Assembly (NCBI GenBank): GCA_965225955.1 | Contig: CBDDBX010000043.1 | Coordinates: 61,187 to 125,186, forward strand | Length of the DNA stretch: 64,000 nt | Reading direction: 5' to 3' | Source: Candidatus Aminicenantia bacterium | Lineage (GTDB): Bacteria > Acidobacteriota > Aminicenantia > UBA2199 | In this document: in pieces, positions 1 to 64,000 of the stretch | Position numbering within the stretch: the first letter of the stretch is position 1 | Layout: every line of letters starts with the position of its first letter | Position numbers and translations under genes: made by a program | Notes under the pieces: model-generated | Seen by the model: the letters and a program-made list of their open reading frames with translations, nothing else | What the model was told of the DNA's origin: nothing | Database searches by the model: none

Positions 1-270
1 CGCAACATGAGCTTTAGTTCTGTATTCATATAATGTATCAAAGGTCTGCAGTTCCTTTTCCATTGCAGAAAAATAGTGCTCATAAGCTCCAATGACTGAA
101 ATTTTATCTGACAGAATCAGTTCACATCCCAGAGTTACATTTAATTTTTCGACCTCAGAAGTCCCCCACCCAATTCCACTAAATAGTTTTACAGGAATTT
201 CATCTGCTTTAACTGCAGTACTACTAAAAAATAAAACAGCAAAAACTGATATTAAAAATAATTTTTTCAA
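1..270 (-). CDS. Partial outer-membrane beta-barrel protein, fourth tandem paralog (OMP_b-brl-like), 3' end cut by the window edge
   Basis: Minus-strand translation from a TTG at 268-270, preceded by AAGGAGA, gives MKKLFLISVFAVLFFSSTAVKADEIPVKLFSGIGWGTSEVEKLNVTLGCELILSDKISVIGAYEHYF. It matches paralogs 344-895 and 1854-2381 motif for motif: signal peptide, GGIGxGxS, NVT, S-V-x-G-S/A-x-D/E-YFF. Not in the ORF track because it is partial. Confidence 0.5.
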   Translation of the reverse strand, partial: MKKLFLISVFAVLFFSSTAVKADEIPVKLFSGIGWGTSEVEKLNVTLGCELILSDKISVIGAYEHYFSAMEKELQTFDTLYEYRTKAHVA

Positions 271-343
271 AATACTCTCCTTGTTTCTATGATCAATTTT
301 TAAAAACTCTCAAGCCCGATTGCACCGTTACTACCTGTTTAAT

Positions 344-895
344 TCATAGATTACAACTAAACAGAGCATAGGTTTTCAGCCAGGAATAACCATTCCCGAC
401 ATTCACATCCATTCCTATCTGCAGGCCGGTTTTTCTACTCACATAAAAATCAAAGCCTACTCCTCCACACAGTCCGAATCCTTTTCTACTATCAATTTTT
501 GTACTCCAGGAATTTTCATTTATATGAGATATACGCTCTGACTTAAATTTAGAATATGCCAGGCCCGCCTTCATGAAAAAACTACCCCCCATCTTATATT
601 TCAGAGATGTTCCGATCACCCATGCCTCAGATTTATCTTCTATTTTGCTTATCTGTTCAGCATTTTTTTCTGTAACCGATTGTTCATCTTCGGGGGCAAA
701 AAAATAGTCAAAACTACCAACCACGGATATTTTCTTTGTTAGTTTAACTTCGCTACCCAAAGTTACATTGATATTTTTAAATTTCGAAGCCCCCCAGCCT
801 ATTCCTCCCAGAATGCTGACAGAGTTTTCCTCAGCTTTTAACCCAAAAGCTCCAACAAGCCAGATAGCAATAAATAAAACGATTAACTTTTTCAA
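344..895 (-). CDS. Small outer-membrane beta-barrel protein (OmpA-like beta-barrel domain family), paralog 1
   Basis: 183 aa. N-terminal signal peptide MKKLIVLFIAIWLVGAFGLKA. Alternating hydrophobic beta-strand pattern, GGIGWGAS and NVT motifs shared with the neighbours. TTG start preceded by GGAGGG. Confidence 0.7.
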   Translation of the reverse strand: MKKLIVLFIAIWLVGAFGLKAEENSVSILGGIGWGASKFKNINVTLGSEVKLTKKISVVGSFDYFFAPEDEQSVTEKNAEQISKIEDKSEAWVIGTSLKYKMGGSFFMKAGLAYSKFKSERISHINENSWSTKIDSRKGFGLCGGVGFDFYVSRKTGLQIGMDVNVGNGYSWLKTYALFSCNL

Positions 896-928
896 CTTTC
901 CCTCCTGTTCCTCATTTTATGACTAATT

Positions 929-1468
929 TCAGATGATCCTGACACAGAAATTTGTATAGAATTTCCACCAGGTAGATTGTCCTGCATCATAAACATCTAC
1001 GCCAAACCTTGAGCTCAACCTTTTGCTCAAAGGCAGATCCAGACCTATTCCGGCACTTACTCCAGCTTTTCTCGTTTTTACAATCTCACGATACTCCCTT
1101 TCCGGTTCCTGATACTCTTTTCTATGATATCTGTAAATAAACCCGGCTTTTGCAAAAAACAGCCGGCTAATCCTGTATTTACAAAATCCTCCCAGAGATA
1201 TAGCTTCAGTATCATCTTTCAAAACCACTATATTTCCTGACTGGTGTATCTCCTTACGTACACTGTTATCAGGATCTTTAAAGTAGTCCATTTCCATCAT
1301 TAGAGAGATTTTCCCTGTTAAAACAAGCTCTACCCCTCCTGTTACATTAAGGTTTTTACAATCTCCTGCGCCAAAACCCGCACCTCCATAAAGTTTCAAC
1401 TGAGTTTCTTCTGAACAGAGCACCATACTGGCAGTCAGAAGAAACAGAAAAACAATTAATTTTCTCAA
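929..1468 (-). CDS. Small outer-membrane beta-barrel protein, paralog 2
   Basis: Same family (GGAGFGAG, NVTGG, MEMDYF). The ORF-track start at 1498 is a TTG; the likely true start is the internal TTG at 1466-1468 preceded by AAGGAGG, giving MRKLIVFLFLLTASMVLCS as the signal peptide. Confidence 0.65.
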   Translation of the reverse strand: MRKLIVFLFLLTASMVLCSEETQLKLYGGAGFGAGDCKNLNVTGGVELVLTGKISLMMEMDYFKDPDNSVRKEIHQSGNIVVLKDDTEAISLGGFCKYRISRLFFAKAGFIYRYHRKEYQEPEREYREIVKTRKAGVSAGIGLDLPLSKRLSSRFGVDVYDAGQSTWWKFYTNFCVRII

Positions 1469-1640
1469 TATTTCCTCCTTTAAATTAATTTTCAACAAAT
1501 CAATATCTCATCTCTGGCTGCTGCAGAAAGGTCTATAAAAAGCTGCTTAAATCAGCTATTACTAACCTATCTGAATATTGAAAATCCCCTGCATCCTTTT
1601 AGCAGACAGGTAAAGATGAAAAATGGTTTATGCACGCAGC

Positions 1641-1787
1641 ATGCCAGTTAAAATGCGGCAATAAGTATATTTTATTTACAAAAAAAGGACACTGTGTCAC
1701 ATTTTAAAGTCATACAGTACAGACCATATCCCCTCAGAGTTCAGTTTCTGAGTATAACTTGCTTTATTCATGAAAATGGATAAAAAC
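1641..1787. repeat. Duplicated upstream element of about 150 bp, copy A (upstream of paralog 2)
   Basis: Near-identical (roughly 90%+) to 2488-2646. Contains the palindrome GACACTGTGTC (1688-1698) and a short hairpin. Confidence 0.8.
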
Positions 1788-1853
1788 ACTGAAACCTTTT
1801 AATAAAGGGCAGGAGATAATCCTGCCCCTTAACCATCATATTCTCAGATCACA

Positions 1854-2381
1854 TCATATTATACGAAACCCTATAGTCCCATAGAATTTAAGCCATGAAA
1901 ACATATCTGTTTTGCAGGTATCAACTCCAAACTGTAAATTTGTTTTTTTACCCAAAGGAAAATCAAGCCCTACTCCTCCACTTATTCCAGTATCCTTATA
2001 GGTAGCCGGAATACTCCAGGATTTAGTTCCTGTATCAAATAGATACTCCAGTTTATATCTGGAATAATTCACCCCTGCTTTAACAAAAAAAGGCCCTGCT
2101 AATTTATACTTCAGGTAGAGCCCCAGATAATAGGCATAAGAATCTACATCTCTCCCCTGTACCTTCTTTTCATTATCGGGACTAAAAAAATAATCGAAGC
2201 TGCCAATAACTGAAAACCTCTTCGTTACATTGAGTTCCCCCCCAACTGTTACATTGAAATTTCTAAAATCCGAGGCCCCCAGTCCTATACCACCAAAGAC
2301 CTTAACAACCATATTGTCCGCCTTTAAGCTTCCCCCTGCAAAAAATCCGATAAAAACGAATAGTACCAATAGTTTTTTCAA
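1854..2381 (-). CDS. Small outer-membrane beta-barrel protein, paralog 3
   Basis: 175 aa. Signal peptide MKKLLVLFVFIGFFAGGSLKA. GGIGLGAS, NVTVGG, SFDYFF. TTG start with GGAGGG SD, same start context as paralog 1. Confidence 0.7.
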   Translation of the reverse strand: MKKLLVLFVFIGFFAGGSLKADNMVVKVFGGIGLGASDFRNFNVTVGGELNVTKRFSVIGSFDYFFSPDNEKKVQGRDVDSYAYYLGLYLKYKLAGPFFVKAGVNYSRYKLEYLFDTGTKSWSIPATYKDTGISGGVGLDFPLGKKTNLQFGVDTCKTDMFSWLKFYGTIGFRII

Positions 2382-2487
2382 CTTTCCCTCCTGTCAATTA
2401 ATTTATTAAATACACATTCACTTATCCCCTTGTGGAACAGTAAACTGAACATGTACTTTCTATTTACATTGAACTTATACAAATCCT

Positions 2488-2646
2488 ATGCCAGTTAAAA
2501 TGTGGCAATAAGTATATTTTATTTACAAAAAAAGGACACTGTGTCACATTTTAAAGTCATGCAGTACAAACCATATCCGTTCAGAGTTCAGTTTTTGAAC
2601 ATAACTTGTTTTATTCATGAAAATGGATAAAAAAAAGTTGGAACCT
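2488..2646. repeat. Duplicated upstream element, copy B (upstream of paralog 3, immediately upstream of the + strand gene at 2690)
   Basis: Same sequence as 1641-1787 with a few substitutions. Palindrome GACACTGTGTC at 2535-2545. Confidence 0.8.
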
Positions 2647-2689
2647 TTCCCCTTTCCCTTCTGTTTAATTAGCCATAAAGGAGGTTCTA

Positions 2690-3721
2690 ATGTTAAGGAA
2701 ACTATTAATCGTATCATTAACTCTACTGGCGCCACTTCTTATCTCAGCCAGCGGGATACTGCTTCAGGACATTGTTAATCCCGGAAATATTGTAGTGGGA
2801 AACTCAAATATTTATATAACTCAGGACACAGATGTATTTATCTTTAAAAAAAACACCGGAGAGCTTATTAAAAAGTTCGGCAAACAGGGAGAAGGTCCCG
2901 GAGAATTCAGAAAGAGCCCTGCTCCCTGGATACCAAGCTTAACTATCTATTTAACGCCGGATAACAGACTACTAATCAACAGTATGGGCAAGGTCTCCTT
3001 TTTCACAGCAAGCGGTGAATTTATAAGTGAACATAAAGTTGGTGGGCGACTGGGCAGATTTATGCCTCTTGGTAAAGGTTATATAAAAATGACTATAGAG
3101 AGAGATGGAGATACCAGAGTTATTGCAGCCAATCTTATTGATGCAGACTTTAAAAAGACTTCCCGGCTGTTCAGCACACTCTGGCCTGCTCAGTCAGGAA
3201 AAAAAAGAAACCCAGTCATCATGTCACAGATGACAACTCTTTTCGATAAATATACCTGCGGAAAAGGAGTTGCTCTACCTGATGAGAAAGGTAATTTTCA
3301 CATATTTAATACAGAAGGTAAAAAAATTCTGAATTTCACTCCACCTTATACAAGAATCAAACCTGATAAAGCATTTCAGAACTCTCTGGACAAGTTCTTT
3401 TCTGAAGATCCCAGATACAAACGCCCTTATACTCAGGATAAAAACCGGGGCCTTATAGAACTCCCCTCCAGGCTACCCGAATACCGGGACTACCGAATTG
3501 ACGAAAACAATGTATATGTTATCTCAAACTTCAGAAAAGATGGTAAGTATGAAATGCTGGTTTACTCTCTTAATGGAAAAATGTTGAAAAAAACCTTTAT
3601 TCCTCTTGCTGAAAAAGATCTTTTAAATGTTTTTCCTTTTGATATAAGGGACGGAAAACTTTTTCAGGTTGTTACTGACGACGATGAGGAAGAGTGCAAA
3701 CTTGTAGTTAATAAAATATAG
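2690..3721 (+). CDS. Secreted hypothetical protein, possible beta-propeller (NHL-like GxGxGEF motif)
   Basis: 343 aa. Strong SD AAGGAGG. Signal peptide MLRKLLIVSLTLLAPLLISASG. FGKQGEGPGEF resembles NHL/propeller repeat signatures. No confident family. Confidence 0.55.
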   Translation: MLRKLLIVSLTLLAPLLISASGILLQDIVNPGNIVVGNSNIYITQDTDVFIFKKNTGELIKKFGKQGEGPGEFRKSPAPWIPSLTIYLTPDNRLLINSMGKVSFFTASGEFISEHKVGGRLGRFMPLGKGYIKMTIERDGDTRVIAANLIDADFKKTSRLFSTLWPAQSGKKRNPVIMSQMTTLFDKYTCGKGVALPDEKGNFHIFNTEGKKILNFTPPYTRIKPDKAFQNSLDKFFSEDPRYKRPYTQDKNRGLIELPSRLPEYRDYRIDENNVYVISNFRKDGKYEMLVYSLNGKMLKKTFIPLAEKDLLNVFPFDIRDGKLFQVVTDDDEEECKLVVNKI

Positions 3722-3753
3722 AGCGCCATATAATAAGTCTTCATTAAAAAAAG

Positions 3754-3780
3754 CCCGGCCTCTTTGTCAGAGCCGGGTTT
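3754..3780 (+). terminator. Putative rho-independent terminator after the 2690-3721 gene
   Basis: Hairpin AGCCCGGC ... GCCGGGTT (8-bp stem, 12-nt loop) followed by TTT; weak T-tail. Confidence 0.4.
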
Positions 3781-3928
3781 AACCTCACCTATCTTAATAT
3801 TTCCACTTAGAAAAATAACTTCTCAAAAAGAAGATACTGCAACCAGAGGCCGGGATTTTACGTTAATATTATTGTTCTCTTCTGATATAATAATTTTGTA
3901 CTAAACAGAGATACCCTGGTGGAGTTTT

Positions 3929-5338
3929 ATGATTAACAGATTCAGACTGACAATTGTTTTAAGAATATCACTTATCTTTCTCTTCATTACAGCCGCGGTA
4001 ATTGTATTCTTCAAAACAGATGACTACCTTACTCTGGCTGGAAGCGCAGTCCTCACTTTTCTTGCTGGCTATCAGTGCTACAGACTGATGGTTTTTGTAG
4101 AAAAAACAAACAGAGATCTTGCCAGATTTCTTGAAGCTGTCCGAAATGACGATTTTACCCAGAGTTTCTCTGACAACAATCTTGGCACCTCATTTGAAGA
4201 GCTTAAAAACGCCTTTACAAAGTTAAAAGAGCAGTTCCTTAGCCTCAGATCAGAGAAAGAAGAACACTCAAGATATCTGCAGACAGTCATAAAACATATT
4301 GGCGCCGGAATGATTGCATACAGAGGAGACGGGAAAGTTGAACTTATAAACGTTTCTGCACGAAAGCTTTTTCAGATCTCCCACCTTAAAAACATCAGGT
4401 CCCTTGAAAATATAAGCAGGGAGCTGGTGGAAAAACTGCTGACTATTAAAGCAGGAGAAACTGCTGCTCTGAAGATAGACAGTCCTGAAGGAGAGATGTA
4501 CTTATCAATTAATGCCACTCAGTTTAAACTGAAAAGTGGTTTTTATACCCTGGTTTCAATACAGAACATTAAAGATCAGATTGATATGGAGAACATGTCC
4601 CGGGAACTTGAAATCGCATGGGAAGTACAGAAATCACTTCTTCCCGGAGCACCTCCGTCAATTCCGGGTTACGATATCAGAGGGATCTGTAAACCAGCAA
4701 AAGAGGTAGGAGGAGATTATTACGATTTCATTCCTCTGGGAAATAACAGAACCGCTTTTATAATAGGAGATGTATCAGGGAAAGGCACATCTGCTTCATT
4801 CTACATGACTCTTACCAAAGGATTCATTCAGTCTACTCTCATGGAGGAAAACATCTCTCCCGGAGAGATTCTTAAAAGAGTAAACAGTCTTATGCTCAAT
4901 ACAATTAGTAAACGCTCATTTGTAACTATGTTCATAACTATTCTGGACTGGAAAGCAGGCACAGCAGTATGTGCCAGAGCTGGGCATAACCCGGGCATCT
5001 TTCATTCAGCTACCGGAAGAACAGAACATATAAAACCTGGTGGAATAGCCCTTGGTTTAGCAGGCAAGAAGAGTTTTGATACACCTCTTGAAGAGTACAG
5101 CTTTAAATTTGATATTAACGATCTTTTTGTAATGTATACAGATGGTTTCATAGAAGTAATGAACGATGATAACAATATCGAATTTGGAGAAAAAGGACTG
5201 GAAAAATGTATTGCACGAAGAGGAGATATGACCTCCAGTGATATTGTCAACAGAATCTGCGATGAAGTAGATAAATTCAACAGTTCAAGCGAACAGTATG
5301 ATGATATGACAATGATTTGTATCAGAAGAGTTTCCTGA
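3929..5338 (+). CDS. Membrane-anchored sensor protein with PP2C-type (SpoIIE/RsbU family) serine phosphatase domain
   Basis: 469 aa. N-terminal TM segment, HAMP-like coiled region, PAS-like middle. C-terminal SpoIIE-type motifs GDYYDF and FIIGDVSGKGTSAS, with DGF...D near the end. Confidence 0.8.
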   Translation: MINRFRLTIVLRISLIFLFITAAVIVFFKTDDYLTLAGSAVLTFLAGYQCYRLMVFVEKTNRDLARFLEAVRNDDFTQSFSDNNLGTSFEELKNAFTKLKEQFLSLRSEKEEHSRYLQTVIKHIGAGMIAYRGDGKVELINVSARKLFQISHLKNIRSLENISRELVEKLLTIKAGETAALKIDSPEGEMYLSINATQFKLKSGFYTLVSIQNIKDQIDMENMSRELEIAWEVQKSLLPGAPPSIPGYDIRGICKPAKEVGGDYYDFIPLGNNRTAFIIGDVSGKGTSASFYMTLTKGFIQSTLMEENISPGEILKRVNSLMLNTISKRSFVTMFITILDWKAGTAVCARAGHNPGIFHSATGRTEHIKPGGIALGLAGKKSFDTPLEEYSFKFDINDLFVMYTDGFIEVMNDDNNIEFGEKGLEKCIARRGDMTSSDIVNRICDEVDKFNSSSEQYDDMTMICIRRVS

Positions 5339-5819
5339 ACCCTTTAATTTCAAGAGCCTTTGCTCCCTTTTTGTATATGTACCACTTTTTCACTGTTCTA
5401 AGTTCTGTATCTATACCTCTGTTTTTAAGCAGCTCAACTATATCTTTTCTACCATAAAAAACCGCCCAGTGAAGAGCTGACCAGCCATACTCATCCTGAG
5501 TATTTATCAACGCCGGATACTCTCTCTGTAAATCAAGAGCTCTGAAAAATTCCCCTCTTGATATAAATCCACTATAACCGGATTTAATATCTTCACTACA
5601 AGGCTGAGCATCCTGACTATCATTAAAAAAGAGAGGAGTAACCAGAAGAATAATAGCAAGCATTACCAGACCTCTCTTCCAGATCACACCGGTTTCTGTT
5701 TCTTTTACAGTTCTGCAACTTGTCAGCCTCCTGTTATTACAGTGATCTTCAAGCTCGTAATATATTAAACCACTCTTCTCAAGCTTCCTGAGCCCTTTTT
5801 GTAAACTCACTCCCCCCAA
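5322..5819 (-). CDS. Membrane-anchored ankyrin-repeat protein (last gene of the kinase operon)
   Basis: 165 aa. TM segment LVMLAIILLVTPLFF. Ankyrin repeat GWSALHWAVFYGRKDIVELLKNRGID. Overlaps the PP2C gene stop by 13 bp. Confidence 0.6.
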   Translation of the reverse strand: MGGVSLQKGLRKLEKSGLIYYELEDHCNNRRLTSCRTVKETETGVIWKRGLVMLAIILLVTPLFFNDSQDAQPCSEDIKSGYSGFISRGEFFRALDLQREYPALINTQDEYGWSALHWAVFYGRKDIVELLKNRGIDTELRTVKKWYIYKKGAKALEIKGFRKLF

Positions 5820-6572
5820 TCCTCCAGTACCCCCATAATATAAGAAGCATTATCTGCTTCTTCAGAAGCAACTACTTTCTCTTCTACAGCTTTACTAACA
5901 TCTTTATCCACCAGGATTCCCAGGAGCTCTTTCTGACTACTCATCTGTTCCCAGACGCCATCGGTACAGATAAAAATCGCATCTTTTTCAGAAAGGGGAA
6001 TAGTTGTAATCCTGTTTTTAAGAAGAGTAAGATCTTTCCCGGCTTCATCTTCATTAAAAGCATAACTGAGCAGGTTTTTATAAGGATGGGACGCCAGAGA
6101 ATCCAGAGTTACATCACCACCTCTGTAATACTCAAAAACCACAGAATCATCTTCAGTTATCAAACTAAGATGCCTGCTTCTGTCTCTTGCGACTCTGAAT
6201 TTTTTCAATTTCCAGTTCCAGTCAGTTACCAGATATAAACGGGAATCCCCAATCCAGGTATAAGTCATTCGGAATTTATTCTTATATGGCTCTACACAGG
6301 CAACTACCAGAGCTGCACCAGTATTTTTTACCTTCGCTGACAAGAATCTCTTTTGCTTCTCCAAGGCTATCTGATATAAGACGTTGTGGAGAGATGTTCC
6401 GGTCAAAATTCCTTTCAAAACTCTGAACCACTACATCTACTGCCAACCGCCCGTATCTGGCTCCCCCAACTCCATCGGCTAATATATAGAGATGTCTCCC
6501 ATCTCTCTCCAGAACACGACAAAGATCCTGATTCTCAGATCTGCTACCAATAAAGCTCTTACTCTCAATCAT
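5807..6572 (-). pseudogene. PP2C-family Ser/Thr protein phosphatase with an apparent frameshift (two overlapping reading frames, 6282-6572 and 5807-6418)
   Basis: N-terminal frame carries the ADGVGG PP2C motif (MIESKSF... start at 6572). C-terminal frame carries GDSRLY and DG motifs. Frames switch near 6300-6340, next to a T6 homopolymer. ATGA-type overlap with the kinase stop. Confidence 0.6.
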
Positions 6573-6576
6573 ATGC

Positions 6577-7947
6577 TTACCCTGCCTTAGCTCTTTTAAG
6601 CTGAACCAGACCACCGAAAACAAGGCGTCCGGTAATATCATCTCCTAAACCTTTACAGAGCTCAGAAAACCTGTCTCTGTTTATCTTTAACTCTATATCT
6701 TCTTCGCCAACTATTTCTGCATCTATAAAATCCGGTCCTTCAACTTTAATCTTTATACACCTTACCCCGACATTGAACTTTGCACTGTCATACCTTAATT
6801 TCAGACAGCTATCTGTAAATACTGTTCCCGGGCTGGCATTATACCAGGAGGGTAATGGATAATTTACATCCACCATAAGAGGTAACTTCAGATACCTTTT
6901 CTTATTCAGTTCTTCTACCCTTCTTTCAAACCCTTCTATTAAAGATTTCCCGAAGCCAGAGACTGTCCGGTACTCTCTTAGTTCGGGATTTATAACCAGA
7001 GCTCTCTTTAATACTGAATATATATAATCTGGTAATAACCCCGAAGCAATTTTTGTGAAGTAGTCAGAAAAATAACTCCCCGGCTCTGAAGGTTCAAGAA
7101 GATACTCCTCAGCAGCAGTTTCCCCAAGTATAAATTCAACAGCAATAACTGCCATAGCATATATATCTATAGAAAACTCTTTTCTGTAATCTTCAAACAG
7201 ATATCTTGCAGGATCGCTGTACATAGGAGTGCCTGCAACACTACTTCTGGTATGAGTCAGACAGGCAAGCTTCTCTTTGGCATTCCCAAAATCACCAAAT
7301 ACAAAAGATAATTTCCTACCCCGCTCTACAATAAAAATATTGGCGGGAGAAATATCTCTGTGCACTGTATCTTTATTGTGGATCTTCTCAAGTTTAAACA
7401 ACAGTTCTGAGATTATTTCAGATTTCCTGCTGAACTCTATGCTGCTGGTTCCGTTTGCCTCAAGACCTATAAGGTCCTTAAGAGTTCCTTCAGCAATTTC
7501 CATAAGAATACCGCCACACTCGTGTTCATTATTATCAGAAGTGCAGATAATCTTTCCTGCATAGAAGACCTTAAGAACCATATCATCATCAAGACCTTTT
7601 TCAGTGAGGGAATTTATAATAGATATCTCTTTATTAAGATATGTTGCTGAAGCATCCATCTCCTCTTCTATCTTACCGCTACAGGTAGTAAAGTACTGCT
7701 CAAAACTAAAAGGTACCTTAAGAGCGAATCTGTTACCTTCAGAACAGGTTACTTCGAACACTGTACCAAGCCCACCTTTCCCCAGAAACCCTGTTATTCT
7801 GAAAAGCCTGCCTTCCAGCTTTATACTGGTGCAGCTAACCTCATAACCATCCGGGAAATCCCTCTTTTGTTCTATCTCAAAAGAATCTGAAGACTGGCAG
7901 TCGTTTATGTTCGCTTCGATTGTTCTGCAACTTCTGCAATATTTCAT
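6577..7947 (-). CDS. Eukaryotic-like Ser/Thr protein kinase with N-terminal Cys ribbon and C-terminal domain of unknown function
   Basis: 456 aa. CRSCR at the N-terminus. Kinase motifs GKGGLGTVF, ALK, HRDISPANI, GDFGNA, and AGTPMYSDP (APE-like). About 170 C-terminal residues unassigned. Confidence 0.85.
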   Translation of the reverse strand: MKYCRSCRTIEANINDCQSSDSFEIEQKRDFPDGYEVSCTSIKLEGRLFRITGFLGKGGLGTVFEVTCSEGNRFALKVPFSFEQYFTTCSGKIEEEMDASATYLNKEISIINSLTEKGLDDDMVLKVFYAGKIICTSDNNEHECGGILMEIAEGTLKDLIGLEANGTSSIEFSRKSEIISELLFKLEKIHNKDTVHRDISPANIFIVERGRKLSFVFGDFGNAKEKLACLTHTRSSVAGTPMYSDPARYLFEDYRKEFSIDIYAMAVIAVEFILGETAAEEYLLEPSEPGSYFSDYFTKIASGLLPDYIYSVLKRALVINPELREYRTVSGFGKSLIEGFERRVEELNKKRYLKLPLMVDVNYPLPSWYNASPGTVFTDSCLKLRYDSAKFNVGVRCIKIKVEGPDFIDAEIVGEEDIELKINRDRFSELCKGLGDDITGRLVFGGLVQLKRAKAG

Positions 7948-8516
7948 CAGAAAGATACCCCCAGATATAAAAACCTCTGCCTTAACAGGCGATTGCTTTC
8001 TGATTGAAACTTATAACCGCGAAAAGGCCACTCATATTTATATCCCAGTTGAACATACAGCCTCCTGCTTACCGGAACCCTTACTCTCAGATCCCCATAA
8101 AGTGCCAGCTGGTATATCAGATTGTCTTTAAAATACTCTTCAGTACTACTTTTTTTAAATGGATAAATTATACCGCTCATACCAGCAGAACACTCAAACC
8201 TCACTCTTCCTGCACCAACAGATACAACTTTTCCAAATTCCAGCCCTACACCATCAAGCTGTAAATCTGCTTCTTCTGAATTAACAGCTGAACTCTGACC
8301 TTTTATTCTGTTATAGATGATAGAGATTTCATATCCGTTTTCTGTGAAGATTCCACCTTTGAGTCTGAAACCGCTGAACTTATCTGCAACGGAACTACTA
8401 CCCGAAGAGCTATAATCCCTCAAAGAGCAACTGCTTTTCACTGAAGTAGTTATAGAAGTAAAGACATCCGGCAACCCGATAGCAGGCAAAAGCAGCAGTA
8501 GAATCATCAATCTCAT
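7947..8516 (-). CDS. Putative small outer-membrane beta-barrel protein
   Basis: 189 aa. Signal peptide MRLMILLLLLPAIG. Amphipathic alternating strands. C-terminal YLGVSF with terminal Phe. Overlaps its neighbours by 1-4 bp. Confidence 0.5.
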   Translation of the reverse strand: MRLMILLLLLPAIGLPDVFTSITTSVKSSCSLRDYSSSGSSSVADKFSGFRLKGGIFTENGYEISIIYNRIKGQSSAVNSEEADLQLDGVGLEFGKVVSVGAGRVRFECSAGMSGIIYPFKKSSTEEYFKDNLIYQLALYGDLRVRVPVSRRLYVQLGYKYEWPFRGYKFQSESNRLLRQRFLYLGVSF

Positions 8517-9577
8517 TGAACTGCCTCTGAACTATATTCCAGAAATATTTTTGAAGAAGCATCTGTAATCAACCCCTTAAGTAATCGATTATGCTCCACC
8601 GCATCATCTATTACAACTCTTCTACTCACCTTCCTGACCTTTTTTCTGAAGGATTTAATAAATTCTACAACTCCTTTTACTGATAAACCGGCTCCAAGAA
8701 CCATTGTTGTACCACCAGCACCCTCCATAAAAGCTCTGTTTCCTCCACTGATATTCCTATTATCAAGTCTTCTGTCTATTACAAATCTATTGACTCCAAT
8801 AAGACCGGCCCCCACAATAAAATGTGGCAGAGCCTTACGAAAGAATCTCCTTTTATCAAAATACTTTTCCTGTACTATCTCTGTTTCATACCTGAACTCT
8901 TTTCTGTAACTCCTGCCAGCCAGACTTATCTCTGAAGTTTTCCAGTTAACCAGAATATTATCCGGCATAACTACTCTTCGTCTTACCGGAACATCTCTGT
9001 TAAATTCGATTCTGTCAGTTTTGAACCGGAAATTGATATTCTTCTCAGGCACCTTGAAATGAGGCATCTCAACATTAACAGAGTTGTCTCCTTTCTGCAG
9101 AAAAAAGACCTTTCCCGCAGATCTTCCATCAACAAAAACCTGAAGCTCTGCAGATGCAGTTGTTTTTACCCTGAACCTGAGAACTACTTTTCCTTCATTA
9201 TATGGATATCTGTTACGGTTAAGTTTCACAGATACTTCAGAAGGATAATTTTTCTTCCATGAAACCATAAATTCATGAACTCTTATTCTGCTGATACTAT
9301 CCAGAAAACCCAGTTCCACCTGACCTTTGGTATCCTGAAAATATCTGGTTATACACCTTTTTTCATTTACCTTATCCTCAACCCTGCAGTATAACCATGC
9401 AAGGAGAAGTATCCTGCTTTTATAATCTCTTTCGCGATATTCACCACTTTCTATGAATTTTATATAACCTGAATAATCTTTAACTTTACCCAGATAATCC
9501 CCCGCAGCATCTTTCCAGCTATCAACACTACTTCCATAGCAGCATAATCCCGGAATAAGAAACAACAAAAATCTCAC
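8513..9577 (-). CDS. Secreted hypothetical protein
   Basis: 354 aa. Signal peptide MRFLLFLIPGLCCYGSS. C-proximal Gly-rich hydrophobic stretch and basic tail. No recognisable domain. Confidence 0.5.
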   Translation of the reverse strand: MRFLLFLIPGLCCYGSSVDSWKDAAGDYLGKVKDYSGYIKFIESGEYRERDYKSRILLLAWLYCRVEDKVNEKRCITRYFQDTKGQVELGFLDSISRIRVHEFMVSWKKNYPSEVSVKLNRNRYPYNEGKVVLRFRVKTTASAELQVFVDGRSAGKVFFLQKGDNSVNVEMPHFKVPEKNINFRFKTDRIEFNRDVPVRRRVVMPDNILVNWKTSEISLAGRSYRKEFRYETEIVQEKYFDKRRFFRKALPHFIVGAGLIGVNRFVIDRRLDNRNISGGNRAFMEGAGGTTMVLGAGLSVKGVVEFIKSFRKKVRKVSRRVVIDDAVEHNRLLKGLITDASSKIFLEYSSEAVQ

Positions 9578-9585
9578 AATCCCCC

Positions 9586-10191
9586 CTATAATTTATTAAC
9601 AATAAGATAAAATCCAAGTTTATCTTTAAACTTAACAAGAGTCTCTTCCGATACCGGAGTACTACTCCATCCTCCTCCCTCTTTATAAGCCAGACATAGC
9701 TCTCCATGGCTCTTACTGAGAAGCATTCTGTTAACACCAGTATCTTTTAATCTCTTCAGCCTGTCTACTGAGAGGATATCAAAACCATACCCTTCTCTAT
9801 TACGCAGAAATATTCTGAGAGTACTGAAAGAGTCAAACCCCATCTCTTTAAGATAGACAGGCTCTTCAGATATCCAGCTATTCTTACCTGACTCCCTGCA
9901 CTTTATACCACCTGCAAAAGATCTGACTGGTGACTTTGAAGAGATCACAGTTTTTACAGCAGGTTCAGAAACAGCATCAAAATCCATTTGCCCTTCAGTT
10001 AATCTGCATAATGATTCTGATACTGTACGCCCCACAACCCTGTATCGCCCTCTCTTAATACCCTTCTTAAATACGACCCCTTCCAGTGGAACACTTCCTG
10101 TTACAATAAAGAAATTACCTCTTTTACCGTAAATCTTCCCACCCCACAGACAGGTGGACGAATACAACAGAAGAATCAGAACAACTCTCAT
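9586..10191 (-). CDS. Secreted hypothetical protein
   Basis: 201 aa. Signal peptide MRVVLILLLYSSTCLWG. No recognisable domain. Confidence 0.5.
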   Translation of the reverse strand: MRVVLILLLYSSTCLWGGKIYGKRGNFFIVTGSVPLEGVVFKKGIKRGRYRVVGRTVSESLCRLTEGQMDFDAVSEPAVKTVISSKSPVRSFAGGIKCRESGKNSWISEEPVYLKEMGFDSFSTLRIFLRNREGYGFDILSVDRLKRLKDTGVNRMLLSKSHGELCLAYKEGGGWSSTPVSEETLVKFKDKLGFYLIVNKL

Positions 10192-10194
10192 ACT

Positions 10195-10581
10195 CTATTC
10201 TGTATCAATCACACTTATATGAAAAAACTCTACAAGCTTTCTTACCAGATCACTCTTTCGTACAATATTACGGTATTTAAGATCTCTAAGCATACTGTTA
10301 ATAACTTCAGTATCTTCATGGGAAACTACAATATTAAATGTTTTGGTTGTGGTATTCCGCTCTTTGTCCGGGTGAGAGATGAGAAATTCAGCAAACTTCT
10401 TCTGAAGATCTTCTGAACCATCTATCAACGTGATAACATGATGCAGAACCTCTTCATTGGTTTTACTCCAGACACGTCCTAACTCAGTAAACATTGCTCC
10501 CACTCTCAGGCCCATTGGAAAACCTACCTGTTTTTTTGGTTGTTTAACGTCCATTTGTCCTCCTGAAAAAAACATTAACAT
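10195..10581 (-). CDS. Hypothetical protein (first gene of the kinase operon)
   Basis: 128 aa ORF, 3 bp from the next gene. No recognisable motifs. Confidence 0.45.
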   Translation of the reverse strand: MLMFFSGGQMDVKQPKKQVGFPMGLRVGAMFTELGRVWSKTNEEVLHHVITLIDGSEDLQKKFAEFLISHPDKERNTTTKTFNIVVSHEDTEVINSMLRDLKYRNIVRKSDLVRKLVEFFHISVIDTE

Positions 10582-10846
10582 ATATTAGGATTCTTCTCAA
10601 ACAAAATGCTATTTTATATCCACAATTGTTTCCACCAACATATTACTCACGCAAACTAAAGTTTATCATGCCAAAATATTTTTTTCTATACTATCTACAC
10701 ACTCAACAATTATGACTGTTTTTTTATTCCTGAAACAACAACCTTACTTCTCTTAAAAAAATTGTTTCAATCTTTTCTTGTGAAAAATCTGTTTTTATTC
10801 TATAACAGTAACAAAAACCATTATTGGTAAGAAAAGGGAAAAGAAA

Positions 10847-11173
10847 ATGAATTATATAAAAGCAGTAAAAACTGAAGCACTTAAAGACAAAGAGTTTATC
10901 AGCGTTACCCTTCTGGGGAAAAAAGTAGGCATCTTCAAAAAAGATGAAGAGATATACGCCATTGAAACCGGCTGTAAACATCAGGGGGCAGATATTACCA
11001 AAGGCATGAAGAAAGGGGACGTATTTACCTGCCCCAGACATGGATGGAAATACAATATCTATACAGGAGCATGTATTTCACATAAATCCCCTTCTCTACG
11101 TAGATATCCTATAAAAATTGAAGGGGAGTACATTAAAATATCTCTGACTCCTGTAGAAGACAATGACTATTAA
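10847..11173 (+). CDS. Rieske [2Fe-2S] domain protein (NirD-like small subunit)
   Basis: 108 aa. CKHQGADI (CxH) and CPRHGWKY (CxxH) Rieske ligand boxes at the canonical spacing. Confidence 0.75.
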   Translation: MNYIKAVKTEALKDKEFISVTLLGKKVGIFKKDEEIYAIETGCKHQGADITKGMKKGDVFTCPRHGWKYNIYTGACISHKSPSLRRYPIKIEGEYIKISLTPVEDNDY

Positions 11174-11176
11174 GAA

Positions 11177-11196
11177 GGGTGAAATAACTTTCACCC
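11177..11196. terminator. Putative bidirectional rho-independent terminator between convergent genes
   Basis: Perfect 8-bp stem GGGTGAAA / TTTCACCC with a 4-nt loop, T-rich flanks on both strands. Confidence 0.5.
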
Positions 11197-11244
11197 CGTT
11201 TACTATGATATTTACTGGCAGAAGTTCTCTGCCAGTATGCACTA

Positions 11245-12672
11245 TTAATTGAAGCGACTTCTCTTTCTCATCAGCTTCTCTATATCTTTAACCTCTTTGG
11301 GAACTGAAGCAGACAACACCCTATTACCTTTTTCAGTAACCAGAATATCATCTTCAATTCTTATGGAAATATTTCTGAATTTCTCATATACAGGTTTAAC
11401 TTTTTTCACAAACTCTTTGAGTTCAGCATCAGGAACCCTGCCTTTATAAAGAGCAACGGCTTTATCAATACCACCGTCTCCTATATACAATCCCGGTTCA
11501 AGAGTAAGCACCATACCTGGTTTGAAAATTATCCCCCTTTTAGTTCCGTGCTCATAACCGCCAATATCGTGAGTATCAAGTCCCAGCCAGTGACTGAACT
11601 GGAAGAATTTGGCCCAGACTCTTACCTGCCACAGTTTTCCCTCTTCTGTAATAAGCCCGGCTTTAAGTAAACCCGCTGATAATTCTCTCAGAGTTGCACG
11701 CATTACATCTTTGAACCCATTTCCCGGCTTAATCTCAGCAAGGCCTTTCTTTTGTGAATTCAGTACTATATTGTAGATCTCTTTCTGTCTTTTATTAAAT
11801 TTCCCGTTAACAGGAAAGGTTCTTGAAATATCACCGGAGTAGTACTTATACTCAGCACCGATATCCATAAGAAGCAGTTCCCCGTCTCTCATTTTGCGAT
11901 TATTGTGTTCATAGTGAAGAATTTCGCCATTTTTACCTGAAGCAATTATCGATGGGAATCCGACTCTCATACATCCTCGATTCTTATATACATAATCAAC
12001 AACAGCTCCAACCTGATACTCATAAAGTCCCGGTGCAGCTCTTTTCATGGATTCAATAACAGCTTCCCCTGTTACAGCAACAACTTTATCAAGAAGTTCT
12101 ATCTCCATAGAGTCTTTAATCAATCTCAGGTCTCCCAGCAGAGATGCTATATTTTCTACAGATTTCACTCTTTTCATACCAGGTATTTCATCTGAAAGAT
12201 TTTCCATAAACTCTTTGTTACTCATATCCACATAGAGCTTACCTCCGCCTCTCATGGCTTTCATAATAACAGGCTTCATCTTTTTAAATGGCAGGACTTC
12301 ATCTGCTCCGTAAATTTCCATTAACTCCTTCTTACCTGGAACCGGGCCGACCCAATGATCCATAAAAGGGCTGCGGTGAGGAACAAAAACCTTGTAAGGT
12401 TTCTTATCTCCGGGAATCAGAACAATTTTTACTCCAGACATTTCAAGGCCTGTCAGATAGTATATATTACTACTCTGTCTGTACTTGTAGTCGATATCTG
12501 AATTTCTGTTTTTAACCGAAGGAGCAGCAAGTACAATAACTCCTTTTCCGGCTTTATCCATCAGCTGCTGGCGCCTTTTTTTGAAAAACTCCGCCTCTGA
12601 ACCTGTAATACCTGCTGAAAAGATCAGTTCTGTAAAAAGAACCATAATAGAAAAGATCAGCTTTAATCTCAT
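11245..12672 (-). CDS. Xaa-Pro aminopeptidase (M24B family), secreted
   Basis: 475 aa. Signal peptide. M24 metal-ligand region HWLGLDTHD plus an N-terminal creatinase-like domain. Confidence 0.8.
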   Translation of the reverse strand: MRLKLIFSIMVLFTELIFSAGITGSEAEFFKKRRQQLMDKAGKGVIVLAAPSVKNRNSDIDYKYRQSSNIYYLTGLEMSGVKIVLIPGDKKPYKVFVPHRSPFMDHWVGPVPGKKELMEIYGADEVLPFKKMKPVIMKAMRGGGKLYVDMSNKEFMENLSDEIPGMKRVKSVENIASLLGDLRLIKDSMEIELLDKVVAVTGEAVIESMKRAAPGLYEYQVGAVVDYVYKNRGCMRVGFPSIIASGKNGEILHYEHNNRKMRDGELLLMDIGAEYKYYSGDISRTFPVNGKFNKRQKEIYNIVLNSQKKGLAEIKPGNGFKDVMRATLRELSAGLLKAGLITEEGKLWQVRVWAKFFQFSHWLGLDTHDIGGYEHGTKRGIIFKPGMVLTLEPGLYIGDGGIDKAVALYKGRVPDAELKEFVKKVKPVYEKFRNISIRIEDDILVTEKGNRVLSASVPKEVKDIEKLMRKRSRFN

Positions 12673-12730
12673 CGGGACCTCCTGTTTTATCTACAATTAG
12701 TTATACTTGGAAGTACTGTTAAAAGTTATG

Positions 12731-13840
12731 CTATTTCTTCTCCATCATAATATTTACAACTCTTCCCGCAAGTCCCTTATAACGAAGGCTGCCCATATTG
12801 GCAATTACAACAATAACTGCTTCCTTTCTGGGGTAGACTCTGAAATATGTTGTTCCACCTACAGAGCCGCCGCCATGACCGGTAAAGACTCTCCCTTTAG
12901 AATCTCTGCCTACATTCCAGCCGATTCCATAATTGGTGGATTTACCATCTGAAGTTTTCTGGGGAGTCCACAAGGAAACAACCGTTTTTCTGCTGACAGT
13001 TTTTGGATAGATATGGCCGAAACCAAAACGTATAAGATCTTCAGCTGTTGAGAGGAAGCCTCCACCAGCCCATTTATAGCTATTATCAACAAAAGGAGCA
13101 TTAACAATTTCCCCGTTTCTGAGCATATAATAACGACTTCTGTTCTTAATAATCGGTGTTATATGATCTGCAAAGGTGGATTTCATACCAAGAGGTTTAA
13201 AAACCTTCTCTTTCATAAAAGAGAGGAATTCTTCGCCGGAGGCATTTTCCATTACTGCACTAATAAGATTCCAGCCGTAACTGGTATAGGAATAACGTGT
13301 TCCCGGTTCAAACATCAAAGGATCATCCTTAAAGATATCAAGTCCCTCTTTTACAGTTGGATAATATCCGCTACTGAGGAATTCTTTCCCCTTATAATGC
13401 CTTATACCCGCCAGATGACCTCCAAGCTGTCTGGTGGTTATCTTATATCTCTTTTTTGGGAAATAAGGTACGTAATCTCTTACATCCCGATCCAGGTCCA
13501 GTTTTTTGTTTTCAACAAGCACACCCAGTCCGTAAGCAGTAATAGGCTTTGATACACTACCAATTCTGAACAGTGTTACTGCAGGATTCACTTTCACATT
13601 CTGTTCCAGATCTGCATATCCATAACCAGCTGACCAGACAATCTTTCCCTTCTCACCGTAAGCGATTGCAAGACCACTTACTTTATTATTCTTCATGAAC
13701 TCTTTTACTACTTTATCTGCTTTTGAAATAGCGGCCTTACTATTACAGTATACCGGGGTACCCAGTAAAACTATAAATCCCAGTAAAACCAGACTAACTA
13801 TTGCTCTCTTCTTCACAACTCTCCTCCTTTTTTTCCTCAC
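12731..13840 (-). CDS. Serine hydrolase, beta-lactamase / PBP4-like family
   Basis: 369 aa. Signal/TM start. SxxK motif SVSK, class-C-like Y-x-N region, GHGGGSVGG. Confidence 0.8.
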   Translation of the reverse strand: MRKKRRRVVKKRAIVSLVLLGFIVLLGTPVYCNSKAAISKADKVVKEFMKNNKVSGLAIAYGEKGKIVWSAGYGYADLEQNVKVNPAVTLFRIGSVSKPITAYGLGVLVENKKLDLDRDVRDYVPYFPKKRYKITTRQLGGHLAGIRHYKGKEFLSSGYYPTVKEGLDIFKDDPLMFEPGTRYSYTSYGWNLISAVMENASGEEFLSFMKEKVFKPLGMKSTFADHITPIIKNRSRYYMLRNGEIVNAPFVDNSYKWAGGGFLSTAEDLIRFGFGHIYPKTVSRKTVVSLWTPQKTSDGKSTNYGIGWNVGRDSKGRVFTGHGGGSVGGTTYFRVYPRKEAVIVVIANMGSLRYKGLAGRVVNIMMEKK

Positions 13841-14498
13841 ATTTTATCCAGTAGAGACAATACTGCTGTTCTCTCTCATTAACTCTCATAGAGATCTCTT
13901 TTTTATCACAATCATGCCCTTCAACACAGTACTTACCATTGAAATTAACACACTCGTAGCACCAGGTTCTGAACATTGGATCATTTTCAACCTCTTTAAG
14001 AAACTTTATCTTCTGGCTTTCAATAAAAGCCCTCTCTTCATCTTCTTTATTATCTCCTTTTATAATCTTACTGGCATGATAGAACCCCGCAATTGTAGCA
14101 ATGAAAACACCTATTGTAAAAGGAATTGTATACCCTGCAAGCTTCACCCATCCAATCCAGGTCACAGAATTTATCAGAAGAATAATGGCTATATCTATAA
14201 GAGTCAGGAAATTAAAACGCCTTTTTATAAAGAATATAAAAATCAGAGCATAAGCTAGAACCCCTGCAAACATATTTATAAAGATTGAAGCAAAATATGC
14301 TGAAGGAATAACAAGTAAGCCGGTTTTAACCACTTTCATAAGATCGTGATGCAGGGAAAGATTTCTGTTTTCACCGGGGAACTGGTAACAGACGTATTTA
14401 ATACCCAGTACAGTGGTATAGTTGTGAATAACAAAAAACATGATATTCAGAAACAGATACGCAGCACCGGACATTAAATAATTATACCCAAATCCCAC
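13794..14498 (-). CDS. Integral membrane protein with Cys-rich acidic C-terminal tail
   Basis: 234 aa. About five predicted TM helices. Tail WCYECVNFNGKYCVEGHDCDKKE...CEEKKEESCEEE. Its 3' end overlaps the annotated beta-lactamase start by about 47 bp. Confidence 0.5.
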   Translation of the reverse strand: MGFGYNYLMSGAAYLFLNIMFFVIHNYTTVLGIKYVCYQFPGENRNLSLHHDLMKVVKTGLLVIPSAYFASIFINMFAGVLAYALIFIFFIKRRFNFLTLIDIAIILLINSVTWIGWVKLAGYTIPFTIGVFIATIAGFYHASKIIKGDNKEDEERAFIESQKIKFLKEVENDPMFRTWCYECVNFNGKYCVEGHDCDKKEISMRVNEREQQYCLYWIKCEEKKEESCEEESNS

Positions 14499-14645
14499 TA
14501 AAAAAACATTAACCTTAAAACCTCGAACTGTTTAGGAATCAGATGTTATCATCATTTTGAAGCTAGAATATATGAATTCCAATGTCAATAAATATCATAA
14601 CAAAGCACATCTCACAAAAGCTTAACAAAATATCAAATGTGCACT

Positions 14646-15197
14646 TTAATCAGGCAAACCAATTCGTGACAAAAAATTTGCAAATCTTAACGATATTTGT
14701 TCTCTATATATTTCTGAGACTTTACACATAAATTCCTTTTTCTTTACTTTATTCAAATAGTTAACATTTACTGCAAAGTAATGCTTAAAATCAATTACTG
14801 AAGGCACTACAGGAATAGTATCAGGGAATTTTAAATAGTGATATCTTGGATCGGTGTTTTTCAGTAAATTCTTGTGAGGTGTCTTGTTCTTTTTAAATGA
14901 ATTCATGTTTCTACCGATTTCCGACAGTTGAGACCCTTCTAAAACGTGATCAACGTTATAAATAGGAGCGACTAATACAGAAAGTAAATGTTTATCCTGA
15001 TTACTGTTTTCCTTATTACGAGCATTGTAATCTTGAGCTAAATCACAAGCTTGAGTAAGCACTATAACCAAAGGAAATAAGATTTTAGAGATTTCTATGT
15101 TTCCTGATTTCTCATAAACACTTTCTATCCACTCAACATTTCTTATTATATCTCCTTGAGATAAAAATTTTTCACGTTTTTTCTTTACTTTAATCAT
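14646..15197 (-). CDS. Hypothetical protein, island gene 3 of 3
   Basis: 183 aa. 8-bp overlap with the upstream 62-aa ORF (translational coupling). No recognisable domain. Confidence 0.5.
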   Translation of the reverse strand: MIKVKKKREKFLSQGDIIRNVEWIESVYEKSGNIEISKILFPLVIVLTQACDLAQDYNARNKENSNQDKHLLSVLVAPIYNVDHVLEGSQLSEIGRNMNSFKKNKTPHKNLLKNTDPRYHYLKFPDTIPVVPSVIDFKHYFAVNVNYLNKVKKKEFMCKVSEIYREQISLRFANFLSRIGLPD

Positions 15198-15378
15198 GAG
15201 ATATTTTAGCTCTTAATATGATTCTTTTAGGTTTATTTATGCCGTATCTTTTCTCTTCTACATTTAAACTTTCAGGAGCCTCTGTTTCTGAAATATTTAA
15301 TTTCACCAAATTATTTTCATTTGATACTCTAGTAACCTCATCAGAGTTAAAATAATCTGAATCAGTATAATTATTCAC
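15190..15378 (-). CDS. Small acidic hypothetical protein, island gene 2 of 3
   Basis: 62 aa. Overlaps both neighbours by 8 bp, typical of coupled operon members. Low-complexity acidic N-terminus. Confidence 0.35.
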   Translation of the reverse strand: MNNYTDSDYFNSDEVTRVSNENNLVKLNISETEAPESLNVEEKRYGINKPKRIILRAKISHD

Positions 15379-16126
15379 TCCTGGTCACCTGCATTTTGTT
15401 TCTCAAAGATTCAGTAATAGATAGTTCAAATAGATCTAAAATACGTCTATGAGCTTTTTCAAAAGTTTTTTTTATATCGCTATATTCCAATACGCCTTGA
15501 CATGAAGCATCATAATCAAGAATAAAAGTTTTTTTTCTAATATTTGATGGATAATCAGGGTTATGCATACCGTATTGGAAATTAAGAGTCATGCCATCAT
15601 CAAAACGATTTACTATATTTGAGAAGGCTCTCGAAATCACATCTTGATTTTCATTAAATTTTAACATACCTAAAAGGTTGGGATTTATATATTCATCCCA
15701 ATAAAATGGCCTCTCTTCATTAAGATCAATCTTATTTATATATCTCAATCCAAATCTATTAATTGAAAACTCTTCGACCTCCATCAATATCTTTGATATC
15801 TCCGACAAATCATTTTTAAGCTTACTCAATCTTTCATATTTATTTACTGAAATCGAGAAACAATTAGAGGAAATAGTCAAAGTCTTCTCTTTATCTTTGC
15901 CATGGTATAGCCATTCTGTCTTCTCAGTTACTGTTTTGCTTGCCTCAACATCTGAAATCATTATTTCATTAGAAATGACATTTCTCGGTTCAGGTATTGG
16001 AAAAGATTTTAAAATAATATCTGCCGCATTTTTAGGCATGGTTTTATCTGCCGCTTTATATGGAGCAGTGAAGTCAACACGTAAAATCACTTTATCTAAG
16101 AACGATTTTTTATACAATTTTGCCAT
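15371..16126 (-). CDS. Hypothetical protein, island gene 1 of 3
   Basis: About 251 aa. Likely start MAKLYKK at 16126 with AAGGA SD (ORF-track start 16141 has none). No confident family. Confidence 0.55.
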   Translation of the reverse strand: MAKLYKKSFLDKVILRVDFTAPYKAADKTMPKNAADIILKSFPIPEPRNVISNEIMISDVEASKTVTEKTEWLYHGKDKEKTLTISSNCFSISVNKYERLSKLKNDLSEISKILMEVEEFSINRFGLRYINKIDLNEERPFYWDEYINPNLLGMLKFNENQDVISRAFSNIVNRFDDGMTLNFQYGMHNPDYPSNIRKKTFILDYDASCQGVLEYSDIKKTFEKAHRRILDLFELSITESLRNKMQVTRSE

Positions 16127-16242
16127 TTTATTTCCTTTCATATTAATATAATAAATACATTGTAGATCATATAATTTTGAAAAAAAACCTGATTATATAA
16201 AAAAGTTAGAATGAATTTCGCACTTGGTATACTTCACACAAT

Positions 16243-16282
16243 TTAATCATAACTCAACTTAATCATAACTCAACATTTGACA
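16243..16282. promoter_or_regulatory. Perfect tandem 16-bp direct repeat (TTAATCATAACTCAAC x2) abutting a consensus -35 box TTGACA in the divergent intergenic region
   Basis: 16243-16258 and 16259-16274 are identical. TTGACA at 16277-16282, about 110 bp upstream of the HD-protein start. Confidence 0.45.
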
Positions 16283-16390
16283 TTTATAGCTCATTTATCT
16301 ATTCTTAATTCATCCAGAGCAAATCCATTTTTTTGGATAAGATTGGTTTATAAGAATTATATTTAAACAAAAACAATTAGGAGTTATGAG

Positions 16391-18562
16391 ATGGACAGAA
16401 ACCCATGGCTAGATGACACGTTTAACGTAAGACTGCATGACATAAAAAAAAGAGTTCTTGACGAACATAAAAAATCAAAAGCACCAGAACTTAAATGGTT
16501 TACACCACATGGTGAAGAACATTACAAGAATGTAGAAATGAGATTAATGCAACTATTACCTGAATGTAATGATTTATCAGTAAATGAAAAATTTTTCCTA
16601 TTAACTTCGGCATGGATTCACGATTTGGGAATGATAAAAGGGATTTTAGATGGAGATGAACAACTTGATAGTTATGAAATAAGAGATAAGCACCACATCA
16701 GATCAGAACAATACATAGTTAAAAATCACGAATTCCTAGATATAGAAGAGACCGAAAAAGAAGCTTTTGCAATGTTAGCCAGATACCACAGACGTAGAGA
16801 GTTGATTACACAATGTGAAGAATCAATGACACTTCCTTATCATGGCAACATAAGAATACAGTTATTAGCAGCATACCTCAGACTAGCCGATGCCTTACAC
16901 ATAGATCAAACAAGAGCACCCTTTCAACAATATGCAATTGTTCTTGCGTACAACATTCCAATTAATTCTAAATTACACTGGTTAAGAAGTATGTTTGTGC
17001 TCGGAATATCAATAAATTTAAAAAACAAAGAAATTGTTGTTCAATTAAAATATCCGAATGACATAAAAGAATGGGATCAGGACGAAAGAGTCCTTAATTC
17101 AACTCTTGATAGTATATACGATTCTATTGTTCAGGATCTTGAAGAAGAACTTGCTACTGTTAAAGAGATATTAATAAAGGGCGGTCAGTCTTACATCTTA
17201 TCTATCAGAAAAGAGATAGTAAAAGTGAGATTTGACAAAAGCTTCAAAAGAGATATCAAAACAGTTTTAAATTATTACTATTTATTTGATAATCCAAGTA
17301 GCTCAGCATTATGCCGGTTAGTAATTGAATCAATTAGAGGAATACGAGATGCACACAATGGTAATATAAGGGAATCCATATCCACAATTTCAGATTTCCT
17401 CAACGAGATAAAAAAGAAAATACTTGATACAAGAACATGTCATACTGGCTTAAGTGATTTGGTAAAAAGTGTAGAGGAACATGTAAAAAAGCAAGGTGTT
17501 GAGGGATTGGACAAGAAGTTAGCAAAAGATGAAAAAAAGTTAAACAATGAAAGAAATGGTGTACGTGAAAATGCAAGAGAGTTTTTTGATATATTTCAAA
17601 AAAAGAACCCCAAAAAGCTAGCACAGAATAACAAAGTAAACATATTACTTTATGGTTATAGTGAATTAGTAATTAAATCCCTATGTGGTTTTAGAGATGC
17701 AATTATACAAAAAAAACTTAAAGATAAACTAAATGATAATATAAAAGCTCATAAACTAAACCTTGAACATGAAGCAAATAATAATTTCAGAATTTTTATA
17801 TGCGAAGGTCAACCCAAAAACAAAACAACATGGGGAGGAAAGTATTTATATCATGATGGTTTTAGATATGCTATTTCTTTAGCAGAAAGAAATTTTGAAT
17901 ATATATATATGATAGCTGATGCTACTGCTGGCTCATTAATTGCACGAGCGAATAACAGTTCATTTCCCCCAATAGATTTCATAATGGTAGGAGCTAATGG
18001 ATTTACTGAGAAAGAATTTAAACACTCTGCAGGACACAGTACAATTGCAGCTCTGAAATTTTTACCTAACAATAAAAAAGACTATCCTAAACTTATTCTA
18101 TCAATAATAAATAGTAAACATAATGAATCAGAGGATAAAAAGGAAGATAATAATAAAAATGACCTGAACAATGCTGATGACAGAGAGACAGTTCCTATCG
18201 ATGGCTGGACATTTAAAACCCCTTTTAATGGTGAACCAACAAGAAATAATATATTCGTCACTCAGGATCCAAAATATAAAAAAGATATGGATAACTTCAA
18301 AAATGCAATCGCAATATATAATCCTAGAGAAGATGCTATTCCAATTGATTGGGTAGACATAGTCATTTCAGAAAACGTTTGGCTCAAAAACACGGGTAAG
18401 GAATCATGGGGAGGCAGATATATTGTAGAACAAAAACAATCATCTTCAGAGCCTTATTGCTCTCTTAATAGTTATAGGAAAATACTTTTTTATAGAAATA
18501 AAAAGAGACAAATAACTCTTAGGCACTCTATCCAGCAATCTAGGTTGGTGGCAAGAAACTGA
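16391..18562 (+). CDS. HD-domain phosphohydrolase fused to an IF-2B / MtnA / R15P-isomerase-like (NagB/RpiA-fold) domain; unusual architecture
   Basis: 723 aa, AGGAG SD. N-terminal HD motifs HGEEH, WIHDLGM, KHH, YHRRRE, ADALHID. Lys-rich coiled middle. C-terminal third aligns by eye to the IF-2B family: ILLYGYSELVIKSL (cf. ILTHCNSSTVLKAL), FRIFICEGQP (cf. FRVIVTETRP), IADATAGSLI (cf. ITDSAVGYFM), IDFIMVGANGFTEKEF (cf. VDxVIVGADxIxxNGxVxNK). A further 160 aa are unassigned. Confidence 0.7.
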   Translation: MDRNPWLDDTFNVRLHDIKKRVLDEHKKSKAPELKWFTPHGEEHYKNVEMRLMQLLPECNDLSVNEKFFLLTSAWIHDLGMIKGILDGDEQLDSYEIRDKHHIRSEQYIVKNHEFLDIEETEKEAFAMLARYHRRRELITQCEESMTLPYHGNIRIQLLAAYLRLADALHIDQTRAPFQQYAIVLAYNIPINSKLHWLRSMFVLGISINLKNKEIVVQLKYPNDIKEWDQDERVLNSTLDSIYDSIVQDLEEELATVKEILIKGGQSYILSIRKEIVKVRFDKSFKRDIKTVLNYYYLFDNPSSSALCRLVIESIRGIRDAHNGNIRESISTISDFLNEIKKKILDTRTCHTGLSDLVKSVEEHVKKQGVEGLDKKLAKDEKKLNNERNGVRENAREFFDIFQKKNPKKLAQNNKVNILLYGYSELVIKSLCGFRDAIIQKKLKDKLNDNIKAHKLNLEHEANNNFRIFICEGQPKNKTTWGGKYLYHDGFRYAISLAERNFEYIYMIADATAGSLIARANNSSFPPIDFIMVGANGFTEKEFKHSAGHSTIAALKFLPNNKKDYPKLILSIINSKHNESEDKKEDNNKNDLNNADDRETVPIDGWTFKTPFNGEPTRNNIFVTQDPKYKKDMDNFKNAIAIYNPREDAIPIDWVDIVISENVWLKNTGKESWGGRYIVEQKQSSSEPYCSLNSYRKILFYRNKKRQITLRHSIQQSRLVARN

Positions 18563-18649
18563 TCCTACGTGTAATTTTTTATAGAGTATAGATAATTATA
18601 ACTTAAAATTCAATTGCTAATTTCTTAAAACCAGACACATAATTTTCAA

Positions 18650-18673
18650 GCAGTTTTTTGGTGCGAAACTGCC
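18650..18673. terminator. Possible bidirectional terminator between the HD-fusion gene and dctA
   Basis: GCAGTTT ... AAACTGC 7-bp stem, modest T-rich flanks. Confidence 0.35.
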
Positions 18674-18699
18674 TGTTAGTTTATTGAGAGTGTTGAGTT

Positions 18700-19956
18700 T
18701 TAGAGATTCTGGTAGAGTTTATCCTCTCCTTCAGATTTTGCAACCACCACGGTTCCTATACTGTCACTCATGACATTGATCATCGTACGATACATATCAA
18801 GAGGTCTGTCCACCGCGAGCATTGTACCAATAATCATTGCTACATCAGTATCCTTGAAGCCCACAGCCTGGGTAACAATAAATATAACCACCAGTCCTGC
18901 ACTCGGTATTCCGGCACAACCTATTGACGCCAGCAGAGCAGTAATAACAATAATAAACTGCTGTACAAGTGTTAATTCCAGTCCCAGAACCTGACTTATA
19001 AATATAACTCCGGCACACTCATATAGTGCTGTTCCATCCATATTTATTGTAGCCCCGAGAGGCAGAACAAAACCGGAAACTTTACCGGAAACTCCAGCAT
19101 TCTCCTCAACATTTTTCATTGTCAGAGGAAGAGTTGCATTTGAGGAGCTTGTTGAAAATGCCGTCAGAAGAGCAGGTGCCATAGCTTTGAAATGTTTAAT
19201 CGGATTCATGCGGGTAGTAAGATAGAAAATAAGAGGCAGAAGAACAAGAAGGTGTATGGAAAGAGCAATAAAGATAGTAAGGACATATTTACCAACAGCA
19301 GCAAACATTCCAAAACCTGTATTGGATACACTCCTAACCATTAAGCCTAAAACCCCTAAAGGAACAATTTTAATAACATAGTCTGTCATTTTCATCATTG
19401 CTTCAAAAGAGGCATCAAATAGGCCTTTTATTTTAAGGGAACTATCTGAAGAGATATTATTAATAACTATCCCAAGGAACACTGAGAAGAAGATAATACC
19501 AAGCATATCACCATTAACAGCTGCACTGAAAGGGTTAAGGGGAATCATTCTTATCAATATATCTGCCGTAGATGATGGTGCTGCAACAGAGTTTGGATCA
19601 AAACCTGAATTCACCGGCAATTCAGCTCCTACACCCGGCTGGAGGAGATTTGTGAGCATAAGGCCCGTCATTATTGCAGCAAAAGAGGTTACAAGGTAGT
19701 ACAGAAGAGTTTTAAAACCAAGACGTCCAAGGCTCTTTCCTTTTCCAATCCCGGAGACTCCGCTTACAATAGAAGTAAAAATAAGCGGAACTATGATCAT
19801 CCTGAGAAGTCTCATAAAAATAGTACCCATAGAAACGATAGCCTTAAACAGCATACTATCAGGGTTACCACCCTCAACTTCCCTGAAAACAAGACCAATT
19901 ATCGTACCCACAACCATTGCGATTGCTACCTGCCAGTGTAATTTAAGCTTCATCAT
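18700..19956 (-). CDS. dctA: Dicarboxylate/amino acid:cation symporter (DctA/GltP family)
   Basis: About 418 aa. 8-10 TM segments, family-typical Gly-rich re-entrant loops. ORF-track start is a GTG; ATG-ATG follows a GGAGG SD. Confidence 0.8.
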   Translation of the reverse strand: MMKLKLHWQVAIAMVVGTIIGLVFREVEGGNPDSMLFKAIVSMGTIFMRLLRMIIVPLIFTSIVSGVSGIGKGKSLGRLGFKTLLYYLVTSFAAIMTGLMLTNLLQPGVGAELPVNSGFDPNSVAAPSSTADILIRMIPLNPFSAAVNGDMLGIIFFSVFLGIVINNISSDSSLKIKGLFDASFEAMMKMTDYVIKIVPLGVLGLMVRSVSNTGFGMFAAVGKYVLTIFIALSIHLLVLLPLIFYLTTRMNPIKHFKAMAPALLTAFSTSSSNATLPLTMKNVEENAGVSGKVSGFVLPLGATINMDGTALYECAGVIFISQVLGLELTLVQQFIIVITALLASIGCAGIPSAGLVVIFIVTQAVGFKDTDVAMIIGTMLAVDRPLDMYRTMINVMSDSIGTVVVAKSEGEDKLYQNL

Positions 19957-20013
19957 TCCTCCAGACACAGATTTTAACAGTTAATATAATTCAAATCTAC
20001 GAATTTAAACCCT

Positions 20014-21579
20014 TTATAGTTTCTCTCTTAGTTTTCTGTGATAGGTTACAGCCCGTCTGTGAACTTCATCCCTTATGTTCTGAAAAAGAAAAAGAGCTGC
20101 AGAATCGGAGGGTAATTTTACAATTTCCCCTTTCTCAGTATAAATCTCCTCCTCTTTTTTGGCCAGAGCTACAATATCCACATCAAGTGCCAGTTCTTTC
20201 TTAATATCAAGAGCTGCCCCAAGCTGAGGAGCCCCTCCGTCTACGATAATAAGGTCCGGTAAGTTTCCGCCTCTTTTACCTCTTCTGTTCAGAACCTCCG
20301 CTATAGCTGCAGGGTCACCACCACTCTTTCCTTTCATTTTGAAATTGCGGTAGCGTTTCTTCACAGGATCGCCTTTACAGAAATGAACAAGAGCTCCTAC
20401 CCGGTGATGTTCTGCAAAGTGGGAAATATCTACAGCCTCAATTGTAACCGGTAATTTTTCAAGAGAGAGAGCCTGCTTCAACTCATTAGCCACTTCACCA
20501 TAAAACTCCTGCCTTACTCTTATTTTCAGATTAAGTTCTGCAAGTTCCACAATACGCCGTTTACGACCTCTTTCGGGCGTTCTTATTACAATCTTTCGTC
20601 CCCTTATATCTGACAGAACTTCAGCCACATCATCCAGCCCCGGACACTCTGAAAAAAGATTGATCTCTGCAGATTCTTCAGAGGAGGAGTAGCCTCCAAG
20701 CAGAAAATAGCGCAGCGCATCACACCTATCCATACCTTTTACAATTTCAAGAGAGCTGAATTCCCTCTTTCTTACAGCTCCTCCTTTTACACAGAAACGG
20801 AAAAAAAGAAATTTATCTTCAGTATTACAGAATGCTACTCCATCAAAATCGTCTTCAGAAACAGATATCATATAAGAGAGTGATTCTCTTGAATTAAAAA
20901 AGTCTATTATCTCTTTCTTTTTCTGGGCAGCTTCAAATTCAAGATTTTCAGCATCTCTTATCATTCCCTCTTTCAGGCCTTCTGTAACAACAGAACTCTG
21001 CCCTTTAAGAAAAGCCAGACCCATTGACACAGCATCACTGTAACTCTGCTCCACCTCTTTTTCGCAGGGTGCAAGACACTTTCCCATATAGTGATAGACA
21101 CAGGCTCTCCGGGTACTGAATTTTGTATCAGAGCAACAACGGATTCCCAGAGTTGTTATAAGATGCTCAAGAAGTTCCCGTCCTTTCCGGGCATTTACAA
21201 GAGGTCCGAAATAGTAGCTTCCCGGAGTTCCTGTTCCTCTTACAAGGCGTAATCCGGGATATTTGTGACCAAGGGATATCTCAAGAAACAGAAAACTCTT
21301 ATCGTCTTTGAGTTTTACGTTATATAAAGGGGAATACTCTTTGATAAGGCTGTATTCAAGTAGCAGAGCGTCTTTTTCAGAGTTGGTTACAATATACTCA
21401 AGCTCATCAGCCTCTGCAGTCAGGTCAACACCACTGACATGACTGCTTCCTTTGAAATAGGTTTCAGTTCTCTTTCTGAGGTTGAGAGCTTTGCCTATGT
21501 AAAGAACGCCTTTTTCTTCAGACCGGAAGATATAAACCCCCGGTCTTTCAGGCAGGTCTTTATGATTTCTTTTCAACAC
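20014..21579 (-). CDS. uvrC: Excinuclease ABC subunit C (short form lacking the C-terminal HhH2 domain)
   Basis: 521 aa. GIY-YIG (GVYIF...YIGKA...NLRKR). UvrC Cys-rich middle. RNase-H-like endonuclease domain ending ...DEVHRRAVTYHRKLREKL with nothing after. Confidence 0.85.
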   Translation of the reverse strand: MLKRNHKDLPERPGVYIFRSEEKGVLYIGKALNLRKRTETYFKGSSHVSGVDLTAEADELEYIVTNSEKDALLLEYSLIKEYSPLYNVKLKDDKSFLFLEISLGHKYPGLRLVRGTGTPGSYYFGPLVNARKGRELLEHLITTLGIRCCSDTKFSTRRACVYHYMGKCLAPCEKEVEQSYSDAVSMGLAFLKGQSSVVTEGLKEGMIRDAENLEFEAAQKKKEIIDFFNSRESLSYMISVSEDDFDGVAFCNTEDKFLFFRFCVKGGAVRKREFSSLEIVKGMDRCDALRYFLLGGYSSSEESAEINLFSECPGLDDVAEVLSDIRGRKIVIRTPERGRKRRIVELAELNLKIRVRQEFYGEVANELKQALSLEKLPVTIEAVDISHFAEHHRVGALVHFCKGDPVKKRYRNFKMKGKSGGDPAAIAEVLNRRGKRGGNLPDLIIVDGGAPQLGAALDIKKELALDVDIVALAKKEEEIYTEKGEIVKLPSDSAALFLFQNIRDEVHRRAVTYHRKLREKL

Positions 21580-22429
21580 CTTTTTTCTTGGCTAATTTCT
21601 TATAGAGTTTATCTCTCTTCTTCTCTTCTCTTGATTTCTTCTCTTTAAGCTCAATATTTTTCTGTTTGATCTCATTGATCTTATCAATATGCTTCTTTGA
21701 AGTCTTAACCAGTCTTGACTGAGGATAACTGGTAATAACTTTCTGGAAGAAAGATATAGCTGAATCATATTTTCTCAGGAAGAAATATGATTTCCCTGTA
21801 AAGAAGAAGAGCTTATCATTCATTTTAAAGTTTGGATACTCATCCATAACCTGTTTAAATCTCTGGATTGCTCCTCTGAAAGCTTTAAACTTATAGTTAT
21901 AGTATCCAATTGTATAGTAGTGAATAGAGAGCTGTTCTCTCAGTTCTGCAATTTTTGCTCTTGCCTTTTCTGCCTCATCTGTATTCCCAAACATATTAAG
22001 GAAGTTTTCAAAAGCAGTAATAGCTTTAAATGTATTTGTCTGATCCCTTCCAGGGCTCTTCACATCATTGTAATAGCACATGCCAACCTGATATTTTGCA
22101 TAGATTGCATCAGGTGAGTTTGGATACATACCAACATATTCTGTATACTCTGATGCTGCAAGTACCAGTGAACCGCCATCATTTTCCCTGAAATATGAAT
22201 CTGCAATTCCGATTTTTGCTCGTCTTGCATATACACTATCTGGATAGAGATGGATAATCTCTTTAAACATCAGACGTGATTTTTCAGGATCTTTCTTTAC
22301 AAATTTACGGGCTTTAAGATAGATCTCTCTATCTGTACCTTTAGGTTTATCCTGAACCTGTTTTCTACAGGCTGTAAGCAACATGATACCGGCACATATA
22401 ATTATTAAGATTAACTTTCCACGATTCAT
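21560..22429 (-). CDS. TPR-repeat outer-membrane lipoprotein, BamD-like
   Basis: 289 aa. Lipobox LLTAC. Several TPR-like helical pairs and a Lys/Glu-rich tail. Located beside rpe. Confidence 0.5.
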   Translation of the reverse strand: MNRGKLILIIICAGIMLLTACRKQVQDKPKGTDREIYLKARKFVKKDPEKSRLMFKEIIHLYPDSVYARRAKIGIADSYFRENDGGSLVLAASEYTEYVGMYPNSPDAIYAKYQVGMCYYNDVKSPGRDQTNTFKAITAFENFLNMFGNTDEAEKARAKIAELREQLSIHYYTIGYYNYKFKAFRGAIQRFKQVMDEYPNFKMNDKLFFFTGKSYFFLRKYDSAISFFQKVITSYPQSRLVKTSKKHIDKINEIKQKNIELKEKKSREEKKRDKLYKKLAKKKGVEKKS

Positions 22430-23089
22430 TTAATTTCTCCCTGCTCTCTCCAGCAGCATCTGTACTGTTTTCTCTGCATCTGAGGCATTGTATAGATAAG
22501 TGCCCACAACAAATAAATCTGCACCGGATTCTGCGACTTTCTTAATATTATCACTTTTCACTCCGCCATCCACTTGTATCAGGCATTCAGAATTCATAGA
22601 CTCTATTTTTCCTTTAATCGTTGCAATCCGTTTATAAGTTTCTTCAATAAAAGATTGCCCTCCATATCCGGGAAAAACACTCATAAGTAGTATATAATCA
22701 ACATCTTCCAGATACTTATCAACTTCATCAACATCTGTATCAGGGTTCAGTACTATACCTGCTTTAAGCCCGTTGCTTCTGATAAGTTTGAGGTTATCAC
22801 TAATATTATCCCCGGTTTCTATATGAATAGAGATCCAGTCTGCGCCGGATTCAATAAACCATGGAACAACTTTTGACGGATTGTCCACCATGAGATGAGC
22901 ATCAATTGTAAAATCAAACTTCCCCTTAAGAGCTTTAACAGCTGAAGGACCAAAAGCCATATTTTTTACAAAGTGACCATCCATCACATCCAGATGTATA
23001 TGATCTATCCCTGCTTTTTTAAAATCTGTTAATCTGGACTCCAGATCAAAAAAATCTGTAGTCAGAATTGAAGGGAAGACAGGATTCAT
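22430..23089 (-). CDS. rpe: Ribulose-phosphate 3-epimerase
   Basis: 219 aa. SILTTDF, HLDVMDGHFV, VDGG signatures. Confidence 0.9.
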   Translation of the reverse strand: MNPVFPSILTTDFFDLESRLTDFKKAGIDHIHLDVMDGHFVKNMAFGPSAVKALKGKFDFTIDAHLMVDNPSKVVPWFIESGADWISIHIETGDNISDNLKLIRSNGLKAGIVLNPDTDVDEVDKYLEDVDYILLMSVFPGYGGQSFIEETYKRIATIKGKIESMNSECLIQVDGGVKSDNIKKVAESGADLFVVGTYLYNASDAEKTVQMLLERAGRN

Positions 23090-23808
23090 TCACTCACCTC
23101 TATTTCCAGTATATTTTTGTTTGTTATGCTATGCCCGGGTAAAGGTTTCTGTTTAATTACAATACCAGGTTCAAGCCCCTGATAAGGAACTACTTTTACT
23201 TTTGAAACAGTAAGCCCCCACTGCATGAAGAAATTCTCCACATACTCCCGTCTTTTGTATATAAGATCAGGCATTATGTATGCTTTTGGAGCAGCTCCTT
23301 TGCTAAGCAGCAAATCTATTCCCTGTTCTGCCATCACAGAAATTCCCGGTTTTGCAGATTGGGAAATAACAAAATCAGCAGGAACAATGTCTGAATGCAT
23401 ATAGGCAATATGCCCTCTTCTCAGGCTGTTCTTATCAAGAATTTCCTGAGCCTGCTTCAGATTATGCCCTATTAGTTCAGGCATAACTGTTTTCTTTACT
23501 TCAGCATTTACAAAGACTTTCATAACTGCACCTTCCCTGACCTTTATCCCCGGGTTAGGCGTCTGGGTAATAACAGTATTTGGCAGGTTCGTTTTATCAT
23601 AGCTGACCTTTATGGTTTTAAGCTTAAAACCCCTCTTCTGAGTAAGCAGTTTTACTTCAGATAGAGTTTTACCGCGAAAATCCGGCGCTTCAACCACCTC
23701 ACCCCGAACGAGAAATCCTACAGTGAAATAGATTGAGAGAACATAAACTACTCCTGCTGTCAATAACAGTAGCAAACCTTTAACCAGCCATACTAAAAGC
23801 CTTTTCAT
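23086..23808 (-). CDS. Membrane-anchored PASTA-domain protein (no kinase or transpeptidase domain)
   Basis: 240 aa. N-terminal TM helix followed by three PASTA-like repeats. 4-bp overlap with rpe. Confidence 0.65.
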   Translation of the reverse strand: MKRLLVWLVKGLLLLLTAGVVYVLSIYFTVGFLVRGEVVEAPDFRGKTLSEVKLLTQKRGFKLKTIKVSYDKTNLPNTVITQTPNPGIKVREGAVMKVFVNAEVKKTVMPELIGHNLKQAQEILDKNSLRRGHIAYMHSDIVPADFVISQSAKPGISVMAEQGIDLLLSKGAAPKAYIMPDLIYKRREYVENFFMQWGLTVSKVKVVPYQGLEPGIVIKQKPLPGHSITNKNILEIEVSE

Positions 23809-23914
23809 ACTGTCCTAATCTATCACATAAGGCCTCTGTTTTCAAGAAGCCTCCACCTTTTATACACCGCTGCATATATTGATATTATGTAGGAATTGTA
23901 TTATATTTTACCCC

Positions 23915-26062
23915 ATGCTTAAGTATTTCTTTGAACTTCAGGAAAAAGTTGTCTCCTACTACCCGGATGCAAATACAGAGATTTTAAAAAAAGCTTACAC
24001 AGTTGCAGCTCAGGCTCACATGCATCAGCTGCGGGCATCAAATGAACCATACATTATCCACCCTCTTGCTGTTGCTGCTACTCTTACAGAGATGAAACTT
24101 GATGAGATCTCAATTGCTGCTGCAATGCTTCACGACGTTGTTGAAGATACCGATACTACCATTGAGGATATCGCAAAATCCTTTGGTACAGAAATAAGCG
24201 AAATTGTCTGGGGAGTGACCAAAATATCAAAAATCCAGGCCTTTGATGCTGAGAATGCGAAAGCAGAAACTCTGAAAAAAATGATCGTTGCAATGACTAA
24301 CGACGTCAGAGTTATTCTTATTAAACTTGCAGACCGGCTTCACAACATAAAAACACTGGGGGCACTTCCACCGGAAAAGAGAGTACGTATAGCACGGGAA
24401 ACTCTTGAGATATATGCTCCTATTGCGTACAGACTGGGAATTGGTAAGATAAAAGAAGAGCTTGAGAACACATCATTTAAACATGCCTACCCCGAAGAGT
24501 ATGAGAGAATCAGGGGAGGTATCAGTTCCAGAAAGATCTGGGCTCACGAAAAACTGGAAAGAATAAAGAATAATCTGGAAGAGATTCTTAGTAAGTTCAA
24601 CATAAAAGGAGATATCTCTTTCAGAATAAAAAGAGAGATCTCAATATATCGCAAGCTTTTAAGACAGAATATAGATCTTGACAAAGTATACGATCTTCTT
24701 GCTCTGAGAGTTATAACTGACTCCATAGAGCACTGCTACACAATAATGGGGGAAATACATCAGAGATGGCAGCATATTCCTTCAAGATGGCGTGATTTCA
24801 TTGCTCATCCGAAGAACAATGGCTACCAGTCAATACACACTACAATAATCTCTACTGACGGTACTAAATTTGAAATACAGATAAGAACCGATTCGATGCA
24901 CAGAATAGCTGAAGAGGGAATTGCTGCTCACTGGAAATACAAAGAGGGCATAAGTTTCCTGGAAAATGACCGTCGACTGCAATGGTTCAGGGACATGATC
25001 GATACCCATCGTCATAATCCCAATCCAAAAGATTTCATGAGTCTTATTAAAAAGGAACTTACTCCAAATGAGATCTTCGTTTTCACACCTAAAGGAAAGA
25101 TTATTAATCTTAGTGCAGGTGCTACTCCAATCGATTTCGCCTACGCAATACACACAGAAGTTGGTAATCACTGTAAAGGAGCAATTGTAAATGAACATCT
25201 TGTTCCTCTGAGAACCAAACTCAATTCCGGCGATGTTGTTGAAGTGGAAACATCAAATTCAGCGTCTCCAAGTCTTGACTGGCTTAAATTTGCTGTTACA
25301 ACAAAAGCAAGAAAAAAGATCACCGCATACATTCAGAAGCAGGAGATGCAGCTACAACTCACCAAAGGCAAAAGACTATGGATAAAGCATCTCAGAGAAT
25401 TAAAGAGAGTTCATAAGTTTACCTTAAAAGAAGATGATGTAGAACATCGTATTGCAAAACTTCACTATAAAGACCTTGACTCTTTTCTTAAAGATCTTGG
25501 CTCAGGAAGTAAAGTTCTTGATAGAAAAACATTGAAGATACTATTTCCTGAAACAGGTCCGGTGGAAGTCAAAATGCCGGTAAAACAGAAGCCCGGCAGG
25601 AAATCAACTACTCACAAACTGGTTAATATTGAGGGAATTTCAGGCATAGAGATCACCTTTGCCCGATGCTGTAACCCTATTAAGGGAGATCCTGTAAGAG
25701 GTTACATAACCCTGAATCGTGGAATGGTTATACATAAGTCTGACTGTCCTAATATAAGAAATCTTATTCCTTCAAGACTTAAGAGTGTGGAGTGGAACGA
25801 TAATAATGAGCATGTATATCAGGTTAAGTATGACATTATAAGTCTTGATAAGCCTGGTGTTCTGAACTCTATCTCAAAAATCACTACAGATTACAACTCA
25901 AATATTAAACAGATATCAACAGAATCTATATCCCAGAACAGCGTAAAACTTAAGATGACCTTTGAGGTTAAAGATACAGGACAGCTTGAGAAAATCTATA
26001 AGGCTTTCATCAAACTTAAGGATGTTATTTCTGTAAAACGGAGAAGGGTGGCAGTAAAATAA
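23915..26062 (+). CDS. spoT: Bifunctional (p)ppGpp synthetase/hydrolase RelA/SpoT
   Basis: About 715 aa from MLKYFF. HD hydrolase motifs (HDVVED). RelA/SpoT synthetase domain. TGS and C-terminal ACT-like region. Confidence 0.9.
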   Translation: MLKYFFELQEKVVSYYPDANTEILKKAYTVAAQAHMHQLRASNEPYIIHPLAVAATLTEMKLDEISIAAAMLHDVVEDTDTTIEDIAKSFGTEISEIVWGVTKISKIQAFDAENAKAETLKKMIVAMTNDVRVILIKLADRLHNIKTLGALPPEKRVRIARETLEIYAPIAYRLGIGKIKEELENTSFKHAYPEEYERIRGGISSRKIWAHEKLERIKNNLEEILSKFNIKGDISFRIKREISIYRKLLRQNIDLDKVYDLLALRVITDSIEHCYTIMGEIHQRWQHIPSRWRDFIAHPKNNGYQSIHTTIISTDGTKFEIQIRTDSMHRIAEEGIAAHWKYKEGISFLENDRRLQWFRDMIDTHRHNPNPKDFMSLIKKELTPNEIFVFTPKGKIINLSAGATPIDFAYAIHTEVGNHCKGAIVNEHLVPLRTKLNSGDVVEVETSNSASPSLDWLKFAVTTKARKKITAYIQKQEMQLQLTKGKRLWIKHLRELKRVHKFTLKEDDVEHRIAKLHYKDLDSFLKDLGSGSKVLDRKTLKILFPETGPVEVKMPVKQKPGRKSTTHKLVNIEGISGIEITFARCCNPIKGDPVRGYITLNRGMVIHKSDCPNIRNLIPSRLKSVEWNDNNEHVYQVKYDIISLDKPGVLNSISKITTDYNSNIKQISTESISQNSVKLKMTFEVKDTGQLEKIYKAFIKLKDVISVKRRRVAVK

Positions 26063-27505
26063 TCAGATCATCATCAACAGTCTCAATGCTCCGGTTAATA
26101 CAAGTATTGAGACTATGTTCAGCAGGAAACCCTTAAGTAGCATTTCCTTTAGAGAGATACCTTTGACTCCGCCAAAAGCCAGAGCATTTACAGGTGATGC
26201 CAGAGGGCTCATAAATGCTGCTGTAGAGCCAGTGGTTACAGCCAGAAGAAGGAATAGAAGATCGGGATTTCCGGTTCCGGTTAATCCTGCAGCAATAGCA
26301 AAAAGTATAACAATAACCGTTGTATTGTTAATTATTTCAGTAAGAAAAACCGAAAGCGCCACAATCACAATAAGTGTAGAGAAGATAGAGCTGGTTCCAG
26401 CCATAAGCATCTCCCCTCCTGCATTAATAAACCGGAAAATATATCCATCCAGCTCACTGGTTGCCGGGTCATCCCCCAATCTTAGAATTAACAGCACAAA
26501 GAGAATTACAACTCCCATAAAAAAGAGTCCAGCAAATGGGAGTTCGTGCAAAAGGCGTCCTACAGATATAAAAGAGGTTCTACTGCCATTTTTCAGATTT
26601 GGAACATTTTTATCGAAAAACAGATTCCATCCGGCACTGAAAGCTCTCCGGTTAAATACTCTCAATCCCGTTCCTCTGAACTTTCTCATATTAAATCTAT
26701 CACCAAGGTCTCTCAGTAACTCTCCTGTTATCACAGGAAGTATGAAGAGCGTGAAGAACCCAATTTGGTAAAAATTCCTCCCGACTCCCGGGATAAACGC
26801 TGTTTTTCTCGGCCATATTAAGCAGAAAGCTGCAAGTGCCACAACATAAATAGTAAGTGTAATATCTATCCAGTTCATACCATACAGAACTGCATCTGGT
26901 TTCAAAGAGAACTGAATTCCCGTCATAACGAATAGAAAAAGAAAATTGAGTCCCAGAACTTTTACTGTGGAACCTCCTGCTTCTTTTCTCTGTTTACCAG
27001 TATCAGTCAGCTGAATCTTATCATCAACTCTTCCGGCAGTAATCAGGTAGCGACTTAACCATAGCAGTAACAGAGTAATAGGTATTCCCGGCAGAAGCCA
27101 GGAGAAGAAAGTAACACTATCTTTCCCCGCAACATTGTATGCTTCTATATACCCAAGGAAAAAGATATTGGAGGATGCTCCGGTCATGGACCCCATACCG
27201 CCGATATTGGCACCATAAATAAGAGCCAGTACCAGATCTGTAGATATTATATCTGCATACTTTGCTTCCACAGACCGTCTTACCTCTCTTATAAGAGGCA
27301 GAAGAGCTATAACAACAACTGTATTCGGAAAAAAAAGGGAAAACCAGTAAGCTGGGAAAAGTATTGCGGAAATAAGCTCTTTCCGACTTGTTCTACCCTG
27401 AGGAGAGGTTCTTTTGATTAACTGAAAATGGAGTTCTTCTTCAACAACAATTCTGGAAATAAGAAACCCCGATACTATTATTATAAGATTCTGAAGCCAG
27501 CCCAT
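26063..27505 (-). CDS. Anion permease, ArsB/NhaD/CitMHS superfamily
   Basis: 480 aa polytopic membrane protein with duplicated Gly-rich hairpin regions (GANIGGMGSMTGASSN). Confidence 0.65.
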   Translation of the reverse strand: MGWLQNLIIIVSGFLISRIVVEEELHFQLIKRTSPQGRTSRKELISAILFPAYWFSLFFPNTVVVIALLPLIREVRRSVEAKYADIISTDLVLALIYGANIGGMGSMTGASSNIFFLGYIEAYNVAGKDSVTFFSWLLPGIPITLLLLWLSRYLITAGRVDDKIQLTDTGKQRKEAGGSTVKVLGLNFLFLFVMTGIQFSLKPDAVLYGMNWIDITLTIYVVALAAFCLIWPRKTAFIPGVGRNFYQIGFFTLFILPVITGELLRDLGDRFNMRKFRGTGLRVFNRRAFSAGWNLFFDKNVPNLKNGSRTSFISVGRLLHELPFAGLFFMGVVILFVLLILRLGDDPATSELDGYIFRFINAGGEMLMAGTSSIFSTLIVIVALSVFLTEIINNTTVIVILFAIAAGLTGTGNPDLLFLLLAVTTGSTAAFMSPLASPVNALAFGGVKGISLKEMLLKGFLLNIVSILVLTGALRLLMMI

Positions 27506-27509
27506 TTAA

Positions 27510-28073
27510 TCAGGAATTTATTCTGCGCTCCCTCTCTTCAAGGGAGAAGCTGCAACCGCAGTAGTTCTGATGATACATACCAAGTTCAGCCGACATCTTA
27601 CGGCCTTTCACAAAACCATCATTACTTTTGAAATTCTCCCCGACAAAATCTACCCCGAATTCTGCAGAAAGGGCTTCACCTTCACGATTGATCTGAGGAG
27701 TACTTTTATAAGGACTAATGGAAAGAGTTGAAGCTACAGCATCAAAACCTTTTTCTGAGGCATACTCAAAAGCTTTTCTGAATCTGAAATGAAAACAGAC
27801 TGAACAGCGTTTCCCTTTCTCAGGCTCATCTTCAAGGCCTTTGACTGCCTCATACCATTCACTACTGTTATATTCATCACAGTAGAGATCTATATTTTTT
27901 AATTCTGCAAGTTTTCTGATCTCTTCTTCCCTGAAGCGATACTCCTCTTCGGGGTGAATATTGGAGTTACTGAAAAAACCTGTAACCAAATAGTCTTCTT
28001 TAAGTTTTTCTATTACATAAACCGCACAGGGAGCACAGCAGATATGCAGAAGAATTCTCTTTTTTTCACTCAT
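27510..28073 (-). CDS. queH: Epoxyqueuosine reductase QueH (DUF208)
   Basis: 187 aa. Conserved HICCAPC, CSVC and CGCS Cys motifs. Confidence 0.8.
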   Translation of the reverse strand: MSEKKRILLHICCAPCAVYVIEKLKEDYLVTGFFSNSNIHPEEEYRFREEEIRKLAELKNIDLYCDEYNSSEWYEAVKGLEDEPEKGKRCSVCFHFRFRKAFEYASEKGFDAVASTLSISPYKSTPQINREGEALSAEFGVDFVGENFKSNDGFVKGRKMSAELGMYHQNYCGCSFSLEERERRINS

Positions 28074-28822
28074 CGGGAAGACTCCAGTTTCTTTCCAATT
28101 TCATACATAAGGATGGAAGCTGAAACACCTGCATTCAAAGATTCAATACTACTTTTCTGAGGAATTCTTACTGTTTTATGGGACTCAATTACAGTGGAAT
28201 TCACCCCCTGCCCTTCATTACCAATAACTATAATTGCTGGAAGCTCCATTTTTTCAGGTTTTATACTTTTCTTTATAAAACCTGAGGAAGCGATATATAT
28301 GTTATGTTTTTTCAGTTCACTTCTTTTAAGAAACTCCCCTGTATCTTCCACAACAAGACAGTGCATATCAAGAACCGCAGTCTGTGCAGCTCTGAGAAAC
28401 CTCGGGTTATTGGGGCTGACACAGTTACCTGACATTACAATTGCATCAATACCAAAACCAGCTGCAGACCGGAAAATTGTACCGGCATTCCCCGGATCCT
28501 GAAGGTTCTCAAGAACAACAATTGCATTACACTTATAGAGATCAAGCCTCTTTTTAGACTCTTTCACAACTGCAATCATATCGGGTTCAGTTTTCAGTGT
28601 TGAGAGCTTCTTCATAACCTGCCTGCTTACGCACCACAGTTCAGTTCCGGGAGTACAGAAAACATCACCGGCGAACTCTTCCAGTACAATCAGGATCTCA
28701 ACTCTGGAATTTCTGTCCAGAATATCTTCAACAAGTTTTCTCCCTTCAAAGACCCGCATATTATCGCGCTCTTTGAGGAACCATTTTACTCTATCGTTAT
28801 TTCTGGAGCTTATTTTAACCAT
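28070..28822 (-). CDS. TrmH/SpoU-family RNA 2'-O-methyltransferase
   Basis: 250 aa. SpoU motifs LENLQDPGNAGTIFRSAAGFG, VVIGNEGQG and SLNAGVS. Confidence 0.8.
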   Translation of the reverse strand: MVKISSRNNDRVKWFLKERDNMRVFEGRKLVEDILDRNSRVEILIVLEEFAGDVFCTPGTELWCVSRQVMKKLSTLKTEPDMIAVVKESKKRLDLYKCNAIVVLENLQDPGNAGTIFRSAAGFGIDAIVMSGNCVSPNNPRFLRAAQTAVLDMHCLVVEDTGEFLKRSELKKHNIYIASSGFIKKSIKPEKMELPAIIVIGNEGQGVNSTVIESHKTVRIPQKSSIESLNAGVSASILMYEIGKKLESSR

Positions 28823-28852
28823 AATAAATTATATCACAGTGGATATTTCCCA

Positions 28853-31276
28853 TCAGTTATCCAGAGGAGCTTTAAAATGGATCATCTTTCTCAGAATAGT
28901 GTAAGTATGATTCTTCTCTGGATCCATTGTTTTATAGAACTTTGCAAAGCGCTCCTGTCCCTTATCTTTATAATCTATTCTGAGCTTTATTCTATTATTC
29001 TCATATGAGTATGTATCCCCTTCGGAAATATATTTCATACTCTCTTCACCAGGCTCAATAATGTTGGTTGTATCTATTTCATACTCAATCTCTGCGATAT
29101 CTTTTGAAAGGTTTCTGTGCTTATCATAAAAATTCAGGTCAACTACTTTGAGTTCACCGGAAACAGCTCTGAGCTTCTCAAGCAACTCCTCTCTGCTACA
29201 GCCATCTTCAACATGAAACTCCACAACTTCTGCCATACCGGTTGCATAAACAGGAAGTGCAGGAATATAACTTATTGAAAGTCGTGGCCTGAACCCTTCA
29301 GTAGCTTTATACTTAATACCGCTCATACGAATAATACGCTCTACATACCTTACCATTGAAAGATGGGAGAAGAACACGAATCTGTCACTTTTCTCATAGA
29401 ACAGCCTTACCTTTCTATAGGCTTTCTCCTCCTGAGGAGCTATTGGTTCAGGATTATTCTGGTCATTACTTTTTGCCATATCCGGCGCAGCAGGATAACC
29501 TTCAAAACAGCCACCACAGGTTGGACATTTTTCAACGGAACAGCGATCATCTCCTTCATTTTTCAGAGCTTTGGTATACTGCTTATCCAGATGCTCTTCT
29601 TTATAGTTGATTTCAAGAAACTCCCAGGGGAGAGTCTCTTTGCGATCTATCTCATCTATAAACAACCCGCCATCATGCTCTTCTATCAGTTTTTCCCATA
29701 CAGAGTAGTTGAATTCTGAATCCCAGGCAGAGAATATCTCTCCTTCCCTGAAAGCCTTAAGAATAATCTCACCAACTCTGTAATCCCCTCTGCTTAAGAG
29801 AGTCTCCACCTGACCTTTATACAGAGAGTGGAAATCCATATCCAGGTTACGATAACGTCTAAGTTCCTTCTTTATAATAGCAGTTCTCTCCATGAGAGTA
29901 TCAATAGCTTCTCTGCCACTCCACTGCAGAGGAGTGTGAGCCTTAGGAACAAAAGCAGAAAAAGAAGCGTGAATTTTCAGTGATCTTCCGGCTCTTCCGA
30001 TTCTCTTGTTTATCTCTTTAATCAGATTTACTATTCCGAGAATATCCTCTTCAGTTTCTGTAGGAAGTCCGATCATGAAATATAGTTTAATACCTTTCCA
30101 CCTGTATTTAAGAGCAAGTTCTACAGCATTATAGATCTCTTCATCTGCTACATCTTTATTTATTACTTTTCTCAATCTCTCCGTACCAGCTTCAGGTACA
30201 ATTGTCAGACCGGTTTTACGGAACTGGGAAATTGTGTCAAGAAGCATGTCTGAAATAGTTGAAGGTCTCAGAGAAGAAACCGACATTGCTGTACATGGAA
30301 TCAGAAGGTTGGGGATCTTCTTAAGTAACTCGACAATTCCCGGATAATCACCGGAACTGAGAGATGAGATTGAAAAAGCTTCAAAACCTGTTGTTCTTAA
30401 AGCTTCGTGTATATATCTGGTGTTCTCTTCAAGGCTTTTAGCTCTGAAAGGGGCATAATAACTTCTTGCCTGACAGAATCTGCAGGTTTGCGGACAGCCT
30501 CTGGCGATCTCAACATCAAGGCGATTGAAAACAACATTACTTACCGGTACAACAATTCTGTCCCAGGGAAAGCTTCTGTCCATATCTTTCAGAACACGCT
30601 TTCTTATCTTCTTTTTAAGTTCCGGTACAAAGAATTTATTTTTCTTAACGGGTTCATATTTTTCCGGCACATAGACGCCATTAACTTCAGCAACCCCATC
30701 CAGTCGGGCTGCTCTGGTGGAATGATTCCTGAAAACATCCACTATCTCAGGCATAATAACTTCTCCATCTCCAATAGCAAAGAAGTCGATAAAATCCCTC
30801 ATTGGTTCAGGGTTTACCACTGATATGCCTCCAGCAGCAATTACAGGGTACTTCTCATCCCTTTCTGAACGTTTAACAGGTATTCCTGAAAGATCCAGAA
30901 CTTCAAGCACATTGGTAAAGCCCATCTCTGTTAACAGAGAAAAGCCAATCATATCGAAGGATTTCAGAGGCATTCTGTTTTCAAGAGAAAAGAGTTCCAC
31001 TCCCTCTTTTCTGAAGATTTCTATAGATTCTCTTTCAGGTAGAAATGCTCTTTCAGCATTTACGCCTTCAATTCCATTAAGGAGATGGTACAGCAACTTC
31101 ATGCCATAGTGGCTCATCCCGATATCGTAAGTGTCCGGGAAAACCAGACAGATATTGATGCCATCTTCAAGGAATGGTTTTTTACTTATGTTGAACTCTG
31201 CTCCGGTAAATACCTGGGGGTTCTGAATTTTATATAGTAGTTCTTCTATCTTTTTATGTTGATTATCATTAGTCAT
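28853..31276 (-). CDS. Large B12-binding/radical SAM protein fused to a DUF2344-type C-terminal domain
   Basis: 807 aa. Radical SAM CxxxCxxC (CPQTCRFC) and an N-terminal B12-like region. Family common in anaerobes. Confidence 0.75.
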   Translation of the reverse strand: MTNDNQHKKIEELLYKIQNPQVFTGAEFNISKKPFLEDGINICLVFPDTYDIGMSHYGMKLLYHLLNGIEGVNAERAFLPERESIEIFRKEGVELFSLENRMPLKSFDMIGFSLLTEMGFTNVLEVLDLSGIPVKRSERDEKYPVIAAGGISVVNPEPMRDFIDFFAIGDGEVIMPEIVDVFRNHSTRAARLDGVAEVNGVYVPEKYEPVKKNKFFVPELKKKIRKRVLKDMDRSFPWDRIVVPVSNVVFNRLDVEIARGCPQTCRFCQARSYYAPFRAKSLEENTRYIHEALRTTGFEAFSISSLSSGDYPGIVELLKKIPNLLIPCTAMSVSSLRPSTISDMLLDTISQFRKTGLTIVPEAGTERLRKVINKDVADEEIYNAVELALKYRWKGIKLYFMIGLPTETEEDILGIVNLIKEINKRIGRAGRSLKIHASFSAFVPKAHTPLQWSGREAIDTLMERTAIIKKELRRYRNLDMDFHSLYKGQVETLLSRGDYRVGEIILKAFREGEIFSAWDSEFNYSVWEKLIEEHDGGLFIDEIDRKETLPWEFLEINYKEEHLDKQYTKALKNEGDDRCSVEKCPTCGGCFEGYPAAPDMAKSNDQNNPEPIAPQEEKAYRKVRLFYEKSDRFVFFSHLSMVRYVERIIRMSGIKYKATEGFRPRLSISYIPALPVYATGMAEVVEFHVEDGCSREELLEKLRAVSGELKVVDLNFYDKHRNLSKDIAEIEYEIDTTNIIEPGEESMKYISEGDTYSYENNRIKLRIDYKDKGQERFAKFYKTMDPEKNHTYTILRKMIHFKAPLDN

Positions 31277-31364
31277 ACAGACGATTATACCACACTATAG
31301 AGCTGTAAAAAGAGACAGATTAACACAACCTGCCACTGATTATAATTTTTGAATATTCCTGAAC

Positions 31365-31709
31365 TCAAACAGTTTCTCTTATTTCATCAAGACATCTCTT
31401 TGCATCTGGCATTGTATAAAAAAAACTTTCAAGTTTCCCGCATGAATAATCACTGCAATGTGCACAGTTCTCTATACTTTTCTCTTTTGCACATTTTCTT
31501 ATTTCACAAATCTGGCAATGACCAAAAAGCTGTCCACCTTCTGAATGACAGCCATCGCAATTAATATGTTCCGGTTTAATTTCTGCTCTGAATTCCTTTG
31601 ACCACCGCTCTGCAACTTCAGCTCTTTTCGTATCATCATTAGCTTTAGTAGCTAAAAATGCCGGACATTCATGACAGTTTATTCCACAAAAAGATATTAC
31701 ATTTTCCAT
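31365..31709 (-). CDS. Cys-rich DUF3795-like protein
   Basis: 114 aa with CGINCHEC, CDGCH, CxxC pairs. Confidence 0.45.
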   Translation of the reverse strand: MENVISFCGINCHECPAFLATKANDDTKRAEVAERWSKEFRAEIKPEHINCDGCHSEGGQLFGHCQICEIRKCAKEKSIENCAHCSDYSCGKLESFFYTMPDAKRCLDEIRETV

Positions 31710-31823
31710 TTTAACTCCTGTTTAAATATTTCATTAGATTCACTAATCTTACCGCCAAACTATTATAGAAGGTAAGAAAATAAATTTCAAGATAAATCCA
31801 CGAAATAGTGTTATACTCACGGA

Positions 31824-32384
31824 ATGGATCACAATAAACTACGAACAGGGAAGCCACCAGCACCCGGCACACTGATCCTGCTGGAAGGGTTCCTTAATAC
31901 CTGGTCGGGTGAGTTGGACTTTGATGATTTCAAAACACCTCATTCTACAGAAGAATGGCTGAGAGAGACTGGTTTGTGGATGGGGAAGGAAAAAATCACA
32001 GAAGAGCAAACCCGGAAAATAGTCAGATTTCGCAGTGAATTACGATCATGGATCCTGAACAGGCAGCATCTGCAACCGCTTAACGAACTGGTTTCAAAAA
32101 TCTCTTTTAATGCTGAGTTTAGTTCTGATGGGGTAATCAGGTTTCACACTACTGGAGATGCATATCATATGGTTGTCGGAGCACTAATCGAAATAATCTC
32201 AGAAAGCCAGAGAAATGGTACATGGGATCGCTTTAAGTGTTGCGCCCTTGCCACATGTGGCTGGGCATTTTATGATTCAACACGCAGTCGTACAAAACGC
32301 TGGTGTTCAATGAAAACCTGCGGTTCCCGACACAAATCAAGGAAACACTACAAACGCAGGCAACTTACGGAATCTGAAAAGTAA
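31824..32384 (+). CDS. ABATE / CGNR zinc-finger domain protein
   Basis: 186 aa. C-terminal CCALATCGWAFYD...RWCSMKTCGSRHKSRKHY matches the zf-CGNR pattern. Confidence 0.65.
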   Translation: MDHNKLRTGKPPAPGTLILLEGFLNTWSGELDFDDFKTPHSTEEWLRETGLWMGKEKITEEQTRKIVRFRSELRSWILNRQHLQPLNELVSKISFNAEFSSDGVIRFHTTGDAYHMVVGALIEIISESQRNGTWDRFKCCALATCGWAFYDSTRSRTKRWCSMKTCGSRHKSRKHYKRRQLTESEK

Positions 32385-32398
32385 AACAGACAGCCTAT

Positions 32399-33472
32399 TT
32401 AATATTCGTTCTGGTAGTTATTATATTTGATTTTGAAGACAATGGCTTCTCCTGCAAAGAAGGCCATCAGTGATGAGCCACCATAAGAAACAAAAGGTAA
32501 AGGAACCCCCAGTATAGGCACTAATCCTATCTGCATCAGAATATTGAGAAGAAACTGCATAATAATGATTGCATTGAATATATATACATAGTTAAATTCT
32601 GCCTCAGATTGTGCACTTATACTGAATTGCCGATAGAATAATATATAGAAAAGAATAAGCAGAACACTTATTCCAACAAATCCAAACTCTTCTCCCAGAA
32701 CAGATACAATAAAGTCTGTATGCCTTGCAGGAAGGAACTTATACTGGGATTGGGAGCCCATCAGGTACCCCTTACCTTTCAAACCACCGGAACCTATAGC
32801 AATTTTGGACTGTATTATCTGATAACCTGAAGACTGACTGTATTTCTGAGGATTAAGATAAGAAAGAACTCTCTTCTTCTGATAATCCTTGAGAACAAAA
32901 TGCCATCCAAGAAATGCCCCTACCAGCACCATAAGAATAGAAAAGAAGGCAACTGCTTTTTTGATTTTCTTAAGAAAGATTGCCATGAAAATAGCTGCAG
33001 TCAGTATAGAAGCTGTTCCAAGATCCGGCTGTTTTGCAATCAAAGCAAAGGGAACACCAAAAATCGCAACTATTTTAAAAAACTCCTTCCATCCCAGAAT
33101 AGATACTTTAGTAAGGTACTTTGCCAGCACCAGAGCAAGAGGAATCTTGATTAACTCTGAAATCTGCACCGACCCACCGGAAATAACCCAGCTCTTTGTA
33201 CCTGCCATAATTTTACCAGCTATAAGCTGTAAAAGAAGAGCTGCACATATTGCACCATAAGCAAAAGGTGCAAACCTTATGATCTTATCTGTCTTTATTC
33301 TGAATACTACCCAGAAAACTATTATTGACAAAAACAACCAGATGGCCTGCTTCAGACTGTAATTAACATTTCCTGAATGTGAAGCGCTGTATATAAGTAT
33401 AATTCCGCATGCAGCAATCAACAGAATAATTGCAAAGGTAAACCTGTCAAAAAATCTGAATATATCTCTCAT
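32399..33472 (-). CDS. rodA: Rod-shape determining SEDS protein RodA
   Basis: 357 aa, about 10 TM segments, FtsW/RodA family. 4-bp overlap with mrdA. Confidence 0.85.
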   Translation of the reverse strand: MRDIFRFFDRFTFAIILLIAACGIILIYSASHSGNVNYSLKQAIWLFLSIIVFWVVFRIKTDKIIRFAPFAYGAICAALLLQLIAGKIMAGTKSWVISGGSVQISELIKIPLALVLAKYLTKVSILGWKEFFKIVAIFGVPFALIAKQPDLGTASILTAAIFMAIFLKKIKKAVAFFSILMVLVGAFLGWHFVLKDYQKKRVLSYLNPQKYSQSSGYQIIQSKIAIGSGGLKGKGYLMGSQSQYKFLPARHTDFIVSVLGEEFGFVGISVLLILFYILFYRQFSISAQSEAEFNYVYIFNAIIIMQFLLNILMQIGLVPILGVPLPFVSYGGSSLMAFFAGEAIVFKIKYNNYQNEY

Positions 33473-35274
33473 CGGTTAAAAAGTTTCCTGTATATCGCTC
33501 CTGCTATAGGCACTGCAACACCACCGGCATCACCGCCATTTTCTACAAATACCACCATAGCATATCTGGGATTGTTTCTGGGAGCAAACGAAGCAAACCA
33601 GGCATGTGGTTTATATTTATCAAGTTTAACAAGGTTCTTATAGTTTGGAATGCTTTTGGAAATTATCTGCTGAGTACCTGTTTTACCGCAGATATCAAGA
33701 CCTTCGAGCATACTCGCCTTACCGGTCCCATCCATATTCACAACTCTCCATAAGCCTTCAATAACTGTTTCAAAATGATTTTCAGGAATATCCACCTTCT
33801 GAAAGAAAGGTCTGGTCTGTTCCAGAATCCGGCCGTTCCCTTCGATTCTGTTAACTACATGAATTGAAGGACGCTTACCTCTCAGGGCTACTGTACTTAT
33901 CATTGACAATGCCTGAACAGGAGTGATATTAAGTAATCCCCCTCCAATACTTACTGAAATAGTATCTCCGGGGAACCATTTCTGTTTACGGTATGATAGT
34001 TTCCACTGTTTGGTAGGAACAATTCCATTACCCTCATTTGGTAAATCAATACCACTCAGTTTACCCAAACCAAGTTTATTTGCATAAGATGCTATTACAT
34101 CAATATCCAGTTTTTTTCCCAGAAGATAGAAATAGACATTACAGGAATCCCGCATAGCCTCATCAAGATCGGTTTCACCATGACCGTAACTTCTCCAGCA
34201 GTGGAAAGCTCTGTCGTCATAGATTTTGACACTTCCACTGCAAAACACCTTTGTGTCTCTTGTTATAACACCTTCAGTCAGACCTGCCAGTGCCATAACT
34301 ATCTTAAAAATTGATCCCGGGGAGTATCTACCTCTTATAAACTTATTGTGCAGAGGGCGATTCTTGTTTTTTACAATTTTCAACCATTCACTACGATCAA
34401 TGGATTTATTGAATATATTGGGATCAAAGTCAGGTTTGCTTACCATAGCAAGCAATCCACCATCTTTAAGATCAAGAATTCCTACAGTTCCTCTCCGATC
34501 TTTCATAATCTCTTCAACAAACTTCTGGAGTTCAAAATCCAGAGAGAGTACAATTGTGTGGCCAATAACAGGCTTAACCTCTTCCGCCACTTTCTGAATA
34601 CGCCCCAGATAATCCTTCTCTACAATTCTTGTACCTTCAAGACCTCTGAGATAGTCCTCGTACTTCTTCTCTACACCGGTTTTCCCCACAATATCTCCGG
34701 GGCGGTATATACTGTTTCTGTTTTTAAGCTCCCTCTCTGTTATCTCTGACATATATCCAAGAAGATGGGAAGCAAAAGCTTTATGGGGATATGAGCGGGC
34801 AGGTTCTATACCAATGAAGAATTCAGGGTGTTTATCTGATCTGCTCTCCACAGCAATAACCTTCTTACGCTCAAGATTCTTACTAATAGGAATTCTGTAG
34901 GATTTAGGATAACCCTTATATTTATTGATTCTGCTTCTTATCTCTTTTTCTGAACCCACTCCAAGGCGTACAGCAAATTTGATAGATTCATCAAGATTTT
35001 CAGCATGCTCCCTTACAATAAAAAGGCTGAAATTGATTTTGTTTTCAGCAATTACAACACCTTTACGGTCAACAATCAGTCCCCTTGGAGCTTTGAGCTC
35101 TATATCTCTATAGATATTCCTGTTAGCCTGGGATTTATAGTAGAAGTTTTTAAGAACCTGAACGTTCCAGTATGCAAAGAACAGGAACACAAATACTACT
35201 GTAAGCAGAATTGTAGTCAGCAGTGAGTGTCTTGTAATCTGATCTGGTGTTAATGATTTTTTTTCAATATACAT
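33469..35274 (-). CDS. mrdA: Penicillin-binding protein 2 (elongasome transpeptidase)
   Basis: 601 aa. N-terminal TM. SxxK (SIFK), SxN, KTGT motifs. Confidence 0.9.
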   Translation of the reverse strand: MYIEKKSLTPDQITRHSLLTTILLTVVFVFLFFAYWNVQVLKNFYYKSQANRNIYRDIELKAPRGLIVDRKGVVIAENKINFSLFIVREHAENLDESIKFAVRLGVGSEKEIRSRINKYKGYPKSYRIPISKNLERKKVIAVESRSDKHPEFFIGIEPARSYPHKAFASHLLGYMSEITERELKNRNSIYRPGDIVGKTGVEKKYEDYLRGLEGTRIVEKDYLGRIQKVAEEVKPVIGHTIVLSLDFELQKFVEEIMKDRRGTVGILDLKDGGLLAMVSKPDFDPNIFNKSIDRSEWLKIVKNKNRPLHNKFIRGRYSPGSIFKIVMALAGLTEGVITRDTKVFCSGSVKIYDDRAFHCWRSYGHGETDLDEAMRDSCNVYFYLLGKKLDIDVIASYANKLGLGKLSGIDLPNEGNGIVPTKQWKLSYRKQKWFPGDTISVSIGGGLLNITPVQALSMISTVALRGKRPSIHVVNRIEGNGRILEQTRPFFQKVDIPENHFETVIEGLWRVVNMDGTGKASMLEGLDICGKTGTQQIISKSIPNYKNLVKLDKYKPHAWFASFAPRNNPRYAMVVFVENGGDAGGVAVPIAGAIYRKLFNR

Positions 35275-35737
35275 CGAAAATTTTCTTCAATTTAGTTGAA
35301 CTGATAAGTGCAAGAGCAACAAGCCCTGTTAAGAATGGCTGCAGCAATACCATACCCGGTAAAAAATCGTATCCTCTTATAAAATGAAAGAACAAATTTG
35401 CAAGGCCGTTTGAGATCACCATACTGAAAAAGATCATAATAAAAACATAAGATCTGCTTTTCAGGTCAATAAACCGGGAGATCTCATATATAAATACACC
35501 TGCAATAACTCTTGAGAAACCAAAGACTCCTATTACCCCCTCTGTAAAATAGTCTGTAACCCAACCAAGAAACATTGCCGTAAGAATTGTCTTTACAGCT
35601 CCATCTTTAATACCCACATATACAATTATCAGAAAGAGAGCATCAAAGCTGAATCCCGTAACCCCTGCATAGCGATCGATCACTATCTGCAAAAGCAGGA
35701 AGGCAAGTAGTATTATTAGTTTGATTTTTCTATTCAT
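35264..35737 (-). CDS. mreD: Rod shape-determining protein MreD
   Basis: 157 aa polytopic membrane protein between mreC and mrdA. Confidence 0.7.
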   Translation of the reverse strand: MNRKIKLIILLAFLLLQIVIDRYAGVTGFSFDALFLIIVYVGIKDGAVKTILTAMFLGWVTDYFTEGVIGVFGFSRVIAGVFIYEISRFIDLKSRSYVFIMIFFSMVISNGLANLFFHFIRGYDFLPGMVLLQPFLTGLVALALISSTKLKKIFDVY

Positions 35738-36536
35738 TTTTCACTATAAGCAGATATTTGAGGGGTTTTTCAACCCAGTTTGGTTTAATTGATATAGATT
35801 GTAGCAGATAGTCTTTTTTGATCTCCACAACCTTACCTACCGCAAGACCCGCCGGATACAGTCCATCTGTACCTGAAGTAAATACTTTATCTCCAGGATT
35901 AACCTCTTCACTTTCAATCACATATTCAAGGCGGCACATCTTATCATTACTTCCGGTAAGCAATCCTTCAAGCATATTGCTCTCTACATTTACACCTACC
36001 CCACCAGAACTGCTGGTAATAAGCTTGACCCTTGAAGTCATCATGGAAACTTCTCCCATGATTTTGCCCACCAGATCACCTTCCCGGTTCAGAACAACCA
36101 TATCCGGCTCAATACCATCGACACTGCCTTTATTGATCATAATTGTTCCAAATGGCATATTGTGATTAACAGAGATAACTTCAGCCTCAGAAAAGACTCC
36201 CGCCTTTTTTGAAGCTTCATGAACAAAACCAAGTTTTGCAATCTGTCGCCTCAAAACATAATTTTCATATTTTAGTCTTGAATAATCTTTCTTCAGATCA
36301 GAATATTTGCGATAAGTATTTTTCAGAAACACATAGTGATTCAGCTGAGTTGATACAAAATCCACACTATTCTGGTAACCCAGCTGAAAAGGAGTAACGA
36401 TAAAACTCACAATATTACTGAACAGAGATCGGTTGTCATCAAACATCACATTACGTGAAATCAGAATAAGATTAAAAAAAAGCACTGCTACAAGAACAAT
36501 TGCTTTCCTTTCGGATGTCTTGCGATTAAAGTTCAT
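35730..36536 (-). CDS. mreC: Rod shape-determining protein MreC
   Basis: 268 aa. N-terminal TM, coiled coil, beta-rich C-terminal domains. Confidence 0.85.
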   Translation of the reverse strand: MNFNRKTSERKAIVLVAVLFFNLILISRNVMFDDNRSLFSNIVSFIVTPFQLGYQNSVDFVSTQLNHYVFLKNTYRKYSDLKKDYSRLKYENYVLRRQIAKLGFVHEASKKAGVFSEAEVISVNHNMPFGTIMINKGSVDGIEPDMVVLNREGDLVGKIMGEVSMMTSRVKLITSSSGGVGVNVESNMLEGLLTGSNDKMCRLEYVIESEEVNPGDKVFTSGTDGLYPAGLAVGKVVEIKKDYLLQSISIKPNWVEKPLKYLLIVKNE

Positions 36537-36581
36537 CTCGTTAATTCAGTAAAAGATTAAAACAGAAACTCACAGGATATC

Positions 36582-37616
36582 TCAGATACCCTGGCCGACT
36601 TTCTTAAGTAAATCTATATTTTCAAGAATCATGCCTGCTCCCAGCACAACAGAACAGAGAGGATCTTCAGCGATAAAAACAGGAAGAGATGTTTCTTCTC
36701 TTAATCTCTTGTCAAGATTTCTCAGAAGAGCACCACCACCTGAGAGAATGATACCTCTGTCAACAATATCAGCTGATAGTTCAGGAGGTGTCTTTTCAAG
36801 AGTGTTTTTCGTAGCCTCTACTATTGCATGTACTACATTCTCAAGAGCTTCTCTTATTTCATTGTCATTGATAGTAATTGTTTTAGGAATGCCATGAGCA
36901 AGGTCCCTACCCTTAATTTCCATTTCAAGATTCTCTTCCAGAGGGTAAGCTGAACCTATCTCTATTTTAATCTGCTCCGCAGTTCTCTCACCAATAAGGA
37001 GGTTATACTTTTTCTTGATGTACTGAATAATTGCTTCATCCATCTCATTACTTGCGGTACGGATAGATTTTGAAATAACGATACCTGACAGAGATATAAT
37101 CGCTACATCAGTAGTTCCACCACCGATATCAACAATCATATTACCTCCAGGTTCGGTAATAGGAAGATCTGCACCAATTGAAGCCGCCATAGCCTGCTCA
37201 ATCAGAAATACCTCACTTGCTCTTGCTCTCAGGGCAGCGTCTTTAACAGCACGCCTTTCTACCTGTGTAATTTCAGATGGGATACCTATTACAATTCTGG
37301 GTTTAAGAAACTGGCTGCCTGACCTCGTTTTTCTTATAAAATATTCAAGCATCTTCTCGGTTATCTCAAAGTCAGCGATAACTCCATCCTTCATAGGCCT
37401 TATTGCCACTATATTTGCCGGTGTTTTACCGAGCATCTCTTTAGCTTCACTGCCTACCGCCTGAATTCGACCATTATGCCTGTCAACGGCTACCATTGAA
37501 GGTTCGCGGGAAACGATACCTTTACCTTTTGCATATACCAGAGTATTAGCTGTTCCAAGATCAATTGCCAGATCAGAACTGAAATAGTTGTACACTTTAG
37601 AAAAAAATCCCATCAA
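36582..37616 (-). CDS. mreB: Rod shape-determining actin homolog MreB
   Basis: 344 aa. Actin-fold phosphate-1/2 and adenosine motifs ([21 protein letters not shown]). Confidence 0.95.
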
Positions 37617-38533
37617 ATATCTCCTCGAAAAACATTTATTCCATTTTTACCTTGTTTCTTCACTTCATACATTGCCAGATCAGATTTCCTTATCAGATCA
37701 TCTACAGTATCCCCATGAACGGGAAACTGAGAAATACCAAAGCAGCCGGATATTTTCAAATCCAGCCCTTTATCATTTAGAAATGAGTGGCTGTTCAGTT
37801 TATTTTTAAGACGTTTACATACTTCGATTGCATTGTCAGCTTCTGCATTCAGCAGAATTATTACAAATTCGTCACCTCCAAATCTTGCTACCAGATCAAT
37901 AAGACGAATACCTTCTGAAAGGAGTCTTGAGACCTCTTTCAAAATTTCCGTACCTACAAGATGTCCATGAATTTCGTTTATTTTTTTTAAATTATCAAGA
38001 TCAAAAAATACTACGGAAAAAGAACCACCATACCTCTTGCAGCGGGCAATCTCTTTCTGTATAAAGTTTTTCAGATAGTTCTGATTGTAAAGAGCCGTAA
38101 TGTCATCTCTGTTTTTTGCAGAAACCTCTTCCAGATTTCTTACACGACAAATGAAAGCGTTGTGGTTCAGAAAGATTGTTACAAGTCCATTCAACTGCTG
38201 TAATCTTTTTTTATCAACTTTTTCTGCAAAGTCCACTCTCAGCTGAAATCTGTAATCCGCAACAATACTCATAATTTCCAGAGATTTCTCTGTATAGACT
38301 TCAATCTCTTTTTCCATAAATGAGAATTCAGAAATCTTCTCTTTACGCACAACTCCATCTGAAAAGATTATTTTTTCGAATATTTTTTCTGCCTGGTAGA
38401 TAATTTCTGCACTACTGACTCTTATTCCTGAGTTTAAAAACTCTGTAAATATCTCGAATAATTCTTCGCTGAATACAGCATTCTGTACAGCAAGGCAGAA
38501 TTTTTCAATATCACCGGCTTTGTAGTTCTTCAC
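37613..38533 (-). CDS. GGDEF diguanylate cyclase with N-terminal sensory region
   Basis: 306 aa. [11 protein letters not shown] active site. 4-bp overlap with mreB. Confidence 0.85.
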
Positions 38534-38536
38534 TAT

Positions 38537-39688
38537 TTATTCCTCAAATATCACAACTTTTCTCTCAAAAACAGTTTCCATCCCCGCTGGTGATACAAGC
38601 CGGAAGACAATAACCTTTGTCCCTATTGTTGTATACTTAAGAGTGTAAAAGAAGCTCTCATCAGAGTTAACAATTACCTCTTTATCATCTATAAAAAGCT
38701 GCGAATTTTTGTCAGCAGCTCCTTTTATCATTACGACATCACCACTTACGCTGAGGGATGTGATTGTCAATTCAGGTTTAGCAAATGTGCTGCTTCTATC
38801 AAGCAGCATGCCTCTAAAACGTATATGCCCGGTTTCTGAACCGTTCCCCACAACACCTTCAGCATCAACAGGGAAAATTTTCCAGAAATAGCTTCCATTA
38901 TCTTTAAGTGAAACAAGATTCACTCCAAGACGATTAAGTCTCAGTCTTTTCTCATAAGCAACGTTTTCCATCAGTGGAGAAACATAGATTCGAAGAATAT
39001 ACTCTTTTGCTCCTTTAACACTTTTCCAGTTAAACTGTACAATTGAATCTTCTGGTTTTTTAAGATCCCGGGATAGTGAAACCGGAGCTATCTGGGAAGG
39101 CCCTTCCAGAACATTCTGTTTTATCGGATTATTTTTCCTGTCCAGAGTCAGCATTTCGCCTTTTTTAAGAGCGACTCTGCCTTTAGGCAGTTCTACAACC
39201 AGTTCCCCTTCAAGTGAGCGATATTCCCGATCTGCAGCATTTAGCTTTACATTTCCTGCTGCTGAAGGAATCAGTTTATCTCTACGTTCTCCGGCAAAAA
39301 CTTCAACTGTTGCCTTTTTGCCGGAAATCTTCTTCCAACTGAAAGCACCTTTAATCAGGTGAAGTTCTCCTATGCCGTGACGATAACTTACAACAGCTCC
39401 CGGCATACACTGGAAAAAGCAGTTCCCACAAACAAACTCGAAAGCCGTAAGTCCATCCCCTGCCAGTACAATTTCATTTCTGAAATCAAATTCTGAACCT
39501 GCATTAAGTTTACCTGTGAGCTCCCTGTTACTGAACAGCCCCCCTTTCTGTGAAACAGATGTCACCATAAGTGGTGCAGATTTGAGCTCTTTTTCAGGAG
39601 CTGCATCTGTTTTGAGGTCAAGTTTGTAAATCCCTGCCACAACAACCGCAACCATAACAAAAATAAACACCCATCTCACTTTTTTCAT
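38537..39688 (-). CDS. Membrane-anchored/secreted hypothetical protein
   Basis: About 383 aa from MKKVRW (internal ATG). Signal anchor VFIFVMVAVVVAG. No recognisable domain. Confidence 0.5.
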   Translation of the reverse strand: MKKVRWVFIFVMVAVVVAGIYKLDLKTDAAPEKELKSAPLMVTSVSQKGGLFSNRELTGKLNAGSEFDFRNEIVLAGDGLTAFEFVCGNCFFQCMPGAVVSYRHGIGELHLIKGAFSWKKISGKKATVEVFAGERRDKLIPSAAGNVKLNAADREYRSLEGELVVELPKGRVALKKGEMLTLDRKNNPIKQNVLEGPSQIAPVSLSRDLKKPEDSIVQFNWKSVKGAKEYILRIYVSPLMENVAYEKRLRLNRLGVNLVSLKDNGSYFWKIFPVDAEGVVGNGSETGHIRFRGMLLDRSSTFAKPELTITSLSVSGDVVMIKGAADKNSQLFIDDKEVIVNSDESFFYTLKYTTIGTKVIVFRLVSPAGMETVFERKVVIFEE

Positions 39689-39813
39689 AGGCAAATAGTA
39701 GCAAAAAGAAACCTTAAATGCAAACAAATCTAAGGGTATAATATTATATATATACAACGGGTCAAAGCTCAACAATTTTCATTCATAATCACAGGGTATG
39801 ATATAATTCAAAT

Positions 39814-40488
39814 ATGTCCTGGCAATTCATAGACGCAAACTCCTCTTTTCCCGACATTAACACTGCAACACCTGAGGGAATAGTAGCTATAGGAGGGGAT
39901 CTTTCAGTTAACAGACTACTTGAAGCCTACTCAGGAGGAATCTTTCCATGGTTCACCTCCTCCGAACCAATAATATGGTGGTCACCAAACCCAAGATTTG
40001 TAATTATGAAAAGCGACTTTCATATTTCAAAATCACTAAAAAAAATTCTGAAGCGCAATCAATATCGAATAACCATTAATAAAGCATTCAGGGAAGTTAT
40101 AAAAGCCTGTAGCAGAGAAGATGAACCAAGAGAAGAACAGTGGCTTCATGACGAAATGATTGAAGCATATTGCAGAATGTTTGACCTGGGCAAAGCTGTG
40201 TCAGTAGAAGCATGGGACAACGAAGGCCTTGCAGGAGGTCTGTATGGAGTAATTACAGGTTCAGTTTTTTCAGGAGAATCAATGTTTTCGAGAAAAAAGA
40301 ATGCCTCCAAAGCAGCTCTTGCCACTTTTGGAACTAATCTTTTTGCAAATGGCTTCACAATGATAGATTGCCAGATATACTCTGAACATCTTGAAACTTT
40401 CGGAGGGACTGATATTCAAAGAAGTGAGTTTATAAAGCATCTGTCACCACCCTATCTTCAGGTGCCGGAATTACAGATTACTAAATAA
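39814..40488 (+). CDS. aat: Leucyl/phenylalanyl-tRNA--protein transferase
   Basis: 224 aa. GIFPWF, IIWWSP and D-x-E-GLAGGLYG signatures. Confidence 0.85.
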   Translation: MSWQFIDANSSFPDINTATPEGIVAIGGDLSVNRLLEAYSGGIFPWFTSSEPIIWWSPNPRFVIMKSDFHISKSLKKILKRNQYRITINKAFREVIKACSREDEPREEQWLHDEMIEAYCRMFDLGKAVSVEAWDNEGLAGGLYGVITGSVFSGESMFSRKKNASKAALATFGTNLFANGFTMIDCQIYSEHLETFGGTDIQRSEFIKHLSPPYLQVPELQITK

Positions 40489-40496
40489 CTCCCGCT

Positions 40497-41516
40497 TCAG
40501 AAGCTGTAATATTCCCTGTACCAGGATGCAAAACTTTTTATACCATCTTTCAGAGGAGTTGAAGGCTTATAGCCAAACTCTTTTTCAAGATCAGAACAAT
40601 CCGCCCATGTTACCTCGACATCCCCAGGCTGAATCGGCATCATATTCTTCTCTGCAGTTTTACCAAACTCACTCTCAAGTGTAGTAATGAAGTCCATGAG
40701 ATTAACAGGATTACTATTTCCTATATTACAGAGTCTGTACCCGGGAGTACCCTCAGCGGTCGAAGGAGGAGAATCAAGCACTTTTGTAACTCCGGTTACA
40801 ATATCATCAATATAGGTAAAATCCCTCTCCATCCGGCCATAATTAAAAACTTTCAGCTCACTATCTTCATTTATGGCTTTTGCAAAAATAACAGGAGCCA
40901 TGTCCGGTCTTCCCCATGGTCCGTAAACAGTAAAAAATCTTAAACCGGAAACAGGTATATTATAGAGATGTGAGTAGGTGTAAGCCATTAATTCATTGGA
41001 TTTTTTAGTAGCAGCATAGAGGGACACCGGACTATCTACACTATCATGTACGCTGAACGGGACTTTTTTATTGGCTCCATATACTGAAGAGGAGCTTGCA
41101 TAAACCAGATGTTTAACCGGATAGTGACGACAGGATTCCAGAATGTTGAGATATCCGACAATATTACTCTGAATATAGGCATGGGGATTCTCAATAGAGT
41201 ATCTCACTCCTGCCTGAGCTGCGAGATGGCATACTGAGTCAAAGTTCTCTTTTTTAAACAGCTCCTCAAGATTCTCTCTGTCTTCCAGATTCATCATAAC
41301 AAACCTGTACTTCTGGAAACAGGAACTGTTAACTTCTTTACCATAGGAAATATCTTCACGGTTAACTCCACACTGCTGAAGACGCCCATATTTGAGTCCT
41401 ACATCATAGTAGTCGTTTATACTATCAAGCCCTACGACCTCATCTCCTCTGCTTATAAGGTATTTAACCATATGATAACCAATAAAGCCTGCTGTGCCGG
41501 TAACCAGAACCTTCAT
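40497..41516 (-). CDS. NAD-dependent epimerase/dehydratase (UDP-glucuronate 4-epimerase-like)
   Basis: About 339 aa from MKVLVTG (GGAGG SD). GTAGFIGYH Rossmann motif. YxxxK (YAATKK). Confidence 0.85.
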   Translation of the reverse strand: MKVLVTGTAGFIGYHMVKYLISRGDEVVGLDSINDYYDVGLKYGRLQQCGVNREDISYGKEVNSSCFQKYRFVMMNLEDRENLEELFKKENFDSVCHLAAQAGVRYSIENPHAYIQSNIVGYLNILESCRHYPVKHLVYASSSSVYGANKKVPFSVHDSVDSPVSLYAATKKSNELMAYTYSHLYNIPVSGLRFFTVYGPWGRPDMAPVIFAKAINEDSELKVFNYGRMERDFTYIDDIVTGVTKVLDSPPSTAEGTPGYRLCNIGNSNPVNLMDFITTLESEFGKTAEKNMMPIQPGDVEVTWADCSDLEKEFGYKPSTPLKDGIKSFASWYREYYSF

Positions 41517-41613
41517 ATTTCCTCCAGAAGCGTCTTCCCTGAGAACATAAGGGAATTTATCCAATTATAGCCTATAAGGCAGCTTTTGAAAATATTATTT
41601 TTTTGTATATAAT

Positions 41614-42000
41614 TTGAATTATACAAGGAGGTGGAATTTGAAATATGCAGCGCTAATTATTACAGCTATACTGCTACTCATATCCTGTTCTCCAAACAAA
41701 TTCAGATCTGAACTGGACTTCGGCAACAAGCTATCTTCTGAAGGTCTATGGAATGAAGCAGAATACTGGTGGAAAAGATCTGTAAAGAAAAATGGAGAAA
41801 CTGCAGCAACCCTGAACAACATGGGAGTATTTTACGAACAGAAGAGCCAATTGGAAAAAGCTCTTGAGCACTACAAGAGGGCTCAGAAACTCTCACCGGG
41901 GAACCGTTATATCAAACTTAACATTGAGAGGGTAACAAGAAGGCTTGGCAAAAAGCCGGAAGCTCCAGACAAAAAGAAAGGAGCTGAAAATGAGAAATAG
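41614..42000 (+). CDS. TPR-repeat lipoprotein
   Basis: 128 aa. Lipobox LISCS. One or two TPR units (LNNMGVFYEQKSQLEKALEHYKRAQKLSP). Confidence 0.55.
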   Translation: MNYTRRWNLKYAALIITAILLLISCSPNKFRSELDFGNKLSSEGLWNEAEYWWKRSVKKNGETAATLNNMGVFYEQKSQLEKALEHYKRAQKLSPGNRYIKLNIERVTRRLGKKPEAPDKKKGAENEK

Positions 42001-42628
42001 CCTGATAGTTTTAACAGTAGTTGTATCTATGCTTCTGGCTGTATCATGTGCCCGCCCCAATCATAAGGCAGTGAAGATAACTGTTGAGCCTCAGTCAGGT
42101 ATAGATTTTGAGAAATACAAAAATGTATACTACGCCGGGTTCTACATTAAAAGAGAAGGTAAGAAAACTGACAGTAAAGATGTAACTGACAATTTTTTCC
42201 TTAAAGAACTGCCAAAAGCTCTGGCTCTTGAGATTAAAAGGCTTCCTTCAGCTCCTGAATGGCAGAATGGCAAAAAGGAATTCCGGGATTTGCGGGAACA
42301 ATACCCCGATAGTCTTATAATTTCAGGCATGGCTACAATTAAAGAGTCCAGCAAAAGTGTTATCCGCAAAATAAAGGACAAAGATGGCAACAAAAAGAAA
42401 CAGTTTGTAGAGACTAAAGCAGAAACAATCAAATCAACAGTTGTTATTTTTGATACCAGAACCGGTAGAAAGATCTTTAGCAGAAAATTCACCAATAAAT
42501 TATCAGGTAAAGAGCTTGGAGAGAAGGATTTTAACCTGAAAGCACTTTTTGAGAACAATATGGATAAATTTATAAGAAACCTTCTCAAGCGTCCCGGTAG
42601 GGAAACCCGTTACATAATTTATAAATGA
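41990..42628 (+). CDS. Lipoprotein, hypothetical
   Basis: About 212 aa from MRNSLIV (AAAGGAG SD). Lipobox LAVSC. Lys-rich. Confidence 0.5.
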   Translation: MRNSLIVLTVVVSMLLAVSCARPNHKAVKITVEPQSGIDFEKYKNVYYAGFYIKREGKKTDSKDVTDNFFLKELPKALALEIKRLPSAPEWQNGKKEFRDLREQYPDSLIISGMATIKESSKSVIRKIKDKDGNKKKQFVETKAETIKSTVVIFDTRTGRKIFSRKFTNKLSGKELGEKDFNLKALFENNMDKFIRNLLKRPGRETRYIIYK

Positions 42629-42642
42629 AAGGGAGCTTAATT

Positions 42643-45468
42643 ATGAAAAAAGTAATCATTTCAGCAATTCTGCTGATAGCATCAGCCCTTTCACTAAATG
42701 CCCAGCTCGGATATTACTATTACGGTAAAAATAAAGTTATGAAAAAGAAGTTTCACTGGAAATATGCGGAAACAGAAAATTTCAAAATACACTACTATAC
42801 GGACAATACCGATCTGATAAGGCGGATAGGGCTGAGTGCGGAGAAATCATACAGAGCACTTTCTGACTATCTTAATATTAAAGTTAAGCAGAAAATCCCT
42901 CTGATTTTCTATAAAAACCACATAGATTTTGAACAGACCAACATTACAAGCTATGTACCCATGGGAGCTCTGGCCTTTGCCGAACCTATGGCTTACAGAG
43001 TTGTAATTCAGGGTGATTCGTCATTCAAGGATCTTGCTGAAACAATACAGCATGAACTGGGACATATTTTTGAATACACTCTTATGGGTAACAGAGTATT
43101 CAGAATGAGGCCGCCTCTGTGGCTGATGGAAGGTTTTTCTGACTTCATCACCTTTGACTGGGATGAGTTCTCTCTTCTCACTGTAAGAGATGCTGTTATA
43201 AACAACCAGATACCCAAATTTAACAAATACGGGCAGTTTGGCATAGGTGGAGGAAGAGCTCCTTACGATTTTGGTCATCTTATATTTGAGTTTGTAGCAG
43301 AAAGACATGGAGCCACAGGAGTAAGGAAACTTATCAGATCAATAAAAGGTTCCACCTTTTTCCGCAGATCAGGTAATGCCCTTAAAATACTTGGCTATAC
43401 TCACAAGACGTTTAATTATGAATTTGGTAAATATCTGAGAAAAAGGTTTAAAAAATACAGAGATCTTGAGAATCCTGAAGATTACAGTTTCTCTATTGGT
43501 CCTGAATTCCCCTTTATCTACTCTTTCTACCATAAGCTCTCTCCTTCAGGGGAATTAATGGCTGTGCTCACTGTTAACAGAAAGAGCAGGGATCTGGATA
43601 TCATTCTGTTGTCTGTAAAAGATGGCAAAGTTATAAAAAACATTACCCCGGGATACACTTCAAAATATGATGGAATAAATCTTAAATTCAATCCGAAAGA
43701 TGGTTCATCATTTGCGTGGAACCGTGACAGCGACAGGCTGGCCTTCTTTGCCAGAAAAGAGCTTGACTATTTCCTTATAACAGTAGATGTTCTTAATGGG
43801 AAAATTCTCCAGAGAATTAAAATGCCGGAAATCCATGACCCCTCTTCACCGGTATTTCATCCAACAAAAGACGAAATATACTTTACTGCACTAAAAGGGA
43901 CAAACTCTCCAATATACAAGATTAATCTGAAAACTGAAAAAGCAGAGATACTTACCCACAGTAAGAAATTTATAAAGGCTCTGGACATCTCAAATGATGG
44001 AAAAAGGATTGTCTATTCAGCAAAAGAGACAAGTGAAACTGACTGGTTCAAACTTTATGCGGCTCCATTAACACATCCTGACTCAGCAGTAAAAATTACT
44101 GACGGTGAGTTTAACGACATAACCCCATCTTTTTCAGAAGACGCAAAGAAGATCTACTATAGTTCAAACGATACTTCATCCTATAATGTCTGCACCATAA
44201 ACAGTGACGGAAGCAACAGACAGAGATTTACCAATGTCAGTACAGGTAACTTCTTCCCTTCAGAAATTCCCGGCAAAAAGAATCAGGTAATTATCTCCTC
44301 TTATTTCAACGGAATCTTCCAGTTATTCAAACTTAAACTGGAAAAACCTGTTAAAGAAGTAAGCAAACTTGACCCCTGGGTTCTGGATAAGCCGGTTCAG
44401 AAAGCTGTAAAAGATTTCAGACTCAGTCCTGAAAAGAAGTACAGCCCACTGAGCAAACTTCACGTAAAGAGCCTCTCTCCTGTTGCAGTCAGTATCGGTA
44501 CAGACGGACGTTTTCTTGGCTACTCTTACCTGACAATGAGTGATCTTATGGGAGATCACAACTTCTCTCTGATGCTCATAAACTATTATGGATACCAGTC
44601 TTACCACTTCTACTATGTTGATCAGAGCAGAAGGCTACAGCCGGTAGTACATCTGTTCCTCAACAAATCTGTATACTACAGGGGCTATAACTACAACGAC
44701 TACCTTACTGTAAGGGAAACATATGGTGGTGAAATTGGCTTCTACTATCCATTTAACAGATCATACAGAGCAGAAGCCACTGTCTCTTTCTACAATCAGA
44801 AAGAGAGATCAGATCTCTTTTACGGAGGAGTCAATCTCCCTTATGGTCAGTATTTTGATGGTAAAGCCATGCCTGTAAAACTATCTCTTGTAGGAGAAAC
44901 TACAGGTTTTATGCATTATGGCCCAAACAGAGGACACACATTCAAACTCAGTTACAGCAAATACCTCCCTCTGTCAGATTCAATGCTTGATGCATACTCC
45001 ATTACTGCAGATGTCAGAAAGTATGTACATATAGACAACCATACTCTTTTGGCATTCAGAGCTATGGGCTTCTATTCCGGCGGTAAAAACCCGATACTTT
45101 TCTGGACTGGAGGGGATAACACTATAAGAGCTAAAGGATACTCTTCAATGGTTGGTAGCAGAGGTTTTGTGTTTAATGCTGAATTCAGATTTACTCTTGT
45201 TCACGCCCTTGCAACCCCTATCGGAATAATGGGGCCTATCAGAGGAACTTTCTTCTTCGATTTAGGAGCTGCATGGTTCAAAGATCAGGACTTTGACTTC
45301 TTTGTTGATGGTGATGGTCTGAGACTGAAAGATCCGATCTCTTCATACGGATTTGGTCTTCAGTTCTTCTTCTTCGGTTACCCAATGCACTTTGACTGGA
45401 TATTTACAACAGACTGGAAAAACGATCGCTATCACGGATTTAAATTCTGGATCGGTTTCGATTTCTAA
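42643..45468 (+). CDS. Large outer-membrane protein: zincin-like HExxH region + TolB-like beta-propeller + C-terminal Omp85/BamA-like beta-barrel
   Basis: About 941 aa from MKKVII (AGGGAG SD). Signal peptide. HELGH metal-binding motif. PD40/TolB-like repeats (ITPSFSEDAKKIYYSS, DISNDGKRIVYSA). C-terminal 400 aa amphipathic beta-strands ending ...FWIGFDF. Confidence 0.6.
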   Translation: MKKVIISAILLIASALSLNAQLGYYYYGKNKVMKKKFHWKYAETENFKIHYYTDNTDLIRRIGLSAEKSYRALSDYLNIKVKQKIPLIFYKNHIDFEQTNITSYVPMGALAFAEPMAYRVVIQGDSSFKDLAETIQHELGHIFEYTLMGNRVFRMRPPLWLMEGFSDFITFDWDEFSLLTVRDAVINNQIPKFNKYGQFGIGGGRAPYDFGHLIFEFVAERHGATGVRKLIRSIKGSTFFRRSGNALKILGYTHKTFNYEFGKYLRKRFKKYRDLENPEDYSFSIGPEFPFIYSFYHKLSPSGELMAVLTVNRKSRDLDIILLSVKDGKVIKNITPGYTSKYDGINLKFNPKDGSSFAWNRDSDRLAFFARKELDYFLITVDVLNGKILQRIKMPEIHDPSSPVFHPTKDEIYFTALKGTNSPIYKINLKTEKAEILTHSKKFIKALDISNDGKRIVYSAKETSETDWFKLYAAPLTHPDSAVKITDGEFNDITPSFSEDAKKIYYSSNDTSSYNVCTINSDGSNRQRFTNVSTGNFFPSEIPGKKNQVIISSYFNGIFQLFKLKLEKPVKEVSKLDPWVLDKPVQKAVKDFRLSPEKKYSPLSKLHVKSLSPVAVSIGTDGRFLGYSYLTMSDLMGDHNFSLMLINYYGYQSYHFYYVDQSRRLQPVVHLFLNKSVYYRGYNYNDYLTVRETYGGEIGFYYPFNRSYRAEATVSFYNQKERSDLFYGGVNLPYGQYFDGKAMPVKLSLVGETTGFMHYGPNRGHTFKLSYSKYLPLSDSMLDAYSITADVRKYVHIDNHTLLAFRAMGFYSGGKNPILFWTGGDNTIRAKGYSSMVGSRGFVFNAEFRFTLVHALATPIGIMGPIRGTFFFDLGAAWFKDQDFDFFVDGDGLRLKDPISSYGFGLQFFFFGYPMHFDWIFTTDWKNDRYHGFKFWIGFDF

Positions 45469-45481
45469 AGAAAAGAATAAA

Positions 45482-45506
45482 AAACGGGCTGCCCACCAGC
45501 CCGTTT
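45482..45506. terminator. Bidirectional rho-independent terminator between convergent genes
   Basis: GC-rich stem AACGGGCTG / CAGCCCGTT, 6-nt loop, A-tract before and T-tract after. Confidence 0.55.
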
Positions 45507-45525
45507 CACCTTAACAGCAGTTCTC

Positions 45526-47784
45526 TTAACTGTTTTTTATTTTGAATTTCACCTTGTTATCTTTTATTGAAAGAGAGACTTCCCCACCTTTTTTGAGGCC
45601 TCCAAAAAGCACCTCTTCCACGAAATAGTCCCTCACCTCTTCGGTAACAACCCTGGCAATTTCCCTTGCTCCATATAGTTTGGAAAAGCCTTTTTCAGCA
45701 AGCCATTCTATACATGACCGGGGAACCTTAAGAACAACATCCTTTTCCTTCAGACTCATTTCAAACAGAGCTAGTTCTTTCTTAACAATATTACAGGCAA
45801 TCTTAAGATCAAGTTCATTAAACACCACCACTCTGTCAAGTCTGTTTCTGAACTCCGGGGTAAACACTTTCTCTACAGCACTGTTTACAGCTCCTTTATT
45901 AAGTTCCTGCATCTCAAAACCGATACTCTTCTTACTCATCTCTCTGGCACCGGCGTTGGAGGTCATAATTATTATAACATTCCGAAAATCTGCTTTAACT
46001 CCTGTATTATCTGTTAAAGTAGCATAATCCATTATCTGCAGAAGAGTATTGAAAATATCCTCATGAGCCTTTTCTATTTCATCCAGTAGTAATACTGAGT
46101 GAGGCGTTTTCCTTATTGTTTCGGTAAGAAGTCCCCCCTGTTCAAAACCAACATACCCCGGAGGAGCTCCAATAAGCCTTGCAACAGCATGTTTCTCCTG
46201 GTATTCACTCATATCGAAACGGTTCAGAGGGATACTTAATTCAGAAGCCAGAGTTTTGGCCAACTCAGTTTTACCTACTCCAGTTGGCCCTACAAAAAGC
46301 ATTGAAGCGACAGGTTTGTCCTGATTACCAAAACCAGCCCGTGCTCTTTTTATTGCAGCCACAACGCCCTCAATTGCCTCTTCCTGACCATAAACATGCG
46401 TTTTCAAAGCCTTTTCCATACCCATAAGTTTCTTTACTTCAGATCTGGAAACTGTTTTAACAGGAATACCAGCCATACTGGCAACAATCTTTTCGACTTC
46501 ACTTTTACCTATTCTGGTTCTCTTACCGCTCTCTGTTTCTGATTTCAGCCTTACAACAGCACCAGCTTCATCAATTACATCTATAGCCTTATCAGGCAGG
46601 AATCTGTCATTAATGTATTTAGAAGCCAGCTGTACTGCACTCTCCAGAGCACATTCAGTGTATGTAACATTGTGATAATCTTCAAATCTCTCTTTAAGCC
46701 CCTTCAGTATATTTATTGTACCGTCATCATCAGGCTCATTAATATCTATCTTCTGAAAACGACGGGACAGAGCTCTGTCTTTTTCAAAATATTTTCTGTA
46801 CTCTTCGAAAGTAGTAGTTCCGACACATCTGAGTTTACCAGTGGAAAGAGCAGGCTTAATAAGATTGGATGCGTCCATAGAACCACCCGATACTGCACCG
46901 GCTCCTACTATATTGTGAATTTCATCAATAAACAGAATTGCATCTTCTATTTCAGAAAGTTCATTCAGAACCTTTTTCATTCTCTCTTCAAAATCACCTC
47001 TGTATTTAGTTCCTGCAAGGAGCGCACCAATATCAAGAGAAAAAATCTTTACATCCTTCACTGGAGCCGGGCAGTTACCAGAAGCAATTATCTGAGCAAT
47101 TCCTTCAGTAATAGCTGTTTTACCAACTCCGGGATTTCCAACATGAACCGGGTTGTTTTTTCTTCTGCGACAAAGTACCTGGAGAGTTCGCTCAATTTCA
47201 GCTTCTCTTCCTATAACAGGATCCAGCTCATCTGCTTTTGCTTTAGCTACAAGCTCCACAGTGTACTTCTCAAGAAAAGAAGATTTCTTCTTTTTTTCTC
47301 CCGCCTCTTTGTATTCCAGTTCCTCTTCCGGCACATCGTAACCGGACTCTTCAGAAAAAGATACTCCATGAGATATATAATTCAGTACATCAAGACGACT
47401 TACACCTTCCTGTTCAAGAAAATAGACCGCAAAAGACTCCTGTTCATAAAAGATAGCTGCCAGAACATCCCCTATCTCCATTTCACTCTTACTTGCGGAA
47501 CTTACATGGAGAGCCGCATTTTCAATAACATTTCTGAAAGATTCAGACTGTACCGGCTCTTTATCTTCTACTGAAGGAATCCCATCATCTTCAAAAAAGG
47601 CTTCGAAATTCTCTTTCAGAATTTCCGGATCACCTCCGGCACTCTCAACTATTTCCATTCCCACTTCAAAAAAGAGAGAGGCATACACGAGGTGCTCCGG
47701 TGTTATATATTCATGTTTACGTTTCTTAGCCTCACTAAGGGCATTGGCAATCATATGTTGCAGATCTCTATTTATTTTCATCAT
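45526..47784 (-). CDS. clpA: ATP-dependent Clp protease ATP-binding subunit ClpA
   Basis: 752 aa. Two AAA+ modules ([16 protein letters not shown]). ClpA N-domain. Confidence 0.95.
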
Positions 47785-47798
47785 ATAAACTTTCCCTA

Positions 47799-48107
47799 TT
47801 ACTCCTCTTCATAAGAACATCGCAGAGGAAATCCGCTGTTTCTCGCAGTTTCAGTAACCTGCTTGACTTTTGTACGGGCTACATCGTAAATATAGACCCC
47901 ACAAACGCCATATCCTTTTTTATGTACATCCAGCATTATTGCTGTTGCTTCATTTTCATTTTTATCAAAGAAACTTACCAGAATCTCTACAACAAACTCC
48001 ATGGTCGTATAGTCATCATTGTGCAGAAGTACTTTGTACATTCTCGGCTTTTTTACCCGTGACTCAGTGGCAATACCACTTTCGGGAGTAGCAGCAAAAT
48101 TACTCAT
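47799..48107 (-). CDS. clpS: ATP-dependent Clp protease adaptor ClpS
   Basis: 102 aa. YKVLLHNDDYTTMEFVVEIL. Confidence 0.9.
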   Translation of the reverse strand: MSNFAATPESGIATESRVKKPRMYKVLLHNDDYTTMEFVVEILVSFFDKNENEATAIMLDVHKKGYGVCGVYIYDVARTKVKQVTETARNSGFPLRCSYEEE

Positions 48108-48212
48108 ACATACCTCATCAGAATATAAAATATGCCAGATTATAACATTTTCAACAGGAGGGTAAAACTACTAACAAAGAAGGTTGATAGTTAATAAGGG
48201 CATAAAAAATTT

Positions 48213-48587
48213 CTATGCATCCTCTCCCAGAAGGTTTTTTACACATTTAAGGAATTCATCATTTTTGAAAGGCTTACCAAGAGTAGCATCGGCTCCCAGC
48301 ATCTTAGCAAGAGGCAGATAGGAATCAGGCCCCATTCTGCCACCACCGGAAATAGCTATCACAGGCATATTACATCCCCCCCGCCTTATTTCCTGGATAG
48401 TTTCAATCCCCTCTTTTCCGGGCATGATTATATCGGTAACGATAAGATCATAACTATTGCTGCCTACCATATTAAGACCAGCAGCACCATCTTCTGTACT
48501 ATCAACACTATACCCCGACTTCCTTAAAAAACGGGTTAACATAGCTCTTAAAATATCGTCATCTTCAATTATCAATATCTTTTTCAC
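48213..48587 (-). CDS. Single-domain response regulator (CheY-like receiver)
   Basis: 124 aa. DD...D...T...K receiver residues (IIEDDD, VTDIIMPG, KPF). Confidence 0.8.
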   Translation of the reverse strand: MKKILIIEDDDILRAMLTRFLRKSGYSVDSTEDGAAGLNMVGSNSYDLIVTDIIMPGKEGIETIQEIRRGGCNMPVIAISGGGRMGPDSYLPLAKMLGADATLGKPFKNDEFLKCVKNLLGEDA

Positions 48588-49734
48588 TATTAATAACCTC
48601 CCAAATTTTACGTCCCATCTCCTGTCTGGTGAAAGGTTTATTTAACACTCCCCTTATTCCTGACCCTGCAATTTTCCCGCCAACAATATCACTGCTGAAC
48701 CCTGTACTCAATATAACAGGAAGATCTGATCTGATTTTCAAAGCCGCTACTGCCAGTTCAGGTCCGGTCATATCAGGCATTGTATGATCAGTAATAAGAA
48801 GAACAAATTCATCAGCTCTCTCCTTAAGTATATCAAGAGCTTCCAGACTGCTGCCTGTACCCACAGCATCGTATCCAAGCATTTCCAGAATACCACTACC
48901 AGTTTTTACAATCAACTCGTCATCATCAACAAGTAAAACAGTACCCTCTCCGGTAAATTCAACCTCCTTCTGAAGAGTCACAGGAACTTCAGCCCGTTTA
49001 CGGCCTGCTTCCGGCAGGAGAATTCTGAAAGTAGATCCCTGTCCATCAGCACTACTCACCTGAATGTTTCCTCCACATTTCTCAACAATCCCGTATACCA
49101 CTGACAAACCCATTCCTACTCCCTGCCCAACCTCTTTGGTAGTAAAGAATGGCTCGAAAATTTTCTCCTCCAGATCTTCAGATATTCCTGTTCCACTATC
49201 TGCCACTTCAATAACTATATAAGAACCCGGCTCAACTACTCCTCCTACCTGCCCTGACTCTTCTGACACAAGTCTCTTTCTGAACACCTTTACAGTCAGC
49301 TCACCACCACCATCCATTGCTGACACACCATTTGCAATCAGGTTCATCAGAACTTCATGTACATAAGCTGAATTAAAAAGTACCGGACACTTCTCACCAG
49401 CAATATCCAGCCGACTCTTTATATCAGAAGGAAGAGATAAGCTGATGAGTTCAAACGCCTCTTTAACTACCGGAACAATATCAAGTACCTCTGGTTCTAT
49501 ATTTTCACCTCTGCTGAAAGTCAGAATCTGCTTAATCAGCAACCTGGCACGTTCTCCCGCCCGCATAACCATTCTGAGATTCTCTGCAACCTCACTATCC
49601 TGTTCAACCTCATCAAGGGACATCTCTATAAATCCTGACATTCCACCAAGTACATTGTTAAAATCGTGGGCAATTCCTCCTGCCAGTACCCCTACAGCCT
49701 GCATTTTCTGTGCCTGGCGTGCCTGCTTCTCCAT
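48565..49734 (-). CDS. Hybrid histidine kinase core (HisKA + HATPase_c + receiver); 3' part of a decayed sensor gene
   Basis: 389 aa. H-box IAHDFNN. N, G1 (DSGTGI) and G2 boxes. C-terminal receiver (LLVDDDE...DHTMPDM). Confidence 0.75.
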
Positions 49735-51642
49735 AACTCTGGATTCTGTGAGATCAATAGCAACACCTCCAACAAACGACTTCCATCAGGCATTATCAGA
49801 GGAAATTTAATATCCCGCAGAACAATTACTCTATCTCCATCATCTACTTCATATTCTACTTCTTCATAATCAGATCCATTGATAATCCGCTGTTCGGCTT
49901 CCAAAGGACTTCCTGCCAGCTCATTATTCAGAAGATCTGCCTCTTCCACTTTACGGAATTTATCAAACCCCGGAAACTGAAGGGCCCTCTTGTTTCTGAA
50001 CAGATATTCCAGCTTTTCATCTTTTATATAGGCAAAAACAGGAATATTGCCCATAAATGCAGCAAACTGTGTTTTACTCTTCTCAAGAGCCTCCTCCACT
50101 AACTTCTGATCGGTTACATCAACTGCCATACAATCAACACCCCGGAGTTCATCTCCATCATCAAATACAGGAAGGTGATAATGCTCTACCCATATCTGTT
50201 TCCCATCTTTCCGAATCCACCTTACCCTTATGGGCTTCCGGGTCTCTATTTCACCACTTAGTATCCGCCCCATTAATTTCCGGTTTTCAGGTAGAGTGAT
50301 TCTTATGCCGAGAGCCGATCACTATAGAACTCTTCCGCTCCATATCCGGTGATATCCATCACTGTAGAGTTAATAAAAACATATGTACTCTTTTCAGGAT
50401 CATATTTGTATATCATAGCAGGTGAGTTTTCTGTCAATCTCTTATACTTCCGTTCGCTCTCCTCAAGCGCGAGAGCAGCCCTCTTCTTCTCTGTAATATC
50501 AAGAGATGTCCCCTGTACAGAATATAGACAACCATCTACAATCGTTGCTGTTGAGTTGTAATCACCCAGACTCTATCTCCTTTTCTGTTAACCCTTTCTG
50601 TTTCCATGTTCTCTATGGCAAATCCGGCTTCGTACTGCATTTTCATTATTTGCCCGAAAGTTTCACTGTTTTCCTGCATCAACTCAAAAAGATATTGTCC
50701 CACAACCTCGTTAGCACGATCATACCCAAGGATGAGAGCATAGGAGTCATTGCACTCCTCAAGATACAGATTCTCTTTAACCCATATAGTAGTATCTTCA
50801 AGGGAAAGCCCCAGAGGCATAGGCTTTCTCATCTTAAAAAAGAACAGCATTACCAGGCTGTCTTTTATAAACCTGTAATATCGTCTGTCACTTACTTCTG
50901 CTTTATGACTGGCATCTTCCCGACGACGGATCTGGGTGCCCAGCAGCTTATAAAAAACAAAAAAGCCTATATATCCTATAAACAGAATTGCTATGTAAGA
51001 TAGAATAAATGAGCTGACTCTGTCACTGTGAATTCTGAAATATCTGCCCATTGGAACAGATACACTGATCCCCCTCTGATATCCCCAACTTTATATCCCT
51101 GCATAGAATGGCACTTAAGGCACCCCTCTTCTACAAACATAGGCTCCATAAATCTTAAGTAGATCTTACTCCCGATCTTCTCAACTACACTACTTTCAGC
51201 CTTACCTTCCCGGAACTCCATAAGACTCTTTTTCTCCCAGGTATCAGGTATATTTACAGGATTTATCGGGTTAAGACTTGTAACATGGCCTTTGACACCA
51301 AGGGTTTTAAACCGATCTCATGAACCTGCCGTGTCATATATGCCGGATTAATTAAAGTATATTTTCTGCCTTTTACAGAGATAATATCTCTCTCTTCTAC
51401 TTTGAGATAGGGATTAGGGATACCTTTATCTGAAACAGGAACATATAAACCCCCATGCATTGAGGCCCACCTTCTGTACTGAAGGTCTTTATTGTAACCT
51501 GCTCTGGCCTGCTCAAGTGCAAGCATCCTGACATCTTCCTCATCTGCTTAACATTGATCAGAAATGCTCCAATCAGAATAAGTGTAAAGAAGCTTATCAG
51601 CCAGATAAAAATTTGCCTTACTTTTTTAATATCACTGCTCAT
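49692..51642 (-). pseudogene. Sensor region of the histidine kinase broken into at least 5 frame fragments (TM anchor, heme-c CxxCH sensor domain, 2 PAS-like domains)
   Basis: Same-strand fragments 51397-51642, 51263-51526, 50991-51221 (CLKCH), 50536-51051 and 49692-50273 lie in different frames, with an unread gap at 50274-50535. Confidence 0.55.
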
Positions 51643-51813
51643 TACTTCAGCCTGCCAAAGCTATAGCTATACTATATAATAGATAACGAATTTAATCTCA
51701 TTTCATCATAAATTTATCAGACTCCGGCATTCCGGGCTGATTTTATATCAGCCAATTCATTTCAAAGTGCTGCAATCCATCAGAAACCTGAATATTGACG
51801 GCTCTGAAAAAAA

Positions 51814-52457
51814 ATGTATCCTGAAAATATGCTTAGAATACATGGTGGAATATATAAAGGAAGAAAGCTGAAAACCGTCAACGACCCTGGAGTCAGACCT
51901 ACAACGGCTAAACTCAAACTTGCATTTTTTGATATTTTACAAACGATATAAGAGAAACTGTGTTTCTTGATGGCTTTGGTGGTAGTGGTAACGTAGGACT
52001 GGAAGCAATATCACGTGGAGCAGATTATGTTGTATTTATAGATCAGCTTCAGGAGAATCTGAAAGTACTGAAACACAATATTGATAAAATTGGTATCCCT
52101 TCTGACTACTACAGATTAATAAAGGGGGACTACAACAGATCAGTAATCCAGCTACACAAAGAGGGGATGAAATTTGACATCGTTTTTCTTGACCCTCCAT
52201 ACAAACTTCTTGAATACGCCAATCCTCTCAAAATACTTTACAAGAGAAACATCATGGCTGAAAATGGAATTGTAGTTCTGGAAAGACCCAAAGCTCTCAA
52301 ATTTGACGCCAAATATTTTGAATTGTATAAAACTCACACTCTGGGGCAGAAGTGTCTCGATTTTTACAGGCTTCCCAAAGAAGAAAAAGATCTGAGTAGA
52401 ATATATTTCAGGGCAGGAAATTATCAGATTTTCCTGCCAGTCAGTTTTTCCAGATAA
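51814..52457 (+). pseudogene. rsmD: 16S rRNA (guanine966-N2)-methyltransferase RsmD with frameshift
   Basis: N-terminal frame 51814-51951 (MYPENMLRIHGGIYKGRKL...RPTTAKLKLAFFDILQTI*) and C-terminal frame 51960-52457 (FLDGFGGSGNVGLEAISRGA...DIVFLDPPY) are both RsmD-like; frames differ. T6 run at the switch. Confidence 0.6.
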
Positions 52458-52563
52458 TCAACCATAATTGAACCGGTACGGTTCTGGGAATACTTCTCAA
52501 GAGCCTTCTGCTGAGTATCCAGTACCTTCTGGCGGAACACAGAATCCGCAACAAGTCTGTCAA

Positions 52564-53214
52564 TTACCCTGCTATATTTACATACTCTTTTCTGTTAACA
52601 AGAATACCACCACGGTTCATAGTCTCCTTAACAGCTCCTGCATTAAATGCAACCACAGGTATATTAAGATAGAAACCTTCAGGTACAGGAGCACAGAACC
52701 CCTCATGTTCACTCATATGCAGATAGATATCTGCAAGTTTAAAGTAGGTCAGCAGTTCATCTTCCGGCACATGCCCGGTGAAGTGAATGTTTTCAACTTC
52801 CAGATCAGCTACCATCTTCATAAGAGCAGAGTGATAACGTTCAAAACCTCGATATTCTCCTACAATAATAAGTCTTGAATCTTTATTGAAAAGTTTCTGA
52901 TACATTGCAAAGGATTTTACAACGTCTTCTATTTTCTTATTGGGAATAATTCTTCCTACATAGATAATATTTGTTTTATCGTCTCTGAAAATATCATCAA
53001 CCACCGGAACCGGAGGTTTATCAAATTTATGAAAATTCATAACCAGAGGCAGGACTCCGGTATTATCAAACCCCGCTTCATCGAGCTCATCCACATTGTA
53101 CTGTGAATCTCCGAGAGCCAGATCAACTTTACCTACAAATTTTTTTAGTTCAAGACGACCTTTAAAGCAATCTTTAGCAAGAATCCTGTGGTAGTCCAGT
53201 AATGTCAGATACAA
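52564..53214 (-). CDS. Glycosyltransferase family 4 (GT1 clan), C-terminal domain only; truncated at the composition junction
   Basis: 216 aa. IIYVGRIIPNKKIEDVV and EHEGFCAPVPEGFYLNIPVV (E-x7-E). N-terminal Rossmann domain absent. In-frame stop at 53215-53217 where the TA-rich repeat begins. Confidence 0.65.
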   Translation of the reverse strand: MYLTLLDYHRILAKDCFKGRLELKKFVGKVDLALGDSQYNVDELDEAGFDNTGVLPLVMNFHKFDKPPVPVVDDIFRDDKTNIIYVGRIIPNKKIEDVVKSFAMYQKLFNKDSRLIIVGEYRGFERYHSALMKMVADLEVENIHFTGHVPEDELLTYFKLADIYLHMSEHEGFCAPVPEGFYLNIPVVAFNAGAVKETMNRGGILVNRKEYVNIAG

Positions 53215-53355
53215 TCATATATATATGATTATATGTGTGTATATATATATACATATATATATAATATAAATCTGTAATATATATATAAATGTATATATAT
53301 ATGTATATACACATATACGTACGTATATGTGTATTCCGTTATATTTATATACAAT
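53215..53355. repeat. TA/TG-rich simple repeats at the start of the eukaryote-like segment
   Basis: (TATATG)/(TA)n-type low-complexity sequence. Confidence 0.8.
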
Positions 53356-53914
53356 CAGAGCATGCCTGAACTCCTGTCATGGTGATCGCTCAGTGTGCCA
53401 GGCACATGACTTATGTACGTGGAAGACCACTGGGGATGCCACACATTGAAAACCCAAGCGCAGCAACTCGACAAAATCGGCGTATCCCATGAAGTCTTGT
53501 AGCAGAAAGACGACGTGAGGGCCGTTGTATATGCCTACATTTTAGAACTCTAGAACATACACATTTATTGTATACATGCTAGATATTAGAATGTCCAGTG
53601 ATGTTGCAGCTGCAAAAGAAATGCAGCCACAGAAGCTGTGACGTGGGTGGTGCTAACCCTTGAGACTTGATCGCCACAATCTTCATTGTCGCAGTACACA
53701 GCCTAAGACTCAATGTAAGTTTCAGGTTTTTTCAAGATCTGAAGTTCCCAAATCCATGCATCATGCTAATATGCTGAATCTTGTGTGGATCTAAGGAGGA
53801 TGTCGAGAAGTGGCATGCCGTCTATTGCCAGAAACTGACAGAGCTTTTTGACAACTACAAGGGCCGAAACCCGGATTACAAACACAAGAAACTCATCATC
53901 AAGTGATGGCAGAA

Positions 53915-54044
53915 ACCGATTGCCGGATTGCCGGATTGCCAGCAGTCCGGCAGGTGACGTACTGTCCCTTGCATCGATTGGTTGGATCGATTGAATCGAG
54001 AACTGGAAAATGCCGGCTGCGGCTGCTGCGGCTGCGGCTGCTGT
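53915..54044. repeat. Cluster of short tandem repeats: (GATTGCCG)x3, (ATCGATTG)x2, (GCTGCG/GCTGCT)n
   Basis: Read directly from the sequence. Confidence 0.7.
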
Positions 54045-54588
54045 GCTTGAACGATAAATCACCAGTGACCAGCAGTTTAGTGAAGGCAGCCACACCACAT
54101 GCTGGCGATGTTTGCTTTTGACTTCTTGCCAAAGTAGAAATCTTAGCCTCTCTATGCCTTTCTGATCCTGAAATAGTGGAAAATGGTGGGTTGAAAATCA
54201 AGACTCCCCCAGTCAGATTCATCCCGCGGCCCCAAACCTCCGAGCAAAATGGAGCTGACAATCACCCCCCATTAATGGCCATGAAGTCTTGCAAGCACTT
54301 GAAACCTTCATTTTCCCACATTTCCCCCCAGGTTTCAACGCCCTTCAAATTGGTGGTACACCTGCCGTTTTTAGTAAAAACCCAGCAGCTTTTCTACAGG
54401 CTCTGGTGAGGAAGAGCTTCGTAGCCCTGCTGCAGCAAAGGCAAAAGGCTCGCGCACGTCAGATGGCCCTGATGCAGGCGCAACTGGATACAGGTTGAAT
54501 GGTTTCTGGTATGGCAGTAATTTGTATCGAACTGTTTAGATATATGCTGTGTATGATTTGCATATATAATATATTTTAATACAACTAG

Positions 54589-54760
54589 ACATACATAGAC
54601 ATAGATACAGACACAGACATTGACATAGACGTAGACATAGACGTACACACACTCACACATTATATCCACAAGTACACACACACACACACATATATTTATA
54701 CGCATAAAAACATCCAGTTGGCTGTATGTATATATATATATACATAGTGTTATATGTATA
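54589..54760. repeat. Compound microsatellite (GACATA/GACAGA-type units, (CA)n, (TA)n)
   Basis: Read directly. Confidence 0.8.
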
Positions 54761-56483
54761 TCGATCCTATATATCAAAGTACATTTGAGTCTCCAGAACA
54801 TGTCCTGACTGTACACTATGTCTATCCCTGTCGTTGTTTCCGTTGGATTTTCCCAAGGATCACCTGCCAGGTGGTGAATCAATTGCTGGAAGAGAAATTG
54901 CTACAGCACGTGGTGAAATGCCTTCGTCTCTGGAGGTGCCATGATACTCTGCTGGTATTTTTTCAAGTCGTGTCCCAGTGCTTCACTCACTAAGCTATTC
55001 CCAATATTGCCGTAAATGGGTTGTAAATATTATCCCCAAATGGCAGGTTCAATATTAGGTTACCACATTTTTTTGAACATATCACCAACTGAACACAATA
55101 AAACTATAGCTGGCAATGGATACTTGAGATTAGAAAACCTAGCAGCATATGGCTTTGACCCTCCTTGAAAGTGCTGGGTCATCGCCCAGGTTGTCGCATC
55201 CACCCAGCATCAGCCAGGTCTAAAGCCGCCAAAGGTTCCATTCTGCGACGTGGTGGCCTGGTCCTGAAGCGCTTCCTTGATGCAAGCTGCGGGAGCCTCA
55301 GGGCGTCCTTGGCTTGATGTTCACCAAAGAATTGATGACCATCATGATGACCAAACTGCAAGTCCCAAAAGTGATGGACAACTAAAGCCAGAAGAGTCGA
55401 TCTACACAAAGCGCAAATCCCAAAGATCAGCTGGTCCATGCGAAGGACCAGCTGAAGTCTATCTTTCTGAACGTGATACACCACAGGCATGTTGACGTAG
55501 GCTTTTATATTAACAATTAATGCAAAAACATCAAAAACACTATGCATATGTATTCGTTCAGTGCCTTGAGGACCAAATTCAGCATCTCCCTTCATATCTG
55601 TGCCAAACACAAGCATTTGCAGCATTCACCGGAAGGTCTACGAAGATGGCTAAGCACTTGGATGGCCAATGTGGTCCGAGCAAAGAGGTGCATACCGCGA
55701 CAGCCTGTTGTTCCAAGGCCATGTTCCTTGACCCCAAATGTCACTACCTGCGCCATCCTGCCCAGCTCTGGCTCACAGATCCACCATGCCATGGACCTTT
55801 GCAGATCCCAGCGAGCTAAGCGGCTCAGTGCTTCTTGAGGTCTGTTTGACAAGCTTGATGAACCCAGAGATACAGCAGATAAAGCACGTGCTTTACAAGA
55901 TTGGTTTGCCCAAGAAATGGAGGATACACAATGTATGCTCCGGGATGAACAGAGTCCCTATTTGCGGTCTACCACCCCAAACCACCAGCAACCTGTTGTT
56001 TGAAAAGTTGAATACGTATCATTTTCCATCAATCCCTATCATTTTCCATACTTATCGTTGACTTTACCACTTTACCCATTGAAATCTCTTTCCTACCAAA
56101 ATTGGCACCCCTGCGACTAATGGGTCGCTTCAGTTTCAGTTGCCATGGCCTTGGGGCTGTCGCCCGTGTACCACTGGGAAACCAGCGATGATGCAGTCGT
56201 CACCTTTGACGCTGTCCATCGGAGGCTGGGTGAGTTTTTTTTTCTGCCCCCATGATTTTGAATGCCCAGTGGCCATAAATATCTCTCATTTGCTTTCCAC
56301 ATATTGTCTTAACGGTGAAGAGTTTCATAGTGTTTCATGTGTACGTTTGGGTGTTCCAAAAGCCTCGCTACAAGACATTATGGACAGGGTTCTATTTTTT
56401 TTGGTAGTATGTGGGTATTTCTCAAAGCAATAACACCCAATTTAGCTGCCATGTGAATGACGTTAAAATGGGTTCAGGTGCCT

Positions 56484-57066
<583 letters not shown>

Positions 57067-57403
57067 TCTATATAATATGACCTCCCAAAAATCGGAACGT
57101 GTATCATTGACCCCGTTGGTAGAATCGCATGACTGCAACAATTCTCTGATATTCTCAGTTCCTAAATTCCTAGACTCCCCATTTTGCCCAGAATTCCTAG
57201 ACCCTCCGCCTTTAGGGGGTGCCAGGATCATCCACATCCGATCTGGTGGCTTTGACACGGTGAACGTCATCGATGGTGCCATCGATGGGGAACCCCCTCC
57301 GGATGGCCTCTCCGTGCAGCTGGAGCAGGACCTCCATGGGATACCCATCAAAACCATTGATGAATGGTTTTTCCCATCAAAACGTCCATTTATGGGGGAT
57401 GAT

Positions 57404-57450
57404 CAATGGGAAATCCATGGGAAAATCCATGGGAAAATCATCATCTATGG
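57404..57450. repeat. 12-bp tandem repeat CCATGGGAAAAT x about 3
   Basis: Read directly. Confidence 0.7.
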
Positions 57451-60400
57451 GGGATTTCCCAGCTAGCCATGTGTGAAAATCCCGGAGGATATCCCCTTTG
57501 GAGTTGGACAGCAACTTGAAGTGGACCACATTAATGTTCGCTGTGGACCGCCTGCAGATAACTGATAGCTTCAACTAGAGCTTCTGAAGAAAGTTACCCA
57601 GATTCCCCTGGAGAGCAAATACTGACACGTGGGAAGCAGTAGCAACAATGTGTGCAATTCTGTTCTGTCACATGGCGACTTCCAAAAGCCTGGTACATTC
57701 AGATTCTGGTGTCATCCAGACCGCCAGGAAGGCATTCATTCTTTGAGATTTTCACCTGATGGGCTCTACTTCGCATTTCTGGCCAAGTCCAGACGAGTGG
57801 GAACAGTCCAGACGATGCAGCATCAACCTCAGAAGGGCAGAGAAAAGGGCGGGTTCGTCCAAAGATGATCTCAAAATCCAGTCGGTTAGAAAATCACCTG
57901 GGATACTGGCCCCTATTTTCTGGACAAAGCTCTTTACAAAGCTCTTTGGTATGGTGGCATCACGTCCCTCCCCAAGGCCTAAGCAAGTTCTTTGGCCAAG
58001 CTGCAAATGGAGCAGCAAGGCCTGGTCCCCATTGGATTGGACATCATGAAAACGCGTTCAGGTTATAGGATGTTATAGGTCATTGCATGCCCACCTAATT
58101 TTTTGTTTACTTCTGGTAAAATCTTGTTGTTTTTTTCCAGGACCCCAAAGAATCCTTGCTAGTTACTGAAGAGTCTCATCCACACCACGAAAAATCATGG
58201 CCGTGCGCACAGGCTGACTTTGAGATTCTGGGTTACTTTTGGCTGCCTGGAGGGCCGCAACTTGGTGTACCATGGTACTCGTAGGAAGATGACCTTTTGG
58301 TACTCAACAGAATGGCCAACTTCGGTTCAACTCCAGTATTCTTGTGGATGATCCGACCCATTGTGTCACGAATTTTGCTCGGTAGTTGGGAAGGTTGAGT
58401 TCATGCCTGGTTGGCCATTTTATATATCTTTACACCGCTTTTAAACATATTTGTCCATACCGGGCTGGTGGACAATTGGCAATTGATCCAGTCATTTTTG
58501 TGACATGTGACCCAAACACCAAGAAACACCACCTACTTTTATGCAATGGTGGTTCATTCTTCAGTCCACTAAATATATTTGTTTCAACGCTGCTTTTGAG
58601 ATTTTGTTTCGGCCTGCACAATTCCATGAACAATCAGTCCAACCATCAACCCAGCAGACATTTGACCAGCATCTAGTCCAAGCATGTCAGTGGAAACAAC
58701 ATATTCACAACTCATACCCAACACAACAACTTACACCAACTAACCATCTACCTCGTGATTTCACGGTAACCAACATCCAACCCATCCAGTTGCAACGTCT
58801 GCAGGCAGGACTGCAACTCTGGCCATGGTCAGTTCTCACGGAATCGAGATCTTTCGCCTGAGCTTCGAGCAGCAGCTTGGAAAAAAATTGGGCGTTGTAC
58901 CTATTTTATCCTATTTTATCCTATTTTCATATATTCAACATGATTCAACCATCCATTTTTGCGGGATCATTTTGAGCCATTCCGAAATGAACGGTAGGTC
59001 TTGCCGAGTCCAAACATATAGATGTTTGAGTCCCCCAAAAATTGAAGATGCACATCTAAACACTCTTTTTTTCCGACCAAGGAAGACCTGGAAATCGTTG
59101 AAGACCTTCCCCTCTTCTGTGCGAATTTGTTGGTTGGATCCTGCGGCCAGCACCGTATTGCTTTGCACTGGGACGCGGACTCTTCAACCCTTTGACTTCC
59201 GCAGGAGGAATCCTAAACTTCCAAGATTTGACCTTGTGTCTTGGCTGGTCTTGGCTATCACATGAGGAATTTGTGGGTTTAGTGAAAAATCTCCCAAGGA
59301 TGATATCAATGATATCACTTTCGATTTCCAGTAAACTACAGTATGTACTTCCTTTGTTCTTCCCTTCTACGGCATGGATCTCCTTTTGATAGTTGTCTCC
59401 AGTCACTGAGGTACTGACTCGCGGCCATTCCATTGAACCAGCCGATGTTGCACTGGTCACAATTTACGACTGCAGCTACTGCATACATGCAGATGGCCTG
59501 ACTGGCCGCTGGGATGTTAGTGTGTATGAATGCTTATATAATATGTCAGTTATATATGTTATCCTTTTTTTTTCGTTGGAAACTCACATTTATTTGCACC
59601 CACAAGCAGGTCTCTAAGCCATTTGGCGAAAGATTAAGTAATCAAGGCCGGAAAGTGACGCTTTTGTGCGAAGACAACCAACCAATCCTCTTCACTGGTA
59701 CTTTCAAGCTTGGCTTGTACAGACCCAAGATGATAAAAAGTCCACGTCACAAGATCGCAAGTGGCCCACAATACATTTTTTTCATTAATTGTGCATCGTT
59801 CCTTTTTCATCGTTCTGAAATACATCATACGAGATCTCAACCTCTAAGACTCTAAAAGATAAGATAATCATATAGATAAAATGATAAAACCACGATTTTT
59901 CTGCATATCTGAGAGCCGCCAATGGTTGCCCTGGAGATCCTCACGGCCGGCGAGGAAAAGTGTCCCTGCGCAACGTCACGAATTTGGAGCAAGGCACCCC
60001 GGAGCATGACATCGTCATCGACATCTCGGAGAGTGACACGCCAGTGGGTCCGCTACGTTTGTCGGTGGTGGACAACCTGCTGATTGTACACTGCTTGGAA
60101 AGGAGCCCACAGAATCCACAAAATCCACAGATCAAACTGAATCAAAGTCATGAACAGGATTCCTCCGGAAGTGGAATCGACTGGATTTATCTGGATTTCA
60201 TCTCAGTGACTTGTGAGGGATGGATGGGATTAGGTTAAACAGTTAAAATGGCTTTTGTTTTCTTGCCAGGATGGTGGCTTTGATCTTCGATATTCGACAC
60301 AAAGAACGTGACATCGTTCCAAGCCTCATCTCGCCATGTCTCTTGACAAAGCTCCAAGAATTTCTTTGATTTTGCAGATCAGATCTTTTTTTGTTGATAG

Positions 60401-61689
60401 CATCATATTTCTATGTAGATTAAACCCCTATCAGATACCCAAGTTCATCCAAGTTCTAGAGTTGGCTTCAAGGGCAAATGTCAAAATTCAATAGACAGGC
60501 GCAGCCAACGTTCAGCCAAGCGTCAGGTACTGTGACCTCTCACGAGGGCCCGTTGGTGATCTGGGATTACTTGGATGGTGGCATCGTATTGGATGCCAGC
60601 AAGGGTGTGGTGTATCAGTTGCGCCTTGACTGTGGCATCATTTTAGAGGATTTCTTATCGCGGCCACCGCATGAACTGGCCACTGTCCTGAAATTGCTGC
60701 TGCGGAGAACGGGATGCAGAGATCACATCGTGCAACTGCTGCGGAAGGGCTTGGTGTCCAAGACCAACTCCTCGGAAATGGCACAGGGATTTCAAGTTCT
60801 GAACTCGGCCTATCGACAGGTCATTGAAGCCTTATCTCAAAAATCGGGTACGCGGCAAACGACGGTTTCGCTTCAGGAGCTTGAGGCACAAATCGCATAT
60901 CAGTCAGTGCTGTCTGAAAAAGATATGGTGACATTGGTCTTCCATCCCCACTTCGTCATGAGTGAGGGTCTGGAAGAGAGCATTCCAACTGGAAACAACG
61001 ATAGCTTTGCATTGGAGAATTGGACCATTCCGGAAAGCCTTCGAGTGACAAATCCGGGCAAAGGAGGCAAGACCCCATATGTCTTGTCAGTGGTCATCAG
61101 CTATTTGCGAAGTCTGCTGGGACTTCAAATCTTGCCACACAAAATTCTGCAGTGCTTTGTCTTCGACATTTGCGTCTACTTCAGGCTGGATCACAGGGGA
61201 ATCAGTGATGGTTTGAAACGACCATAACATGACATGCTCATGGTACCTCATGAAGGGATTCTAGATGCAGGGTGAAGTAGACTCAGTAAACATCTAAAGG
61301 ATCTAAAGGTCCAAACATGATAAACATGGGGTTTTGCATCGTTTTCTGAGATTCTGTTTGAGTCAGACGTTGGAAGCTTGCATGCATGAAAACAGGCAAG
61401 AGCATCTGTTGCAACAGCTGCTGCACTATCATGCGGCGCACTCAGAAGTGGATTTCGCAAAACCTTCTGTGCTCTTCCAAAATTCCAAACCCTTCCTCAA
61501 ATTCATCCAAAATCGGCATCGGCATGGATGGCAGTTGCAATCCATCTTTGCCAATTCTTCTTTCTTCCGAACATCCACAGTTGACCCCACAATTGCGCCA
61601 AGAATCAATCCCAGAATTGCAGGGGCAACACAAATCACAGCAGCCCCCCCAAAATCAAATTGAGGTCCAAAGTCCCATCGCTTTCTTTA

Positions 61690-62015
61690 TATATTCTATA
61701 CAATATATATATATATATTCTATACAATATATATATATATTCTATACAATGTATATATATATATAATATATATTCTATACAATATATATATATATATATA
61801 TATTCTATACAATATATATATATATTCTATACAATGTATATATATATATTCTATACAATATATATATATATATATATTCTATACAATATATATATATATT
61901 CTATACAATGTATATATATATATTCTATACAATATATATATATTCTATACAATGTATATATATATATATATATTCTATACAATATATATATATTCTATAC
62001 ATTTCTATACATGTA
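61690..62015. repeat. Minisatellite, about 22-bp unit ATTCTATACAATATATATATAT x about 13 (variable TA length)
   Basis: Read directly. Further TA-rich arrays follow at 62215-62350. Confidence 0.85.
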
Positions 62016-64000
62016 TATCTTGCCCATACCCTCTATTTTTATCCATTTCCCAGTCCCCTCCGCCCCACGGTGCTTCGCTGCGAGGTCCTGTTGGACTCCC
62101 CGGAGCTGGCGCTGCGGCTGCAGATCTTGGCGAAGGACAGTCGGAGCTGGGCCACCCAGGCGAGCCTGGCACCTTGGCGCTGCTGGTGGAAATTGGAGAC
62201 ATATGTTGAGGCAAAATTGGTTATATATACTGTATATATACTGTATATATATACTATATATATATATATATTGATGATATAAATTTATATATACATATAT
62301 ATATACACTATATATATACACACTGTATATATACTATATATATATGTATACATAATTATATGTTGTTTGTTTTGAAACAACACATTGAGAATGACGGGTT
62401 GAATGGCTTAAAGTCTATAGACGTCATATTTTTGGAACATATTGGGAGGACATATCGGGAAAAACATGGGATTATCATAGAATGACTTGGCCAAATCTTG
62501 AGAAAAACATGTTTATCGTTCTGGAGATTTAGCTCAGATGAAGGGACAAGCAGGGTGGTAATAGGATGCCGGGATGCCTGAATGATGTAGAGATGGCTCC
62601 ACTTGAGCAAAATCAACATGGATGGTTTACTACTGATGGGATATCGGAGATGATCTCCATGTTGCGGATGTCAGTTTTTCCCACGATTTTTTGAGGGATA
62701 CAGGATACACCACATGGCCAGGGTTGCCGGTTGCCCCCGAGGACATGGCGTTGCGTGTGCGGGAGTTCTCTGTGGTGGCTGAGATGCTACTCTTTTCCGG
62801 GCAGTACCTGGACATTGTGCCAGGAACTCAGAGTTGAAGGATGCTCTGGAAATCTTTGGAAATGCTGAGCTTGGAGGATTTGGTTTGGCTGTCTCATGCT
62901 GTCTCAATTGGTCATCAACAAGCTGACTTAAGTTGAGTTATGACTTGACTATACTGTCTGAAAGATCAGCAACTTCCACCCCAGATGGTTGGATTGAACC
63001 TTTAGTCAAGACTAGTTCCTCCAGTCACCATGGCCACATGGCCGAGGCCGTTCATCGTGACTCAGAAGGATGTGAATTTCAAGGTGAAGACTCTGCTTGA
63101 GGAGTTGGAGAGCGACATTAAGGCCAATTCCGAAGATCCGGAGCTGATGCAGCATGCCGCTTGGATCCGCTTGGCAAAATGACACAAAATGGGAAGGAGG
63201 TATCTAGACTATTCTAGACTTAGTAGACATCATTTTGGTGGCATTTCATTTGCATTTCATGTATTTCATCCTCCATTTTGAGTCACTTTGCCCTCAAAAA
63301 AAGTGCCTCGATGTGCCCCGTATGGTGGCAGAGCTCCGTGCTTTTCGCACAGCGCATCAGCCCAGGTCTTAACTGAAATCCGACTCTGGAAACAGGAAGC
63401 CGATCTTTCTCCTCGATCCGCAGAGGGTGGAGGTTCTTGGGGCTGAAAACTACATGGCTCAAGCGGATGTTCTTGGTGAATTGATGTTACTCTCTGGCAA
63501 TTTCAACATAGCTATGGAACATCACCATTTTTAGTAGGTAACATCTATAAATGGGCCATGCATGGCCATGCACGACACCACGCAATCCTCCCTGCAGTGC
63601 CTCAACCTGACCTCGACGGATGCGAGAAATGGCTACCAGAGCTGGTTGGGACGCCAGCAATGCAAAACACAGCAGGATGAAACCGGATGAAACACCCCAA
63701 TAGTTCCTGTTGGTAGGTGTGAATTTTATTTTTTCATGGATTTGAAGTTGGCTACCTCGTCGCTTTGAGGTACTAACCAGACCAGGAGCTGTGGATTCTC
63801 ACATTGCCCCAGCACCCAGCCACTCCCAGGTCAACACCTTGACGTCCTGAGGGAAAAAGGGCGGCAGCGCAAATGTCTTTGGAAACGAAATGCCAGGAGA
63901 TATGAAGGCATATCTTGAAAGGCTGCAGATTGGCAGTTTCGAAGCTGCGGATTCTGGCCGTTTCTCTTTTGAACAAGTCCTAAACAAATCTTTTTGGGGT

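Follow-up and report, generated by a model that had tools for sequence, protein, structure and literature searches.

In Pseudomonas aeruginosa, the TagQRST-PpkA-PppA-Fha1 threonine phosphorylation pathway senses perturbation of the cell envelope: outer-membrane, periplasmic, and inner-membrane components feed a Hanks-type kinase, and a PP2C phosphatase whose gene neighbours that of the kinase counteracts it (PMC7817224). The gene cassette analysed here, located in a window of 64,000 nucleotides from a Candidatus Aminicenantia bacterium, likewise pairs envelope components with a Hanks-type kinase and, in this genome, with an adjacent PP2C gene. It differs from the Pseudomonas pathway in that the scanned ORFs of the window include neither type VI secretion system genes nor an FHA-domain substrate, its proteins have no detectable homology to TagQ, TagR, TagS, or TagT (no family matches), and its candidate output is a predicted ribbon-helix-helix (RHH) DNA-binding protein. 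PpkA is a transmembrane kinase, whereas the cassette kinase is soluble, and the transmembrane (TM) segment and ectodomain are placed on a separate ankyrin protein.

An analogy may also be drawn with the PASTA kinases PknB/Stk1 and the phosphatases Stp1/PstP, where a Hanks-type kinase beside a PP2C forms a reversible Ser/Thr phosphorylation switch. The corresponding NCBIfam matches are weak (PknB_PASTA_kin, 44.9 against an equivalog cutoff of 450; Stp1_PP2C_phos, 49.3 against 230) and, unlike PknB/Stk1, the cassette kinase lacks PASTA domains and a TM helix, while the PP2C is missing from most members of the cassette. In the FecA-FecR-FecI system, information passes from an outer-membrane barrel through a periplasm-spanning inner-membrane protein to a cytoplasmic transcription regulator. 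A similar logic is proposed here by analogy, although the cassette has no TonB-dependent transducer, anti-sigma factor, or ECF sigma factor, and transmission would occur by Ser/Thr phosphorylation. In Xanthomonas citri, the Hanks kinase PknS is reported to act on the sigma factor EcfK, so that direct signalling from a membrane-associated Hanks kinase to a transcription regulator has a precedent (PMC13147305). There, however, one transmembrane protein, PknS, acts on an ECF sigma factor; the cassette encodes no sigma factor.

Organization of the cassette and its products

Seven consecutive reading frames in the ORF list of the window lie on the minus strand between 10581 and 5322, with junctions of +3, +8, -4 (ATGA), -1 (TGATG), +4, and -4 (GTGA) nt in gene order. 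The tight same-strand spacing noted in a preliminary description of this DNA is therefore real, but of the seven intact genes listed there the PP2C gene is broken by a frameshift, and the starts of the first gene and of the ankyrin gene have to be shifted. A 292-nt gap (10555..10846, minus strand) separates the first cassette gene from a divergent Rieske gene; it probably holds the cassette promoter and possibly an operator. Blocks common to the window and a related species (locus L166) include TTTGAGAA.AATCCTAATATATGTTA, just 5' of an AGGAGG ribosome-binding site, and scans for consensus promoters and terminators returned nothing above chance.

The first gene (10195..10554, minus strand) had been described as encoding an unknown protein of 128 aa. 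Its most likely start is the ATG at 10554, behind the AGGAGG site, which gives a product of 119 aa, and an identical 119-aa gene call is found on L001, an independent contig of the same genome. A profile of four orthologs places this ORF at the top of 464 window ORFs (E 0.0027; next best E 1.1), and a family search with the protein collected 59 proteins, named by their sources as Candidatus Aminicenantes or Acidobacteriota. The AlphaFold2 (AF2) model (pLDDT 82.9, pTM 0.76) has the topology strand-helix-helix, linker helix, strand-helix-helix. Its best Foldseek matches in the PDB are chains E, F, and G (~102-120 residues) of F-plasmid relaxosome entries, which we take to be three copies of TraY, with probability up to 0.99 and TM 0.43-0.50, at an E-value of only about 0.02 and 10-16% identity. 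F TraY is a monomer that contains the whole RHH dimer fold, that is, a single-chain pseudo-dimer (PMC12117103). The modelled protein resembles it in having two predicted strand-helix-helix units in one chain of ~120 aa (PMC12117103), and differs in its extra linker helix and in the absence of a relaxosome context. A Pfam search of the 119-aa protein gave no RHH match, but model and structural matches now predict a small cytoplasmic DNA-binding protein of the single-chain tandem RHH type, so that a candidate output of the cassette exists. Since the near-invariant Thr of this small-protein family is Val in the window protein, no conserved phospho-acceptor can be named.

The next three genes encode products of 201 aa (9586..10191), 354 aa (8513..9577), and 189 aa (7947..8516), all on the minus strand. 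The signal peptides attributed to them agree with their signal-like N-termini as read from the sequence (MRVVLILLLYSSTCLWG in the 201-aa protein), and a hydropathy scan flagged an N-terminal segment in the 189-aa product only. The secreted upstream proteins were said to have no family, and Pfam, NCBIfam, PADLOC, and PDB sequence searches indeed gave no significant match and no assignment to an unrelated pathway; for the 201-aa protein this holds for both Pfam and PDB sequences. Homologs of the latter occupy the same slot in L002, L006, L086, L087, L008, L167, L168, L170, L172, L173, and L088; no partner in the cassette is more constant than this protein and the small RHH protein.

The 354-aa family is rare, with 36 representatives among 1.84 billion proteins in an exhaustive phmmer search, most of them full-length (about 340-390 aa); a word-indexed search returned nothing beyond the protein itself, and Pfam gave no match. 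Its AF2 model (pLDDT 87.3; 24 sequences in the alignment) places helices at residues 20-110, strands at 115-240, and helices at 242-271 and 278-308, followed by a strand-helix-strand unit. The modelled architecture is thus a helical N-domain, an Ig-like beta-sandwich, a long helical hairpin, and a C-terminal strand-helix-strand. Foldseek found no whole-fold match in the PDB (TMq <=0.24), and several of its partial matches are to Ig-like or beta-sandwich folds. An alternative TTG start three codons downstream yields the 351-aa call P0024. The 189-aa gene, whose start overlaps the 354-aa stop (ATGA), encodes the putative outer-membrane barrel of the preliminary description, an assignment consistent with its ending in GVSF and with a weak match to Pfam OMP_b-brl (19.8 bits, below the cutoff of 28.7). 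In its family the C-terminus is conserved as G[VI][ST]F with Phe as the last residue, and orthologs stand in the same slot in L002, L005, L006, L086, L168, L170, and L172.

The kinase (6577..7947, minus strand; 456 aa) scores 58.6 bits against Pfam Pkinase (cutoff 31.7), and the sequence and family alignment reveal the motifs GKGGLGTV, ALK (K77), HRDISPAN, and DFG, so that the Gly-rich loop, catalytic Lys, HRD Asp, and DFG are all in place; in this family, Ser stands where canonical Ser/Thr kinases have the catalytic-loop Lys (HRDISPxN). It is a near-orphan in a word-indexed search, with its best relative 30% identical. As first described, neither PASTA nor FHA domains were found by Pfam and NCBIfam scans. 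The reported N-terminal CxxC ribbon is there, but with three of the four family Cys (C4, C7, C17), the fourth being Ser. The C-terminal domain, previously put at 170 aa, comes to about 110-120 aa in the family alignment; it lacks a significant Pfam or PDB sequence match, as had been claimed, and can be aligned across the family. The hydropathy profile contains no real TM helix, its sole hydrophobic peak lying inside the kinase domain.

The PP2C gene (5807..6572, minus strand), earlier taken as intact, is split in the window into two frames, 6282-6572 with the motif ADGVGG and 5807-6418 with GDSRLY, CTDGVWE, and DNAS. They meet at an A6 run at 6324-6329 (T6 on the plus strand), where one extra A causes a +1 frameshift. 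Over 12,178 bp the L001 contig is otherwise identical, but it reads A5 at this run and encodes an intact PP2C of 263 aa, which matches PF13672 with 36.8 bits over residues 7-216; the extra A is either a sequencing error or a population variant. A second indel between the two assemblies is in a G6 run at 5812-5817, beside the PP2C stop codon. In L173, a PP2C gene likewise stands between the kinase and ankyrin genes; its product shares 30% identity (E 1.6e-29) with the L001 protein, and the alignment is collinear through the frameshift site. Of about 13 loci, only the window and L173 carry the PP2C, an optional part of the cassette.

The last gene (5322..5810, minus strand) encodes the TM-anchored single-ankyrin protein already recognized, with an Ank_2 match of 28.1 bits (cutoff 27.3) and one hydrophobic helix at about residues 45-63 of the 165-aa ORF; relatives have two repeats, the first of which is degenerate in the window copy. 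Because the conserved N-terminal peptide of ~40 aa aligns with orthologs (LRKLEKSGLI here, KVFKxLSKKGM in relatives), the start is either GTG 5810, in the GTGA overlap, or TTG 5819. The GTG start survives the G5/G6 difference between the assemblies and the TTG start does not, and on these alignments the gene is assigned the GTG at 5810, overlapping the PP2C stop. The predicted topology is a cytoplasmic N-terminal peptide, one TM helix, and an ankyrin ectodomain.

A SpoIIE/RsbU-type membrane phosphatase gene (3929..5338, plus strand; Pfam SpoIIE, E 1.4e-39) converges on the cluster, as described, with a 17-nt overlap at the cluster end. None of the related loci examined has a SpoIIE gene next to the cassette; the only SpoIIE seen nearby forms part of a hybrid histidine kinase encoded ~5 kb upstream in L167, where it is one domain, and the phosphatase is probably an incidental neighbour outside the cassette. 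Three paralogous genes for small outer-membrane beta-barrel proteins (OMPs) lie at 344..2381 on the cassette strand (minus), with mutual identities of 32-45% and OMP_b-brl matches in two of the three (E from 3e-9 to 3e-4). Each of the seven long-form relatives for which downstream sequence is available (L002, L005, L006, L086, L168, L170, and L172) has one to three OMP_b-brl_2 genes immediately behind the ankyrin gene, whereas two plus-strand genes intervene in the window. Two of the three window OMPs match an OMP of L172, though only marginally (E 0.003-0.005); by this weak link, the window genes may correspond to the post-ankyrin array of the relatives.

Related loci and kinase-ankyrin fusions

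About a dozen genomes of uncultured Acidobacteriota/Aminicenantes carry the cassette with its genes in the same order. The order RHH, 201-aa, 354-aa, 189-aa barrel, kinase, and TM-ankyrin is found in L002, L006, L086, L168, L170, and L172, and partly in L005; these seven long-form loci come from Candidatus Aminicenantes and metagenomes, and their proteins are 23-33% identical to those of the window, so that the gene order is conserved elsewhere. A short form (RHH, 201-like, kinase, ankyrin) is present in L087 and L173, in L008 with no RHH gene detected, and in part in L088. In the related species (L166), the cassette occupies the same chromosomal housekeeping neighbourhood as in the window. 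The parts are also separable: L087, L173, and L008 lack the 354-aa and 189-aa genes but have those for the kinase and the ankyrin protein, and in the complete Aminicenantes genome L167 a TPR protein gene comes after the RHH, 201-like, and 354-like genes, and the 10 kb downstream of this set contain neither a kinase nor an ankyrin gene. At L007, a kinase is present and none of the cassette partners was detected.

In three natural fusions (P0003, P0004, and L009), a single polypeptide comprises the kinase, one TM helix, and the ankyrin part, and both the kinase C-terminal domain and the ankyrin N-terminal peptide are missing. In P0003 and P0004, the ankyrin segment follows the single TM helix behind the kinase and should therefore be extracytoplasmic. 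The existence of the fusions speaks for a split receptor kinase in which the soluble kinase pairs with the TM-ankyrin protein and the ankyrin part serves as periplasmic ectodomain. The conserved order and these fusions support the core idea of the preliminary description, a co-inherited module of exported proteins, a Hanks-type kinase, and a membrane ankyrin protein. From its sequences, this looks like a conserved, hitherto undescribed signalling cassette of Acidobacteriota/Aminicenantes-type diderm bacteria.

Possible functions of the cassette

Our tentative reading is that the cassette carries information from the cell envelope to DNA by way of the split receptor kinase and the RHH protein. 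A somewhat doubtful alternative is that two independent modules stand side by side, an RHH-autoregulated set for envelope structure or biogenesis (the 201-, 354-, and 189-aa proteins and the downstream OMPs) and a kinase/ankyrin pair, sometimes with PP2C, that has unrelated inputs and targets. RHH proteins encoded as the first gene are common operon autorepressors, and the envelope genes of L167 without a kinase, the kinase-ankyrin pairs of L087, L173, and L008, and the L007 kinase with no partner detected fit such independence. Yet the RHH and 201-like genes accompany the kinase in both long and short forms, even the L009 fusion locus has an adjoining ORF of the small RHH family, the TGATG overlap of the 189-aa barrel and kinase genes crosses the supposed border between modules, and the common order has been retained over very deep divergence.

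A role in conflict or defence, whether against phage or of a toxin-antitoxin-like kind, is improbable; the kinase would then be an effector as in Stk2, PD-T4-6, and Mad6 of MADS and the RHH protein an antitoxin-like regulator. These three are the best PADLOC/NCBIfam matches of the kinase (E 1e-12 to 1e-17), but the matches span only the generic kinase domain and fall far under the curated cutoff (mad6, 59.8 against 460 bits), and the other cassette proteins have no PADLOC match save weak ones of the PP2C and ankyrin proteins to candidate systems. The rare and patchy distribution of the family, the toxin-antitoxin-like PIN_3/DUF6364 pair preceding L167, and, adjoining L008, ParA/ParB and one gene that by sequence reading resembles a CRISPR-associated RAMP protein would suit such a role, whereas the housekeeping neighbourhood shared by the window and L166 would not; to our knowledge, exported proteins and an outer-membrane barrel are atypical of kinase defence systems. 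That same chromosomal position speaks against a mobile-element remnant or accessory, in which the TraY-like tandem RHH would serve DNA processing and not transcription. This reading is very improbable even though relaxosome chains, interpreted as TraY, head the structural matches, L008 looks plasmid-borne, and a type IV secretion (T4SS) coupling-protein gene lies ~4 kb downstream in L173: in the window and in most relatives, the genes adjoining the cassette include no relaxase, integrase, or T4SS gene, and RHH folds are mostly transcription factors (PMC12117103, citing Schreiter and Drennan 2007).

Under the envelope-to-DNA reading, the soluble kinase would dock, probably by its C-terminal domain, on the cytoplasmic N-terminal peptide of the TM-ankyrin protein, these being the two elements that the fusions lack. 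The pair would then work as a split receptor kinase, with the periplasmic ankyrin module for its ectodomain. This ectodomain would read the state of an envelope assembly composed of the 189-aa barrel, the 201-aa protein, and the helical/Ig-like 354-aa protein, the last contributing its putative membrane-associated hairpin; the TagQRST-PpkA-PppA pathway is a precedent for such a route from the envelope to a Hanks kinase (PMC7817224). The activated kinase would phosphorylate a cytoplasmic target, for which the tandem RHH protein is the best candidate, and the PP2C, where present, would reverse the phosphorylation. The RHH protein could be the kinase substrate or the regulator that sets expression of the cassette, and it may also control the small OMP genes usually found behind it. 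If true, the cassette would represent an undescribed means of sensing the cell envelope.

Gene organization and distribution of the cassette

A run of minus-strand reading frames extends without a break from 10581 to 5322 and encodes, in order, a small protein, proteins of 201, 354 and 189 aa, a Ser/Thr kinase, a PP2C phosphatase and a membrane-anchored ankyrin protein. The packed seven-gene unit of the preliminary description is correct in outline, with junctions between −4 and +8 nt. The small and 201-aa genes are separated by 3 nt and the 201-aa and 354-aa genes by 8 nt; the 354-aa and 189-aa genes overlap by 4 nt (ATGA) and the 189-aa and kinase genes by 1 nt (TGATG); 4 nt lie between the kinase and PP2C genes, and the PP2C and ankyrin genes overlap by 4 nt (GTGA). 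The first gene was originally read as encoding an unassigned protein of 128 aa, a length that has to be revised. Its most likely start is the ATG at 10554, behind AGGAGG, which gives a product of 119 aa, the same length as the gene call on L001, an independent contig from the same genome. The ankyrin gene starts upstream of its first internal ATG, since the N-terminal 40 residues align with those of the orthologs, with GTG 5810 as the start valid in both assemblies. Between the first cassette gene and a divergent Rieske-ferredoxin gene there is a gap of 292 nt. A sigma-54 promoter upstream of the cassette was considered from the sequence and rejected, as the GG and GC elements of TGGCAT...TTTGC are ~18 nt apart versus the ~10 nt expected. 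At the other end, a plus-strand gene for a SpoIIE-type phosphatase (3929-5338) converges on the cassette, as described earlier, and overlaps its last gene by 17 nt; it is probably incidental and no cassette member.

Absence of this gene order elsewhere had been named as the main ground on which such a unit would have to be given up; the order is conserved. JGI contig L002, which encodes the best relative of the kinase, has genes for 113-aa, 240-aa, 369-aa and 271-aa proteins, a kinase and an ankyrin protein in this order, and BLASTP comparison with the window gives E-values of 3e-7 (201/240 aa), 2e-37 (354/369 aa), 3e-14 (189/271 aa), 3e-52 (kinase) and 6e-13 (ankyrin protein). Further loci were collected by an exhaustive phmmer search with the 354-aa protein, a search for the small-protein family and pattern scans of genome and metagenome collections, and their forms were assigned from a profile-based table of gene presence and absence. 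The long form (small, 201-aa, 354-aa, 189-aa, kinase, ankyrin) is found in the window and six further loci, namely L002, L006 (a Candidatus Aminicenantes MAG), L086, L168, L170 and L172, and in part in L005. A short form, comprising the small, 201-like, kinase and ankyrin genes, is present in L087 and L173, in L008 with no small gene detected, and in part in L088. In a fusion form (L003, L004 and L009, the last with a small-family ORF beside it), the kinase, a TM helix and the ankyrin segment are combined in one protein. L167, from the complete Aminicenantes genome CP070627, represents a kinase-less form with small, 201-like and 354-like genes, and L007 carries the kinase with no partners detected. 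All named sources of family members are Candidatus Aminicenantes or Acidobacteriota. Co-inheritance of the cassette in a fixed order across deep divergence is thereby shown. The cassette is real, conserved and apparently undescribed; a full-text literature search found Aminicenantes, 'threonine kinase' and ankyrin together in no paper.

The surroundings of the cassette also recur in part. Every long-form relative with downstream sequence has one to three OMP_b-brl_2 genes directly 3' of the ankyrin gene. Three paralogous genes for small outer-membrane beta-barrels (183, 189 and 175 aa, 32-45% mutual identity) lie downstream on the cassette strand of the window at 344-2381, separated from the cassette by the SpoIIE gene and a DUF5128-like beta-propeller gene (2690-3721). 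Their similarity to the downstream OMPs of the relatives is only marginal (E 0.003-0.005), and they are possible orthologs of these. A serpin gene adjoins the cassette in three long-form relatives (L002, 7773-9604; L168, 14912-16342; L170, 6525-7832), followed in two of the three by a META-domain gene; no serpin was found among the window ORFs scanned. The neighbourhood upstream of the cassette is shared with the contig of a related species, L166, which ends just after a small gene whose product is 73% identical to that of the window. Nothing in the syntenic region of L166 aligned with a segment of about 4.2 kb at 14466-18707, which suggests that this segment was inserted. Its GC content is low (0.29-0.33), and it carries small ORFs of no assigned family besides a gene for an HD-CE domain protein (16391-18562). 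The short-form locus L008 lies between ParB/ParA-like genes and a CRISPR-associated RAMP-like gene (736-2381 and 5089-6105, from sequence reading), which suggests that at least one copy of the cassette is plasmid-borne. In the Aminicenantes MAG locus L007, where the usual cassette partners were not detected, a second Ser/Thr kinase (537-1916), whose C-terminal part looks, on reading the sequence, like a Zn-ribbon and an FHA-like domain, is encoded immediately before the family kinase. Searches of the window for rRNA, tRNA and Rfam families found none.

The kinase, its ankyrin partner and the phosphatase

The kinase matches Pfam PF00069 (Pkinase) over residues 52-278 with 58.6 bits (cutoff 31.7, E 8.5e-16), and the catalytic motifs GKGGLGTV, FALK (K77), VHRD and GDFG are present and conserved in an alignment of 11 family members. 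The catalytic loop reads HRDISPAN, with Ser in place of the Lys that is canonical for Ser/Thr kinases (HRDxKxxN); this Ser is found in 10 of the 11 members and is Ala in the L087 kinase. A pattern scan with [LTV]VHRDISP[AH] found it in many genome contigs, mostly of Myxococcota, and, together with the near-invariance of the Ser in the family, this marks the substitution as a subfamily trait and not as proof of inactivity. In a word-indexed search of 5.8 billion proteins the kinase is a near-orphan whose best relative, on L002, is 30% identical, and most of the 160 loci obtained by pattern scans from the kinase alignment encode unrelated kinases. The N-terminal ribbon has four Cys in the family and three in the window kinase. 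The C-terminal domain of about 110-120 residues has no significant sequence match in Pfam or the PDB and nothing credible in a Pfam scan, and no TM helix was found in the kinase. The earlier statement that PASTA repeats are lacking holds: there is no PASTA match, and the profile of the Stk1/PknB PASTA kinase (NF033483) aligns over the kinase domain only, with 44.9 bits against a cutoff of 450. The cassette is not a PASTA kinase/Stp1 pair. Searches of the cassette products with Pfam, NCBIfam and PADLOC gave only generic kinase, PP2C and ankyrin matches.

The ankyrin protein begins with a Lys- and Arg-rich peptide that is conserved in its orthologs; a single TM helix and the ankyrin repeats follow. 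It scores 28.1 against Ank_2 (PF12796, cutoff 27.3) and 26.3 against Ank (PF00023, cutoff 21.1), with one clear repeat at residues 104-141; the orthologs have two. Its relation to the kinase is indicated by the fusion proteins P0003 and P0004, in which a single TM helix and then the same ankyrin segment (GWTPLHWA...) come straight after the kinase domain. Because the kinase must be cytoplasmic, the ankyrin segment of these fusions should be extracytoplasmic. Both fusions lack the kinase C-terminal domain and the ankyrin N-terminal peptide, and by Rosetta-stone reasoning these two pieces are therefore obvious candidates for a non-covalent joint in the split version.

The PP2C gene was taken in the preliminary description to be a single intact gene, which is not borne out in the window. 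Its N-terminal part (ADGVGG motif) lies in one frame, ending at 6282, and its C-terminal part (GDSRLY, CTDGVWE, DNAS) in another, the two joining at an A6 run at 6324-6329. Over 12,178 bp, L001 (ENA ERZ25073805, 1.06x coverage) differs from the window at two sites only, each by a single base in a homopolymer: an A5 at the 6324-6329 run, and G5 against G6 in the window at 5812-5817, adjoining the PP2C stop. With A5, L001 encodes one PP2C of 263 aa that carries the motifs RSENQD, ADGVGG, GDSR, DGVWE and DNAS and matches PF13672 over residues 7-216 (36.8 bits, cutoff 24). In L173, from an Acidobacteriota MAG, a 265-aa PP2C is encoded exactly between the kinase and ankyrin genes; it is 30% identical to the repaired window version (E 1.6e-29), and the alignment is collinear across the frameshift site, so the sequence comparison identifies A5 as the functional state. 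L173 also disposes of the idea that the PP2C is unique to this window: the phosphatase is an optional component of the cassette, and most relatives are without it.

The A6 run of the window is either an assembly error or a real variant. Programmed frameshifting was rejected, as it would need a +1 shift on GGT AAA AAA T, which is no known slippery context, and L001 simply has A5. A less likely reading is that the PP2C would be switched on and off by homopolymer length, an idea prompted by the fact that the two assemblies differ nowhere over 12 kb but at these two sites, both inside the PP2C gene. This gene holds 10 of the 100 homopolymer runs of at least 5 nt in the overlap, which puts the chance of both differences falling there at about 0.01 if indels are uniform over such runs, an estimate confounded by the end of the L001 contig, from which both differences are at most 552 nt away. 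Technical indels are made plausible by another split gene in the window, a PAS/histidine-kinase gene at 48565-50273. It is part of a seemingly fragmented multi-domain sensor kinase on the minus strand at 48565-51221, in which a PAS ORF (49692-50273) and a HisKA-HATPase-REC ORF (48565-49734) overlap in different frames, joining near 49765-49775, and ORFs at 50536-51221 look like further pieces; the contig therefore has other indels or pseudogenes besides the PP2C. Beyond this locus, the region 51000-64000 is of low ORF density, with GC content up to 0.44-0.48 and long microsatellites, including (ACATACAG)n/(TACA)n at 56505-57064, (TA)n at 61688-62018 and 62222-62354, and (AT)n at 53217-53317. 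This region looks non-bacterial or chimeric and may be host or eukaryotic DNA joined to the bacterial contig, or a misassembly.

Putative envelope proteins and the small DNA-binding candidate

The 201-, 354- and 189-aa partners have the features of envelope proteins. The 201-aa protein is exported by its sequence features, and its family has no assignable Pfam family at lenient E-values and nothing significant in a PDB sequence-profile search. The 354-aa protein found only itself in a word-indexed homolog search; an exhaustive phmmer search of 1.84 billion proteins gave 36 representatives of its family, most of them full-length matches. In its AlphaFold2 model (24 sequences, pLDDT 87.3), a helical N-domain is followed by a beta-sandwich and then by two helices of 30 residues each that form a hairpin, and the chain ends in a strand-helix-strand element. 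Foldseek comparison of this model with the PDB gave partial matches only, several of them Ig-like or beta-sandwich, with TMq at most 0.24. The first helix of the hairpin alone reaches the hydropathy threshold used, and both flanks of the hairpin are basic in the family alignment. The 189-aa protein scores 19.8 bits against PF13505 (OMP_b-brl), under the 28.7 cutoff, and its L168 ortholog has a 'faint' OMP_b-brl match. This family has a signal-like N-terminus and a conserved C-terminal end, G[VI][ST]F with a terminal Phe, and a PDB sequence-profile search with it gave nothing significant.

The small first protein, previously without any assignment, now has a predicted role as a tandem ribbon-helix-helix (RHH) DNA-binding fold. 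Its AlphaFold2 model (37 sequences, pLDDT 82.9, pTM 0.76) has a strand at 8-13, helices at 15-28 and 33-46, a linker helix at 48-60, a strand at 72-77 and helices at 79-91 and 100-117, so that the strand-helix-helix fold occurs twice in one chain, in the predicted structure only. The best 11 PDB matches in a structure search are chains E, F and G of F-plasmid relaxosome entries (probability up to 0.99, TM 0.43-0.50, E about 0.02), which we take to be three copies of TraY from their lengths and the published description, the search output being nameless; the next matches are DndE and the tandem-RHH protein AvtR. TraY of F has been described as a monomer that contains a whole RHH dimer fold (PMC12117103). 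At the sequence level, Pfam RHH matches none of the five family members at E-values up to 10, and a PDB sequence-profile search with the small protein gave nothing significant. The protein is too diverged for BLAST, and a profile of four orthologs ranks it top of 464 six-frame window ORFs (E 0.0027, next-best ORF 1.1).

A possible envelope-to-DNA signalling route and its alternatives

These properties can be combined into one model. The kinase and the TM-ankyrin protein would together make up a split receptor kinase, with the ankyrin repeats as its periplasmic ectodomain, and this ectodomain would read an envelope assembly that the putative outer-membrane barrel and the 201-aa and 354-aa proteins form or report on. 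The kinase would act on a cytoplasmic target, most plausibly the tandem RHH protein, and this protein may control the cassette and perhaps also the small OMP genes usually found 3' of it. The PP2C, where present, would reset the phosphorylation switch. A conserved cassette with a split receptor kinase is probable; the full route from the envelope to DNA, including the RHH target and the PP2C reset, is more tentative and falls a little short of an even chance. It is doubtful that the cassette represents an undescribed class of receptor Ser/Thr kinase, in which a pair split into a soluble kinase and a TM protein with a periplasmic ankyrin ectodomain would be coupled to a dedicated envelope assembly and would signal directly to a tandem RHH transcription factor; on that reading, the cassette would be the equivalent, based on phosphorylation, of trans-envelope signalling, and would be restricted to Acidobacteriota/Aminicenantes. 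The wiring of secreted proteins to the kinase, the PP2C and an ankyrin membrane protein proposed in the preliminary description is partly supported: the link between envelope proteins and kinase is upheld by the conserved gene order, the PP2C is optional and broken in this window, and the SpoIIE gene is probably incidental.

In functional logic the closest system is TagQRST-PpkA-PppA-Fha1 of P. aeruginosa, in which a Hanks kinase, counteracted by a PP2C phosphatase, receives its input from proteins of the outer membrane, the periplasm and the inner membrane, and the signal is unknown (PMC7817224). The cassette does not belong to that system, because T6SS genes, an FHA protein, ABC-type proteins and homologs of the Tag family (TagQ, TagR, TagS, TagT) gave no match in the cassette or the scanned window ORFs. 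It is a variant of the well-known kinase/PP2C signalling theme and not a new kind of system.

The main alternative, less likely than the full model, is that two separable modules are merely kept side by side. It is supported by L167, which has no kinase, by the short forms and by L007, where the kinase alone was detected; against it, a start/stop overlap crosses the supposed border between the modules, and the RHH and 201-like genes are constantly found beside the kinase. A role in defence finds little support, since the cassette has no equivalog-level match and none of the partner genes of the kinase-based anti-phage systems MADS Mad6, PD-T4-6, Stk2 and BREX PglW. The cassette kinase reaches 59.8 bits against the mad6 cutoff of 460 and 26.3 bits against the PglW cutoff of 990, and the PADLOC matches (PD-T4-6 and Stk2 type systems) cover nothing but the kinase domain; the cassette does not belong to any known kinase-based defence system. 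There is likewise little support for the cassette being part of a mobile element.

What most bacterial Hanks-type kinases sense, and how they are linked to gene expression, is unknown, and the cassette is a compact, testable case that offers defined envelope partners, a natural fusion pointing to the membrane partner of the kinase and, encoded in the same unit, a candidate DNA-binding output. Three protein families without Pfam assignment (201, 354 and 189 aa) and one tandem RHH family are also defined by it, all from Aminicenantes and Acidobacteriota, which are represented here by metagenome assemblies only. Should the signalling model fail, the cassette is still a well-delimited conserved gene neighbourhood, useful for annotation. 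Should it hold, periplasmic ankyrin repeats would be a further kind of sensor domain in bacterial receptor kinases.

Follow-up and report, generated by a model that had tools for sequence, protein, structure and literature searches.

Immunity that works by depleting nucleotide pools has lately come to the fore, as exemplified by SAMHD1, the bacterial dGTPase, Clover and PUA-Cal-HAD, and few of the predicted effectors have a known trigger ligand. A comparative-genomics study by Nicastro, Burroughs, Iyer and Aravind (2023, NAR 51:11479) reportedly describes the HD-CE class as nucleotide-degrading immune effectors. In the account given in PMC12871103, which cites Nicastro et al. 2023, CE stands for conflict effector, and the class is predicted to target nucleotide pools and is defined by its immune contexts. 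HD-CE (PF24391) was defined by computational prediction, and no biochemical or phage-challenge data on it were found in the searchable literature. Experiments have established that the related Calcineurin-CE depletes dNTPs once activated by its ligand (PMC12871103). In PUA-Cal-HAD, a PUA-like sensor that binds m6-dAMP is fused to a calcineurin-like CE phosphoesterase, which acts with a separate HAD partner and depletes nucleotides upon ligand binding (PMC12871103). HD-fold immune depleters of nucleotide pools that are subject to allosteric control by nucleotides, at sites within the HD protein, include SAMHD1, the bacterial dGTPase and the Clover HD dNTPase CloA, the last of these described in PMC12265719.

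In this work we have analysed a 64-kb window (the whole stretch of DNA under study), in which an AT-rich island of about 4 kb carries a gene for a 723-aa protein arranged divergently from three tightly coupled small genes, a low GC content being common to all four (Table 1). The initial annotation of this DNA had proposed a single defence or toxin system with an architecture not previously described. It was right in recognising an HD/IF-2B fusion, a foreign islet and a conflict gene, whereas neither the single system nor the novelty of the architecture stood up to the analysis. Our preferred reading, in which we have moderate confidence, is that the islet consists of two independent, horizontally acquired conflict modules, an HD/IF-2B effector and a MazF-fold toxin–antitoxin (TA)-like cassette, and that their adjacency is probably due to chance or to defence-island clustering.

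Table 1. Features of the island and its borders (positions in the window).
Feature	Position	Strand	Evidence
HD-CE / IF-2B-like fusion gene (723 aa), stand-alone	16391..18562	+	ORF list
HD-CE phosphohydrolase domain, residues 36-224	16496..17062	+	Pfam match
IF-2B/MtnA/R15P-isomerase-fold domain, about residues 296-680; proposed ligand-sensing module	17276..18430	+	
Divergent intergenic region, 249 bp; promoter-like sites facing both modules and a 16-bp tandem repeat	16142..16390	.	
TIGR04255-family gene, cassette gene 1; 256 aa (251 aa from second ATG)	15371..16141	-	
62-aa protein gene, antitoxin position; 8-bp overlap with each neighbour	15190..15378	-	
MazF/CcdB-fold protein gene, 183 aa; putative toxin/effector	14646..15197	-	
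Terminator-like hairpin separating the HD gene from the convergent transporter gene	18650..18672	+	Consensus scan only

Our results show that the trio and the HD gene are independent modules. When loci of HD homologs were searched by tblastn with the trio, none of the 27 from other genomes contained its genes, and the sole matches fell on the source genome's own contig (L001). Reciprocally, no HD homolog was present within 6 kb of any of the 94 trio loci, and each module was found alone in many phyla. Nor was there any recurrent neighbour of the HD homologs, or any recurrent extra neighbour of the trio cassette. The three-gene operon had been assigned to the same system as the HD gene, with conserved co-occurrence of the four genes in other genomes suggested as a check, and no such linkage was found. 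The four genes adjoin, they face a common divergent control region with its tandem repeat, and both modules are low in GC, as would be expected if the HD-IF-2B protein worked with the trio in a single defence or toxin system; because the linkage is missing elsewhere, this model is effectively refuted and we hold it to be extremely improbable. For annotation purposes, the four genes should not be counted as one system.

The islet is compositionally foreign, as had been supposed: in 18 of 19 loci the HD gene has a higher AT content than its flanks, the mean difference being 8.4 points, and the same holds for the cassette in 27 of 28. The 64-kb window contains no tRNA genes, and no convincing direct or inverted repeats flank the island, the repeat pairs around it being all short, imperfect and AT-rich. 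An Rfam scan of the island gave sub-threshold chance matches only. PADLOC-DB v2.0.0 had no match for the trio or for the neighbouring membrane protein, and its sole match to the HD protein was a weak one to HamA (E 0.0046). No experimental work on either module was found in the searchable literature.

The N-terminal part of the 723-aa protein is an HD-CE domain, matching PF24391 with 103.8 bits, well above the Pfam cutoff of 27 (E 1.7e-29), and the profile search also found HD-CE in all 59 relatives. All the HD catalytic residues are kept: the metal/catalytic positions H40, H77-D78 and D167 are invariant in 59 sequences, and so are H44, E49, H101 and H133. More than 150 homologs, 690–990 aa long, were found, and the family is sporadically distributed, with a patchy presence in Acidobacteriota, SAR324, Thermodesulfobacteriota, Bacillota, Bacteroidales, Caldisericaceae, Nitrospirota and others; a search of viral contigs gave no homolog. 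When full-length proteins were collected by their IF-2B-like domain only, 58 of 59 carried HD-CE, which makes HD-CE plus IF-2B the obligate core architecture. Some relatives have in addition an N-terminal Mrr_cat, Trypsin_2 or Metallophos (calcineurin) domain. The statement that no described system has this architecture is not supported, since its HD part is a named Pfam family and the fusion comprises about 310 clusters at 50% identity. Full-text searches on HD-CE/PF24391 and on defence proteins combining eIF2B-type and HD domains returned nothing relevant.

With respect to the C-terminal domain, the window protein scores 16.4 bits against IF-2B (PF01008), below the gathering cutoff of 22.4; individual relatives reach up to 83.6 bits, and the match is found at E <= 0.01 in 29 of the 59 relatives and at E <= 1e-4 in 46 of the 59 full-length proteins retrieved via the IF-2B-like domain. 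In the AlphaFold model of the 723-aa protein (pLDDT 85.7), structure comparison identifies the two-subdomain IF-2B/MtnA fold, a sugar-phosphate-binding fold, with the enzyme-like archaeal members 1vb5, 1t9k and 3a11 as closest structures, so that the proposed fusion of an HD hydrolase to such a module is borne out. The family carries (Y/F)GYS and GAN motifs, with N536 of GAN shared by 58 of 59 sequences; in second-tier members, YGYS and GAN stand at canonical spacing. We take these to correspond to the canonical isomerase motifs THCNS, with the catalytic Cys, and GAD, with the catalytic Asp; no canonical IF-2B gene for alignment was present in the 1.05 Mb of retrieved DNA. Unlike the described IF-2B family (MtnA, ribose-1,5-bisphosphate isomerase, aIF-2B-like proteins and eIF2B alpha/beta/delta), this domain thus appears to be without the isomerase Cys/Asp pair, having Tyr/Gly and Asn at those positions. 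It differs from that family also in its fusion to an HD hydrolase and in lying outside a methionine-salvage or AMP-pathway context. The polar residues that are conserved include a Cys beside a conserved Glu, K476, D510, H545, H549, K576 and R618, and the domain keeps a strongly conserved basic ligand pocket.

From the apparent loss of the isomerase Cys/Asp pair, which favours a ligand sensor, we infer a sensing and oligomerisation role for the IF-2B-fold domain. We propose that the HD-CE metal-dependent phosphohydrolase is the effector, which would cleave phosphate linkages of free nucleotides, and that the C-terminal IF-2B-fold domain, to which it is permanently tied, serves as sensor and oligomerisation scaffold. 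This second domain may bind a phospho-ribosyl or sugar-phosphate ligand whose level rises on infection or stress; binding would switch on the HD domain, and the resulting nucleotide depletion would lead to an abortive or dormancy-type outcome. The protein is thus a predicted single-protein nucleotide-targeting immune effector, its substrate, ligand, direction of regulation and any anti-phage role being predicted with it. By analogy, its logic would be that of PUA-Cal-HAD, a small-molecule sensor fused to a CE phosphoesterase, with an IF-2B-fold instead of a PUA-like sensor, an HD instead of a calcineurin-like effector, and no conserved partner gene. In contrast to SAMHD1, dGTPase and CloA, regulation would come from a separate domain, and the protein matches no PADLOC dGTPase model, its closest HD folds being not dGTPases but GppA/PPX domain III, HD-GYP, PgpH and PDEs.

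The invariant Cys by Glu, D510, H545 and H549 would fit a new catalytic site just as well. It would then be conceivable, if unlikely in our opinion, that the protein is a two-enzyme cascade, in which HD-CE cleaves a nucleotide and a catalytic IF-2B-fold (neo)isomerase irreversibly converts the ribose-phosphate product; the unusually conserved polar pocket and the proximity to enzyme-like archaeal structures are consistent with this, and there is a demonstrated precedent in PUA-Cal-HAD, which degrades nucleotides in two successive steps (PMC12871103). Such an arrangement, itself rather improbable, would parallel the succession of HAD and Calcineurin-CE, or the archaeal route from AMP through R15P to RuBP.

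What is the role in vivo of the HD-CE/IF-2B effector that we propose? Its homologs lie in some cases near SIR2-HerA, GAPS4 and NERD-UvrD, or near PLD and IS elements, and in a further case the gene is inserted, with an N6/N4 methylase and HigBA, between glyQS and recO; WYL, MADS, Cas3-like and IetA matches were also found among the neighbours. Several loci (L036, L039) have housekeeping neighbours only, with no defence genes near the HD homolog, and the association with defence genes is a qualitative one, assessed without a control set. As judged from its sequence context, the module behaves as a mobile conflict gene, and the earlier view of it as conflict- or defence-like, and not housekeeping, is supported by its HD-CE membership, sporadic spread, AT-richness, neighbours and additional domains. 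The H..HD..H..H..D pattern and the nearest folds, however, fit a signalling-nucleotide phosphodiesterase as well as an NTP-depleting enzyme. The protein could in that case be a non-immune, accessory regulatory phosphodiesterase tuned by a sugar-phosphate metabolite and acting on (p)ppGpp, cyclic di-/oligonucleotides or polyphosphate-linked nucleotides, for which the loci with housekeeping neighbours only and the lack of a viral-contig homolog and of a PADLOC model would also speak. We consider this quite unlikely: the gene has a patchy distribution over the phyla and an AT content consistently above that of its flanks, it is found inserted between conserved housekeeping genes and adjoining TA and restriction–modification genes, its relatives include fusions to an Mrr nuclease, a trypsin-like protease or a calcineurin domain, and the class, as PMC12871103 presents it, is defined by immune contexts.

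The second module was compared with type II (MazEF, Kis-Kid, CcdAB), type III (ToxIN, CptIN, AbiQ) and tripartite toxin–antitoxin–chaperone systems. Its first gene product matches TIGR04255 (NCBIfam) over nearly its full length, with 113.3 bits, the curated cutoff being 30 (E 1.6e-32), whereas sequence searches of Pfam, PADLOC and PDB gave no match; PHROGs offered only a weak, function-unassigned family, and the full-text literature held nothing relevant on TIGR04255. Of the 71 loci with enough upstream DNA, 69 have a TIGR04255 gene directly upstream in the cassette with the MazF-fold gene. A small ORF of 55–98 aa occupies the antitoxin position in all 79 loci, and has a conserved F-S-x-E-Y motif at the N-terminus, an acidic, Ser/Thr-rich and variable middle, and a conserved (K/R)YGxSKP(K/R)R(I/V)IIRAKI motif at the C-terminus. 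For the small acidic protein, the best reading is that it belongs to a separate MazF-fold cassette, where it occupies the antitoxin position, and that it does not partner the HD protein. The 183-aa product of the last gene is modelled as the SH3-like barrel of MazF/CcdB; neither it nor its family profile has a Pfam (PemK/CcdB), NCBIfam or PDB sequence match, and the family, which numbers over 1,000 clusters, is recognised by no current sequence model.

The conserved small cognate gene upstream, with its 8-bp overlaps, gives the gene order of type II TA systems, and the order of the cassette is the same in Marinobacter, Bacillota, metagenomes and Methanosarcina. On these data the module is, in all appearance, a widespread three-gene TA-like cassette built around a MazF-fold protein. 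The barrel and the translationally coupled small gene that precedes it recall MazEF and CcdAB, and like other TA systems the cassette is a mobile and AT-rich unit that is at times carried by phages, homologs of the 183-aa gene occurring on 7 viral contigs. In contrast to MazF/PemK, the toxin candidate has no sequence-level match, and it is about 70 residues longer, with a highly conserved C-terminal helix. To our knowledge, no described MazEF system has a counterpart of the obligatory TIGR04255 first gene. Our current hypothesis is that the last gene of this translationally coupled cassette codes for a toxin of the MazF/CcdB fold, which probably acts as an endoribonuclease; that the 62-aa protein, with its acidic, probably disordered middle and conserved basic C-terminal strand, is the antitoxin; and that an obligatory third component is supplied by TIGR04255, which as a regulator, sensor or modifier would govern release of the predicted toxin. 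The roles could also be distributed otherwise, the enzymatic or effector function residing in TIGR04255 and the MazF-fold protein being a nucleic-acid-binding or adaptor subunit, in which case there would be no classical toxin–antitoxin system. We think this improbable, although the invariant polar motifs of TIGR04255 (GLRYxN, GMHNPDYP and LDYD) suggest catalysis, and the extra residues of the 183-aa protein and its lack of a MazF/PemK sequence-model match are in line with it.

Taken jointly, the two modules may have a wider meaning, which we put forward tentatively: the IF-2B fold could represent an unrecognised class of immune sensor that gates nucleotide depletion by an HD effector in the same polypeptide, and the trio a new, very widespread tripartite TA/abortive-infection family. 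The danger metabolite sensed might then be ADP-ribose-derived, PRPP/R15P-like or a modified-nucleotide product, a suggestion that is speculative. It is likewise possible, if somewhat doubtful, that the trio is common to bacteria, archaea and some phages, with a TIGR04255 sensor or modifier controlling a MazF-fold toxin. If true, TIGR04255 would thereby be assigned a function for the first time; the trio offers the first functional handle on this long-standing, "sporadically distributed" orphan family. As the HD-CE/IF-2B protein combines a sugar-phosphate-type pocket and an effector in one polypeptide, the small molecule that signals infection becomes directly testable with a single protein.

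Within the divergent region, consensus matches alone define a promoter-like TTGACA-17-TATTCT at 16277-16305 (+) and a TTGAGT-16-TATGAT at 16273-16246 (-). The tandem repeat (16239-16274) has 2.2 copies of its 16-bp unit with a 95% match, and a GGAG is placed 7 nt 5΄ of the ATG of the HD gene.

Four open reading frames lie between ordinary genes of the Candidatus Aminicenantia contig: one flank encodes an M24 peptidase, a protein of the beta-lactamase family and a membrane protein, and the other carries an SDF/DctA transporter gene followed by uvrC among its ordinary genes. Three of them, hereafter module B or the trio, follow one another with an 8-bp overlap between each successive pair in the ORF map of the window, and a 249-bp spacer separates them from the divergent gene of a 723-aa protein, hereafter module A or the HD gene. 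Our sliding GC scan gave 0.28-0.34 over ~14.3-18.5 kb and 0.38-0.44 in the DNA to either side, and the per-gene values were 0.320 for the HD gene and 0.299 for the trio, with 0.394 for the whole window. The ORFs, their overlaps, the divergent arrangement and the low-GC block were all found where the initial annotation, made by eye from the sequence, had placed them.

Features of the islet and its surroundings in the window
Feature	Position	Strand	Basis
183-aa gene (MazF-fold)	14646-15197	-	ORF
62-aa gene	15190-15378	-	ORF
256-aa gene (TIGR04255)	15371-16141	-	ORF
723-aa gene (HD-CE/IF-2B-like)	16391-18562	+	ORF
16-bp tandem direct repeat	16239-16274		
234-aa membrane protein	13794-14498	-	
Kinase/PP2C-like operon	6577-10191	-	

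That annotation had also proposed that the four genes act as a single defence or toxin system, a proposal that our searches do not support, since the expected linkage was absent. In tblastn searches the trio proteins had no match at 27 loci of other genomes that carry a homolog of the HD gene, matching only the window genome's own contig, and none of 94 trio loci had an HD homolog within 6 kb. The juxtaposition in the window is a two-module islet.

The 723-aa protein matches the Pfam family HD-CE (PF24391) over residues 36-224 (E 1.7e-29) and, below threshold, IF-2B (PF01008) over residues 329-661 (E 0.0056), nearly the full model being covered. A homolog search recovered more than 150 proteins of ~690-990 aa with the identical layout, many of them with a precomputed PF01008 match; in an alignment of 59 members the HD-CE match was present in 59/59 and the IF-2B match in 29/59 at E <= 0.01 (best 6.8e-11), and the AlphaFold model derived from this alignment was confident (pLDDT 85.7, pTM 0.83). 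Because of these family matches and of the confident model, the segment-by-segment recognition of an IF-2B fold proves to have been correct, although the domain, at approximately residues 300-680, is larger than first described. The fold and the likely biological arena of the protein had been read essentially right. When the profile of the C-terminal domain alone was run against 1.84 billion representative proteins, 310 matches were obtained at E <= 1e-3, of which 258 reached E <= 1e-10. Among 59 full-length matches sampled across the score range, 58 carried HD-CE and 46 had PF01008 at E <= 1e-4; the pairing of HD-CE with the IF-2B-like domain is obligate. In a few relatives there is a third, N-terminal domain, namely a Mrr-type restriction endonuclease, a trypsin-like peptidase or a calcineurin-like phosphoesterase, which are typical effector domains of conflict systems, and therefore the HD-CE/IF-2B core is combined with additional effector domains. 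Relatives with such an addition are P0418, P0452, P0410 and P0117, none of them in the window.

In the family alignment, the HD residues H40, H44, E49, H77-D78, H101, H133 and D167 are invariant, and therefore the hydrolase is very probably active. The IF-2B part has its own invariant or near-invariant residues (S424, K476, D510, G534, N536, G537, H545, H549, K576, R618, N644 and E647), the majority of which are also kept in a second tier of far more divergent relatives. The module A family has '(Y/F)GYS' and 'GAN G...GH(S/T)AGH', as against the canonical 'THCNS' and 'GAD...NG...NKxGT', and the canonical motif spacing is kept in second-tier members that are themselves strong PF01008 matches. 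We take the 'THCNS' and 'GAD' positions to be those of the catalytic Cys and Asp of MtnA and R15P isomerase, which are C160/D240 in the B. subtilis enzyme and C133/D202 in that of T. kodakarensis. On this motif-based mapping, the loss of both residues would speak for a domain that binds a ligand and against an isomerase. Profile searches from the module A family reached none of the solved IF-2B chains, and no canonical IF-2B gene was found in the DNA of the loci compared.

What could such a protein do? Nicastro et al. in 2023 are said to have defined HD-CE, Calcineurin-CE and PRTase-CE together. Module A belongs to HD-CE, a named class of immune effectors predicted by computation, and the earlier statement that no system of such architecture had been described was too strong. 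'CE' stands for conflict effector, according to a preprint of 2026 that deals with the PUA-Calcineurin-CE-HAD system (PMC12871103); it presents the class as predicted effectors targeting nucleotide pools and credits it to Nicastro, Burroughs, Iyer and Aravind (2023, NAR 51:11479). A sensor-fused Calcineurin-CE was shown experimentally to deplete dNTPs upon ligand binding (PMC12871103), and CloA, an HD dNTPase, is turned on by some nucleotides and inhibited by others (PMC12265719, preprint). Together, Calcineurin-CE and CloA give the mechanism of module A its best template: by analogy, the IF-2B-fold domain would be a sensor of a small molecule and would gate the HD-CE effector, with a substrate and a ligand that we infer. 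The interest of module A lies in this obligate IF-2B-type partner domain and its putative role. Relatives of the IF-2B-fold domain bind ribose and sugar phosphates.

The HD homolog gene is usually solitary, with long spacers on either side, and no recurrent neighbour was found among 27 loci. At L004 (10250-18187), clearly a multi-system defence island, the homolog lies directly upstream of SIR2-HerA, GAPS4 (PDDEXK_GAPS4 + GAPS4b_N) and a NERD-UvrD helicase; one locus has PLD and IS elements, at one an N6/N4 methylase and HigBA separate glyQS from recO, and other loci have housekeeping neighbours only. PADLOC models found among 96 pooled neighbours from 16 loci were WYL, MADS (mad3, mad8), Cas3-like, SIR2, HerA and IetA; in this qualitative, uncontrolled survey the association with defence genes is suggestive. 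Members of the family occur sporadically in many phyla, the gene is AT-richer than the flanks in 18/19 loci (by 8.4 points on average), and a search of IMG/VR viral contigs gave no homolog.

Module B is an unnamed, very widespread MazF-fold cassette. Its 256-aa protein is a full-length member of TIGR04255 (E 1.6e-32), a family for which the cassette supplies context. The 183-aa protein had no sequence-family match in Pfam, PADLOC or NCBIfam, with its family profile as query too; its homologs form more than 1,190 clusters at ~60% identity, from hosts that include Marinobacter, Bacteroidota, Bacillota, Electrothrix and Methanobacterium, and 7 viral contigs also have a homolog. Conservation of the cassette was followed at the 94 loci with a homolog of the 183-aa gene. 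Of the 71 loci whose upstream DNA was long enough, 69 have a TIGR04255 gene directly upstream, at a distance of ~150-290 nt, and this gap is filled by an ORF of 55-98 aa in all 79 testable loci. Both ends of the small protein are conserved, with F-S-x-E-Y as the N-terminal motif and (K/R)YGxSKP(K/R)R(I/V)IIRAKI as the C-terminal one, whereas the middle is variable, acidic and rich in Ser/Thr. The order is identical in Methanosarcina barkeri (250, 86 and 206 aa), no fourth gene recurs with the trio, and in 27/28 loci the AT content of the cassette exceeds that of the flanks. The organisation is that of a mobile module of the toxin-antitoxin type to which an obligatory third component has been added; the small protein occupies the antitoxin position, and its acidic stretch would fit a MazE-like inhibitor.

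In Marinobacter (L029, CP138917, 2470-6555) an IS21-family element (IstA/IstB) splits the TIGR04255 gene and leaves the small and MazF-fold genes intact, and the otherwise identical contig L030 has an intact TIGR04255 gene; the insertion is a natural inactivation of the first gene of the cassette. The two loci with no detectable TIGR04255 gene upstream, L090 and L124, may represent variants in which another protein is the first component. The M. barkeri trio (L127, CP009530, 2002-6604) adjoins a Mrr_cat/NA-iREase1 nuclease gene, a methyltransferase and an HD_4 protein, in what may be a small archaeal defence islet.

Within the divergent spacer of the window, the repeat CAACTTAATCATAACT (2.2 copies, 95% match) is directly upstream of the best promoter-like site of the HD gene and overlaps the promoter-like site of the minus strand. 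The repeat may serve as a local operator, but it is no evidence that modules A and B are functionally coupled. The 234-aa membrane protein is of the multi-pass kind, its C-terminal tail is rich in Cys, and the GC of its gene (0.357) lies between those of island and flanks; it had no match in Pfam, NCBIfam, PADLOC or PHROGs and does not adjoin the trio at other trio loci. Upstream of the island, in an operon at window 6577-10191 and, on this genome's own contig L001, at 1-4164, several further proteins of 119-351 aa without a family accompany a Ser/Thr protein kinase and a PP2C-like phosphatase.

Follow-up and report, generated by a model that had tools for sequence, protein, structure and literature searches.

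Misjoins between organisms occur in long-read assemblies of metagenomes and holobionts, chimeras being a known artefact of long reads, and they are usually diagnosed by read depth and spanning reads. In the Wolbachia nuclear transfers of insects and nematodes, too, a collinear stretch of bacterial chromosome tens of kilobases long adjoins host DNA, and the boundary cuts through a gene. Donors of the Wolbachia type are heritable intracellular symbionts, and their inserts, which are usually decayed or common to host individuals, are backed by spanning reads, PCR, or FISH. Our literature search on Aminicenantes with coral and Cladocopium, and on horizontal gene transfer (HGT) or contamination in Symbiodiniaceae, found nothing usable.

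Here we analyze a window (the whole stretch of DNA under study, 64,000 nucleotides long) in which a bacterial chromosome gives way to dinoflagellate nuclear DNA between positions 53199 and 53200. A sequence-only reading had reported an abrupt bacterial-to-eukaryote-like junction and had left it as either a chimeric join or a genuine insertion. The junction is present in the sequence, and of the two readings the chimeric join is the one favored by the comparisons below, while transfer from symbiont to host finds no support in them. The features referred to in the text are as follows.

1 to 53199, no strand: compact bacterial chromosomal segment (open reading frame tiling, Pfam and NCBIfam matches, GTDB relatives)
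48568 to 51642, minus strand: hybrid PAS-HisKA-HATPase-receiver histidine kinase gene with six single-base deletions (tblastn of P0264)
51814 to 52457, plus strand: RsmD-type 16S rRNA methyltransferase gene (Cons_hypoth95; Pfam PF03602)
52427 to 53199, minus strand: truncated GT4 glycosyltransferase gene (PF00534/PF13692; 100% amino acid identity to P0001 in two frames)
53197 to 53202, no strand: breakpoint zone (alignments of L002, P0001, L086, and L087)
53200 to 64000, no strand: nuclear DNA of Cladocopium, a dinoflagellate of the Symbiodiniaceae (identity to L086, L087, and L083)
53217 to 53340, no strand: TA-rich imperfect repeat (TRF; aligns with L086 and L087; length differs between strains)
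56145 to 63653, plus strand: RMC1/Mic1 (regulator of MON1-CCZ1) gene of about 16 exons (PF07035; tblastn of Cladocopium goreaui CAL1140488.1, P0272)
56505 to 57064, no strand: (ACATACAG)n/(TACA)n microsatellite of 560 bp in RMC1 intron 1 (TRF)
61688 to 62354, no strand: two TA-rich minisatellite arrays with 22-bp and 13-bp units, in RMC1 introns (TRF; lengths differ from L083)

Results

A single, base-exact change of parentage

The position of the switch was found by comparing where homology ends on both sides. Homology to a bacterial relative, the Logan contig L002, extends up to 53202, and the intact same-species protein P0001 is matched at 100% amino acid identity up to the codon at 53197-53199; from the opposite direction, two Cladocopium contigs (L086 and L087) are homologous to the window from 63905 down to exactly 53200. 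Parentage thus switches from bacterial to algal between 53199 and 53200, where the two parents share at most 3 to 4 nt (CAG/CAGA) of microhomology. The two sides come from different organisms and meet at a single switch point, and the existence of near-identical homologues of each side in a different organism puts the junction far beyond chance. Every base at the join is assigned to one of the two homologies, so that no adapter is found there, and the zero unassigned bases between the bacterial and Cladocopium homologies rule out adapter remnants. Likewise, the window sequence has neither Ns nor a scaffold gap at this position.

The sequence-only reading had put the junction at a stop codon of the glycosyltransferase frame, where TA/TG repeats begin. 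The stop at 53215-53217 is indeed there (TGA on the minus strand), and TRF dates the onset of an AT-rich array to 53216/53217, but the true breakpoint lies 16 nt to the left of the stop, which is algal DNA read in the bacterial frame. Both the 17 nt to the right of the breakpoint (TAATGTCAGATACAATC) and the TA-rich repeat after them belong to Cladocopium itself and occur in L086 as well as L087, so the repeat is not debris of the junction. For the same reason we rejected the TA-rich stretch as basecaller junk or as a false-overlap repeat; in addition, the breakpoint is 17 nt to the left of the repeat, and the sequence with which L002 continues on the bacterial side lacks TA richness.

The junction sits 2.9 kb upstream of the RMC1 start codon and is the only one in the window, the left end of which (position 1) is still bacterial. 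It is also in the public record itself, as a protein (P0135) with the junction-derived N terminus MYLTL; cluster look-ups trace the window's own open reading frames, P0135 included, to an NCBI/ENA contig of 127,107 bp.

The glycosyltransferase cut by the junction

The minus-strand open reading frame at 52564-53214 matches Pfam Glycos_transf_1 (PF00534, 7e-21) and Glyco_trans_1_4; with 74.9 bits for PF00534, the C-terminal domain passes the Pfam gathering cut-off of 26.4. It had been claimed that the gene retains only its C-terminal Rossmann domain. The gene is cut by the junction, as that claim implied, but what is kept is residues 100-357 of 357 (258 residues; residues 1-99, or 297 bp, are missing), which comprise the C-terminal domain together with the last portion of the N-terminal domain. 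To the earlier account we add a frameshift: a 1-bp deletion (GGGG to GGG) at ~52575 shifts the glycosyltransferase frame. With residues 1-99 lost and the frame broken there, a complete two-domain GT-B protein is not encoded in one open frame.

In other respects the truncated gene is an ordinary GT4. It resembles the GT4 proteins of Aminicenantes metagenome-assembled genomes (MAGs; GT-B fold, Glycos_transf_1) in its 68-70% identity, its PF00534/PF13692 matches, and its RsmD neighbor, as in L002, and it differs from them in that the window copy starts only at residue 100 and is frameshifted. Because an intact orthologue (P0001) exists elsewhere, the truncation is no property of the GT4 family.

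The left side is a bacterial chromosomal segment

That the left half is bacterial, as the sequence-only reading held, is borne out by its housekeeping genes and its Aminicenantes-like relatives. Open reading frames are packed head to tail, the longest reaching 948 amino acids, and stop-to-stop frames of at least 200 codons hold a fraction of 0.81 of the bases left of the junction versus 0.23 right of it. GC ranges from 0.30 to 0.44 and is ~39% overall. Pfam and NCBIfam identify intact genes for MreB, PBP2/MrdA, RelA/SpoT, UvrC, ClpA, ClpS, and a B12-radical SAM protein; further genes encode a response regulator, the PAS-HisKA-HATPase-receiver hybrid kinase, RsmD, a beta-lactamase-fold protein, and transporters. 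Scans with Rfam and for tRNAs found no tRNA, rRNA, or other Rfam family at threshold in the window (1-64000), including its 53 kb of bacterial DNA.

The bacterium is of a lineage that has no GTDB representative and is distantly Aminicenantes-like. Among 185,579 GTDB species representatives, the best relatives of the glycosyltransferase are Aminicenantes/Acidobacteriota MAGs at 68% amino acid identity, so the same species is absent from that set, and RelA/SpoT is 61% identical to its counterpart in an Aminicenantes MAG. The relative L002, at ~79% nucleotide identity in the glycosyltransferase gene, has the same order of glycosyltransferase, RsmD, hybrid kinase, response regulator, ClpS, and ClpA, and carries three more bacterial genes upstream of the glycosyltransferase.

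Nothing in 1-53199 suggests that it has resided in a eukaryotic genome: neither decay by substitution, nor repeats or introns of the host, nor a drift in composition was found. Dinoflagellate-type microsatellite arrays are also absent from this segment, in which TRF detects only two tiny two-copy arrays. Four pairs of adjacent open reading frames (344-2381, 5322-6418, 12731-14498, and 41590-42628) were considered as candidates for hidden frameshifts and rejected, each pair being separate genes according to Pfam.

Two side observations concern this segment. Eukaryote-like proteins are encoded on it, namely, an ankyrin-repeat protein, a TPR protein, a 947-amino-acid PD40/WD40-like beta-propeller, and a Ser/Thr kinase (open reading frames at 5322-5819 on the minus strand, 41590-42000 and 42625-45468 on the plus strand, and 6577-7947 on the minus strand). 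Bacteria associated with sponge and coral hosts are often enriched in proteins of this kind, and this repertoire of repeat and signaling proteins suggests that the bacterium may be a member of the holobiont and not a stray contaminant. Separately, a low-GC island at 14000-18600 (GC ~0.30 versus 0.39) contains a 723-amino-acid HD-CE/HD-domain protein (16391-18562) and two open reading frames with no family match; PADLOC gave no match in the island, which may have been acquired horizontally within the bacterial chromosome.

A burst of homopolymer deletions next to the join

Eight 1-bp deletions, all of them inside homopolymer runs, lie at 49773-52575, within the 3.4 kb to the left of the join.

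~49773: TTTT to TTT, hybrid histidine kinase
~50316: CC to C, hybrid histidine kinase
~50557: AAA to AA, hybrid histidine kinase
~51070: G6 to G5, hybrid histidine kinase
~51305: TTTT to TTT, hybrid histidine kinase
~51544: GG to G, hybrid histidine kinase
~51950: GG to G, RsmD (inferred from L002)
~52575: GGGG to GGG, glycosyltransferase

In tblastn, the intact 1,027-amino-acid kinase P0264 aligns with the window at 100% amino acid identity in seven consecutive pieces that lie in alternating frames, and the RsmD gene changes from frame +1 to frame +3 relative to its L002 orthologue. Over the ~1,280 codons compared with P0264 and P0001, there are 7 frame breaks and 0 amino acid substitutions. 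The remaining 49.7 kb of the bacterial side shows no evident frame breaks, as judged from open reading frame tiling, Pfam and NCBIfam matches, and a relative-based scan that showed no frame switch. On the algal side, 6 kb of unique sequence at 57-64 kb shows no 1-bp homopolymer indels against the 99.9%-identical contig L083, and the 3.3 kb immediately right of the join (53.2-56.5 kb) has 3 window-specific 1-bp deletions, which are indistinguishable from real variants. Consensus quality therefore falls locally at the join, with deletions in 49773-52575 and none evident in 1-49.7 kb or 57-64 kb. Were errors spread uniformly, the chance of all eight falling in the 3.4 kb would be ~(3.4/53.2)^8, roughly 3e-10.

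Since the deletions are confined to homopolymers and are accompanied by no substitutions, they look like under-polished nanopore-type consensus error and not like the decay of pseudogenes. Such a cluster of errors is most simply read as a sign that very few reads supported the stretch next to the join. In principle, the cluster could come not from a single bridging read but from a region that the assembly contains twice and that was badly polished for that reason.

The right side is Cladocopium nuclear DNA

The claim that the right half is eukaryotic holds, and its source can be named: it is Cladocopium nuclear DNA with an RMC1 gene. L086, a contig of 1.39 Mb, and L087 are 93-94% identical to the window at the nucleotide level throughout 63905 to 53200, and a JGI metagenome contig (L083; Ga0126342_10000395) is 99.9% identical to 57065-64000 outside the repeat arrays. 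The compositional features attributed earlier to this half are likewise present. GC rises from ~0.38-0.41 to 0.41-0.48, one AT-rich kilobase excepted, and TRF finds the (TACA/ACATACAG)n microsatellite at 56505-57064, a 22-bp TA-rich minisatellite spanning 61688-61993, and other repeats. The long open reading frames on this side, which cover 23% of the bases, are mostly read-through of simple repeats.

Residues 1-655 of the C. goreaui protein CAL1140488.1 align by tblastn with ~16 collinear exons in the window, most at 87-99% amino acid identity. Exon 1 is at 56145-56228 and exon 2 at 57224-57331. A 249-amino-acid open reading frame at 60478-61227, containing the large exon 60529-61194, matches RMC1_C (PF07035) with 29 bits against a cut-off of 26.9 and shares a 90% cluster with CAL1140488.1 and with proteins of Cladocopium sp. 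Y103.

Several further observations bear on this locus and its annotation. A second C. goreaui protein (CAL1139637.1, P0273; 1,204 amino acids) is named "Diacylglycerol O-acyltransferase 2," yet its first ~669 residues are RMC1; in L001 a DAGAT-matching open reading frame adjoins RMC1, and CAL1139637.1 is probably a fused model of two neighboring genes. Relative to the 99.9%-identical L083, the window differs by a 5-bp GGATC indel at ~58820, at an RMC1 exon (58810-58902) that matches the C. goreaui protein at just 68%; strain variation, an error, or mis-modeling of the exon could each account for it. The window's exact RMC1 exon open reading frames recur in two other metagenome assemblies, the 249-amino-acid frame in L083 and a 223-amino-acid frame (P0280) in L096, a 1.6-kb scaffold (SHAF22-1_SAMEA7724055_METAG-scaffold_39045, ENA ERZ23499395). 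The possibility that this second contig represents a duplication within the source assembly was rejected, as L096 belongs to another ENA assembly. This Cladocopium genotype has thus been sampled repeatedly, and same-strain data on the structure of the native locus exist.

The repeats of the algal side also say something about how the window was assembled. In several independent samples, short-read contigs break off in the TA repeat (53277-53292) or in the (ACATACAG)n array: L083 begins at 56886, inside the microsatellite, and so does not cover the junction, and L088, L089, and L091 stop within the TA repeat. These two repeats, whose lengths vary between strains, are general assembly breakpoints for the Cladocopium locus. 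Because the window spans repeats at which all the short-read contigs found break, it derives from long reads.

Both parental loci continue elsewhere

Comparison with independent assemblies indicates that both parental loci run uninterrupted past the breakpoint. On the algal side, L086 and L087, which come from two different ENA assemblies, extend 7.8 kb beyond it, in L086 from position 12415 onward, with algal sequence of their own; this continuation is 98% identical between the two contigs, has a GC content of 44.5%, and is absent from the window. A bacterial insert at the matching site is thus absent from the related hosts represented by L086 and L087, while L088, L089, and L091, which stop in the TA repeat, are uninformative. 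The identity of only 93-94% marks L086 and L087 as other Cladocopium lineages, in which a strain-specific insertion would not show.

On the bacterial side, a separate NCBI/ENA contig of 10,761 bp encodes the full 357-amino-acid glycosyltransferase (P0001) and the full 1,027-amino-acid kinase (P0264). It probably also carries the ClpS and response-regulator genes, the exact sequences of which occur on two contigs.

Discussion

We consider it very probable that the junction is an assembly chimera in which Cladocopium nuclear DNA is tied to the chromosome of a bacterium that is uncultured and distantly Aminicenantes-like. This reading is favored by the base-exact, gap-free switch of parentage and by the continuity of both native loci elsewhere, and also by the clustering of substitution-free deletions at the join, the lack of signs of eukaryotic residence, and the long-read origin of the sequence. 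Two points count on the other side. Low read support across the join is an inference and not an observation, and, of the algal contigs, L086 and L087 belong to other lineages at 93-94% identity, whereas L083, which is of the same strain, starts only at 56886.

A chimera of this kind could have arisen as follows. The source material would be a holobiont or metagenome sample of coral type, sequenced in long reads, among which one or very few chimeric reads, formed by ligation of two unrelated fragments in library preparation or by a template switch during amplification, would have bridged both genomes. This would have happened at a point of low bacterial coverage, with the assembler following the chimeric reads. 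A bacterial stretch resting mainly on such reads would have kept its uncorrected homopolymer under-calls, and the well-covered remainder on both sides would have been polished clean. The "truncation" of the glycosyltransferase would then reflect nothing more than the point at which the chimeric molecule chanced to break.

The principal rival, which we regard as very unlikely, is that 53 kb or more of bacterial chromosome genuinely entered the nuclear DNA of one Cladocopium strain, 2.9 kb upstream of RMC1, and did so very recently. A clean join with no adapter or filler and with no more than 3-4 nt of microhomology is something that nonhomologous end joining could yield, the junction stands in the public record (P0135, with its MYLTL N terminus), and the insert-free lineages are distant enough, at 93-94% identity, to be compatible with a strain-specific event. 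The intact 10.8-kb contig would be accounted for by a free-living donor still in the environment, and the homopolymer errors by polishing trouble where the assembly also holds the free bacterium's copy. However, the proteins are 100% identical to those of an independent bacterial contig, so that more than 53 kb would have to have been transferred at zero divergence, with no substitutions, compositional change, or host repeats, and with genes that are intact apart from homopolymer deletions, all of which fall in the 3.4 kb at the join. Had reads at host depth crossed a real junction, they should have left that stretch as well polished as 57-64 kb. Nor does the donor have a genome of the reduced or intracellular type, full sets of cell wall, stringent-response, and repair genes being kept. 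The prior for such large, fresh transfers is also far below that for chimeric contigs in long-read assemblies of holobionts.

Less probable still, and in our judgment scarcely credible, is a real bacterial pseudogene cluster, in which the glycosyltransferase, RsmD, and kinase genes are decaying at a natural chromosome or contig end to which scaffolding or mis-binning then attached eukaryotic DNA. Frameshifts in three adjacent genes are what such a cluster would show, but eight homopolymer deletions with zero amino acid substitutions are the signature of error, the genes are intact in an independent contig of the same species, and the join has no Ns or scaffold gap. The join would, moreover, be artefactual under that explanation too.

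On the preferred reading, an assembly chimera, there is no new biological feature at the junction, and the value of the case lies mainly in data hygiene. In a public contig of 127 kb, bacterial DNA is mixed with that of a dinoflagellate, and the contig could end up as contamination in a genome bin or reference and give rise to false reports of transfer from bacteria to Symbiodiniaceae. Conversely, a real insertion would be remarkable, as a very large and fresh bacterial insert in the nuclear genome of a coral symbiont, but no finding points there. The case also offers a recipe for flagging such joins without reads, in which a base-exact switch of parentage is combined with continuity of both loci in independent assemblies and, as a third element, with a local burst of substitution-free homopolymer deletions.

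Set beside the known systems, the locus is most like the misjoins between organisms in long-read metagenome and holobiont assemblies, with which it shares a base-exact switch, parents that continue normally in independent assemblies, a local drop in consensus quality, and no signatures of biological integration; it departs from them in having been diagnosed by sequence comparison alone. Nor is it a simple unsplit concatenated read, since neither adapter nor low-complexity filler is found at the join. The resemblance to Wolbachia-type nuclear insertions, which lies in a long collinear block of bacterial chromosome (tens of kilobases) abutting host DNA and in a gene severed at its edge, is superficial: the donor here has the look of a free-living or merely host-associated bacterium, related Cladocopium contigs lack the insert, and the sole "decay" in it is sequencing-type error beside the join.
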